A stretch of DNA of 62,710 nucleotides, filler included, from Bipalium vagum (Eukaryota), in the NCBI GenBank assembly GCA_037834085.1. It is 3 parts of 3 records of this genome, joined end to end, with 100 filler letters (N's around TTAATTAATTAA, not from the genome) between each part and the next. Parts side by side here need not be neighbours in the genome. Positions count along the whole stretch, not along the records: positions 47,138 to 62,710 come from JBBMKC010159094.1; 2 more parts are not named here. One strand, written 5' to 3'. The notes beneath the pieces are model-generated. The model worked only from the letters and a program-made list of their open reading frames with translations. It made no database searches and was not told the DNA's origin. Below are positions 1-62,710 of the stretch, one piece after another (within the stretch, counting starts at the first letter, position 1; each line of letters opens with the position of its first letter). The position numbers and the translations under genes were made by a program.

Positions 1-64
<64 letters not shown>

Positions 65-77
65 ATAATAATAATAA
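1..77. repeat. (TAT)n microsatellite switching to (AAT)n
   Basis: Directly visible trinucleotide repeat at the window start. Confidence 0.95.
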
Positions 78-82
78 ATTAC

Positions 83-454
83 CCAATTGTCTATTATTTT
101 CCATTTTCGCTTGATCAGAGTTCATTGTACTGGTGTTCTTCTTTTCTTTCTGTAAATTGTTAAAGTCAGTCTGCCAGAAAATGGAAATCATTAATATTAT
201 AAAAAAATATTGAAATTCACCATAAATATTTTCAATTGTTGATTAACAAACTCCGCTGAAAGATTTTTTATATCATTATCGATATATTTCGTTGACGTTT
301 TGAAGTTCTTTTCCAGCATACTGTTTTGTTTTAATAGCTTTCTTTCGTTTTGATGACAAATCTCTTTGATTTTCGCATCAACGCTACTTTGGGACATAAT
401 CTTGCCGGTTCTCCATTTACAACCGCTTCGGAAATTGATATTTCCAAAATCCAT
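83..454 (-). CDS. Uncharacterised charged protein, 5' part; exons 454-221 and 170-83, continuing off the left edge
   Basis: ORF MDFGNINFRSG...LKIFM, a 50-nt GT-AG intron (220-171), in-frame exon TDFNNLQKEKKNTSTMNSDQAKMENNRQL, then a GTAATT donor at 82. An X-box lies ~50 nt upstream. Confidence 0.55.
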
Positions 455-505
455 GGCAGTCTATAAATTAAGAACGTGAATAAAACAATGGAAATGTTTT
501 TTTGT

Positions 506-519
506 ATCGTTATAGAGAC
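506..519. promoter_or_regulatory. RFX X-box candidate
   Basis: ATCGTTATAGAGAC matches the 14-nt RYYNYYWWRRNRAC X-box consensus at every position, ~50 nt upstream of the minus-strand ATG at 454. Confidence 0.5.
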
Positions 520-1972
520 TGCATCAACAGTTTCAGAGCCTACATTTATACACGAATAGATTTATCGTAGAAAATTGTGTGCAACAAGTCTTGAAAACAA
601 TAAAAAAATTAAATCATTTATATTTCTTCATTATTATTTTCGACTTGTCAATGCATAAAAAATCGCCAACATTATATTGTGAATAAAATAACAAGAAATA
701 TATAATGCTGTGCTTACATACAGCTTATGACGTACATATACATGTATGTGAACTATTTTTAATAATAATAAATTTATTAACTTTGTGAGAAAATTTGTCC
801 AAAAAGAGAATTTGGAAGAAAAGATAATTTATTTAAAATCATATTTGAAATCAAAAAAATTTAATTGACCAAACTCAGAATTAAAAAATATATAAATTTA
901 GATGAAATTATTATTTATTTATTTATTTTATTTTATTTTTACCATTTATATATGTCGAATTACAAAAGACCTGGTATTAATGTTAAAGATGATATATGAT
1001 TGAATATGGAATATAAATCAGAAGTTCCAATAATTAATGTTTTCTTGAATCCTATATTTATAATTTCTTTTATTAAATTCGTAATTCACTGATCTTATTT
1101 TTACTTTTTTATAAAAGATGAGTCTTGTTTTATATAATGATTTACAAAAACTTCTACAAATTGTATAATCAAATGACTAATCCATAAAAATGAAGAAATA
1201 AAAAACTAAAATCATATTTTTAACCAAAGTAAGACGCAATATCAAATTTTCAAGCAATCAAAAAATTATTTTAATTTTTTTATTTTGTTATTTAAGCCTT
1301 GAATCTACTTCTGGGTCCCCTTGTAAAAATCCAGCTGCATCATCGAGGAAAAATAAAATAATTACTGGGTTCGTCTTCGGTCTCGTCTTCTGCGGGCGCG
1401 GGAATATCCTTGTACTCTTTTTGGTCTTCTGTGTTTCGCCTTCGTTTAGTTCGTCCTGAGTTGTCTTTCACGTTTTCTTGTTTTTCGGCTTTTCTGGTTA
1501 TTAACTGGAATAGCCGTCTCCTTTTATAGTCGTAGAGATATCAATTTATGTTTTCTTTTATAAAAATATTGAATACAGACATAATAAACACCCTACATAT
1601 CCTCCACTTCTGGTTTTTCTTTAAATAGGAATTTTACAAATGGTAGTAGTTTATTTATTTATTTCCTGATTTTGATAAATTTAAGTAACATTAATTTTTT
1701 ATATATATACATATTCTAGGTATTTTTATAAGTATTATTAATATATCCATAATATAAACTTTCTTTAAAATTAATAGTATCATTATTTCGGCTATAAATA
1801 AAAATGGGTGAAATATAATTCCATCAGCCAAAAAGACTTCAAAATATTATTTTTTAAATATTAATTAAAACCAAAAATTAAAACTATTGACCTTGAAGAT
1901 TGTTTTAATTAAGCAAACTGATATATATTATCGATAAGTTAAATTTTAACTTTCGTTAATTAATTTGAACTG

Positions 1973-4900
1973 ATGATATTTAGTCGCGTTACAAAGGTCT
2001 TTTTTATCTTAATAAACAAATTAATTAGTTCTAGAAGTTTCCCTTATGCCGAAGAATCGTTACTAGTTCATATCCTGATATAACATTTCAAAAGAAAACA
2101 ATTGCTGAAACATTTTTCTCATATTGCGAAAAATATTCCAATAGAATTGCATTTGTTAGACATAATTTTAATAAATAATGTCTTTTTAATTTCTTACATT
2201 TTTACATTTGAATGTTACTTGACATTAGAATGTGAAGCCCGTTCAAAAAGAAAAATGATATATTAATAATTGATACTTTTAATCTCAATATAATATAATA
2301 AAAATTTTGGTAATAAAACCATAGATATCAAAATTATCAATATCTTCGAAAAGATATTGTAGATCAATCATAATGATCTCTTTGGAATACTGCTGTTACT
2401 TGGGAGTCGAATCGTGGAGTTGTGGGAATATTAAAGACTTGAATTTACTGGATCTCATGATGCGTATTAAAGTTATGATTTGTAAATAAATATTTCCAAT
2501 AATATTGGAGATAGTAAATTTTATTTATTTTACATATTTCAATAGATATTTAGAAATGTGGAGAAAATGTGAAATTAATGATTTCTCGTGAATAACTGTT
2601 GAAACTGTTTATTTATTTTAAACTTTTGTTTAAAGATGTTTAATATTAATGATAAATGTAAATTATCATAAAAGATAATTTTTAAAATGTAGTAAATAGA
2701 ATTAATTTTCTATTTTAGGTTGATGATGATAAGAATGTTAACTACACTTACTGGGATGTTCAGAAATCTATCAAGGGTATTGCGAGTGCCTTAACAAAAA
2801 ATGGTGTTAATGAAAACTCTGTGTGCGGAATAATTGCCTCAAATTGTCCAGAATATCTTATGGTGCAAGCTGCCCTATCAAGTATGGGATGCCCACCCGT
2901 TCCCTGTAATCCAAATTTCACGGAAAGTAATTATGAAATTATTTTTTTTTATCTTTGTAAATATTTCATTTATTTTTCTAAGGGTAGGATTAAAATATAC
3001 TTTATATTAATCAATTTCATACATCAAAAAGACAATATGAACCAATGCAAAAGATATCGAAAATGTCTACAACATATTCAGAAATTCGTTTTAACTTATT
3101 TGGGAAAGCTTTAATATTTATCAAAAATTATATTTTAGTACCTGAAAAATTATCAGTAAGAAGCATAAATGATCACATGTACGAGTTGTTGTAAATTTCT
3201 TATCTATACAGAACGAGTAAAATCCATTCTTAAAAATGGTAACAGCAGGAAATGAAAAATGAATCGTTTATAAAATTAATAAAGTAGCAAAATGTATGTA
3301 ATGTCAAAAAATCTCCAATGTGCCATCGTGAAGCAGGTTTGAGTAACGGAAATGTTTTACTTTTCCATATATGATATTGAGAACATTATATATTATGATT
3401 GTATAGTTACCACTAAAACCATTATTGCTGTTGGGTATTGTCATGGAATATATGACCTCTAAAATATTATTTTAAATGAATTTAAAAATAAAACCATCTT
3501 ATTAAGCAACATATGTTCGATAATCTTTTTCCCTGGATTGAGAAGTTTTATATGATGTCAGCAGGAATATTAATTCAGTGGAATCTTCACTGACATACTT
3601 TCAAGGTGATTTTCAATGTATAATAAAAAGTGTAAATATTTGTGAACTAAACGAAAACGAAAATTGTGGGAGGTTAAAAGATCATAATGAAATTCAGATC
3701 ATCTTTCATTTGAAAGAGTTGACTACCACACTCAACAGAAATAGTGACTTTATCGATTGGCAGAAACTCAACAAATACTCGTGAAGAAACCCGTAATTCT
3801 TAACGTATTGAAAAACTCTTGAGATACTAACCTGAAATAATAGAAAATTATTATGAAAATAATTAATTAACTGAAATAATATTTTTATTATTAACTAGGT
3901 GAAATAATTACGCTGTTGACTGATGCAAAGCCTTCAATTTTATTTTCAACGGAAGATGTTCTAGAAAAAGTTTCGAAAGTTGCTTCTCAAATTTCTTATG
4001 TCAAGGTATTTTTATACAAACATATCTCAAACTATATAACGGACTTCTTATTCAGATTAAACTCAATTTTTGTCTTAATTTTCTAAAAAAAATTTAAAAC
4101 AAAATTACAAAAAAAATAAAATAAATCAATATTTTCCGATTAAAACTTAAATATTTTTTCTATTATGAACTGTAAAATATTTCAAGTTTCAAATATTTGG
4201 TTGATAAGAAGTTAATGTATTTGCAGTGCCTTACAAATTAAATAATTTAATGTTCTAAATCAAACACATTTTCTGTACGGACTACATAAATAGAGCTTCA
4301 ATCAAATTACACATTTCACATTTATTCGTGTCACAAAATTTTCTATTGGTCGAATTTAAGGTTTTCGACGATCAGAAATATTATAAATAACAGTGCAATT
4401 TTGTTAATAAAAAGTCTACGGATCTGATGCGGTACAATTTCATAAAGTACGACGATTTGTGGGATCTCGAGAGAAGAATTAGACATTGGAAGATGATTTT
4501 TCAACTATTCCGTTCGCCGCAATATTATCTGAATGATAAATCATTGCTGGAGAATGTGATTAAAACTCTTAAAGTGAATACTTCTTCATCTAAAAATTGT
4601 CTAGTATTAAGAATAAATCGCTTTCATCTGGGTTATCCAAATCTTGAGGATCGATTTTAAATATGGTCTTTATTGTTTTTTTTATATTTATATATATTAT
4701 AATTAGGCTGTGTTATATGTTAAATATAATATTTTATAATTAAAAACAATTTGAAAAAATAAATACGATAATACATTATATAAGCAACATTTTTATGACT
4801 TATTTAATATAAATATGACAGGACATATATCTGTTCGGAAATCGAAGGCCTGGTTATAAATCAGTTGATGAATTGATGAATGATTCCGGCAATATGAATC

Positions 4901-7900
4901 CGATAGGACAATTAAAATTAGATCTGGATGAGCAGATTGCAATCATGCCATATTCAAGTGGCACAACAGGGTTTCCTAAAGGGGTTATGCTCACTCATTC
5001 TAACCTTGTTTCAAATTTTTATCAATTAAAGTAGGTTGAATTTATTAATGGAAATAATGAACATTTTCTAATAGTAAGGCATTTCCTCTCACTAATAACA
5101 TGGTTATGTTAATGACTTTACCTCTTTATCATGTATATGGAAGTATTATAATTCCTGGTTTGGGAATTTTTTCTGGTTCAAAAATTGTATTTCAGTCCCG
5201 TTTCGAACCAAAAAGGTTTTTGAACGCCATTGAAAAAAATAAAGTTAGATGATTTATGTTTAGTTATTATTAATGGCCTTATAATAAGAAATAATACATT
5301 TTACAATCAGGTAGACATTCGTTTTTATAAATATTAATCTAACTCTGGTTATTATTATCTACAATTGTACTTAATTTCATATAACTGCAAATATACTATA
5401 AAATATCATAAGGTGGTTTTGATGTGTAAATCATTTCGAAGAAAACAATTTTTAATAAAAAGGAAAACTAAAAATTGTTAAAGGAAGTTAGGTTAATCCA
5501 AAATATTTCCATAAAAAACGTGATTTTAGATATTTTCGGATCACCAATCAATAATAATTTGAAATCGAAAGAATTTTAATAATCATGTTAGGATATTATG
5601 TTAGCTCAATATTTGGATTCCACATTAACTGAGGGAAATCCAGTTAACTCAACAAATCAATATTTGTAAAATACTCCTTAAAGTGAATCAAAATAATCAA
5701 TTTTTTTAAGACTTGAAAACCGTTGATATAAAGTGAGTTATTTTCAATAATGTTCAACTTAAAAGTCAATAATATTAAAACATGATTTGAATAAGAAAAG
5801 ATTGCTATCCGTATGATTGGATTATAAAACCATTGTATACTTGAATCTCTTACCACTTAACAGAACATTTAATTCCAATGTTTACTGATGCGAACTATCA
5901 ACATTAAACAATTGTTTGTGTAAGAAACATTCAGAATTGGTACATCGTAGAGACGTATTTTATAAAAAAAAACATCAAATGTCCCACATCTCATGCTACT
6001 CGTTTGCATACTAAAAGTTTTGAAAAGAATAATATTTAGATAAAAGTTATACATTATTTCTTATTGAAAAACTTTAAACAAGAACGTTACGACATACCTA
6101 CTATAATTATAAATATAGATCAGATTTGATAATGGCGTTTAACAAAAATGTCTTGATGACAATTGATAGTATCATTAAATAGGCTCAACTTAATATTTTC
6201 TCATTATTTGATACAGAATGAAAATAAAATCTAATTGATTGTTGAAAAAAAACAATTGATATTTTAAATACTCAGAAAATATATTAAAAATAATAATATT
6301 GACTATAAAGATATTTTGGTTCAGTATTTATTAATTATTATTCTTGAAATAATAATAATAATGTATAATTTCATTAAAAATATTAAATATCTAACCCACT
6401 ATATTAAAATATTTTATTTTAATAGATAAACATGCTGTTTTTGGTACCTCCTCAAATTTCATTTATTCTCAACGACTCCCAAGTGATGAGATACGATCTT
6501 TCTTCATTGTCAAAGTGTATTACTTCCTCAGCACCCCTAGACTGTTTAACTCAAAAACGCTTTGTTGATAAGATAAGAAGTTTCCAACCTAATTTTAATA
6601 TTTATCAAGGTTGAAATGATTTTTTTTTCAGTTAATTTTTAATTACACTTGTTTTTAATGAACATACTACTTATCATTTTACTGGCTTGCATTGAAATTA
6701 TTACATCTGTTGTTTAATCAATCTAATTTAACAGATATCAAAATTTTTGTATTTAAATAGGTCAGTAAATAATTCATGAATGATAAGAAACACGCATAAT
6801 ACATTTATCCATATTACTGGAAATAGACAAATACAAGTTTGAAATAGGTCGAAAAGTAGAACTTCGTAAAGGAAAAATAAGTTTCAGTTAAACATTCTTT
6901 ATTGTCTAGTCACCTAATCTTCTAAATTAATAGTATGCCGAGTAAAATCCAAGATTGTGTCTAAAGATGGGTGACTCTAAGCACTATTGAAATCTCTATG
7001 TTTCCATATAAATGTATTTATTCAGTGCAATTTGATTAAATATTTTTATTTTTCAGTTTGAATTTTTTAATGGTGCTCTTTTTTTGAAAATCAGTATAAA
7101 AATTATGATACAATACTGTTTATAGTATTCTCATGATATTATTATATTAAGAAATAAGTTATTTCGTATTTTGATAATATATTCAAATCAACACAGAAAA
7201 ATAAGTTTTCCATCGAACTGGACAATTTGTGAATTTTGACAATTTTAGAGAATCCATTTCTCATCTCCAGTTATCAATCAATCATAAAATTGATCGGTTT
7301 GTAATTAGGAGAGTAGTACATCACATTGTATTTATTCAAAATCTATTCTCATTTGTCAATTTAAACGGATTCCAAGCAATCAGTTGCTGATCTTATGAAT
7401 GTTTTTTAAAGATTTTGATATATTAAGTGGTTTCATGATCGCAAAATGTCTTGACTAAATCATATGGGATTTGATGGGGATTTAATTCGCAACATTCTTA
7501 TCATCTACTAAAGTTGGAGGTCCCTTAAATGTTCTTAGTCCCAAACTTTTGTTGAAACCAGTTTTAAACTGAAAGAGCATGCAGCGCCGAATAATCATCT
7601 TTTTAAAATCTATAGAGTAGAAATTTTAAAGTTATTAGAACAAAAGGAATGAATATTTTAAGATCAATACTTGACTGAGAAATATACATATCACTAATTC
7701 AAAATTCTTAGATTATTTTATTTTTAATTTTGAAGAAAATATAATTTATTTTTCAAACTCATAATTCTTTATTATTTTGTCAAGACTAAGGATTTTTTAC
7801 ATTAAATGTCTGCACTATTATTTTTTTGATGAATGTCATCAATTTAACTTTGAAATACGATATTTGTAACTAATAGTATGTAATATCAGCCATTTTTAAA

Positions 7901-10900
7901 TGATTAAAATCTATTTATTGATAGTATGCATAACGTGACATGTGTTTGTCTACATTATTTTAGTTTGATAATATTTAGGAGGCAATCCAAACAAATGAAT
8001 TGTTTCCTTTTAAATATATTTGATTAATAATGAACATAAGTCTTAATTTCCAAATATTTTTTATATTAGTGAAGTATATTATTGCTGTACAGAGTGTTTA
8101 TTATGTATATTAACATACTTTCATTTAAATATTTTAATAAGAAAACTCAACTTCGTAATAGTTAGTTGAAATAGCATTTATTTAAAAGAAAATAGTTATT
8201 TTCTGTACAGTGTGCTTTAGATAGTCCCACAAGAAGTATGGTGGAATTAGATTGGTCAAACACAGTATATCGTTTCCAATCAAACTATTAGAGAACTTTC
8301 TGTCCATTCCGTTTTTTACCATGTGCTATCGCATTGTTAATGATTATGAACCCTTGTTATTTAAAACAATAAAAACTAGCTCAGCATCTCAAGGTATAAC
8401 TCAGTAGTCACTATATCTTCAAAGTATGAAAAAATAATACTATCTGGAGTTAAACAGCATCACGATGTTTTTCTAAGTTTGGAGAAATTTTTATGGTTAT
8501 TTTAGGCCCAATAACCGCATTAATAGCTGTTAATCACTCAATTTAAAGTGGACTTTCATAAAATAATATGCAAACTCTACATAATAATTACAATTATTTT
8601 TTATAAATAAAATATATGAATCATTTCGTAAAAAATTATTTTCAACAAAGCTGGTTTGTTGATTTTAAATATAATAAATAAACTTTTTTCAGTGAATGTT
8701 TACACAAATAATGATAAAGAATTTAAAATGTAATACTTGATAAATTTTTCATGACTTCAATCATTTTATATTTATATGGTTGTCTTTTAAGTATTGTATA
8801 AAGACATAAAAATAAGGCAAAAAAGACTGAAAATGTTTTATTGCTGTAAAACATATTCTCCACAAGGATTTATACACTTTTCCATGAGTTAAAACCAATT
8901 GTGAAATTAGTTATTGCAATCATCAGTTGCAATAACACGCAATTTTTACATTTTGAATCTGTCGATTGCACGTTCCGGTAACTTGAACCACCAGCCACGA
9001 AGTATATTCTTGATGTTTGGAAATTTGAAAAAAGTCATCGAGACTAACCCAATAATTCTATATTAAAAGCTGAATGTGAACTAGTATTGTTGTGATGAAG
9101 AATGATTCTCCGTGTCATGTTTGTTCTTCGAAGAACTGAAAATATTTCTGGTAAACCTATTATTGTATACCATTGCGTTTTTCGATTTTGTAAAGGAATT
9201 GTAGCGATCATCTGCTTTGACACACTACGATAATGGGTAAATTTTATAAGATTCTCCTCAGATTAAAATACTCAAACACAAGAACTTTTCTTTTCAGGCT
9301 CATACGAATAAATATATGATTCATCACCACTAACAATGTTTTACATATCTTTTGTGCTTACATTATTGAATCTATTCAAGGTTTTTCGGTACCAGCTGAC
9401 GAGCTACTTTTTGTTCATCAGTTAGGAGATGTAGAATCCAATGAGAAAATAACTTCATCACATCGATTTTTTCCTGGGTACTGTATCATTGGTGCACCAC
9501 TTCTGATGTCGTGTTTGATCCTCAAGAACAGATATCATTTCAGATCGGCATTGTTCCTGTGATAATCCTTTTCGGAAATTGTACAGTATTATTTCTCGTA
9601 CATTTCCTATCGTAAATTCAATTTTTATTGATTATTTTTTCAAATAGATGCTATAAACAAAGATTTTGATATATTTAAACAAAATTTATAATTCTTAGTA
9701 TAGACCAGGGTTTCCCAATTTTTTTGGTATCGTGACCCCATTTTTGAACCAAACAAATGTTGGCGACCCCACTATATATAAAATACAATAACAATTAATT
9801 ATACTAATAATTTATTATTAATAACAAAAAATTTATTCAACCACCAAATCTTAATGAGACTGTTGATATTGTACCTCATTGACTAGCTTTAAAATACGTG
9901 GTTGCAGTTATGTTAATGCCAATATCATTTCGGCATTAACATTATTTAGTCGGTTTCTTGCTTTGCTTTTCAATTGCAAAAGTGTTGAAAATCCACTCTC
10001 ACATAGATATGTTGAAGCAAAGGGAAGTAAAATTCTAAACGCAATCATTGTGACTTTTTGATATGAGTGTTTGTACACCAGAACTGAGTTAGCAGATTTT
10101 CATCATATAAGTAGTGAGCCGCAGAATCGTTCCGAAAGTTCAAGAATTCATTTTCACATCAGGAATACTGGATATATCAATGGAATCAGAAAATGCATAT
10201 CTTACTAATAAAGCTTCTTCCTTAGTCAACTCAGGGAAATAATACACAAGCTCATTCATATTTTCTTTGTACTTCCATGAATATTTTTGATGTTTTCTTT
10301 GAACTCATAAAAACAATCAACCATATTTCCTTTTGATAACCATCGTACTTCAGTAAAATAAAAAAGAATCTCGTGATCAGAGTTCATGTTTTGGCATAAT
10401 TGCTTAAAAAGACGGCTGTTTAGAGATCTAGATTTATGTAATTTACCATTCTGATCAAAGAATCGATTGCCTCTTTCATTGGAGTTGGAAGAGTTTTACA
10501 AGCTAGAGCATATCGTTGAATCATGCAGTGTAAAGCTTTAGCTTCAGTAGCATAATCTCTTGCTCTCTTTTGAAAACCAGAATTGGATCCTATACTATAG
10601 ACGTTTGTTTTACATAATAATATTTTATTATTGTAGGTTTGTATGGACCCATATGCGAAACTTAAAAGACAGCTCTCGTATAAATTATTATTGACGATCA
10701 CTATAATTTTTTTATTTACATTACCTTATACATTAATTAATAAAGATGTCTTTAATAAATGCAAAATTTCAGCCAGGCTGATAAAAATAGTATTAACAAT
10801 ATATTAATGCAAATTAAAAAGAAAATTTTTATATTTACAAATAATTTCATTTCAAAAGGATATGGTATGACGGAAGCATCACCGTTTACACATATAATGC

Positions 10901-13900
10901 CAAATTATGAAAATCCTGACGGAAAAGATGGATCAATTGGATTACTAGGTCCAAATATGCAATGCAAAGTGAACGTTTTATTTTCCAATTTTTTATTAAG
11001 GAATAAATAGGTTTTTGACGTACTTACAAGACAAGAGGTTTTCGCAAACTCTGTTGGTGAGCTGCTGATTAAGGGACCAAACATAATGAAAGGTTACTTT
11101 GGTAAGTCAATGGAAACTGAAAATGCTTTCGAGGATTTGTGGTATAAGACAGGTTAGTTATTTATTTATTTAGTATTTACATGATAAATTTTACCTTTTT
11201 ACGTATTCATTGTACTTATTTTTATAAATACTGCTTTCAGAAATTCAGCAAATAACCAAGATCTTTACACTTATTCACAATGTAACTGAAAGATGCTTAA
11301 GCATATTTTTGTTTTACAGGTCAACTATTTTTTAATTATCAAAAGTTCATTTGAGTATATCAAAATGAAAAATGTTACAGAATAACCTTCATAATCCGTT
11401 GATTTTGTTTAAATAATTGTTTCCCAAACAAGGTACTATTTTGAAATTAAATAGAGAATTATGAAAGATGATTTTAAGTTATTTAGTCATAATAATTTTA
11501 ATAATTAGAATATTCTATGAGTATAAGTATGACTCCGTTTTTTCAAAAATGCATTAAAAATTTTTTATTGAAAAATTAAATTGATCTTGTAATTATTTGT
11601 AAAATTAAATATAACTAACCAGTTAATGATACATGATTATGATTAAACATTTTTGTTAAAATAAGACATTCAAAATGTGAAATTTTTTTCCAAAAAATAT
11701 TAATGAAAATTAATTTTCATTACACTAATAAAGAAAATCACTACCCTCGTATGAATTTGACATGATCCTTCTGCTACGACAGGCAAAAATTATTTTGACC
11801 AGAAATGAAGAAGGACAAAGAACATGGTAAATCACAACATCTTCGAAGAACTATGTTGACACAGAACCCACTATATTGAATATGACCCAGGCATGTATCT
11901 CACTTTTGACAAAAATCAAAATGATTACAAAATTAGAGAAATAGGTCTCAAATACATTGACGGAATATACATTGGAAGGCAAAATACAATATTTTATGTT
12001 CTTCTGAGACAAAAAAGGATTCTTTTTTGCTTTAGAAACTTACTGGAGACGAAAAATGGGTGCATTATGACAGTCTTAAACTCAAAACATCATGCGGATG
12101 TATGATGAACGCAGTATATCAGACTAGAAACAGAATGCCCACATGTCTAAGGTTATGGTGTGTATTAAGAGAAATTAAAAAGGTGCAATTAATTATGTAG
12201 TACTACAACCATCAGAAATCATAACTGGTGAACATTATCGATGGTAATTAATTCGTTTAAGCTAGATCTGCCTGAGAAAAGATCAGAATTAGCGGACTGA
12301 AATGAAAAGATTGTGCAAGAGGATAATGGTAAATCATCTATTCATTCAGTTGTTTAGAATTATTTAGAAGAAACTAACTGAGAAATCTGGCATCGCTAGC
12401 CATATTCAACAATTATCGCATCTTCGGATTTCAATTTTTCCGCTGGATGCCTTCATCACTTTCTGGGAAGCAGTTCAGGACCGATGAAGATCTAAAAATT
12501 GGATTGATAGCTGAATTGCTTCAAAAGAACCAGAATTTTGTTTTTCCGGAACCTTTTGTGATATGAAAAATGGGCAAAGGTCCTTGCTATTAACGGAAAT
12601 TAATTTGAAAATAAAATACAGTTGGAGTCATACTTATACACCTAACATTTCTGAAATCTTACAGATGGCAAGGAATAAATATTAATTTAATTAAGGGAAT
12701 TACTTAGATTATTTATAAATATTAAGAACACTAATATTAAGACTTAATATTAAATTGAAATAAACTGACAATATTTTATCAACTTTCATCAATAATTGAA
12801 AAATCTTAATGAAAACAAAACATTTTTATATATTCGGTTGTTCAATAAAATGCACTGACTTATTGAACAACCCAATAGTACATATACGCAGTCTGATCTT
12901 TTCAATAGAAAAGGTATCCAAAATATTAATTTAGAAAAATAATCGAAATTGTAATAAATAAATAAATAAAATATCTCAAGAATAAATATTAAATACATAA
13001 ATTTAATCACCAATGTCACCGTTAAAATTAAAAAAATTTAGTATTTTATAATTAAAATTAATATCTTAATAGGCGATGTCGGCTATTATGATACAGATAA
13101 TTACTTCTACATTTCTGATCGAATCAAGGAATTAATTAAAGTCAAAGGCTTCCAGGTATTTCAATATTTTTTATTTTGTTTTATAAATTGATATATTTAG
13201 TTTCGAAATACAAGTCCTGCATTTTTTGTCAATTAGTAAACTGAAATAATTATAATTATTATACCCAAATCGATTAAATAATATCCCGGTTTGTTAGGCG
13301 ATTATTTAATTCTATATCAATTTTTTTTATTATTGAATGAAGTAAATTAAACTGATGATATAAGAAAGTATTTTAAATATGTCTTGCTTTATTTCAAAAA
13401 AGATAAATATGACCGAAAAGCTACCTGAAACAAGTTACTGTCATCAACTCTATTACCTGCTAGAAATATTTATCGTGACTCCATTTTATGAATTTTTTCA
13501 GTCTCCATGGTAGTGCCCGAAAAGGTCATCCTATTACTACTGATGACAACGAAATCTCGGTGATTATCAAAGCACAGCAACATATCTCAACACGAGAAAT
13601 ACCACAGACCTTGGTGATTTAACATTTCATAGTTCTGAAACCCTTATAAAATCTTAGGATAACTAAAAAATGATTATTTTATCACTTACGATTTGTCCGA
13701 AAAGAAAATTTCTGATCTAATTATGATCTGAATCACTCTTAAAATACTATCCATTAGACCCATTTGTGAAACAATTTTAAGCGCCGGCAGCCACACTCTA
13801 AATTATACATATTTCTGACTGATATCCGGTTTTATTATAATTAATATATAATTCTATGTTGCAAACCTTTTTAATATAATGATATTAGTTTTGAGTTTTC

Positions 13901-15420
13901 ACTTAGTATTTGACAGAATCGCTTTTCGTACAATAAAGCTCCACTAAATCAGACTCTGTCACAAAGTAACGAAAATTGGTGGGAATGTTAACAAAGCTAG
14001 GGGACCTGGTATTGCAGCTAAGCAGATATGGTTCCTGGACTCCAGAAGTGGAAATAAATCTCTTGGTGATAAGGAGAAAACCAGGAAACCTCCTGATGTT
14101 AATCTTTTAAAAGAAATAGTCAAAGTTGGTCAGATATTCCGCAAAATATGTGTTTCAGAAATCAACGGCCTTCGAATATCTGATTATGTAACATGTGTTG
14201 CGCATTTAATTCATAATTGTACCATTTTGATAAGATCATATTATGTTAATGTTGATAATTGTATATCTACAATTAAAGTAAGCACAATAAAAAATAAAAC
14301 AAAGGAAAACTATTTGAAACATATAGGAAAGCCTCAAGAAGTTATTGTTACTCGATGGTCATCATGGATGAAAGCTGCATTATATTATTTGAAGAAATTG
14401 GCCTTTATTAAATCTATAATTAATAATATATAATCTATATCTTTAGATAAGTTTTAAGACTCAGAATATAATATTGAAAGTGGATATGACGCTATATTTA
14501 ACATAAATTTAGGATTAGATTCTATAGATTTGAGAAGCTATCTACAAAAAAGATTAGAAGACAATGGAATATGCGATCTGCTAAACTTTAGTAAAGAAGT
14601 ATCTTCAATTGAATATTCTTATTTAAAAAAATGTCCACCTGTAAGTATTGCGGTAGAGCGAAGTTTTTCTATTGTAGGAAATCTGTTGGCTAACCAAAGA
14701 GATTTTAACAGCGATAATATTTACCACTACTTCTCACAATATTATGATGTATTTGATGAATAAAGTTTTTTATGTAATTATTATTTTTGAAATTTTTAAA
14801 TGACACTTTTTTAATAATAAATGCCATTTTTTATATTTTTACTGAATAAATGCCATTTTAAACTAGTTATGACAGTTTAAAGTTTAGTTTTAAAATGCCC
14901 CATTACTTTCCGAATTACCTAATATTTAAATAAAAGATATTCGTTAATTACTGTTATAATTTTAAATCTTTTTTAGAATTTTAATTAGTTTAAACAAAAT
15001 AATTTAATAAAATCGTGTTTTAAAATTTAATATATGTTTAAATTTACTTAATTCAATAATTACAAATATTTATTAAAGTATCACTAATTTAACAAATCCT
15101 CCAGGTTGCCCCTGCAGAATTAGAAGCTGCCTTATTGAATATGCCAGGGATAATTGATTGCGCTGTTATTGGAGTTCCCCATGAGAAATATGGAGAGGTA
15201 CCAAGAGCGTTTGTTATTAAAAATCAAGACATTGATGAGAAAAATATCAACGATTATATGAAAAGTTAGAATAAGCTTAGACTTTTGTTTCAATATTTTC
15301 TTTACATTAGATATTCTAAGTGATTATAAGCAACTGAAAGGAGGTATCTTTTTTATCAAAGAAATTCCCAAAACTCCTAGTGGTAAAATTCTGAGACGAT
15401 TGCTAAGAGACCGCTGGTAA
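1973..15420 (+). CDS. 4-coumarate:CoA ligase / firefly-luciferase-like acyl-CoA synthetase (ANL superfamily), 12 exons, 541 aa
   Basis: Exons 1973-1996, 2035-2154, 2719-2926, 3899-4005, 4822-5030, 5075-5243, 6426-6609, 10859-10968, 11011-11152, 13073-13155, 15105-15264, 15311-15420. All introns are GT-AG with consistent phases; total 1626 nt. Motifs [83 protein letters not shown] overlaps the stop. Exon 1 is the least certain. Confidence 0.93.
8800..9470 (-). mobile_element. Degenerate mariner transposase in intron 7 of the ligase gene
   Basis: Minus-strand remnants [11 protein letters not shown] (WVPH motif), [15 protein letters not shown] and [15 protein letters not shown], with frameshifts. 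Confidence 0.8.
9706..10590 (-). mobile_element. hAT (Buster/Charlie-type) transposon, 3' part with terminal inverted repeat
   Basis: TIR CAGGGTTTCCCAATTTTTTTGG at 9706 preceded by gtatagac (nnnTAnnn). Transposase remnants [37 protein letters not shown]. Confidence 0.85.
11780..12620 (+). mobile_element. Degenerate mariner transposase in intron 9
   Basis: [15 protein letters not shown] and degenerate [11 protein letters not shown] (YSPDLAPSDY) motifs with many stops. Confidence 0.8.
13380..13780 (+). mobile_element. Mariner N-terminal (HTH) fragment in intron 10
   Basis: [29 protein letters not shown] resembles the mariner GRP linker and second HTH. Confidence 0.6.
14170..14920 (+). mobile_element. 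hAT-like transposase 3' fragment in intron 10
   Basis: [11 protein letters not shown] (CxxH), VIVTRWSSW and [13 protein letters not shown] (hAT C-terminal ERSFS); broken ORFs 14227-14433 and 14530-14763. Confidence 0.75.
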
Positions 15421-15795
15421 ATAAAATTCTATTCGCTTCTTTTCATCATTCTAGTTGAAGAATATTAAATTTGCACTTTATATTGATATGTGATTGATTT
15501 ATTTTTATTTTCCTTATTTAATTTAAAGAGTTAATGCTTGCGATTGTATTTTAAAAACTTCAGCGTAAGATTTGTAATAATATTTGACATTTATAATAAA
15601 GAAAAATATATTAAAACCTGGGTAACCACTACTTTATTGATTAAATGATAGAATTTATAAATATCTTTATCAAAAGGAAATAAAATTTATTTAAATAATC
15701 TAATCCAAAAAAATCAAAGTATACAAATGTAAAAGAATGGAATTTAAGACTCTTCAATAAGAATGGTGAAAGAAAACGAATTAAATTGGTTTTTG

Positions 15796-18479
15796 TCAAC
15801 TATTTTTCAGGAGTCTTCTTAAAATCTTTCCACTTGGAGTTTTCGGGATTTCATTTATAAATTTTATTCCTCCCCTTAGTTGCTTATGATCACTTAGGTG
15901 ACCTGAAATAAGTAAAAAATGAAAAGAAATATAAAGTCATCCTAACTTGCTATATATTCGTTTATAGTTTTCTCATCAATATCTTTGTTTTTAACAACAA
16001 AAGCCCTTGGTACTTCTCCATACTTTTCATGGGAAACTCCAAAAACAGCACAGTCAATTATTCCCGGTATGTTCAATAAGGCTGCTTCTAACTCCGCTGG
16101 AGCAACCTTGATTTTAATTAATTAATTAATTAAAAATTATTTCTATTAATTCTGTGATTTGTTTAAATAATAAAGGAAGCATAGTTTTTTAAAATACAAA
16201 TTATAAATTACTTTATTAATATTAATTTTTACTTTTGATAATACTTTTAAGACACCAATTGAACAATATATATGTATAAATATATATACAATTTGATGAC
16301 TTCAGATGGGGTAGACTAATGAAAATGAAAAGTCATATAGAATATAAATACTGAAATATCACAAATTATGCTATAGAATAATTATGAATCAGGAAAACGT
16401 TGGTTTTTAGTAGCCGAAACGATTGTATATAATAAATATCTTAAAAATCTTTTTACAAGTTGATACATACACACTTATTCCAATAATTATCCGTACGATT
16501 ATATTGCAAATAATAAAATAACATTTAAAGAAAAAATTGTTAGAATATTTTTTAAAAGGCTATCGTTTATAAGTATAATAGCCAATGCTGCATATTTTAA
16601 AACAGTAAGATGATGAAAATAGTTTTTTTTTTAAAATATAAGCATATTTATTTGAAAATTTTGAAAATAAGTGACACAACAAATATCCGTACGAATTTAT
16701 TTATGTTAAACAGACAAACAATTAATAACAGAATTTTGTTCTTAATAATTAATTGGCCCACTCTTATTTTTAATGATCATGTCACAGAGCTTATTCATAA
16801 AACTGATCACGTTATTTCAAAAATGTTAAGTAATTTTTTGTCATTCCTCCAAGATACACCTTTTCAGTATGGTTTTCCTAGTAATTAGCCTCTCCTTCAC
16901 TTTTCTCTTCAATAGAGCCCATAAATTCTCAATTGGGTTCATATCATGTGATTGCTCAATCCATTTCATGACATTTTTACCCGACTCATGAAACCAATGT
17001 GTAATAATTTTGGCCGTATGTTTCTAGTCTCTGTCATGTTGGAATTTGAAGTAAGTCTCAAGACCCGGGTAATGGGCAGATTCTAACAAATTATCTTTTA
17101 AAATTTTAAATAATCTTGCTTATACATTATTCCATCGATGAAGACTAAATTTCCAAATCCGCAACTTGAAAAACATCCCCATGCTTTACCGTCGGACTAA
17201 GGCATTCTAATTTCATTTATTCTCCTGGTTTTCGCCAAACATAACATTGCATCCTACCAAAAAACGTTAATATAACATTCGTCAGATCAAAGGACTTTAT
17301 CCCAAGTCTGTTGAATGGTTCAAAAGTTCTTAGACCCATGTAACACTGGTTTTCCGATTATTATTATTATTACCCTATCTCTGAAAACGATTTCTCACAC
17401 TTGACCTGAAAATGACGTCATTTTCTTTTTCCATTTCTATGGTTACTTTTTCAGTTGATATCCTTCAATTTTTTTCATAATTCTTTGAATTACTCTATCT
17501 TCTTTGATTGATGCTAGTCTTGGTTTATGATTGACGAGTAGTAACCTTACATGGCGTTGTCAATATACATATACCATATAGGTATATGTTATATAATATA
17601 ATAACTTCACGGTAAACCAAAAATTACATTTTGTTAACTCATGAAATCGTGTAAATACTCAAAGAATTGAGAGAATATAAAGTGAAATTAAATTAAAAGT
17701 CAATGAAAGGCACATATGGATTCGTCTTAATCAGTTATTTGTGCAAATTGACGTGGCTCCAAATTGTGCAAAGTCAAAATGTTAAATCTATTTTTGATTT
17801 AATAAAATTTTACTCGTAAAAACAATTGTTGAAGAATTTAAGAGGGAAAATAAAATAAATCAAGTTTCAAAGGGGAAAAATAACATATGAAAACGTTAAG
17901 AGTAAAGTAAAAAAGATGACCAGAATAATCACAATCGTTAATTTAGAAAACATAAATATAGGTTGTTCAAACAACTTTTTTTTCAATTTAAGATAAACTA
18001 TTAGACGTTTTCACATGAAATGTCTGACCCTCTGACAAATATATGAAAGTCAAAAAGTATTATGAACATAAAACATTTCAATGAAAATTATCTATCTGAA
18101 TCAATTATTTGTTGCAAATGGTCAAATTCAGTGAAAGTGTTTCTAGAAAGTCTTTTTTTTTATCTATTAAATTGTTTAGGAAGGCTAAAATATCAGAATG
18201 TTGGTTGATGTCTTTGGAGAAAAAAACTGTTAATTTGACTTATTTCATGACGAAATTATAAGCAAATGCAATAATAACAATAAATGACACATTTCGAATC
18301 AAGAGAAAAAACACATAAAACTGTGGGATAAAATTATCTCCTGAAACTCTTCCTTATGTTAACTATATAATAATTAAAATAATTTTTAAGAGTTACTTGT
18401 AAACCTTTGACCTTGATTAATTCCTTGATTCGATCAGAAATATAGAAATAATTATCCGAATCATAATAGCCAAAATCAC
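15796..18479 (-). CDS. Second 4CL/luciferase-like acyl-CoA synthetase paralog, last three exons only (5' part lost at the contig end)
   Basis: Exons 18479-18397 (83 nt, [27 protein letters not shown]), 16106-15947 (160 nt, [15 protein letters not shown]...) and 15902-15796 (...[16 protein letters not shown]). Phases and internal exon sizes equal those of exons 10-12 of the + copy; frames are intact. Confidence 0.9.
16790..17540 (-). mobile_element. Degenerate Tc1-like transposase in an intron of the second ligase gene
   Basis: WDKVL*SDE, AWGCFSSCGFGNLVFIDG, KHTAKIITHWF, DMNPIENLWALLKRKV. Confidence 0.8.
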
Positions 18480-19532
18480 CTAAAACGTTAATGTTATTAT
18501 TATAATAATAAAAATGTTAATATTAATATATTGCTGTTATTAATAAATTTTTATTATTTTCTAAGTTTCTGAACTAATAATTGAGTAATCGGATTTTTAC
18601 CGTTCTCGTACCTTCAAAATGAGGTTTGTTTTAATTTGTTAATTTAATCAATTATAACTAAGTACAAAGTTAAATTTTTAAAAATTTTATAAAAATTATG
18701 ATTTAAAATAAATATTAAATCAGTTTTTAGTTCTCATCTTAATTCTTAAATTTTTTAATTTAGTTACAATATTATAATGAAAAATATTATAGATGAAATT
18801 TAAGTTATAGCTACTTTAAAAAATTATATGCAATATATGCTCATTAGATATTCCAAATAATATTATGGTTCATAATTCAAAAAATCATAAAATTTACCAT
18901 TGTGGAAATCCTGGCAGTTTATTTATTATACATAAACAGATCAACTTTCAAAAACATCTTTTTAAAGTGAACCATAAAAAAGATTTAATTTCAAGAAAAC
19001 AATTTATGATTATCATAATGCGGAAATCCAAGCAAACGAAATCATTTTGTTTTCAATGGGGAAAATTGAAGTATTTAAGAATTTGAGATATCGGTATTAC
19101 AGTATCAATGAAAAAGAAAATATAAAAAGGCAGTATGGAAGAGCTAAAGTTACACACTCAACCAAAACAAATAAAAGCTATGCGATCACAACAATTTTGT
19201 TGCAATTTGGCGTATTCGGAAAGAATGTTAAGAAAATATGTTACATCTGTCAATCTAAAAACTACCAAAGAACTTTTAGATAACCTCAAATTGTTGGTGA
19301 AATATCTCATAGCTGTTTCATTTGATGGAAATAGGAAACTTATTCTTGTTTAGTGATGAAGACGATGGTAAAGTCGACTTTAAAGTCTATCCACCTTTCT
19401 TATTCAAAACATTTACTTACCAAATATAAAGAGAACTAAAATATTTAATGTCAAAATCATATGTGATGAAGGTCACGAGATTTAATTTGGAAACCGATCT
19501 CAGTCCAAGTAGTGAGGAAATTGTTGACAATA

Positions 19533-19632
19533 NNNNNNNNNNNNNNNNNNNNNNNNNNNNNNNNNNNNNNNNNNNNTTAATTAATTAANNNNNNNNNNNN
19601 NNNNNNNNNNNNNNNNNNNNNNNNNNNNNNNN
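19533..19632. other. Artificial contig-joining linker
   Basis: 44 N + TTAATTAATTAA (stops in six frames) + 44 N; identical copy at 47038-47137. Confidence 0.95.
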
Positions 19633-19750
19633 ACAGGTTTTCAATTAACACAGGTGACAATAACTTATATTTACAGTGTACGGAATTAAATGTTCAAATA
19701 AAAGAGGTGCTCAGCTAACAAAGGTGTTCATTTATGCAGGTTTCACTGTA
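19633..19750. mobile_element. pogo/Tigger-like element end
   Basis: Ends ...GGTGTTCATTTATGCAGGTTTCACTG followed by TA, with internal AGGTG subrepeats; resembles CAGTGAAACC-type termini. Confidence 0.5.
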
Positions 19751-21399
19751 ATTAGTTTCTATAAAATATAAAGTGCATCAAAATGAAAAAGTGAAAGATC
19801 AGAATTATTTACCGAAAATATATTAGCTTGTCTTAATTAAATTTCCTAATACTTTTTAATTTTTTGATTATCTTTTTCTAATTTTGAAGATGGAGAAAAT
19901 TCATTTTCTTTATATTCTAAAAACCACAGCCAAACATTCTGTCAAAACATGTAGTCAAGAGTGCAGCTACTTCTTAAAAATAAGGGAATGTGGATATTTT
20001 TTTTGTGCAATGGATATGTATAACATTTTTTAATGTTTTCAGTTTAATAAATCAATAATTCTTTTATTTAATAATGAATTACGTAAAAAACCATTTAAAT
20101 TGAATTTACGAGTTAAAAAACGATATTTTTGTGAGTCCATTTCAACGGCCAGGTACTGTAAATTATCTAGATTTCTGTATATGTTGTTTTCGATTTTTTA
20201 AGAAAAAATGTAATTTTTTTAATATTTTTAAATTTCAATTTTTTAGAAAAAATTTAACTTTTGATTTTTTTTATTCTGGAAAGAAGTATGAAAAATTTTA
20301 TTTTTAATTTTTTATTTTTGAAAAAAGTATGAAAAATTGAATTTTTTATTTTTAATGACTTTTTTGACTATTTTTTATTTTTATTTTTTAATATTTTATA
20401 TATTTTTATCTTCACTAAATTTTTATTTTTTGTATATTTATTTTTTGTGCCTATTTTTATGGGGCCTGTTTTAAATACAATTTTAGGATTTAGAGATGAA
20501 AAAGTGATTGAAACTTTAACAGTAATTGATACAAAAGACAATGCAAGATGTCGTGGACACACCCAAAGACTTTTTGATGAAATAGTTTGAGAAGTAAAGT
20601 TTAAAGAATCTCCAATGAAAAAATGTATTGATAATTTAGCAGAAAACCAGAAGCAATATATGAAAGGATAAGGAGGTCGGGAGAATTTGATGAAGTTATT
20701 AGGAAATAATTTATATGGCAGAATAACTCGAAAAAATTGAAACTGAAACTCATATTTTTAATGAAAGTACTGATACTGATGCAATCAATGTTTATAAGTG
20801 AGTGTGGCATAAAGGTTGTTGAGGATAAATGATTATGAAAAAGAAAAATGATTATTTAGATGGAGATGGGGGACTTATTTATGGATTGTTTCTTTGTCCA
20901 AAATAAAAGCATGTATCACAATTACACCAGACAGGATAATTGAATTAAACAAAACACTTATCACAAAGATATAATCGATATTAACAAATATTCATACTTG
21001 TATAATGTGTTACATTATTATCCTCTGAACTATGTAACCTTCAGCTCGAGGTTATTACCCCGTCACTTATGATATTAGCGTGATCATCCCTCAATTGAAT
21101 CAAATTAACTATAAAAAGCTTTATCATTTTATATTAATAAAATATTCGGTAGTATACACAGACGATAATAAGAACAAAAACACCCCAGGTAAAACACACA
21201 AGTAGTCAACTGAAAAATTACCCTTCTAAATCGAAAAAAATAGAGTAGAAAAAAATAAAAAGAGAAACAAAAACAAAGAACAAACTCTGACCGTCAACTG
21301 GAAATTGGTCTTTGGGTTGTTAGACCCGTTTTCTTATAAACGACCAAGCCACACAAGACCCATCAATGAATCCTGTCACATAAAATTTATAATAAAAAT

Positions 21400-22345
21400 T
21401 GATAACCTGAAACAAATGGATTCATGACCTAAAATATGTTTTACCAAAAGTTCTTCAGACTCTAATTTTCATTCGAAAAATTCATGACCTCCAAAAAAAA
21501 TCGATTGTGATCTTTACTAAAAAATGGAAAAATCAGCCCTGATGAAGACCTGAAACATCAATTTGCAATGATGAATTGAAAGCTGTCGTGGAAAATGACC
21601 CGAGCCAAACTACCACAGATTTAGCAACAAGATTTGGGTTTTCCTTCCCAACTATTTTGGCTCATCTATGACAAATTAATTAAGTCGAAAAACTCGAAAG
21701 ATGGATTCCATCGGGATTGACAGACATCCATAAGAAAAAGCGCTTCAATACATGCATATCTCTTCTTTCCCGGAACAAGAGTGATACATTTTTGCACCGT
21801 ATTGTTACCAAAAGTGGATCAACTATGACAATTGTAAGCGTACTGCACAATGGTTAGATGCAGATTTGATGGCCACGTCGTGGAGTGATATACAACAGTT
21901 TCTTGAAACATGGTCAGACAATCACAGCAGAGTTAAACTGTATTCAATTGGAAGAAATGATGAAGAATCTGGCAAAAAATTATCCAATAGAGATAAACCA
22001 ATTCTGCTCTATGACAATGCCCCTCCGCATGTTGCAAATCTGACTCAACTAAAAATTTTGGAGATGGATTTGGAAACAATCGGTCATCATCCTTATTCTC
22101 CAGGCCTTTGACTTACATATTATTGTTTTTTCCTGTATTTGGACAACTTTCTACAAGGAAAAATGTTCAAGTCCACAAAAGCTGTGTAAAATGCCTTCAC
22201 TTAATTTGTTGATTCCCTCAAACCAGAGTTTTTTGATAAAGGCATTTCCGACCTACTTCGATAAATTCCATTGTTCCTTTTTAAAGATTTCTTTAATAAA
22301 TATTTTGTCTTAAATCCATGCATTTCATACTTAGTGACCCATAGT
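21400..22345 (+). mobile_element. Degenerate mariner element (Hsmar1/cecropia-like)
   Basis: DELKAVVENDPSQTT, WIPSGL, FLHRIVT, PILLYDNAPPH and HHPYSPGL motifs with frameshifts. Confidence 0.85.
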
Positions 22346-23049
22346 TTGTCGTTGAGAATATTTCGACAGTGACGAGGCTTGTTGGCATTGAACTGGTTGT
22401 GATGAGGTTTGGGGAGTTGTCGACTTCTTTTCTAATTGGTTGAAAATAATCGTTATAAGGAACCAATTATACAATTACTTATTAATCAGTTAATTATTCT
22501 TTTTTAATTCCATAAATAAATATTTTGTGTGAAATTTAAATTGTGTAAAAAAATGTGAGTTGGGTCCTGTCTTATTTTCAAATTTTTGCTTGATGCTTGG
22601 TTTCTATATCTCAGTGTTCCTCCTTGCCTTCTTCAGAGTCATATTCATATACTTTAGTAACAAGTCATAGTCAAACATTGCATGTTCCTCGGTGATATAA
22701 GGCGAACAAAATCTTTCAATCTACCATCTTAAAACTAAGGGTAACCCCAGCGTCAACATTTTAGTCAATTGGAATCGAGCAAACATTATTAATAAATTTT
22801 ATTTTCATTAACATTTTATTTTAGCCTTATCTCCTATCCCCTATCTCCAGTCTATCTTCTCTTGTTTCAATGTGATAAGATGAGCTAATTTTTAATAATA
22901 AATAATAATAATATTAATAAATAGTAAAACATAGTCGATCCTTTATTTTTAAATTGTTTTTGACCATGATGATTCTTTTTATTATACATTATACCAAAAT
23001 TGATCCCTTTGATAGACAAAGGACCAAGGGGAGAGATGTCAGAACTTGT

Positions 23050-23424
23050 TTAACGAGCTCCTGTCTGTTCCAGCAGGAACAATAATGATCGGATATATTC
23101 AATCGCCATTCGCAACGTTCGAACCTTGGATAGTCGCGTTTTACTGGTTTCCATGTGAATACATTTGCGCAGCTCAGCGAAGGCACTGTTGACCTGCTGA
23201 ACTCGTCTTCTTTCCCGGGCATTTCTTTTGGAAATTTCGACCCTCAGTTCCGTTTGGCTTCCAATCTGAACTTTTGTCTGGGTACTTTGGTTGATGATTT
23301 GGGTGAACGCAACGTAGTCCCGGCCCCATTTATCAATGCCACATGGTATTTCGCAGTAACCTGTCACGAAATACCGTTGATTGACCTGGTGACCCAGGCG
23401 ATAGATTAAGAAATTTGGCTCCAT
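23050..23424 (-). CDS. Achaete-scute-like bHLH transcription factor, intronless, ~124 aa from the first ATG
   Basis: KRNARERRRVQQVNSAFAELRKCI...RLSKVRTLRMAIEYIRSL bHLH domain. First ATG at 23424 (aatATGg); the frame is open to 23565 without an ATG. Confidence 0.85.
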   Translation of the reverse strand: MEPNFLIYRLGHQVNQRYFVTGYCEIPCGIDKWGRDYVAFTQIINQSTQTKVQIGSQTELRVEISKRNARERRRVQQVNSAFAELRKCIHMETSKTRLSKVRTLRMAIEYIRSLLFLLEQTGAR

Positions 23425-24478
23425 ATTAATGCTTGGGATGACGACAGGCTTTCGTATGAGAGTGTTTGCTGTTTCTTGTGATTTTATATATCCTTTGTTT
23501 GTGTCAATGAAGGTGAGACAATGGGGACAAACATTTGGACAAGTCGACCCACCTGTTTCCAACAATGATTACTTTCTGGTCTCTTTCCAAGTGAAAAGAT
23601 TTCATAAAACCAAATAGGGTTTAAGTTTTATTTGTATTTCAAATCTGATAGTGCTCTCTCCAACGTCAGTCCCCTATTGCGTTGTTTGAATGTACAACTA
23701 AACCGATTTGAAGCTTTTATTAAAGTGTTAGTTGAAAAGACCAGTCTTTATTTGTATGTTCACAACATTTGTTTGCCTTTCATTTAATTATTTGACAGTA
23801 AATTAGGACCATTTACTTTTCCATTTCCTCATAGGACGTCCAACGAAAACTCTCGTATGACTATATAATTAAGAGTTTTGATCAAATTATTATTATTTTT
23901 TTTTTAATATTATTATTACTATTGTTATAATTTATTATTATTAATTATTATTATTTATTAATATCATTTTTTATTATTATTTTTATATTTTATAACTATT
24001 TTTTATTTTTTATTATTATAATTAATTATCATTATTATTATTATTATTAATATACTTATTATCCCATTGTACCATTGCTTTCCTTACATAACCTTTTATG
24101 AATCGACAGTAATATTTACAACAAAAGCTTCCAAGATTTCCAACGTCCGGGTCGGTTAAGCATTTAGTTTGCACCTATTTCTGATTGGTCTGTTTGTACA
24201 CCGTCTTTGTTCACTGAATGACCGACCAACCTGACTCCGCGCCTCAACAGCTCGAGTAATGCTCACTCGATTGCAGTTCATCGTTTTTTAACTAATTTTA
24301 ACACTAAAATGATTATTTTCAAATTAAATTATTCTTTGAACACAAACGTCTCACTTGGAGACTTAAAACGGTGTCAATGATTTACCAGAGCATTTCAATA
24401 AGGAAATGATGTATTTCAAATAAAACCAATAAAATTGGAAATAAAATCGTAATGAATAAATAAAGTAAAATCGAAAAA

Positions 24479-24994
24479 TCATTTGTTATCGTAAGTTCCG
24501 GCTCCTTTATAACCACCAACATAGCCTTGTTGAGCGTTGGCACCAGCAAGATATTCTCTGCCCTCAATACCTTTACCTTGTCCGGTCTCCATATCAAATC
24601 TTTCTTTGTGAGCACCAGTGTAACCCTTAACGTCGGTCAGTCGAGCTGTTGCCGCGTCGGCAGAAATGCCAGTAGTACCGTGACCAGCAGGATTTCCCTT
24701 TGTGATTTTAGTCTTCAATTCTGCAACGGCATCATCATACTGCAGATTTCTGGCACCCATGTACGCTTCTGCCAGTGGTCCTTCGACAAATCTCATGAAA
24801 TCGTTGAAGTCCACTTCCTTTTTGGCATTTCCAATGTGCTTTCGAAATTGAATATCACACCGATTCTGATCGAATCCTTTGCAATATATTTTGCAGTCTG
24901 TGCAGATCTTTTTCAGCGTTTTGTCCGTGCACGTCGTAGACCCCTTCTTGACGGAGTCGCAGAAAGCCATAAACGAATCCCTTATATCTCCCAT
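24479..24994 (-). CDS. TPPP: Tubulin polymerization-promoting protein (p25-alpha family), 171 aa, intronless
   Basis: KKICTDCKI...DIQF N-terminal motif; C-terminal RLTDVKGYTGAHKERFD, GQGKGIEGR and GYVGGYKGAGTYD hallmarks. Confidence 0.93.
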   Translation of the reverse strand: MGDIRDSFMAFCDSVKKGSTTCTDKTLKKICTDCKIYCKGFDQNRCDIQFRKHIGNAKKEVDFNDFMRFVEGPLAEAYMGARNLQYDDAVAELKTKITKGNPAGHGTTGISADAATARLTDVKGYTGAHKERFDMETGQGKGIEGREYLAGANAQQGYVGGYKGAGTYDNK

Positions 24995-25044
24995 TTTAAT
25001 GTGTATATAAAATCAAATGGATAATGCTAAAAGTGTTGCTTGGC

Positions 25045-25059
25045 GTTGCTAATGGAAAT
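25045..25059. promoter_or_regulatory. RFX X-box candidate upstream of TPPP
   Basis: GTTGCTAATGGAAAT ~50 nt upstream of the ATG, with an extra GTTGCT half-site at 25035. Confidence 0.55.
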
Positions 25060-25279
25060 TTATACAGAATCAAATTTGAATTTTAAATTAATATCGATTT
25101 TATTGATTTCGTTAATCATTGGTGTTTTGCCAAATGCCAATCAACGATATTTTTTTCATTTATCATATTTATTTCATTTATATTATCATTTTTATTATCG
25201 TTAGTCTTCGTTCTTGTGGCTAATAGTATTTTTGATATTATTAAATACCTTTAAAACCAAACGAAAACAAAATAAGCTC

Positions 25280-25450
25280 ATTTGCAACAGATTAAAGAAG
25301 TCTTGTATTCGGTGCGATGTTTTGCCTCATCCACCATACTCCCCGGACTTGGCTCCTAACAACTATCATTTACCTAGGTCTCTCCAAAATTTTTTGAACA
25401 GGAAATCTTTCAGTGTTGATGAGTCACTTAAAAGGTATTTTTATTGGATA
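25280..25450 (+). mobile_element. Mariner C-terminal fragment
   Basis: VLPHPPYSPDLAPNNYHLPRSLQNFL. Confidence 0.8.
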
Positions 25451-28400
25451 AAAAGAATCAAATGATAAGCAATATGATTATCACTAAGTTAAATGTTCTA
25501 ATTGTTTTGTCTCTCTTTTGCTTAACCTTATTTTTCCTTTTTGAAGTTTGGAAGTTACCCTTGTGGAATATGAAAGACTGGCTTGAGTAGGATGACAATA
25601 AAGTATTTGCCAATCAATTGTACCGGTAAAATTCCCTCTGATAAGAACTACTTCTCAACCGACTAGTTTGGTGGGGCTATAAACAAGACAAAACACAGGA
25701 AATAAGTGAAAAAATAAAATATTAATTACTTGAATAGATTAGTTCTTATCGGTTTCAAAATTATTATTAGCACAACTGTCACAGTAACACTGGCAGTAAA
25801 ATTTCAGAGAAATAACTATCAATTTATTTCTGATTTTAATGCTCTTTTCATTATCAAATGACATCATATATATATAACGATATCATATATGTCATACGAA
25901 ATGAATAATAAAACTTTACATAACTGACATCATCTGACGTATATTTTCACGACAGTTATTACGCTACTCACGAGTACGCCAATTCGCTCCATTTACTCTA
26001 TGACATCATGTTTGAGTAGACTCATTGTGTAATTCGTTATGATTGACCTCTTTAAATCCAATAATAATTAAAATCCATTGATTAATCAATTTTGTAATTT
26101 ATTATTGTTATTAAGATTCCACGAGGCCCCAATTTAATATATTATCACTTTTCAGCTATTTCTCTATATTCTAGGACCTCAATTCATTAATTATTTTTAA
26201 TTACAACCTATTTAGCTGTTTCTTTTCAATCGTTTATTTATCTTGAAAATCCTTTAGTCAATAATATTTAACTTATTTATTTATTTATATTCTTCATACA
26301 AAGAACTTACATAAAATAAGCAGATTTGTTTGATCACCAAATAAAATAAATTACTTTTACCTGAAATTTTAAAATTTTAATCAACATAAAATAAAACATC
26401 AAATAAGATCAAATTGTCTGAAATCCAAATTAAATCAAACAAGAAGTTTTTTATATAAGCGATGCTAGTCAAATAAAATCTTGGCAAGATTTATACAATA
26501 GCCTAAATAGAGCCAATGATCTGAACATTTATTTCGCCGGTTCTCAAAGAACGCTCTACGACTTCATGTTTTTCATAATTTAGAATAATATTTATTTCTT
26601 TGTCTTTCTGTTCTGTGCATTTTCTTTGAAGTCTCTTTTTCTTTTAGCTTTGTGTATAGTTTGCAACATTAAAGTTTCATAATAATTTTAACACATTAAG
26701 AATCTAAAAGCTTCTTTCTGGACCCATCAACTAAAATTGATAGGCAGTCTTAAATTATATTGTTCCTATTATTTAAACTAGTGTTTCCATTACATATATT
26801 TTTGATGGATCCCAAATCCCAAAGATATAGATACAAAATAAATAATATTTCAAAGCAGGTTCTAAATAATTTTTGAAAAACAATTTCTGAAATCATAATG
26901 CAATAATAAAGATAATTATTTAATATTTGATAAAAACTAAATAATTTTTCCATTAATACTAATTTAAATGTAATATATGAATTTTAATTTCAGTCTAATA
27001 TTTAGAAATAATTAATATTTTCAAAAATAGAATTTAATATTTTCTGAGGTATTTAAATAATAATAATTGGCATAAATCGAAAAAAGTTAATAAATAATTT
27101 TTTTTGAGAAAATAATAAACGAATTGTTTTACTAAAATGTTCGCAAGGTCAAATAATCATTTGAACATTTTTGCCACTGCTTTGTTCGATGGTCGCATTC
27201 AATTATTGGTTTCCTGGTACAATGTAACTGGTTAAGAAATAATCAATTATGTACGGCGAATTTTTGGGACGTAAGAGAATTAGGGAGACCTGGAATCCAG
27301 TTGTGTACATTATGCAAATTATTGCATAACAATCTGTCGATCAGATTGTTGTGATAAGAATATTTCCATATATATATTTACTCAATGGATAATCACCTTT
27401 CAAAAGGGACTGATATTTAAGTAAGTTCTTGTTATTATGATCCAGAGGATTATAGTAGAGAAATGAAGATAATTCTTCTATCAGGTATTTATGTCCTGTG
27501 TAGCTCAACAGGTCTGATGATTATACTACGAATTATCTTTTGATATTTTTTGGAAAAATAATTAATTGAAACGTTTTAGAGCCCACCGAGGATCTACAGT
27601 GGTCGAGTTCAGATATTATCGTTTTTTGTTTGTTTAAATAAAAGTGAATTTTACGTCTTAGTTGTTTCAAAACTTTTTTACCATGAGCGAAATATGAAGC
27701 GGTTGGTATTTTAGTGTAACTAAAATAGAAACATAGGAACCTTATCAGCGCATTACTTGCGAAGATTAAGCTGATTTTGTAAGATTTTTCTGTTTATGAC
27801 ATGAAGTGAGCTGATTAATAAAAGATGAAAATGACAAAATAAAATGGTGATAAAATTTGGGTCGGCAAAAGTTAAAATGATTTTACATTGAAGTACGAAA
27901 GATGTGTTCTTTTCACTATTTTGTTTCAAATTCCAGATATGGTGACCTTATCAAGGTATAATTCAACCGAAGGTTAATTTCTTGTGGGCTCATAAGAAAG
28001 CTCTCAGTGGTTTTAGAGGTGTTCTGATAAAGGCTTTGTTCTTGTTGAGATATTGTTACAAGTCCAGATAGTCATGAGGAATGTAATGTTAATGAACGAT
28101 TTTAATTAACCATGGGTAATCCTGTAGTTTAGGTCCCTAACTTATAAAAAAGTTTAATTTTAAAAAACCTTTTAACTACTTATAATTGTAAGTAGTGTTT
28201 TATTAATATTTAATTATTATTAATTAAATTTTAAACCTTATTTTAATTTAGTATTAATTAGTATTTTTTAAAATGAAATAAATAATAAAAAACACAAAAA
28301 GTTTTTTATTCCCATGGATGATTATAAAAATTAATTATAATAAAGTTTAAAAACACTAACAATTATAAATAGCTGAAGAAAAAAATTTTTGATTTATCAT

Positions 28401-28799
28401 AATTATCCATGAGAATCATAAACCTTTTGTATTTTTAAAATTGGTTTGAAGATGGATAAGACAGTCTTGAATGTAACTAGAGGATGATTAGGGATGTATT
28501 CATGATCTCACCGATGGTTTTGTATTGCAATCGGTAGTGTAACTAAGCAGTCTCAGTTTCCAGATTTTGTTTTATTTGATCAGTCAACTTTGGCCAATCA
28601 TGATCACCCTTGTCTGATGTTTGTCTATTCGTTTGAACGAAAGCTGGTCTTCACTGAATGATCACTTACGCAGTGGTCATAAATGTCCTTCAAAACAACC
28701 AGAATGCTGTCGGTTGAGTTACAAATGGCAATGGCGTAGTCGTCCAGAGATAACATATTTCACTGTCCTTTACATTAGTATTGCTAGGACATCTGGTTC

Positions 28800-29260
28800 A
28801 AGCAAAAACACATTTTAAAGAATATTCAGAAAACACTTTTTTTAAACAAAAAAATTATTTTATTTACAATTAAACGTTTTTCTATGAGCTTTTAGAAGCC
28901 AGCAGTAGTCTGCCATTATGCTGACATTCCATCTGTCCTAATACCTTTTCTTCATAATGACTATGTGGTGGTGAAATCGTTCAACATGCTCCTCGATATA
29001 GGCTCAAAAGCTGCTAGAAAAATAATCCAGGTATGAGTTTTAAAAAGTGCATTCTTATACTCATTTGGCATCCTAGGACTTGAAAATCTTGGATCATATT
29101 CCAGACTAAATTGTCGTGATCATCCGACTTTCGGTTTCCTAAAAAATTATGAACTACCGGAACAAATGAATTTCAAGCATTTATCGGATTCAACTTGGAA
29201 GAAAAGTTTGTATCTTTAATTAATTGCTGAATTTGAGGACCTATGAAAATTCCCTCAATT
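28800..29260 (-). mobile_element. Chapaev3-like (CMC group) transposase 3' fragment
   Basis: GIFIGPQI, NFLGNRKS, LGCQMSIRMHFL, EEHVERFH, IMADYCWLL. Confidence 0.65.
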
Positions 29261-29392
29261 TTAAAGTATTTGGTTTCGATATCGGTATCGCTTTATAATA
29301 GTAACTTTCATCAATAAATTTCACTCTCGTAGACTTGGCTAACCCAACAAAAGCATCAGCTTTTTATCCCTATAAACTCTTGTAAAAGCATA

Positions 29393-30222
29393 TGTTAGAG
29401 ACCGCAATAGGGCCTGGATTAGTGATCATTATTATAAATTAATTATTAAGACCGCAAAAGGGTCAGAATTAAAATAATAATAAATTAATTAAAAAGTACA
29501 TTAAAACAAAAAGGGCAATTAATTATTATTTTAAAGGGATCTAATCTTGACAATGGCGAACCTAAATTGCCAAGATTAGATCAGGGTCCGCAAGGTGGGA
29601 CCGATTTAGAATTATCGAGCTAAAAGGAAATTGACATTCCCCATTGATAAAGCTGGTCTACAATTAATTGATCGTCTGACCGGAATAGTATATAAGGAGA
29701 TGGAATTCTCAGTGGATTGCCATAAAATTCTCTGAGAGAAAATTGCTCTTGTAACGACATTTTGCATCAGAAGCCACGAATTTTTCTTGGAGTTAGTAAT
29801 AATTCTTCATGCTCTCTCGGCGACAGGAGCTCACGAGTGGTCCTGTGCGGTTAGGGGGTTTCTGAGCGAACCAGGATGGGCTCAACAAACCACCCTTTTG
29901 ACATGTCGTCGTCACAACTTCACTTTCTCTTCTTGTTTTTTTAATTAATTAATTAACATCTGACATTTAATTATTTGATTGTTATTATTCGATTGATTAT
30001 TGCTATTTAACTTTTAGTGTGATTGATTTTAGAAAATTTGATTTCAGACTTTATCGATTATTTGATGCATTGTGTTTGTTATTGATATTATAGTAATAAA
30101 GTGTTGTTCATAGTTGTTTTGATTCATTCATTTGCGTGCATGTATTGATAAAAGTGAAGGCGTCAGTAAACCTTGCGAGCTAAGTGTTACGACAGTGTTC
30201 ATAGTAAAATGAGAGCGTAACA
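29393..30222 (+). mobile_element. LTR candidate (~830 bp)
   Basis: TGTTA...TAACA termini, TATATAA near 29690, AATAAA near 30096. No target-site duplication is visible. Confidence 0.5.
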
Positions 30223-30639
30223 CTTTTGATGGTTCAAAATCATAAAGTTCATCTTGTGTAAATTACTAATTTCGGTCGTCAGGTTTTTTTGATCTGCTGT
30301 GATGAAAGAACAAGAAACATAATCGTCAGGTTTATTCTTGCAGTTTCCTGACATTTTCAAAGAGTGCTCATTAATAAAGAATATCTAAACAAATTCATTA
30401 AATTTTATGGTAATTTATATTTAAATTTTTTCATGATCTCGACGTGCCACGGTTATAATTTATATGCCAAAGCTCATGATTTTAAAAGTACTTTCAGAAC
30501 AATACACCTCCGATACAAAAAGTGCTATAGACCAGTAATCCATCAATGAAACGATATTGAAGTAAAAATTCAATGTATAATTTAAATGGAAAATATAAAA
30601 GAAAAATTAAAAATTAAGAATAAAAGTAAAATCGATAAT

Positions 30640-31542
30640 ATCCTCAATAAGAGCGTCAATGGATTCGCCCGGTCGTCCTCAAAGTCATTTTCAGGTCAGC
30701 TATGGATTCCCAAGCTCACTGAATGAGGGTTAGGGAATTGTTAAATCGATTTGCATCATCCTTAGGAAAATAAAAGGGAATTACTGGAATTGAAATTGGC
30801 CTCGGCTAAGAAAATCTTCATTGAATAATTGAAGTCTTCTTCTTCAAATCTTTTTCAGCAACAAAGAAAAAAAATCCTTGTCTAAAATTCGGTTGCGCTT
30901 TACTATTTGGTACATTAAAAAAAAATATTATGAAATCGTTGTGTAATTTAAAATTGTTCCATATAATTTTAAAAATAATAAAACAAATTAGTAATAAAAC
31001 AATTTTTTTGTTTGAATTTGTTATGGCAAACCGAAGTACTATAAAGGACGGAACATCAAAGGTCATTGGGTATTATGGATGGTTGCCGATGGTAGCAATG
31101 ATCTCCGTCTTGTTGTTTTACTTGACAAAAACCGAGATTTTGACCATCTAATCCCTAATATAATTGAACAGGTGGCTCGTGGTTCAATTATCCACACCGA
31201 TTATTGGAAAAGCTATGATTGCCTTCCTCAGTTTGGATACCAGCATAAGAAGGTTAATCATAGTGACAAGAAGCATCAGTTTAAAAGTAATCTTTTTTCA
31301 TTAATAGTTTTCTTCATTTTCATTAACATTTTTTAAATGCTGAAGGAATCCACACAAACCGAATTGAATCAATGCCTCGAAGAGTACGGGCAATCATAAA
31401 TTCGAGAGGTTATGCCACAAAATATTGACTATTTAGTGATATTGTGTATGAGTTAATAAAGTATTTTGTAGTATGTGCCTTCAATTTTGAAATATAAGTA
31501 AAATTCATAAAAAATTAGGGGAGTGAACGTACTTAATTCGCC
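30640..31542 (+). mobile_element. Merlin (IS1595/ISXO2-like) DNA transposon remnant
   Basis: GKPKYYKGR...WVL, LIPNIIEQVARGSIIHTDYWKSY, HKKVNHS, GIHTNRIES. Probable right end ...GAACGTACTTAATTCGCC. Confidence 0.8.
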
Positions 31543-32421
31543 TACTGTATGTTATTTTTTGTCGTTAATTATTAAAATATACACAAGATTTTTAGAATTA
31601 TTTTTAGGTACCACATTATTTTAGTTGACCATTTTAAAATTATATTGTGATTACGTAACTGTGTTTTTTTTTAAATGTACTAAATAGTAAAACGCAACCA
31701 AAATTTCTTCGTAAATCAAAGTAAATATCTTTTTGGGCAATTTCTGGAGATAGCCGTCTCTCTATACAGTCGTAGAGATTGTTCTACGATCACCAATCTT
31801 CATTGATCGACGGCGAGATTCTGGTATTATTTTAATACTTTAAAAAGTTTTTATTTAAAATAATATTATTATTAGTAGTAATATTATATTATTAATCTTA
31901 TTATTATTATCACTCACGATCTGTACGGTTTGTGCCTTTGGCAAACTCAACAGAGATGACAATGTACAACATAAGTTTCTTTCATATTTTTTATATTAGG
32001 TGAAGATGTAGCAGAGATGTAAAAATAAGATCTTTTATTTCCCGGCACTTGAGAGTTTCTCAATGGAAAAAAGCATTCATCACCCATTCGTTGTTTTCAT
32101 AAAAATTTACGCTGCGCTCAGCAGCATATTTTATTTTGACAACATTCTTTTGTTGTAAAATGGTTTATTAAAACAACTTTTGCATAAATAATATTTAATC
32201 ACCATAGGAACGATAAAATGATTATAGTAATTTTTATATAAAAAAATTATTTATAAAATTAGAATGTGAAATGAGTCCAGATTTCATGTCCTTTTTTCCA
32301 TTCTTTCCCACTGCAAGATGAAGATCATAATAAATTAATTAATGATATTAAAGAAATCAATATTCAAATATTTTCAAGGTCGATCGATTTATTGATTAAT
32401 TTTCAAAAATAAAATTTCAAC

Positions 32422-33174
32422 ATGGAAGCCACTGAATACAGCATCATTACCGCACCCGTACCCGTCAACTCCGTTTGGTGGTTCAGCCTATCGATAGTTC
32501 AAAGAACGTTCCTCAGCGCCTTTCTCTTGTTTTACTTTGTTGGCACTTTGACTGTGACCGGCGCCATTTTTGTGGACCGTTTTTACGAATACAACTTAAC
32601 TCTGAAATCCATGCAGCTCAAGCGAAGCAGTAACACAGAGTTGATAATTCGCTATTTGGTTACCGTGAGAATAATCCACGGATTCTGGCGAGAGGATATC
32701 ACGCATGACTTCAATCAAACGAACAACGATCCTGCCAAGCTGGCCTACTTCAGCACGCACGCCGCTGTAGGCGTGGAGATTTGGAAAAACTGTCGCACCA
32801 TGTCCATCCGTGGAGGTCCTTGCCATGCAGCTGCAATTTTATGTTTGGTTCTGGGTATGATAACCCTATATTATCATTGTACCACAATAACCTTTTTCCG
32901 GATATTTATGATGATGAATGTGATGGGAGCAGCGATCATGGTGATGGTTGCGCTGGGGATGGAATACTCGGCTGCCAAAGAGTACGACTTTTGTGTGAAA
33001 AATATGATGCAGTCCGAGAGTGAAAAACGATTTGTGAGGGGTCGTTTCTTCAAACCGACATTAACCATCAACGGAATCAGCTTTTATTTGTTGCTGTTCG
33101 GTAACTTTGGTGTATTTTTGCCAATGTTAGTTCTCGGTTGCTATTTGATATTTTTTGACAGAAAAAATTTATAA
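32422..33174 (+). CDS. Four-transmembrane claudin/PMP22-superfamily-like protein, 250 aa, intronless
   Basis: Good start context (aacATGg) and GC above background. Four hydrophobic segments, a large first loop with GFW (cf. GLW) and two Cys, and GISFYL before TM4 (cf. GWSF). Confidence 0.7.
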   Translation: MEATEYSIITAPVPVNSVWWFSLSIVQRTFLSAFLLFYFVGTLTVTGAIFVDRFYEYNLTLKSMQLKRSSNTELIIRYLVTVRIIHGFWREDITHDFNQTNNDPAKLAYFSTHAAVGVEIWKNCRTMSIRGGPCHAAAILCLVLGMITLYYHCTTITFFRIFMMMNVMGAAIMVMVALGMEYSAAKEYDFCVKNMMQSESEKRFVRGRFFKPTLTINGISFYLLLFGNFGVFLPMLVLGCYLIFFDRKNL

Positions 33175-34894
33175 ATGATCGATTGGTGAAAGAGGAAAAG
33201 TTTTTAATCGATTTGTTGTTAAAAAGGCTAAAAAATTGGGGATAATCAATGAAAAGTAACTGTAAGGACTGTAGCATTTATTAATAGCACAATTTTGAAA
33301 ACTGTCGCTTCACCAATATCACTCAATTCAAACAAATCTTTTTTTATTTTAATCAATATATATATGTACAATTCGAAATCCATTTCGACTTAGGATTGTC
33401 CTTATACGAATAATGTGGGAAATATTTCCAAATATTGACCAATCAGTAATGGTTAATTGTTTTTGATATTATTTCTGATTGTGTAACTGCAGTGCGAAAA
33501 CCGATTTTTATTAATATTTTTTTGTGATATTTTTAACAAATTAAAATAATGATCAACTAAATATTTTTATTAATATTTATTGACAAGGTTGAGAGACCAA
33601 ACATTGACATTTGACCGATTCATAACATTCTTGCTCTGAGCTGACATAAACATAAATCTTCTCGGCACGCTGATCACAAAAACGAATACTTTCAATAGTG
33701 TAGAACATTTGGATTTCAAGCAAACTATTTTTAAAGGTTTTTTGATATTTATGGTAGTTTGAGACAATGAATATTAATTGAAATGAGAGAGCACACGGGG
33801 GATGCATCAATGACTCAAACTATTTCTGTCACACCTTTATGGAATATATCCTTAAGGATTACCGGAAAAGCATGACACCAGTTATAAAGATAGTTTTAGA
33901 ACATATTTCAACTTGAAATTAGGAGACCAGGATCAAATAATTGTTAAAAACTTACGCGATGTATACAGCTGTGTTATACGCAAGAGAACTTCATATATCG
34001 AGGTTTATCTGTATTTTTGTTTTACTATGTTCTACTACAACTGGAAGGGACTTCTAATATATGTACTGTTAGTTAAAAATATTTATTAAAAGTGGATTAT
34101 GATTATTCACCAGTGGAAGGTTATGAGGCGTTGTCGGAGTTTCCAAAGTATCTAGCGCACTCAGATACCTGCAATAATGCCGATAACCAAGTCGTATTTT
34201 CCCACATTTATTTGAATGGCAAGTTCTTGAACATCCAACCCAATATTCTTCGACAAATGTTCTCTTTTTTCGTTTTGGATGTGGATGACCGTCGAGAACG
34301 AATCACATTGGTGATTATAGAAGTGATTCGAACAATTAGTTTGCTTGAATTTATTAAAATGAGGACCTCACGCCTAAATTAACAATTATTAAATGTTTTT
34401 CATTCAAATTTTTAAAATTATAATGTTACGTTTTTTAAATATTTTAAAAAAATGTTGGGAAATTTAAAAAAAGTAAATAATTTAATTTTAAGAAAAGATG
34501 AGTTCTTGAGTTCTCCATGAACTGTTACAAATTTGCCAGTTTTTCGTTAATTATTGCATCAGAAGAAAACGTATTGATTATTACTATATCTGATTTGCTT
34601 TCATTATATTGGATATTAGTGACATTTTACGAATTGAGATCGATTTGTTTTTGTTGTGCTTAATTATTATTGCTTTGATTTTGAATTATTATTTAAAAAT
34701 GACTGCACAAGAATATAACTGTGATTGCTTGCCATTTGTTCTCTATAACATTTTCCGGGATTAGGAACAAGAAATTTCATTTCCTACACAAAATTTGATA
34801 GAGATAAGATGCTCAAGTTTTGGAAATCGTAGAATAATAAGAAATTCGAACGACTCAGCCATTTTCTGTGAACACACTTCCCCACAAACACCGT

Positions 34895-35000
34895 CTACAA
34901 TCCACTTTTCATCGCATGTTATGATACGATTAAAACGGACCCGCTTTCGTTCAATATATTTAACGGTGAAAAGTCGATCAAATTATCGATACGTTGAAAT
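34895..35000 (-). mobile_element. Short mariner fragment
   Basis: FNRIITCDEKWI on the minus strand. Confidence 0.6.
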
Positions 35001-36389
35001 GGGAAGAGATTTTTATTTTCCCTTTGCAAAAAATAAAAATATACCCCAGCTGAGTTCTGCAACCGTTGGAATTACCTGCTTCGTACTTTTATAAAGTAAT
35101 ATTACCATTTATTATTATAAAAGTATTCTTAGAATATTGTGACGATTATTATTAGATATTATTATTATTATATTGGTGTTGGCAGAGTGAAATGACTTGA
35201 GAACATGAACAGCATTCCTCTGGGGCCAAGGGAGGGGGAAATGTATCTCAACACTGCCAACTTGTTTCCAAGAAGTGGGGAAATATTTTTGCAAGTTTTC
35301 TATTGTTCCTCTTATGGATCAAATGCCAAAAGAGATTTCCAAAGGTTGGGTTTTATTATGAAGCCGGAGCCAAGCTTCCCCGGGCCTCATCTTTCAGCCA
35401 TGATTAAAACAAATATTTTTAATATGAATAAATATTTTCTCTCTGTAAAATGTCCAAGAAAACATTTTAAAGGTCCTTTGTGATTAAGCATAAAATAAAA
35501 TATTCTTTCCTCCAGTTATATAAAATAATTAATTCAATTTTAAATATTAAAAGTAATTAATTCAAAAATAATAATTTAAAAAAAATAATTAAAAAAAAAT
35601 ATTATGAAAAAATTATATTTGTATTTTTTTATTTTACAATTAATTTTAAAAATTAAAGTTTTCATTTTCATTGGGAAAATGGTTACCCTTATTACGAATG
35701 ATCCGTTGTCTGGAAGGGTAGGACCAACGGACTACCTTGCTTAACTTTGGTGGACGACCCTTTCTTTGATTATCTTCACATGGGAGACCAGCTTCGAACC
35801 AATTGTTGTTCGTGGAACAGTTTCTGGTTGGAAATGTCTAACGACACCAGATTTATTCATTTGTCCAAGCAGAAAAGACACCAGCCTCTTGGCCTATATT
35901 AACCTTTCTCGAATTCTCCCTGCTTCTTATGTGTCGACAGAAGATGGAGTGATCTGTAAACCTGTTTGGAAATGATTTTTAATTTCAAGATATTAAATCC
36001 TCCGTTGGCGAAATATTTTATAATATCGTTAGTCTCATTAATACCCTACAGACTGTAAGGCAAGACGAAAAATGCAAACAAGTCCAACCAAAGGGCTCAC
36101 TGCTCTCAGAGCACAGATTTAGGACGGGGGTCATACCGCATCACAAAAGTAAACAATTTAGAAAACTATTAAACGTAAGGAGTGAAATACAAAAATGGTT
36201 AAGAATCTGATGCTTTCAACTTTCAGTCAGGAAATGTGCTCTTTGACACAGAACAGTAAATAATGATCCGCCTCCCTTTTCACAAAAAGATTAATCAACA
36301 ATATAATATTCAGAAATAAAAATATAAATAAAATAAAGCGCTGATAATGTATTTAATGTAAATTGTCCTCATTAATGAGACCAACATTG

Positions 36390-37202
36390 TCAAGTGTAAA
36401 CCTTTATTGAGGACTCATCATAAACTCCGATAATCTCCAAGGACTTCCCTCCTTGTACATAATATAACCAACGTTCGCCCTCTCCATTGGTATTTACATA
36501 TAAAATCTGAGGAAAGATGAAACGAGTTCCATTAGGCCAATGCTGTCCATACGGGCACCAATCTGGCATACCCATCACAACAAACATCCCAGTATCTTTG
36601 TGACACCCTCCTTTATTATTCGTGTTAATATAAAAATTTCTCGAGAGGTCTTTCAAGCTTCTAAAGGCGAAGAAGCTAAATTTCTGTCTGCGTAAGTAAG
36701 AAATCTTCCAAGGAAAAGAATTTTTCAAGTTATTTTCGTTGAACCACGAAGTGACACTGTCCGTCCTGCTGACTTCGAACAGTAAATTGATCACTATTTC
36801 GTTTTTGTAATTTCTCACTGTGATGTTCATCAGTAAAGGTCGCAAAGTATTCCATTCATCAAGAAGTAAACTTCTGAAATTATCCCAGGATTTAGTGTTT
36901 ACGTACTCTCTATTCTTTCCAGATTCAAGGTAAAACCGGTATGGATCGAATCCACTTCCCGAAAACAGTCTATACAAAACTATTACGTTATCAACTCGTT
37001 TGTAGACCCTCAATCGCCGTGGTTGATATTGCGTGGAAATCTTCGTTGGGGATTGGTAGCATAGGCGATCGTTAACCATAATGAAATAGTCCGATTTACT
37101 CCTGCAACTGGAGACGGCGCACCGTAAATATTTTGAAGAATCGCTCATAATCAGACGAAAGCAGCATAATAAAATGATGGAAATGCTTTTGAATGTCCCC
37201 AT
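36390..37202 (-). CDS. Uncharacterised secreted protein, 270 aa, intronless
   Basis: Long ORF with first ATG at 37202. Signal-peptide-like MGTFKSISIILLCCFRLIMS, a short Cys-rich segment, then a domain with SWF...SFPW...RNFYIN...GGCHKDTG.FVV...CPY...PQILY. Confidence 0.75.
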   Translation of the reverse strand: MGTFKSISIILLCCFRLIMSDSSKYLRCAVSSCRSKSDYFIMVNDRLCYQSPTKISTQYQPRRLRVYKRVDNVIVLYRLFSGSGFDPYRFYLESGKNREYVNTKSWDNFRSLLLDEWNTLRPLLMNITVRNYKNEIVINLLFEVSRTDSVTSWFNENNLKNSFPWKISYLRRQKFSFFAFRSLKDLSRNFYINTNNKGGCHKDTGMFVVMGMPDWCPYGQHWPNGTRFIFPQILYVNTNGEGERWLYYVQGGKSLEIIGVYDESSIKVYT

Positions 37203-37759
37203 CAATGATAAATGAATTATTTTTTCGAATAATTTCAAACAGAAAAGTCAATAAAATTACCTCATTTAAACAAAGCACAGATTTTTCGGTAACATGTCCA
37301 AACATAGATAAAATAATGTTCGTAATCCCATTGTTTGTCTTTGGATATTTTTTTTGTTCTTTGATTTATTTTATTTATATATGTTAGAAATATTTTTATT
37401 TATTTTTATATTTCATTTTCTGACCTCAGCTTTTCATAATTTACAAAAATAAAATTCAGAAAAACTTCAATTGAAAAGTTTTCCTATTTTAAATGTTAAA
37501 TAATTTTAGGTTGGCCAATGGTCTTGCAACACTTTGAAAAGATTGCAAATCATTATTAAATCATTAATTAATCAATATATATGTATATATCCAGTCTGAT
37601 ACATTAAATTGTCCAGTACAAAAAATTCAACACTTTTTCATTTAAATAAATTTGTTTATATCAAGCATCAGGTTATTTATCGTTGTCAATTCTAATTTAA
37701 AGTTTTGTATATTGGTTTTCTTTCTTTTTCTCCAGCACACAAGCCCTTCCTTTCAAAGG

Positions 37760-37995
37760 CTAACAAAGCAGTGCGTTGGTTGTGGGCACAACAGCATCGC
37801 CAAACAAACTGGTCAACAATCATCTTCATTGTTTCAACAGCGGCTTAATAATGAAGGATATGTTGAGCTATTAGAACAGAACGTCCTTCCTTTCGTCGAT
37901 CAAATGAACAACTTAGAATTCTACAACCAAGACAATGCACCAAACCATACTGCCATATTTAGAAGAGATTGGTTCGATGATCATGACTTACCTTT
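37760..37995 (+). mobile_element. Tc1-like transposase fragment
   Basis: LNNEGYVELLEQNVLPF...QDNAPNHTA...DWF. Confidence 0.75.
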
Positions 37996-38215
37996 TTGTC
38001 ATCCAGATATACACATGAACCTTCCATTCCGTTGAGTATCTTAGTCATTAATTCTTGAAAGGTTCTCGGTGCTGCTGCTATTCCGAAAGGCATTCTGTTA
38101 AAACAATATTGGCTTGATTTTGTAGAGAATACTGTCTTCTGCTTCGATTCTTCTTCCACTTCTACCTTGTAATATGCATTCCCTAAATCAATAGAGTTGA
38201 CATACCTAGGCCTTT
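37996..38215 (-). mobile_element. Ty3/gypsy reverse transcriptase fragment
   Basis: SIDLGNAYY...KTVFST...YCFNRMPFGIAAAPRTFQELM...VYLDD. Confidence 0.85.
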
Positions 38216-39399
38216 TATTGTCTATTACACAATGGTTTTCATGACATCCGTGTCATTTCATTTTTACAGTAGATGTACGGGAAGACAGACTTCAAAAAAG
38301 ACTAGTACACCGGGCTTCACTATATTCCATCGAAAATAATTGGGAAACATTCTTTTTTATATTCTCTGACATTCTCTTCAATTAATCTTTCTTCTTTATA
38401 CGACACCTTAAATATAAAAATGAAGGCCACTTCATTAACATTTAAAACCAGTGGAGAGTGGCCAATAAGTGAGTGGTCTGATAAACTTTTGGACATTGAA
38501 GTCGACACCAAAGGGCTTTCCTTCCCTGATGGTTACCTTCTCCGAGCAAGTGACGTAACTGAGGATTGTTTTAATGTTAAGGAAACAAAAATTAACCTGG
38601 GATCTACAAAAGTCTTGTATGCCTTTAGCTGCTGAGTTGAATGAAAGACAGTTGTGGATTTTCTTCAACAGCTTCGTGACATTTTCATAGAGCTCAAGTG
38701 AATTGAGATTGATTTTGTGGCCATGGCCTATGCTGAGGTATCTGCATCATTCGTTGTATTCTGTCCGATCTTTAATCCAACAAGCAGACCTGATTCTCCG
38801 GAATATGAAAGGCAGCGCATTTCTTTGGATTAGGAATATCTAGGAAATTTGTGTGGATTAGGGTATCCGTAGCATCAGCTTCTTCAATCATCATGTTGAG
38901 GAGAAAAATTATTCTCAGAAAAGCCTTCAAAACTACCCAAGCTCTTCTGATCTGGATCCAATAAGTTGGAGGCCTGAAGTCAGGTTTTCAACTGTTTCGT
39001 CAGGATCGAGATCATAAATTTGTAATTGTTGTAAAGAAGGGTTACGAGTCTCAAGCTGCATACTTCAATGTAGTCTTCTTTTCCCGATTTTTCAATAATT
39101 ATGGTATCAAAAACTGTCCATATTGTTGGAGTTTTGGAGAGGCAGATTCCTTCAGAATCCTTAAGAAATAGGTCGCTAAAACTAACGTTATCAGGTCGGG
39201 TGATGATAGATGATTGCTCTTGCGAATTATTCGGACAATGTCTGCAGCATTAGGTGCTTGGAAGGCGAATGGAGTTGTGGCCTTGACAATATTGTGTCGA
39301 AAAGCAGAATACCCGTTAGCTGGTGGTGGCTTTACTGACTTCTCTTGGAAGTTGTTGTAGAGGTTCGATTCCGATTGGAAGACTGACTTCTATTGAAGT

Positions 39400-39745
39400 G
39401 CTTTTTAAACTACTGTAAATTACACTACTCTATAAATTTATAATTTTTTTGTATCGGAGACAGCATTTTGATAATATAGTGTATTTTTTGTCGTTGATTA
39501 CGAATATGAAGTCTTCTTTCCTGTGGGACATTTGGTTCAGACAAATATACAAGAATTATAACAAAAACAGTGGATTTTAACAAAAAATTTATTATATTTA
39601 CAATGAAACGTTTTCCTGTGAGCTTTTATACTATGAATAATTATGGCATTGTTACGCTTTATGAGTGAGCGGTGGTCTGCCTCTTGCTAGCACTCCATCC
39701 GTCCTGATACCTCTTCTTCATAATGGCTATATCCTGGTGGAATTA
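39400..39745 (-). mobile_element. Second Chapaev3-like 3' end fragment
   Basis: FHQDIAIMKKRYQDGW and a 3' sequence similar to 28840-28980. Confidence 0.6.
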
Positions 39746-41804
39746 TTTAAAAATTCTTACGTTTACTCTTAATATTAAAACAATACCACAATAAAGAAAA
39801 CAGTGCAAAATTTTACAAAGGAGCAGAAACACTGTTCACATTACGTTTTCGTGTTTATGCATAAAAATTTTTTAGTTTGATTATATTTATATTTGTAAGG
39901 TGCATATTTAGTTTTCTTGAGGGATATTGTTTAATAAAAAAAGACTTGCGACAATTCTGAGACTTAGAATTTGAAAGTGAACCGTTTTTTGAGTCCTTTG
40001 TATTTTATTTTATTAATCTTTCACAAGGAACTTTTCTATTACACGACTACTTAAAGGTTTGGAAACCCATGACGAAAAATGGAATTTGAATATCCCAGTC
40101 TTATACAACTGGTTTTATTTTTTTCATTTAATGATTTTGGTGTGCTTGGTGTCTTAATTACTTGCTTAATCAAAATTACAAACAATTTAAGATATTAATA
40201 AGTCTCAAACATTAACTGAATTAAAATGGAAACAAACGATCCAAAATATCAGCAAGACCGACAGCAACATTGGAGTCAGTGATGGGAAATGTATTAAAAA
40301 GAGCACAAATTTGCGAAGACTCTCTGGTGGTCAACATTTAAAGGGGTTCCTGCTTAATCTATTAAATATTTTTATCTTATTCCTCAATCTTACATAAGCT
40401 CAGTTCACTAATTACTTTTACTTGCAATTGATTTAAATGTTTCTTTTCAATCATTGTCTTGTTGTATAGAAATCCTTAAGTCAAAATTACTTAATTTATT
40501 TATACATTTCTCCACATTCATCACACCAACGACTCACCGAAAACAAGACAGCGTAATTGATCACGAAATAAATAAGTGACTGTTTGCCTTTAATATTCAA
40601 ATATTAAACAAAGTAAAAATTAAAATCAAACAAATCAATTATCTGAAATCGAAAACCCAATCGAAGTTCCAATCGAAGTTTTCATCTGAAGAATTCTTTG
40701 TCCATTGATGTTCTTCGTCGTCTTTATTAATATATATCTTAATACACAATCATGAATTTTTACTATTTTAACCATTTTACACATTTATTTATATTGAAAA
40801 CAAGGAAGAGGTTTCTAAGAATCTTGTGGGGTCCCCGACTCTTTATCATTTCGGTTGGATTGTCCAGAGCTAACCCTCCAAAATCTGTGGTGGCTTAAGC
40901 AGAGAATGTTTAATATTTTAAGTAATATATCATTTCATTCACAATCCTAAACGAATTCTTTCGTTTACAATGGTGGAATCCCGTTACCCGATTTCCTCAA
41001 GAATGTATTCATACTGGTGATTGAATTCTGAGGGAAGATTAACACCTGGAACCCATGTGTTCAGTTTCCATTGTTATCCTAACTATTCCCACACCGCATT
41101 CACTCACACATGAAAAAGTTTTGGTATCCATTGTTATAATTTTACATATTACCACGTTTTTTTACATTTCAAATCTGAAAGGGAATGGAACGCGAAAGGA
41201 AAGAAACCAACATTTTCCGGTCTTTATCCAACAAATATGGCATTATATCATTTTCTACAGCATCTCACATATAATCGCTCTGAAATGAAGAAAAAAGGGA
41301 ATATATCCCATCCTTCGGTTACATTGTGAAAGCGATTTCGACTGAAATTTTATCAGCGCTATTCGAAAAGTAATCTTAAATGAACAATTATTATTATATT
41401 ATAAATGAACGCTTTATTATACGTATCGATGCTTTAGCCACAAGAAATAATAAAAGGTGCAATAAGGAGAACATTTGAAAGATTCTGGATGACAACATTC
41501 GATTAGAGCCAAAAGGAAAGTCAACAGATAAGACTTGTTATTAATTTCCCTAACTGTAATACAACAACATTTTAACCTTTATTTTGACATTGTAAAGTTC
41601 TGTTTTGACAAAACTAACGAGCCAGCCTCGTCAATAAGAAATACCTTATTTTCGGAAACTTGGGGTGAAATTTTGATATGGTTTTTTGCATATAAAAGGT
41701 CGTCCAAAACGTTTACGGGCAGTATGAACAATGAATAATAAAGCAGGAGTAACTTTTTAAAAAAATACATTATTATCACAGTGAGGATGTTTATATTAAA
41801 TATA

Positions 41805-42055
41805 TATTGTTAGGATCTATTAACACCACTAACATAATATCGATGTTACATAAATTAATCAATGAAATTATGAATCACCACCATAATTTTAATCTTTGTT
41901 TAGTTGCTTTTATGGAAATGTCAAATGAAAAAATTGCAATTCGAGTCTTGCTACGTCACTACTGGAAGAAAGATTTTTCTGCCGAGAAAACAGTTGCAGA
42001 ATTTGAAGAAGCTTATAATCAATATTTTGCTTCCAAAGATCGTGATTAGTTTATA
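41805..42055 (+). mobile_element. Internally deleted mariner derivative
   Basis: N-terminus MEMSNEKIAIRVLLRHYWKK joined directly to C-terminal EEAYNQYFASKDRD. Confidence 0.6.
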
Positions 42056-42069
42056 AATTTGGATTCTAT

Positions 42070-42342
42070 ATTTGAACAGCGATTTCCACTTTCAGGAAGA
42101 TTATAAACAGGTTTCAGTGTATCGCTAAATTCAGAAATGGTTTCATTAATAAAGTCGCTTTGAAGACTTTTATTTGAAACTCTTTTTCACAACATTGTTG
42201 CAATACTTCCTTCTCTATGATGTGCCGTAGTCCTCTTAGTATTAATTATCTCCGAAATCTTTGATATGGATTTTCGTGCAAGGAACAGGTTAATAATTCT
42301 TTTTCTATCAGCGTCACTTGTTCCTACATTCTTTGTAGCCAT
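42070..42342 (-). mobile_element. IS630/Tc1-like transposase N-terminal HTH fragment
   Basis: MATKNVGTSDADRKRIINLFLARKSISKISEIINTKRTTAH. Confidence 0.45.
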
Positions 42343-43683
42343 ATGATTAGCTAATTACCTTCATTTTAAAAATATATTTGAAGTATAAATAAATAAATCG
42401 CTTACTTTAAAGAATGTCGAAATTAAACTTTACAGTCAAAAAAGGAGGGGTAACGAAAAATATAAAGTCACAGGGTATTTGGTAATTTACTGGTACTTTT
42501 CTTGTTAGAAAATGAGGGAAAATATAGTCAAAATATTGGGAAAAGTGCTACTTACGGTCAACATCCAATCCCAAATGTTTTCATTAATAAATATCGAAAA
42601 AACCCAATTTGGTTTTAATATTTTCAATTTTATGAATACTGAACAGTTTTTCCACTACTATGATGGTTTTTATTCAATTTTCAATTTTTTCATTGATTAT
42701 TGATTTTTCATTATTAATTTTGCAATGCGTCAATTTTTAATTTTATTAATTTTATGATTTTGTTTTATAAATTTTCCATTAGAGTATTATTTTAATAATA
42801 TCTTTGGTTAATATATAAACTAGATGCCTGAAATTTTGAAGGTCGCCTATCGTTTATATAAAGTAAATTTTATAAATTTGGAAAATTTTTTAATTTATTA
42901 AATTCAGAGAACGAAATACGGTCCTCTTTAGGGCCACATTTCATGATTGTTGATAAAAATTTTGACCTATTTCTGACCGACCAGCAGCTTTAAAGAACAG
43001 CTTCACTATGCCGATTCTAGCAGTCAGCTTTGAGTTACTGGCGAGTTACTCTTTCTCAGAGATGGAACCCTTACAAATGTAAATGGATAAAAATGATAAA
43101 TTGAAAATAATATTTAAAATTAAAAAAAACAAGGAAAAAGATAAAATAGAAAAATTACCATTTTATCAAATTTTTAAGGTTTCCAAGTTTATTGCTCACA
43201 TAAAACAATTTTCCTTTGACATTTGAAACTCTTATTCCTAATTAAGAAAAGAACTTATCAAAACATACCGAGCGTCTAAAGGCGAGCAGAATTTCAAATT
43301 AACGAGAATTTTAAATTGCGATTTAATAATTGATTTAGTTCAAATAAACAAATTTGCAAAAATAAATGTAATATTTCTTTAAATCTTTTTACTTATTTCT
43401 CTTTTGGTCAAAAGAATTTAAAACCTTTTTATTTAATATGAATAAAATAACATATGAATATTTCTGTTGGGTTTCCAAAACAAGTCCACCAGAGACGTTT
43501 ATTAAAATTGTTGTGAAAGGGTTATTGGAAAACAAAAATGTAGGAAAATTGCATTTGTTATTAAAGTTTGAAATATTAATATCAACCAATGAAAAGTTAA
43601 TATTTGAATCAATTTTGATTGGTCTATTTTAATATTTTATATTTTTATAGGGATACAGAGTAAGCTTGTCTCATTTTCATGTG

Positions 43684-44416
43684 ATGAAATGGTTTCGGGT
43701 AATTATTTATTTCTCTTGGTTAATGTATGAAGTGCGATTATTTTGTGAGAAACCCTTTTCCCTCTACAATAATACTTGTATGTTTATCACAAATGAAACT
43801 TTAAATTTCTGTGGAGCATGGAAAATATGCACCGACAATCATGGGCGTTTGCCATTGTCGAAAGAAATACGATATTTCAAACCTGGATCAAAGAATGTTT
43901 CATATCACACGAGTATCAATGATCTTTTAAATGAGAGATATATGAATAAAAGTGGATGGGTTCAGGCGGATAGGAGTGAAATGAAGGATATTGATCTATG
44001 GAGAAAGACTGAACCAAATAGCGAAAAAGAAGATTGTGTTTTTTCTCGTTTAAATAGAATCGGTGATGGTTCCTGCAGATATAACCAAAGTGTTCTTTGC
44101 GTTTATGAAGAAAATGAGATTACTCATTCAAGACGGTTCAAGAGAGGTTTGGAAAATATTTTTAATGAAAATTTTGAAGAAGGTTGTTACGAGAGATATA
44201 AAGACGTAAATGATCTGGAATGTTCAATGAGGTATATCGATTGATTCTATCATCAGTCTTTAAATCTATGTCATATTTAGATGCCTGTTGCACCAATTTT
44301 GCAAATCATTCTATGTATCAGATGTGTCTGAAATGTCCTGCGTTTTGTCTATTTACGTTGATAGTTCATTACCAAGATCATACAGAAAATCTGGAACATG
44401 GTCAAGATTTAATTAA
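43684..44416 (+). CDS. Secreted C-type lectin (EPN) with C-terminal PAN/apple-like module, 2 exons (43684-44231, 44281-44416)
   Basis: Signal-like MKWFRVIIYFSWLM; CTLD Cys pattern with WRKTEPN...EDC...DGSC...VLC. A 49-nt phase-2 GT-AG intron joins ECSMR to CLLHQFCKSFY...SCVLS. Confidence 0.8.
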
Positions 44417-44631
44417 AAGAAAAACCTAATGGTTAGGTGAAAGTCAAATACAACTTTATCACTACTTTTAAGCCTGTTCTCTTAATTATATATTTTAGTG
44501 GAAATATAAAACATTGAGAGATTACTTTTTGGTAACCCACAGGAGAATTGAATCATCAATTTCTGAAGAAGGATTAAATATAAGTTTGGTTAGTTAGAGA
44601 CCCATCCCTTCAAATCATAAGACCGCTAGAG

Positions 44632-44632
<1 letters not shown>

Positions 44633-44697
<65 letters not shown>
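44633..44697. repeat. (AAT)n microsatellite
   Basis: Directly visible. Confidence 0.95.
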
Positions 44698-44699
<2 letters not shown>

Positions 44700-44769
44700 T
44701 TTTTCAAATTTTTGATGTAAAATAATCGAGGGTTCAGGAAAATGAACGGTTGAAGCCAACACCGAAGCC

Positions 44770-44935
44770 CCAATATCGAATATCGAATAAACGTAATTTG
44801 ATTTTGATTTTTTTCAATTTGATGAATATTAAATATCGAATATCGAATACTGCAATATCACAATATCGAATAACGAATATCGAACATTAAAAAAAATTTG
44901 ATTTTTTTAATGAAACACTTTGTGACCATATTCGA
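44770..44935. repeat. Clustered AATATCG/ATCGAAT heptamers (hAT-type subterminal repeats?)
   Basis: Repeated atatcgaat units in three clusters. Confidence 0.45.
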
Positions 44936-45539
44936 TGGATTTTTTGATGTGTTCAATTCGTTTAAGATCATCTTTTGGCTTCTTTTTTCCGAAGGGGTTT
45001 CGTAAGCAGCCTTATCAGCCCCAACAGGTCTTTTCACCAGTCATCGGCAGTAAATTGGAAAGGATTAAAAAGAAAATAAAGAAATTTACCTGGTTTTCTT
45101 CGCCAATCTTCAGCTGTGCATAAAAACCGTATGAAAGAAATCCATCGTCTTAACTGCGTCTAAGAGGAACTTTTTATAACTCCCTCAGTCCATCACCTAA
45201 GAGATGTTTCTAAATTACCCTATACCCTAAATCAAAAAAGCAAACAATATCACAGTACAAAAACTAAAAATAAGACCTAGTCCTTGTGTTTTTATCGAAA
45301 CATACTAATAGATGTTCTTATTGTATTGAGTTCTTATAAATAGTTCTTCCAGGAAAATCATAAAAATTAAATTAATCATAAAAAAATCCTTTATTAACGC
45401 ACCACCTTAAAAGATTTTCAATAAAAGTAAAAAGGAAATTTCCATCTCACTGCCCTAACCCTTGTCACCCTCCTACCTTGAGCCTTGCAATCTGGATAAT
45501 TCAGGATATTGATATGTAGATGCGTGAATGCGTGAATGC

Positions 45540-46780
45540 GTCCGGATACAATTACTTGATTCATTCATTGAGAGTTACTTATTAACAATTTTTGTTCTCA
45601 ATCCATGAGCCTTGGGTGTCAAACTACTTCGGGCCATTAGGCAATCCCATGTGTAATCCTATCCTGAACCGTGGAAAGAATTACGATTTAATATAAATAT
45701 ATAAATCAAAGATAAAAATAGGGATACTATAGAGATATTTTTTGCTCTAAACTCGTTAGAGATTTTGCAGAAATCAACTGCACATTGGACAATGAAAAAT
45801 GGAGGATGCTTGGCTCTAGCCTGAGATTTCGTTGGGGACTGTTGAGATATTTTGTGACTTTCGTCAATACCTCTAATAGCTCCCTCTCACCATCATGACA
45901 GTTTCCTGTCATGGGGTCCAACAGATATGCAGCACCAGAAGATTTGTCAGCCAAGAAAAACAACCAGCGCTCCGCATTCCAATGAACTGGCCAGACTATT
46001 TTTTTCCAGTGAAAAAGACTAGCGGAAGGGAATAGTCGATAGAATTCTCCTAGCCTGTTTTGAATCAAGGCTATAGCCGGTCCGGATTGTACATAGGTGA
46101 TGTTATCATCATCTTCTAAATTGGTCTGAATGAAAACTTCTATTGCCCTCCTTCCAAGTCATTCCATATTCTTATCCGCTTCCGTAATTACCGTTTCTAG
46201 TAACTAGGTGGTGAAGGAAGATGGCTTTCTTTCTGGTGCATCCTTGTGTGATTCCAAATTACGAAAAAAACATTTCTGTTAAGGATCATCGCACATAGGC
46301 ACTGATAAATGAGACTAACCATGTGTTTTTCATGATAAAGGCACCTTCGCGCACGATTTGGGGTACTTCTTTGTACATTTTGCACATTGTAGCTCATGTC
46401 TCAAACATCATATTTTCGGAAAGATTGCTGTCGGATAGGTCCATTGAATCTTTAACATGATCCTTCAGACTCTCCTGTCTTTTAGTCGTCTACCTTTTCG
46501 AACGTCTAGTATTTTGGTCATTGACCACTCCGCTGGTGTCAGAGGATTTTTTCGTCCCTTTTACAGGACAACCGAATTCACAAAATTTAGAAACCCCATC
46601 CGTAGCGGGGTTTGGTTTCGTCCTTTTTACAGGACTACCGAATTGGCTTTTAACAGCAATCCTATCGGTATCAGAGTTATTTTCCGTCTCTTTTACAGGT
46701 CTCCCGAATGTTTTGTCTCCTTCGGTGTTGGAGTGTGATGATAACCCATGAAAAAGGTCGGAGTCATCATCTCTAATAAT
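45540..46780 (-). mobile_element. Degenerate element with zinc-finger-like and Ulp1 (C48) protease-like remnants, probably the 5' region of a NeSL-clade non-LTR retrotransposon
   Basis: CAKC...HEKH and QCLC...NHTRMH followed by KKIVWPVHWNAERWLFF...LLDPM. Frames are broken and no RT was recognised. Confidence 0.5.
46520..46715. repeat. Three diverged 66-bp tandem units
   Basis: Core CGTC(C/T)(C/T)TTTTACAGG at 46553, 46619 and 46685; the minus strand reads FG(R/S/C)PVKxT every 22 codons. Confidence 0.8.
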
Positions 46781-47037
46781 AGAAATATATTGAATTATGT
46801 TTTTATTTTAATTATTAGAATCTATTTCTCCTATAGAGTCGATTAGTGGGTGCCCACTAGCTGTAGGTCTCCTTGTCCTACCTATTAAACTTATAATGTC
46901 ATAATCTATTTCTTCTAATTTATTATTAGTATCTATAGGGTAAATATTAATGTAATTTTTATATCGCTGTTCTTATTGCTATTATCTATAATGTTATTAT
47001 CAACAATGGTGGTTTAAGTTTATTATTATTATTATTA

Positions 47038-47137
47038 NNNNNNNNNNNNNNNNNNNNNNNNNNNNNNNNNNNNNNNNNNNNTTAATTAATTAANNNNNNN
47101 NNNNNNNNNNNNNNNNNNNNNNNNNNNNNNNNNNNNN
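47038..47137. other. Artificial contig-joining linker
   Basis: 44 N + TTAATTAATTAA + 44 N, flanked on both sides by (TAT)n. Confidence 0.95.

Positions 47138-47207
<70 letters not shown>
47138..47207. repeat. (TAT)n microsatellite
   Basis: Directly visible. Confidence 0.95.
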
Positions 47208-47210
<3 letters not shown>

Positions 47211-47999
47211 CTTAGTACTAAAATGGAGATAAGACAGAAAAGTATATATAGAAATAATGAATGTCTATTTCATATGAAGGTGTTGCAGTCCATGAATTAA
47301 ATATTTTTCCTCAATATTTTTAATAATTTTATAAATAATAAAATATTATCAAATTTCAAAATTCATGTTAATAATTTTCTTTGAATTTTGAAAATCAATA
47401 TCCTTTCATTATTAAGTTATTGACATATATGAAAAATTTGAGAACAATTCCTTTAAAAAATTAATTTAAAATGAATTATAAAAAATAGATCAAACTAAAA
47501 AATGGTATATTAAGTTTAGGAAAGCTTATGTCGGTTTTAGCTATCCGTTTTTCTAAGTCAAATTAATCGCCATGTCAAATTTTGAAATTTTAAAATTACT
47601 TAAAAGTATTTACAAAAACATTTTTTTAACCCTGAAAGCTTGTTTTATCATTTATAAAATTGGATTAGTGCAAAAATTTATTAGTTTATCCATGTTGCAG
47701 CGGAATTGTTTTCAAATTATATTTTATTTTAATAAATAAAATTTTATTATTATTATTATTATTATTATATATAACGGATATTTCCAAATACTATTCAGGA
47801 TACTGTTAAATAATAACCCCCAAAGAATCTTTAGAGAAATGAAAATGATGATAGTATTTGGATATTAAAATGTTAATAGGTAATAGTATCAAATAGTATC
47901 CACATGTGTATTTTAAGAATGGAGATACTAATTATAAATATTCGTTATATATAATAGAAAGATACATTTTTCAATTAGAGGATATCTATTTTATGTAGA

Positions 48000-48125
48000 T
48001 CCATACCAAAAGTTTTGTACACAGTCCTGTGTTTGGGGTCAAGTAGGTGGTAATCACTCCGTGCCAGGTCTGACGAATATGATGACTTTGTTAGAAATTG
48101 GCACTTCAGTTTACAGATTTTAGTA
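48000..48125 (-). mobile_element. Mariner C-terminal fragment
   Basis: SSYSSDLARSDYHL. Confidence 0.6.
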
Positions 48126-49639
48126 ATATATAGTGATACTAGATATTTATGTGTTAGAGAATGTTCAAAAATTATTTGATCCAAAAATATATGGTAAACA
48201 AAATTAATATCGTTTCTGACTAAATAAATTTTAATATATTTATTGATGAAAATCGATTAAATTAATTACAAATTTTAAAATTCAAATTCAAATTGAATCA
48301 AAATTCTTTACGTATTTTTATTATTATTAATATATCGTCGCTGTTCATAATTTTCAATATAATGTCAGCACGGTCCTTTTTTCTTATCCAACTTACCACT
48401 TTCAAAAATCTGACCTCGCAATTTTCGGACATAGAATTGTTGACATTGAAAGATTGGCATATATCTTCGGCCGTAGCTCATTTCTGCTCCATTTTTTCCA
48501 TTTTGACCCACAACCTTTCATAATTCAGTAATAATAAAAAATTTTGATCTTCCGAAAGATTTGACATTTCTAAATTCTAAAGATTAGCAATAAAACAAAC
48601 ATAATTAATTAATTAAAACAATCCATTAACGTAAAAAGTCATTTATTAAATCTAGTTTTTATGACATGGAGTATTATTATATCAATATACGATATAAAGT
48701 TATGGTATTTTTTGCTAAAAAATTATAATACCCGTTCAGGAGAAATTTAAAGTCTGATGAAGACTTGATTAAAAATGATAAACTAATAATTATTCACTGT
48801 TGATATGAATATTTTCCTCTCTTTTTACTATAATAAGATGTAATATAACAACAATTCCCGTACAATTGAGGAGGATATTATGGAAAGAGCTCAGACATGG
48901 TAAGGTCAAAATCAAAGACATTTTAGCCTGCTTTGTCATAAATTACATATCGTCATTATGCAAAAAATTGCATATTAATATTATTTATATATTTTTATAT
49001 TTAATATATTTATAAATTAATTAATCCATACACACAAATGTGAAATAGAGTTATTATTAATAAAGCAAAAGACACATCCTTCTTTATTTTTATGAGGTGA
49101 CATTTGCAGCAGAAGCTTAATTTGTATTTTGTTGTGCAACCAATGATTATTATAAAAATATTTCATTGGAAATAAGAATAAAGCATTATTTTATTTATTT
49201 TTATTATATTTATTTGTTTTTCTGAATTTTAGTTTTCTTTCACTGTTAATGAATCAAAACTGTATAAATAAATAAAAATCTTAAAACATAATGAAGAACG
49301 ATAAAATATTTCCATAATTCCTTCAATAAATAATAATATTTTTAGTGAAAGACAAATTAAATTATTGTAACATATTGTAATACTTATTTTTATAACCACT
49401 TAGAAACAGGTTAACTAGCTTATTTGAGGGGAGACCGTCTATATTTGCTTATTATGGGCAGAAAATCTTAAGACTACTAAAATGTCAACAGAATTCCAAT
49501 CAGATATTAATATATTCATTGTGTCAAATCACTTAACAATCGATTTATTATGCCCACTGCCAAAAGTAACATGTGTAAAACATTTCTCAACATTTTTTTG
49601 TTTGATGATGTTGATGTTTGATATTGTTCCGAACTTGAA

Positions 49640-49990
49640 CCAATATACCACAAATTAGTTCATTCAACAGCCTTCGTTGATCAATAGGAAAGGTTGCATG
49701 AAAAAGCTTGTCCACATGTTTCTAAGAATAAGCTGCAAAAGTTATGTGGAATAAATATTGAAGTTTGGAGACATCTCCCATATTCGTCAGACCTTGCCCC
49801 GACGGATTTTCATCTCTTCAAGCAATATTGATCATGTCATATCTCGAAAAAACTTCTATAGACCACGAAGGTGTAAAAAAATAACATTTCGGAATTCATC
49901 AGTTCCAGAAGATTTTTATGCAAATGGAATCCGGAAACTTGTATCTCTTTGTGGGAAATGTTTCACAGCCAATGGAAAAATTTTTTTAAA
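49640..49990 (+). mobile_element. Mariner C-terminal fragment
   Basis: HLPYSSDLAPTDFHLF...FYANGIRKLVSLCGKC. Confidence 0.75.
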
Positions 49991-51296
49991 AATTATATAA
50001 CATGTACTTTTTTCAATTTTGAAAATTATGATGTAATCGGACATTTACAATCTAATACACACACAATCTAATAAAAAATCTTAAAATAAAAAACCAGACT
50101 GAAATTATATCACAGAAATTAAATCTTCCACAGGTCAAAGGGTTATATGATTTATGACCTGATGTCAAGGTCTGATTTACTTTCTTCAGGAAAAGAATTT
50201 ACTTATGAGTAAATTTAATAGGGAACATCAAATATTAAATGGTCCAAAAATTTTAATAAAAATTGATTTTAATATATTTCTTTAGGCTTGAGATTATCTG
50301 TGTTTCTACGAAACAAGGGGTAAATCCATTCTAGCATTAACTTCAAACTGTCTCATTCTCCCAAACATATTAGGTGCGATAGTCCCTGGTGTCGGGCTCA
50401 CTTGAGATATCTTTTATATTCCATTGGGTTAAGATCAAGTGATGAAACAGAGATAAAGATAAAACGTGTTCGACATTTAAAAGATTGAAGCTTAAATTTA
50501 CAAATATAACATAACGCAAGTATTAGTACGCATAGATTTTGCACAGGATTCCCCCCAGATAATATGCAATACAACGAAACAGTATTAATAGTCAGAGGAT
50601 TTAGTTTATATTAAAAGAGTATAATTGTACCTGAGATGGTAATTGATATTGTACAAAAATTACTTCAGTCCAAGAAATAGTATCCAATTTCTACCTATTG
50701 GATTGTCGTAGGCAATTAATTTTATCACGCAATCTATTATGAATGAAGTCTTTCTGGGTCACCTAGAAAGACGTTGATTGAGACATGATAAGTAGTTTCC
50801 ATGTTACGAACAATGATGGGGTTTTGAAGAAAAAGTATCTCTTTTTGTCAAAAGTTACATAATCTGAAACATTCTTGTTTTCAGTCCCATGACAAAATTA
50901 GTAAAATTGTGGAAATTATTTTCATTGTTTAACGGTTAGCTTCAATTGAATGTAACAAATGGTCATAATTGTTCTAATAATAATAACTAGGGTTTCATTT
51001 TAAGTATATTTGCTGTATTTCGCATTATGTTACTGAATATTTTACTATTTGGAAGCCAATAAGTTCATTCGCTTTTTAGAAGTGCAATTTCTATACATTT
51101 TTTCAAATTTTGTTTTAATATTATATTTCAAAATTCAAATATAAAATACAAAAATGTGTGTTTCTGGTCATATTTTGTTATAGTACCTCGGTAAAGGAAA
51201 ATTTCATATTATAATGAAATAATTTATTACTTCTGTAAAAAAAGCAGTAAAAAATTTTAGAATATATAGAGCTCATACCTTATCAACTTGTAGTCC

Positions 51297-52330
51297 ATAT
51301 TGTCGGAAAGTTCTTGGTCTAGTCAAGAAATAACAATGAAATCAAACAAAAGCATTTATTTTAATCAACAAAAAACCCTTGTAGATCAATACAACGATAC
51401 CAGCGATTTTCCATTTTTCTATGCTTTCTAAAAATTACTTTGATTGAATTCTCCAAAATATTGTTTTGTTTCCTATTTCACTTTCTCATTTGACTTGAAT
51501 TTCTTATCGAAAAGGAATCTTTTGAAATTGAGAAATAAAAAGAGGTCATTGCTTGTCAAATCTGAAGAATATTGAGGTTGAGATATCAATCCAAAGCCTA
51601 ATTTGTCTAATTTTGCTAGAACATCAAGTGATGTATGAGAAGGTGCGTTGTCGTGATGAGACAGTAATTTTGTATTCATCAAAAGTGGTCGACCTATTTA
51701 GAGTTAATTCTTCAGACCATGGAGCAACACTGGATAATGAGATCCTATTATATTTTTCCCTTTCTCAACATAGTCTGTGAGTTCTTGATATTCCAAAAAA
51801 TCGTAGCCATAATCTTACCAGTTGTTTTTTTTAACTCTTCAGTGCATTTTTTCATATGAAATTCATTGCGTCGATTACTAAGTAGAATATGGAGTATAAT
51901 CATGAAACCATGTTTCATCGTAGTGACGGCGCAAGAAGTCGTTTGGATTTTTTTTGAAAGAGTGCCAAACTTTTCTCCGAATTATTAACACGTTGCGTCT
52001 TTGGATCAGTGGTTAATGAAAGCGGGAACCATTTTTCAATCCCCTTTTTCATGTACTGTAAACTCTACATTGTCTTTTGAAATTTCCATAACCTCAGTAA
52101 TCCGTCTAATCTTCACTTTTCGATCTACCATTATCATTTTATGTATTAACCTAGTATTTTGATCAGTTGTTCTATCAATTGGACAACCACCATCTTTAGT
52201 GTATGTGATACCTAGTTTAAAATCTGAATACCAATTCCAAACCTTCTTTTGTTTCAGTATTTTTGTTCTTTCATAAAATAATGTTTCATTAATATCCTAA
52301 ATTTGTATTTGCCTATTTCAAACAGGCAGT
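51297..52330 (-). mobile_element. Near full-length degenerate mariner (irritans/Himar1-like)
   Basis: KWFPLSLT, DETWFHDYTP, HHDNAPSH, QPQYSSDLTSNDLFLF, RWYRCIDLQG. Confidence 0.85.
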
Positions 52331-53319
52331 TATTAAAATTATTTAAATTGATTGTATAAAACAAAAAATAATAAAGAATTTTTGTATGTAATTTAGAAGA
52401 TTTTTTTTTAAATAAGCATATAAAATTTTATTTAGCTTTCGAACGTTTCGGACAGCCTAGTATAATATTACTTAAATATGTCGATTACTTGTCATCAAGT
52501 GCTTTCAGTAATATCTGGCGAAATGATTAACTAGGATATGTTTTGCTCGCAAGTTGAACAATAAGATATACCAAAATCCACAACATCGCAGACATTGTCT
52601 ACATCATAAATCATTGTGTACTTTAATCAAATTATTTGTCTATATATTTAGGATATTTTTTTCCTAGTCACCAGACTTGTTTCTCAACCATTATTATTTG
52701 TCTAGGTCGTTACAGAATTCTTGAACAAGTAGATTCTACTGACTAAGATTCCTTTAGAAGATATGTTTACCAATTTTATGCCAGTAAATCTTCTCTAAGT
52801 TCTATAAAAGGTAATTACTTAAAAGGTGACATGAAGTTATTCATAATAACAGTGAAAATACCAAAAATGAAAAGTTAATGTCTGTGATGATTTTCGTGCA
52901 AATCTAACAAACTCTGTTTTAAATATAAGTGTAATATTCAATATTTAAATTTTATGTGAAATCAATAATCTATCGGTTAATTTAAATACTAAAATTCAAG
53001 AATATCAAGAAGATAGAATTATGCGAGAAATCATTGATTATAAGTCATACATGATTCATAGTATCCAACATTTATCTAAGGAAGATATGGACTTCCATGT
53101 GGAAATGTCGGAAAAAATATTTTGTCAATAAATATTTTTGATTTTATCTTTTTATATATTTTAATTATCTCCTTTTTAAATATTTCTCATATTTTGTTAT
53201 TAAATTCTAAAAAAATTGAAGCACTTCTACGAATTTTAAAATTATAATAAAAAACAATAATCAAACAATAGTTTTTGTGAAGAAAGATATAAAAGTGGAT
53301 TAATCAAAGGGTTAATTAA

Positions 53320-54200
53320 TAGATTATGGTCTTTAACATCAGATTATAAAGAGATAGATAAAGAACTGGATATTATAAAAGAAAGATTTAAAAAGAATGC
53401 ATATCCAGATAGAAAGATAGAAAAAATAATCAATGGAACAATTAGCAAATTAATAACTGGAAAAGAAAAAAATGAAAAGAAAATTGAAAATAGAAAAGAA
53501 GAGTTTAAGATCGTACTAAAAATACTCTTTTCAAAAGGATTTAGAACATTTAAGAACATAATAGAAAGAACTATTGAGCTTGACGATTTAAAATTTATTT
53601 CAATAACAACAAAAAAAAAGGTATTAAAAATTAAAACTCTAACACCTGCAATATTGTAAGCTAATATCGTATACTAATTTAAATGTCATGGGTGTAATAG
53701 CCTATACATAGGGGAGACAAAGTATCACCTCTGAACACGTATTAGCGAATTTTCGCAATTAAACAGAACGAGTAAAGTTTTAGATCATTCTTTGAATTGT
53801 GTTGTGCGAAAAGGGAAAGTTAATGCTGAAGAATTTCGAATACTTATGAATAATTTTGATAATAACGATGAACGGAAGATATGTGAATCGTTATTAATAA
53901 AAGCGTGGCAACCGGAGATCAATATTCAAACTGGAGAAAGTAAAAGCCAATTGGTGGTCAATGTTTTCTCAAACTAATTAATTTTTGGAAAAATTTTTTT
54001 TTTAAAAATGAATGTTTTTTTAAAGAGAAAAGAATTTTTTAAAAGTTAAAAATAATAATTTCCACCATTCAGAATTTTACAAAATATTTAAATTAAAAAT
54101 TAGACCGATGTTTAGATAAATAAAAAATGTTGTTGTTAATATGAATGACCGATGATGAGCTGATAATAGTTCGAAACATGTTTCTTGATAATAAATGTTT
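53320..54200 (+). mobile_element. Penelope-like retroelement 3' part (RT thumb, GIY-YIG endonuclease, terminal region)
   Basis: ELDIIKERFKKNAYP, IVY*FKCHGCNSLYIGETK, TRISE, ESLLIKAWQPEINIQ, then a hammerhead motif and AATAAA. Confidence 0.85.
54143..54187 (+). ncRNA. Minimal type-I hammerhead ribozyme (Penelope-associated, degenerate)
   Basis: CCGATGA-T-GAGCT(gataat)AGTTC-GAAAC-AT-GT-T: core with a U4>C change, 5-bp stem II and palindromic ACATGT stem III. Stem I is weak. Confidence 0.65.
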
Positions 54201-56493
54201 GGAAAAAATTTATTCAAAATTATTGAAATGCGTCTATTTAAAAAAAATGTATGATGTTCACAAGATTAAAAATAATAAAAAATATATATTATATTATTTT
54301 GAATATCAAATATAAAATTTTAATAAAAAAAATCTTCATGTTCAGCTATTATTTTAATATATATCACATAATATAATAAAAATATTTTATTTCAATTATT
54401 ACTATTCACAAATTTGAGTGAAACACTCTGATTTAAGATTGTGTTGGTAACAATTTTATTTTATCTTAAAAAATTAAATAATTAATTAACTTAAAAATTT
54501 TTCTTCTAAAATTAAATAAAATAATTATAAAATAACAAAAAGTATTTTAAAAAAAAATTATTTTATACTATTGTTCTCCTAGGTTAGATGAAACTTATAA
54601 GAGAGAATTTTAAGTTTAACAATTATTTTAAAAGTTTTAATATCTCTACCCGAAAATGAACGAAGAATGATTTTACAAAAAATATATTATTATCATAATT
54701 CCCAAAGTGCTTTATCAACACAGTTAATTAACTTTCATTTGACAATGTATCGAAATTAGCCTTTATTTCTCTTTGGAAAAAAGATTTTGGAAAATAGAAA
54801 GACAGGCTCGGCCGCTCACCAGCTTTTATAATCGAATAAATTCCAATAATCCCCAGTTTTGTCATATTTAATTCCAAAAATAGTATTGAAAAGTGGAATA
54901 GAGCCATCATATTAAATTTTTTGACAATTCTCTGAATCCATTCAATTCCCGTAATGCTCTCCTCTCCAGAATTTTTTGGTAGATAATAATCGAAGCCACA
55001 TTTTATTATTAAAATTATTATGATTTTATAAAGGTATTGGTAAATTGGAATTAAGTTAAATAAAATACTTAAATTAAATTATTCATTTTAATTGCATTAT
55101 TAAAACAAAAACGGTAACAGATAAAGTCTTGTATATAAATTTATTTTTCGATTTTACCATTTTTTTTTCTGAAAATAATTTTTTTAATTTTATATTATCA
55201 ATTTTAAAATGTTTTTATCTTTTCTTAATTTACTTGTTTTTGTAATTTGATAATTTTCCCTTTTCTATTTGTGCAATTTAAATGATCTAAAATCAATATG
55301 AAAAATGGCTATGATCAGTGCCGATCTAAAATGCAATATTTAGAAAACATTATTACATAAAAATTATACGTTCTGTAGCTATTGGAAAAAGATTTTTAAC
55401 ACTTTCTCAAAGAGGACTTACACATTTCAGATATATAAAACTATATTTGATTTAGTTTTCTTAGAAATGATAAGATATATTTTCATTGATACTCAGAGAA
55501 AGGTGTCAGGTCAGTGGTGAATAAAGACGATGTACAATGATGAAACTTACATTTTTGGGATAGATTTAGGATAACTGGGGAATAAATAGATTTTTGTCAG
55601 AAAATAAGAAAGATTTATCTCCTTTTGCAAAGTCCTCTCATTATAAGAATTTTTCAATTTTTTTTTTCAATAACGATACATGTGACAAGCTCAAAAAGGG
55701 GAAAAGAATAATAATAAATGAAAATAATAATTTAAATTTGTATTTCTTGTTAATGAAAATAAATCCACGAAATTTTTAAGTTTCTTTATTGAATATTTTT
55801 ACTATTAACTTTTGAGCATCCCTAAATTTTTATATTTATATTTTTTATTTATATTTAATATTTATATTTAATATTATTGGTATTCTGTAAATGTTTTCAG
55901 AGAACAGTAAATGTTAAATAAGAAAGATAATTTATATATTATAATTAATTATAATAAATTATTTTCAATTATTAATGAAATTAACATTTCTTTGGTTAAG
56001 ACATTATATCTTTTTTTTATCCACATAATGGGTAAGCTTTTTTAAATTAAAATTTATGAATAAATAAATTTTAATTCAGACTTCCTATTGAAAATTTACA
56101 ACAAAGGCCCTTGGTCATTTATCTTAACCAGGCACAGAAAAGAGAAATCTTATTCTTACAGAAATTTATAAAGGGAAATTGAAAAGATCTAATAATTTTA
56201 ATAATTCATAATATATCTGCAAAAGGCACCCATTCATCTAGAAAAATCAAAAAACAATTTTTTTCTTATAAAAAATTTAACTACAACGATTTAATTCGCC
56301 ATTACTATTGAAATTAACTTCGTTAAATTATTTCAATTAAAATGTAATTAGTTGTCTAAAATCCTTATGGCAAAATAATAAAAATAAAGAGATTTATTTT
56401 AAGCCGCTTTTTAATGCCCGTTGTGACTACTGAAATTTAAATACCGAGATTAGTTTACATGGACAGTTATTTGAAATTTAGAATATGAATTAT

Positions 56494-56637
56494 NNNNNNN
56501 NNNNNNNNNNNNNNNNNNNNNNNNNNNNNNNNNNNNNNNNNNNNNNNNNNNNNNNNNNNNNNNNNNNNNNNNNNNNNNNNNNNNNNNNNNNNNNNNNNNN
56601 NNNNNNNNNNNNNNNNNNNNNNNNNNNNNNNNNNNNN
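56494..56637. other. Scaffold gap (144 N, no linker)
   Basis: Plain run of N. Confidence 0.95.
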
Positions 56638-57390
56638 TCAATTATTCAGTCATCACATATTTAATCGATAAAAATATAAATAATTTAAGAAAATAATTTA
56701 CACTAATAATATTTATTATATCTCAATTGGTGAATTAAATATTGACATTCATTTCTTAATTTCTTTCATTCTTATTATTTGTAAATAAATGGAAAATAAA
56801 AAATATTTTAATTTATATTTCTTGTTTGACTGCTGTTGCACAAAAACTATTTTTCCAAAATTTACTACATAAAAATATGTATTTCTGAAGAATATAATTT
56901 TCCATAGTAAATATTTTTCATTTCTACTCTTCCATTTATCTTAATTAATTATAATTTCCCTTCTAAGATTTGTCTATTATAATAATATCACGGATAATTT
57001 GGCAGGAGCACGTTTTATTTTATAAAATAATTTAAAATTTATTTAAAAATATTAAAATAAATTGAAAATTAAATTATTCGAACTTCTTTTCAGCTTACGA
57101 AATTTAGATTCAGTAACAAAAATATTATTTTAAAAATTCTGGAAAAATAATCAACATTAAAACAGCTTAAATTTTGAGTTTTTCATCAAACTATCAAAAT
57201 TAAGTTTGATTTATTATAATGTATCGAACTTTTTATGTTTAGGACTAAAATATTTTTAGTAATATAATCAATCATTCATATTCAGAAATTTCTTCAGGAA
57301 TTTGTTATTTTAGATTGAATTTTATACAACATTTTCCCAGAGGCCATAATATTAATAATATTAATATTAATTAAAATAATAATAATACAT

Positions 57391-57392
<2 letters not shown>

Positions 57393-57473
<81 letters not shown>
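57393..57473. repeat. (AAT)n microsatellite, interrupted
   Basis: Directly visible. Confidence 0.9.
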
Positions 57474-57474
<1 letters not shown>

Positions 57475-58459
57475 CTGTTTTAATATTAGTAGAGTAAGAA
57501 TGGCCTGTGGAGACCACATCTAACTATAAAACTTTTTATGACACATTGTTTCCAAATGATTGAAAACCTTAAATCACTTTTCGTCATTCATTGAGATCCT
57601 ATCAAATGATCCTATCTTTATTAATGGCAAAGATTAGATTTTATTAGAACGAAGTTACAACTTTTGAAAGTTATGCCAGATCAACTTTTTAATGCTGGTT
57701 TATACAAATAAATCTGTATACGAAAGCTTGTGTCATGAAGACTTGAATAAACAACTACTTTGAGTTCGTTTTCTTCAATTGTAATTGAATACCAACTCCA
57801 TTAAATGTATTCCATGCAAAAATTATTAATAACCAACTTTATTGTAATAAACAACATAAGGTTTTAACCATTTTTGTTTTGAATAAAATACTTTAAATAG
57901 TTAATATGAGTGAATTTAGAAATAATTATAGATTTTTCCCTTTTATATTCGAAATTTAAATGTAAGCCACTAATAAGTAATTTTTCGATTTATAAAATAA
58001 AATAAGAAAAATTTAGAAATAAATAATCTTGTTAATATTTTTGCATTTTTTTTGTTTTACTAATTTAATTATATTTATGAAAAATAAATATATTATAATC
58101 ATTACGAATATTTAAAAAGGTATGTTATATAAGATAATATAAACAACAATAAATAGATAAAATCTTGGTTAATTATTAAAATGTTGAATATTGCAATTTT
58201 TTAATATTTTAATTTGTTTAACTAAATGTTTAAATAGAGCGTTAAAAATGCGGCATAAATAATGAATATTTTATGCAGTTTTTAATGATTTTTCTTTGAA
58301 ATGAAAATGATATTTTATTGGTACAATTTATTTCGTTTTCCCATTTTTTACAAACAATAAATTATTTATAATTATTAAAAATAATAATGTCGCAGTTTGC
58401 GTTCGATCAATTCATAATTGTAAATTTAAATCCAAATTTTTATTAAATTTTACTATTGA

Positions 58460-58780
58460 TCATTCGTTTTTTTGGGGTAGGACCTGCAGCACCTGTTTTA
58501 ATTGCCTGTATATGACCAAAGACCAAGTTGTAGTGGAAAATGCTATTATAAAAAGTTTAGAGAATGTTTTCCAAACTCCTAATGTTGTAATACTGTTTCC
58601 AGAAAAGGCGGTTGAATATTCAGTGGTATAGAGTGTGGCAATAGTAGATGCCTTTAGATAGAAGTTGCTGACTGACGAAGGGAACCACTTGAGCAGCATA
58701 TTCTCACTCGCATAGTATCTGACAAATATACTGCTTTCAATGAAATCCTATTTGTTAGTTGTGGCTAAAATATCATTACA
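58460..58780 (-). mobile_element. Degenerate LINE fragment (RT C-terminal region and RNase H start)
   Basis: Across frameshifts: SLKAVYLS...EYAAQV(W)FP and VIY...KTGAA, resembling LEYxxxVW and IYTDGS...GAA. Confidence 0.4.
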
Positions 58781-60975
58781 CTCCATAATAATTTATTAAT
58801 TCAAACCGTTTTCTGTTTTTGTTCATTTTACTATTAAAACAAATGAAATTATATATTTTTCACATTTAAATGTTCGCATTTAATTCGAACATATTGAGCT
58901 TTAAAATTTATCCTTGTTTTTATTAAAAATTTAATTTATACTTTTATTTAATTATTAATATCTTTTTGCTAAATATACTGCGAATTAAATTAAAAATTAA
59001 ATGTTACGCAGATATTTTTAGCTTCTTACACTATTAATTTGTGGTGGTTTATACAGTCACAATTTGTTTGTCAAAATTATCAAGAAAAAATCAAAGGTGT
59101 TGAATTATTCATTAATTATGATTAGTGACATTTTCATGTATGATAATTGCTATAATAAAAAATTAAGTTTAAAAATATGAATTTACGAACGTAAATCGCA
59201 ATATTACGTATCTTAATATGAAAAGATATACTAAATCGAATTTAAAATAGATAATTAATCGAAAATAGAAATTACTATGAATAGAAATTAATGTAAATAA
59301 AATAATGTTTTTAAAAATCAGATTTGCAAATAAATATTTTAAAACCATTTGTGTTATCTCAGTTTATTTGAATTTTTATTGTGACAGTAAATTTCAGTTT
59401 TTTTGATTGAACGTTCATCGGTAAACCCTTCTGATATTCAATATTTTGTTAAGTAACCTAAAAGACCAATTTCAATCTTCTTAACCCATCTAAAATTAGT
59501 CACTTTTTAAGAACTTAACACATTTATTTTTAAGATTTGTTTAAATAGATCAATTAAATATATCACTTTATACTTACAGTTATCTTCTTTTAAACTTCTT
59601 TTATTATTTTTATGTTTGCTTATTTTAAAATTTTAAAATGTTTTAGATGGATATGCAATTGGAATTCGACCTTCAAGATAAAGCATTTAATCTTATCAAA
59701 CTTTGGATTACCTTCTCGTTTGTTCAATGAATCTCATATTTTTCTAACTGTTTTTTAAAAATTTTGTATCATTGAGACTAGGTCTTTTATGCTTCAACTG
59801 TTTCTTATAATTTAGATCAGTTGTTTCTAAACATAATAGATTTAAATAAACGGCAGTCATTTAACAAGATCAAAACTATAAGGTAATCGAAAAAACACTT
59901 AAGCATTAATCAACAACAAAGTCAACATTAATAACAAGTATATTTGACTATTGCTCTAACCCAATCGTCTTATAATAAATATGACTACTTATAAATAATA
60001 AAAAGAATATAAATAAGTACATAAAATATCAAATTAATGCTCCTTATTTCTTTTGATCATTGCCGTCTACAGTCAGTTGTGTCATAAATAGAGTCATTCT
60101 CTCGCTTAGAGTTTCAAGAAACAAGTGGTCTCTCTTACAATTTTTCCAATGGTGTAATCCGTAGTTGTCTATTCTAGAAGCTCCAATTGGTTACCTGCAA
60201 CCATATGTCGAACTCACAGAGCTGGATATTGGCGTTAAGAAAATTAATTCATTGCCAGAAATTAAAAACGAGTCATGTAATTAAATTTTGCTGGTCTTAA
60301 TTCCCGAATTCCGTCGTTCTTGACTGACACCCTGGGATCCATTAAGGAACTCATCGTTGATACAGGAACCAGGAAGACTCTTCCAGCTGATCTATTTTAC
60401 CATCATTATTATTATATTATTTATTATAATAATTATTATTGTTTTTTTTTATTTCATTTGATTATTAATTTGTCATTTGATTTCATTATCTTATCACTGT
60501 GATTGTTTATTATTGTTTTATTATTATAATGTAATTTATGCATAAGATTTTTAATGTTCTAGATATTTTTTTATTATCCACACTACTACTTCTTTGGTGA
60601 TGTATAGTAGGAATTTGACTAGAACTGTGAGGGTGAAAACATTCAGAGTTATCTTAGTGCTATATAGACATAAGAGTCAGTGAGATTCAGAGAAGTGTTG
60701 ACTATTGGTTGTAAAGTATAGTTTGATTAATATTGAAATTCTTCATAATTTCGAACAGACTTTCAATAAATCTTATTGTTGTTATTCGATATCTTGGCTT
60801 ACTCGAAGAATTATAGTGGAACCTAATCATAAAACAAGGTAGTGAGTCTCATAATAGTAACTGGTTAATATTAAAATATTCTTCTATGAATAATTGTAAT
60901 TTTTATAATCTTGTCTATTAGAAAAGAAAAAATTTTTGTTTTTTTAATTTAAGGGTTGAGGCCTTTGTTAATTAA

Positions 60976-62233
60976 TTAAATTCCCATAGAAAGGATTTGG
61001 TTATCACGTTTTCCTAATTTTCTAATGAAATTTGAGAATTGCAATCCTTGTCTAACCTGGAATCAAAAATGAAATATAAATAAAAATTAAAAATATTTCT
61101 AATAATAATATTGTTACTTTATTTTATCATAAATCAAAACCATATTGACTTACATAGGAAAATTTTTTCCTACCTGTAAAAATAATCGGACAAATTAATA
61201 TTATATATTTTAAAATATATATAATAAAAAATTCAGTTAAATTAATAATATAAGGCATACAACATTATTATTTCTCAAGCTTTAGCAACCCTATATTAAA
61301 AACGTTATGAAAAGATTTGAACCTTAACAAAATGGTGTTAACATTAAGAAATGTGTATATTTTAAAATTCTTTGTAATTGAAAAAGAGTTTGTTGATAAA
61401 TATTAATTTCTGATAATGAAAATAAAAAAAATATTGGATAAATTTAATAAAGAAACTATATTTTTCAGTTCCTGGTAAAAATGGAAAAAACATTGAAGAT
61501 AAATATTTGACTCCGATATCTTATTTTAATTTTTTATAATATATTTCACTTTAATTTTTAACCTTGGTGCTACCACTGGGGTCCATATGGACCCCATGGA
61601 TACTTTGAGATGAAATATCTTATGGATACTTCATTCGATTGCGCAATAAATTTTGGACATTTAATTATATGACAAAATTTATGAAATGCATTCATATAAT
61701 ACATAAATATCAAACCATAATGGTAGGGCATTGTATTGTAACACTCACAACCAATGGGGTCCAATTTGACCCCATTTCAATTTAATCTACTTATAAGCAA
61801 TTTACAAAGGAACTACCGTATTTAAAACTTTTATTTGTCAATAAATAATAGAATAACATAACATTGAACTTCGAAAAATATGAACGTCCTAGACATTCCT
61901 TGATACAGCACACGAAATACATATCAATTCCGAATGCTCTTGGCACACAAACTTGCCACATTTGCTGCATTTCTCACGTACCTTACGATCAAGATCTCGA
62001 GCGCAACAACAACAACGTCCACGTTTCCTTGCTCCACTTGGAACTGTCAAATTTTTATTTCCCATATCAACAGGCATTTTCCGCTGACAATTTTTTTTAT
62101 CTAATCTTCTTTTGTCTCGGCCCATTTTTAAAATTTTCCATTCTTTACAAATCTGAATAGATTTTATTATTTTAATGGAATATTGACAGAGAATTAACAT
62201 GACCAAGGTCCTTATAATATACTTAACTTTCAT
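60976..62233 (-). CDS. Candidate small secreted prohormone / neuropeptide precursor, ~61 aa; exons 62233-62149, 61173-61154, 61056-60976
   Basis: Phase-consistent GT-AG model giving MKVKYIIRTLVMLILCQYSIKIIKSIQIC-RKK-FSYVRQGLQFSNFIRKL-GKR-DNQILSMGI*. The 20-nt exon has a TTTTTACAG acceptor and GTAAGT donor. Confidence 0.4.
61562..62140 (-). mobile_element. piggyBac 3' end
   Basis: TTAA at 61558-61561 then CCTT terminus; GGGGTC...GACCCC subterminal palindromes near 61577 and 61755; Cys-rich C-terminal domain RGRCCCC...CSKCGKFVCQEH...CISC. Confidence 0.85.
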
Positions 62234-62710
62234 TGACTATTTTATCTTAACAATGGAATATTAAATCAAAAATATATTATTTTTTATGTTGACGATTAAA
62301 AATTATCTTGTTTACTTTCACGAGTATTTATTGTCCTCTTCATATTTTTCTACTGGCTTATCAATATATAATATATTAATATAATATATTAATTATATTA
62401 ATTTTCTAAATTTCTAAACTTTTTTTAAATTTTCAGAAATTTTTCACACATTATTTTTTAATTTTTAAATATTTTTGTGCATAAGTGATGGATGCTTTAT
62501 AATGTTTACGTTTGACTGTAAATAAATATTAAAGCATATTCTTTTTATTATAATTTAATTCGTTGGTCTACACTTCACAGTGATTTCCATAAGGTTTTTA
62601 TTTTTTTGTCGATCATAAACAACGCATATAACTACTCTTATTATCTTATATTAATAAAAGTCGATCTTCAATTAAAAGTAATAAATAATAAACCTAATAA
62701 TTTTAATAAA

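What the first reader, a model, noticed from the sequence alone, without database searches (positions are those of the whole stretch)
60976..62233. Hidden micro-exon gene for a putative new amidated neuropeptide (…FIRKL-amide), masked by a piggyBac fragment
Seen: ORF 61889-62233 is a chimera. Its first ~28 aa look like a signal peptide and the rest is the piggyBac Cys-rich tail. A GT donor at 62148 sits at that boundary. A 20-nt exon with near-perfect splice sites (61173-61154) and a terminal exon (61056-60976) join in phase to give signal + RKK + FSYVRQGLQFSNFIRKL + GKR + short tail. Known: dibasic sites plus G-K-R are the convertase/PAM amidation signature. Inference: a 17-aa amidated peptide that I cannot assign to a family; its first ten residues loosely recall the planarian 1020HH-type YSYLKGGxRW peptides. 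Exon 1 is the weakest part. Two further possible exons (61471-61457 and from 61409) could change the N-terminus.
Basis: partly seen in the sequence, partly recalled or inferred. Interest (0 to 1): 0.7.

Follow-up and report, generated by a model that had tools for sequence, protein, structure and literature searches.

The report
Candidate flatworm amidated neuropeptide gene
Three short pieces of a flatworm genome, interrupted by a transposon remnant, can be spliced on paper into a 61-residue protein that would likely release an uncatalogued amidated signalling peptide, but no transcript or relative confirms it, so it is about an even bet.

Summary
The coordinates and frame are right: the 85, 20 and 81 nt pieces join into an open 61-codon frame with a basic site, a 17-mer, G-K-R and a 9-residue tail. 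The host is a flatworm. The piggyBac piece is a high-copy right end, 61562 to about 62110, so the boundary lies about 38 nt from the donor at 62148. Micro-exon pairs and amide-signal exons alone are at chance level. The joined pattern arose in 8 of 300 shuffled windows and, with G-K-R, a hydrophobic amide and a signal exon, in 0 of 1293; these criteria were set after the fact. Against: exon 1 has non-coding-like codons and GC, the other frame is also open, and no RNA or homologue evidence was obtained. It matches none of the 51 Schmidtea prohormones; the 1020HH likeness is measurable but fails the family core. Odds: prohormone end about 0.5, the exact three-exon model about 0.3. The scan's notes show no look-alike on other DNA. 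Modest interest.

The parts
62149..62233 (-). Candidate exon 1: ATG, basic start, short hydrophobic core (predicted signal peptide), phase-1 donor GTAAAG at 62148
   Evidence: Hydrophobicity 2.26; 7 such ATG..GTAA exons on both strands of the window, itself included. GC 0.24. Low depth (8.9) in run X2 over 62160-62254, so not part of the repeat.
61562..62110 (-). Right-end fragment of a high-copy piggyBac element: Cys-rich transposase tail (stop at 61889), two subterminal palindromes (61773-61756, 61595-61578) and the right terminal repeat; lies in proposed intron 1
   Evidence: (depth about 200-425 against 16 for the unique flank; other copies diverge beyond 62097-62110). No second copy of the terminal 23 nt in the window at up to 6 mismatches.
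61558..61561 (.). TTAA target site at the element's right end
   Evidence: Sequence
61457..61471 (-). Alternative 15-nt exon (symmetric, phase 1); gives a stop if joined to exon 1
   Evidence: GC 0.20, donor GTTTCT
61329..61409 (-). Alternative 81-nt exon (symmetric, phase 1); gives a stop if joined to exon 1
   Evidence: GC 0.17 (intron-like), donor GTTAAG; no Pfam match
61174..61258 (-). Alternative start: an in-frame ATG at 61258 reads without a stop into exon 2 and gives a hydrophobic stretch (two-exon model)
   Evidence: 45-codon open frame 61264-61130; codon score strongly non-coding
61154..61173 (-). Candidate exon 2 (20 nt): encodes the basic cleavage site (61171-61163) and the first three residues of the peptide
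   Evidence: TTTTACAG acceptor, GTAAGT donor
61057..61153 (-). Candidate intron 2, 97 nt, GC 0.15
60976..61056 (-). Candidate terminal exon: 14 peptide residues (61056-61015), G-K-R (61014-61006), 9-residue tail, stop
   Evidence: GC 0.30. This GC step is seen at 5 of 338 strong acceptors. Codon score uninformative (ratio 0.74).
60570..60948 (-). Possible poly(A) signals: ATTAAA at 60948, first AATAAA at 60575
   Evidence: common by chance in AT-rich DNA

Best explanation
Exons 61173-61154 and 61056-60976 are likely the last two exons of a small flatworm prohormone gene whose product would be secreted, would be cut at the basic site and at G-K-R, and would be amidated to a 17-residue peptide ending in leucine-amide that is predicted to signal through a GPCR. 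Shown: the sequence, frame, sites and the transposon. Inferred from established prohormone biology: signal peptide to secretory pathway, convertase (PC2-type) cleavage, carboxypeptidase trimming, PHM/PAL amidation of the glycine. The signal peptide most likely comes from 62233-62149, spliced across a 975-nt intron holding the piggyBac remnant. That exon is the weakest step (about 0.3 for the exact model); the true first exon may lie beyond the window or have been lost with the left part of the element.
For: Open 61-codon join with the canonical order of parts. The joined pattern occurred in 8 of 300 shuffled windows. In 1293 more shuffles there were 15 such models: 2 with G-K-R, 1 also with a hydrophobic amide residue, and 0 with a signal-like exon in phase; the real locus has all three. 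GC step from intron (0.15) to exon (0.30) at 5 of 338 strong acceptors. Exon 1 is the only non-transposon ATG exon with hydrophobicity >=2.2 that joins exon 2, and it selects the amide frame. Size, KK-type cleavage, uncut internal RK and a short tail after GKR all occur among Schmidtea prohormones (PMC2953531 Table S5). The first ten residues score 25 against the 1020HH-1 peptide, reached by 4 of 39120 window 17-mers. Planarians have PC2, CPE and PHM (abstract of 10.64898/2026.10.10.758126).
Against: All criteria were chosen after seeing the locus, and the scan reads very many windows. Each element alone is at chance level. Real splice sites in this genome are weak: 0 of 6 donors of the neighbouring seven-exon gene are GTAAG and 1 of 6 acceptors meets the strict rule, so few real genes would meet the strict pattern either. 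Real exons there have GC 0.31-0.40, while the candidates have 0.24, 0.25 and 0.30. Codon likelihood ratios: exon 3 0.74, exon 1 0.04 (trained on 8 non-prohormone frames). Signal-like exons arise at 0.06-0.31 per kb in this AT-rich DNA. Splicing from 62148 must skip two more pyrimidine-rich acceptors (61472, 61410). The other frame is open. No family match in Pfam or PDB.
Confidence: 0.5

Rival explanations
1. Chance: the pieces are non-coding AT-rich sequence next to a transposon remnant, and the splice sites, basic residues and hydrophobic stretch co-occur by accident.
For: Micro-exon pairs 10 against 9.3 expected; amide terminal exons 7 against 4.7 expected. Codon scores are neutral or non-coding. 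Candidate GC is at or below the lowest real exon. The 17-mer can be made to resemble several unrelated families by eye, which shows such likeness is cheap.
Against: 0 of 1293 shuffles give the full set of features, and the GC step is rare (5 of 338).
Confidence: 0.27
2. Exons 2 and 3 are real but end a different, longer gene that starts upstream, possibly beyond the window, read in the other open frame or through the 15-nt and 81-nt exons; G-K-R is incidental.
For: The phase-0 frame of exons 2+3 is open. The 15, 81, 20 and 81 nt pieces are open together in phase 1 with introns of 47, 155 and 97 nt; 47 nt is near the 42-44 nt short introns of the neighbouring gene. The window ends 477 nt above exon 1.
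Against: The extra exons have intron-like GC (0.20, 0.17) and no family match. The other frame of exon 3 scores no better (-3.2 against -1.7 over 13 codons).
Confidence: 0.18
3. ORF 61889-62233 is wholly a decayed piggyBac transposase end, and the 'signal peptide' is the hydrophobic helix that precedes the Cys-rich domain. This would remove exon 1 but leave exons 2 and 3 open.
For: One hit (P0042) aligns from residue 12 with few gaps; 3 of 75 hits reach residues 15-28. For residues 1-41 the atlas's ten best hits with a family all share the DDE_Tnp_1_7 family or clan, but the best ranks 13th at 0.88 and the part was cut from the whole chimeric ORF.
Against: Residues 1-41 score no better than shuffles against a profile of 72 of the 75 hits. 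Other copies of the element diverge from the window above 62110, and depth falls from about 200 to 8.9.
Confidence: 0.05

Closest known systems
Planarian 1020HH-1/-2 and Schistosoma NPP-27 prohormones (PMC2953531, Table S5 and Table 3)
   Same: Dibasic site followed by aromatic-S-Y-aliphatic-basic, G at position 7 and an aromatic at position 10; 3 identities and 6 non-negative exchanges in 10 positions, score 25 of a self-score of 59.
   Different: 1020HH peptides are 8-10-mers with G-G-aliphatic-R-aromatic ends, occur in several copies and are not amidated. Here the first G and the R are Q, there is one copy, and seven more residues lead to an amide signal.
Flatworm NPY/NPF precursors (Smed-npy-1 to -11)
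   Same: One amidated peptide, then G-K-R and a short tail; two aromatic residues seven apart (by eye).
   Different: No R-x-R-F/Y end, no intron in the arginine codon before the amidated residue, and no proline-rich start.
FVRL/FVRI-amide peptides (Smed-npp-1; annelid FVRIamide)
   Same: Aromatic-aliphatic-R near a leucine-amide end.
   Different: An extra lysine before the leucine, one long copy instead of many short ones; best ungapped score only 14 of 27.
CRF/DH44/egg-laying hormone family (pattern recalled, from no call)
   Same: Amidated aliphatic end with an aromatic-aliphatic pair five and four residues before it, and a basic cluster about 20 residues upstream.
   Different: No Pfam CRF match for either piece; no N-terminal half that joins exon 1.
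piggyBac (DDE_Tnp_1_7) transposon
   Same: Cys-rich tail, terminal repeat ending at TTAA, high copy number.
   Different: Only the last 549 nt or so; no left end in the window.

Membership tests
Amidated neuropeptide prohormone (criteria of PMC2953531) | Signal sequence | tested here: inconclusive
   Hydrophobicity rule only (2.26); SignalP not available; such stretches arise at 0.06-0.31 per kb
Amidated neuropeptide prohormone (criteria of PMC2953531) | Basic cleavage sites flanking the peptide, with G before the C-terminal site | tested here: met
   in the frame set by exon 1
Amidated neuropeptide prohormone (criteria of PMC2953531) | Under 200 residues and not similar to other annotated proteins | tested here: met
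   61 residues; the pieces have no significant Pfam or PDB match, though short queries have little power
Amidated neuropeptide prohormone (criteria of PMC2953531) | Transcript verified by cDNA; peptide seen by mass spectrometry | not testable with these tools
   No run on record as RNA was available
1020HH / NPP-27 | G-G-aliphatic-R-aromatic C-terminal core | tested here: not met
   Q in place of the first G and of the R
1020HH / NPP-27 | Free acid end at a basic site; several copies per precursor | tested here: not met
   One copy, extended to G-K-R
NPY/NPF | R-x-R-F/Y-amide end | tested here: not met
NPY/NPF | Intron within the arginine codon before the amidated residue | tested here: not met
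   The intron is phase 0, 14 residues before the amide
CRF/DH44/ELH | About 40-residue peptide matching the CRF profile | tested here: inconclusive
   Single exons gave no hit; the spliced form was not scanned
piggyBac | Cys-rich domain of a DDE_Tnp_1_7 transposase | tested here: met
piggyBac | Terminal repeat at a TTAA site | tested here: met
   Right end only; multi-copy

The most novel reading that the evidence does not exclude
The gene is real and founds an uncatalogued flatworm peptide family: a 1020HH/NPP-27-derived peptide that lost its closing basic site, gained seven residues and became amidated, encoded with its cleavage site on a 20-nt micro-exon and still spliced across a piggyBac remnant.
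Probability: 0.15. Interest if true: 0.55.

Novelty: new member of a known kind. Interest (0 to 1): 0.3.

Why it matters
Planarians have 52 known neuropeptide genes, of which 16 of the 51 tested affect regeneration or stem cells (abstract, 10.64898/2026.10.10.758126), and Saberi et al. report 566 putative GPCRs (search listing). A further amidated ligand would be a candidate for receptor pairing and RNAi. It would also show why such genes are missed: tiny exons, with the first one hidden in a transposon-looking ORF. New lineage-specific flatworm prohormones are found routinely (SPP-20, Sm-npp-30 to -40), so this would extend a catalogue, not change a concept.

Tried and rejected
No whole genome is held. 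RNA: no RNA holder listed. Run X1 (RNA only by guess, different organism label) carries another copy of the piggyBac end and has no cover over exons 1-3; this is no evidence either way. X2 covers 59500-61596 with 0 differences and may be the source sample, so it is not independent. No joint at the proposed junctions is among the 15 of 16 joints shown; these are contigs, so no inference follows. Homology search of the peptide itself was not achieved: exon 3 gives only 26-28 stop-free residues, below what the large protein and locus searches take, so conservation is untested, not absent. Word-based search with the 114-residue ORF among longer proteins: 0 of 7 candidates scored, although the full HMMER search found 75. 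Exact look-up: 0 of 4 window proteins are in the collection. Pfam and PDB on single exons: only GRAS (E 0.24) and tau (E 0.85), rejected as noise. My own first idea that exon 1 is transposase was not supported. The read-through start at 61258 is disfavoured by codon score (-19 against a coding mean of +3 per 26 codons) and by a lysine in its hydrophobic stretch. One search used three wrong intron ends for the calibration gene; these were corrected. Literature: the C-terminal five-letter motif together with 'neuropeptide' occurs in 2 papers, both cell-penetrating-peptide reviews (listing only). Koziol 2016 and McVeigh 2009 are not held; bioRxiv supplements and figure-only sequences such as SPP-20 were not seen, and a relative could be listed there.

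Full report
Setting. The window is AT-rich animal DNA (GC 0.20-0.36 per 2 kb). Its p25-alpha protein finds 39 relatives; the best named ones are all flatworms (70% Schistocephalus), with an unnamed record at 87%. Earlier AI notes on this genome call it a planarian; I tested only 'flatworm'. No whole genome is held.

Observation. On the minus strand, 62233-62149 (85 nt), 61173-61154 (20 nt) and 61056-60976 (81 nt) join into an open frame of 61 codons: basic start, hydrophobic core, R-K-K, 17 residues ending in leucine, G-K-R, nine residues, stop. Donors are GTAAAG and GTAAGT; acceptors end in TTTTACAG and GATTCCAG.

The transposon. The 114-residue ORF finds 75 proteins at E<=0.001, most over the Cys-rich half; 6 of 8 scanned carry DDE_Tnp_1_7, one carries a Tc5 DNA-binding domain and one has no family. 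The atlas agrees weakly (0.90, zf-Tnp_2 on 14% of members). The element ends at 61562 before TTAA, and its terminal 23 nt have no partner in the window. In run X2 the depth is 16 on the unique flank, about 200-425 over the element and 8.9 over 62160-62254; other copies leave the window's sequence at 62097-62110. So a right-end remnant of about 549 nt abuts unrelated DNA. Residues 1-41 do not match a profile built from 72 of the 75 hits (3 dropped because their match is not at the C-terminus): -1.1 bits, equalled by 739 of 1000 shuffles. One pairwise alignment and a context-confounded atlas query point the other way, so a small chance of a transposase origin is kept.

Is it more than chance? 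With strict rules (GTAAG donor; YAG with at least 10 pyrimidines in 15), the window has 10 micro-exon pairs (9.3 expected) and 7 terminal exons with an amide signal (4.7 expected). The joined pattern occurs once, here, against 0.03 per shuffled window (8 of 300 windows). In 1293 further shuffles there were 15 models; 2 had G-K-R, 1 also a hydrophobic amide residue and none a signal-like exon in phase, whereas the real locus has all three. The GC step at exon 3 is shared by 5 of 338 strong acceptors. These rules were fitted to the locus. Calibration on a seven-exon gene in the window (open for 376 codons) cuts both ways: the candidate's sites are stronger than the real ones, but real genes here would seldom meet the strict rule, and real exons have GC 0.31-0.40 against 0.24, 0.25 and 0.30 for the candidates. 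Codon usage is neutral for exon 3 (ratio 0.74) and against exon 1 (0.04), with the caveat that the training frames hold no prohormone. Weighing a prior of a few per cent for a neuropeptide gene per window (my estimate) against these rates gives about even odds or somewhat better; I set 0.5 for a prohormone end and 0.3 for the exact model.

Alternative structures. Outside the transposon, exon 1 is the only ATG-opened exon with a hydrophobic core that joins exon 2 directly. An in-frame ATG at 61258 gives a two-exon version, but its codons are strongly non-coding. The 15-nt and 81-nt pieces keep the amide frame if entered from another upstream exon, but have intron-like GC. Exons 2+3 are also open in the phase-0 frame.

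Mechanism. If transcribed as modelled, the precursor would enter the secretory pathway, be cut after the basic site and at G-K-R, be trimmed and be amidated. The pathway is established knowledge, and its enzymes are reported in planarians (abstract and outline seen). Every step beyond the DNA sequence is inferred. No RNA run on record was available.

Comparison. I read all of Table S5 of PMC2953531 (51 Schmidtea prohormones) and passages of its text. None is an evident orthologue. The first ten residues score 25 against the 1020HH-1 peptide; 4 of 39120 window 17-mers and 3e-5 of random ones reach that. Over roughly 200 listed peptides and two anchor points this is about 0.01-0.04 (my estimate): notable, not decisive. 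The G-G-x-R core, the free acid end and the multiple copies are absent. NPY/NPF fails on both the end motif and the intron position. FVRL-amide and CRF/DH44 likenesses are weak, and the latter is recalled. Other papers: passages of PMC4825013, PMC9495596, 10.1101/2021.03.03.433790, PMC3890597 (and section 17) and 10.1101/496745; abstract and outline of PMC13551398. None shows this peptide in the passages seen. 'Not in print' rests on these and on searches; two key flatworm catalogues were not held, and preprint supplements were closed. The scan's notes hold no look-alike.

Verdict. A careful and arithmetically correct gene model, rarer than chance but unverified, with two small corrections. 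If real, it is a new member of a well-known kind. Interest 0.3.

Noticed in passing
window 2719-11152, + strand: Seven exons join into an open frame of 376 codons with introns of 42 to 4249 nt and weak donors; by eye a 4-coumarate-CoA ligase/luciferase-like acyl-CoA ligase (name not tested). Used as splice-site calibration.
   Followed up: partly
window 24479-24994, - strand: Intronless p25-alpha/TPPP gene of flatworm type.
   Followed up: yes
window 23050-23568, - strand: bHLH frame (Pfam HLH, E 3e-17), achaete-scute-like by eye.
   Followed up: no
window 61562-62110: The piggyBac family looks young and abundant. Run X1, under a different organism label, holds a copy that differs from the window at 17 of 541 letters, and nearly all the listed differences are shared with the X2 copies: the same species under another label, a close relative, or recent transfer.
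   Followed up: no
window 32413-33174 (+), 36390-37247 (-), 43651-44244 (+): Three long frames without a Pfam match: by eye a four-helix membrane protein, a secreted protein and a C-type-lectin-like protein.
   Followed up: no
window 45727-46158, - strand: Weak Ulp1-type protease match (E 0.018, below cut-off).
   Followed up: no
window 15100-16111: Inverted arms of 190 nt, 81% complementary, 632 nt apart: MITE-like element.
   Followed up: no
window 19529-19632 and 47038-47141: Identical inverted 104-nt stretches made mostly of N runs: masking or assembly artefact.
   Followed up: no
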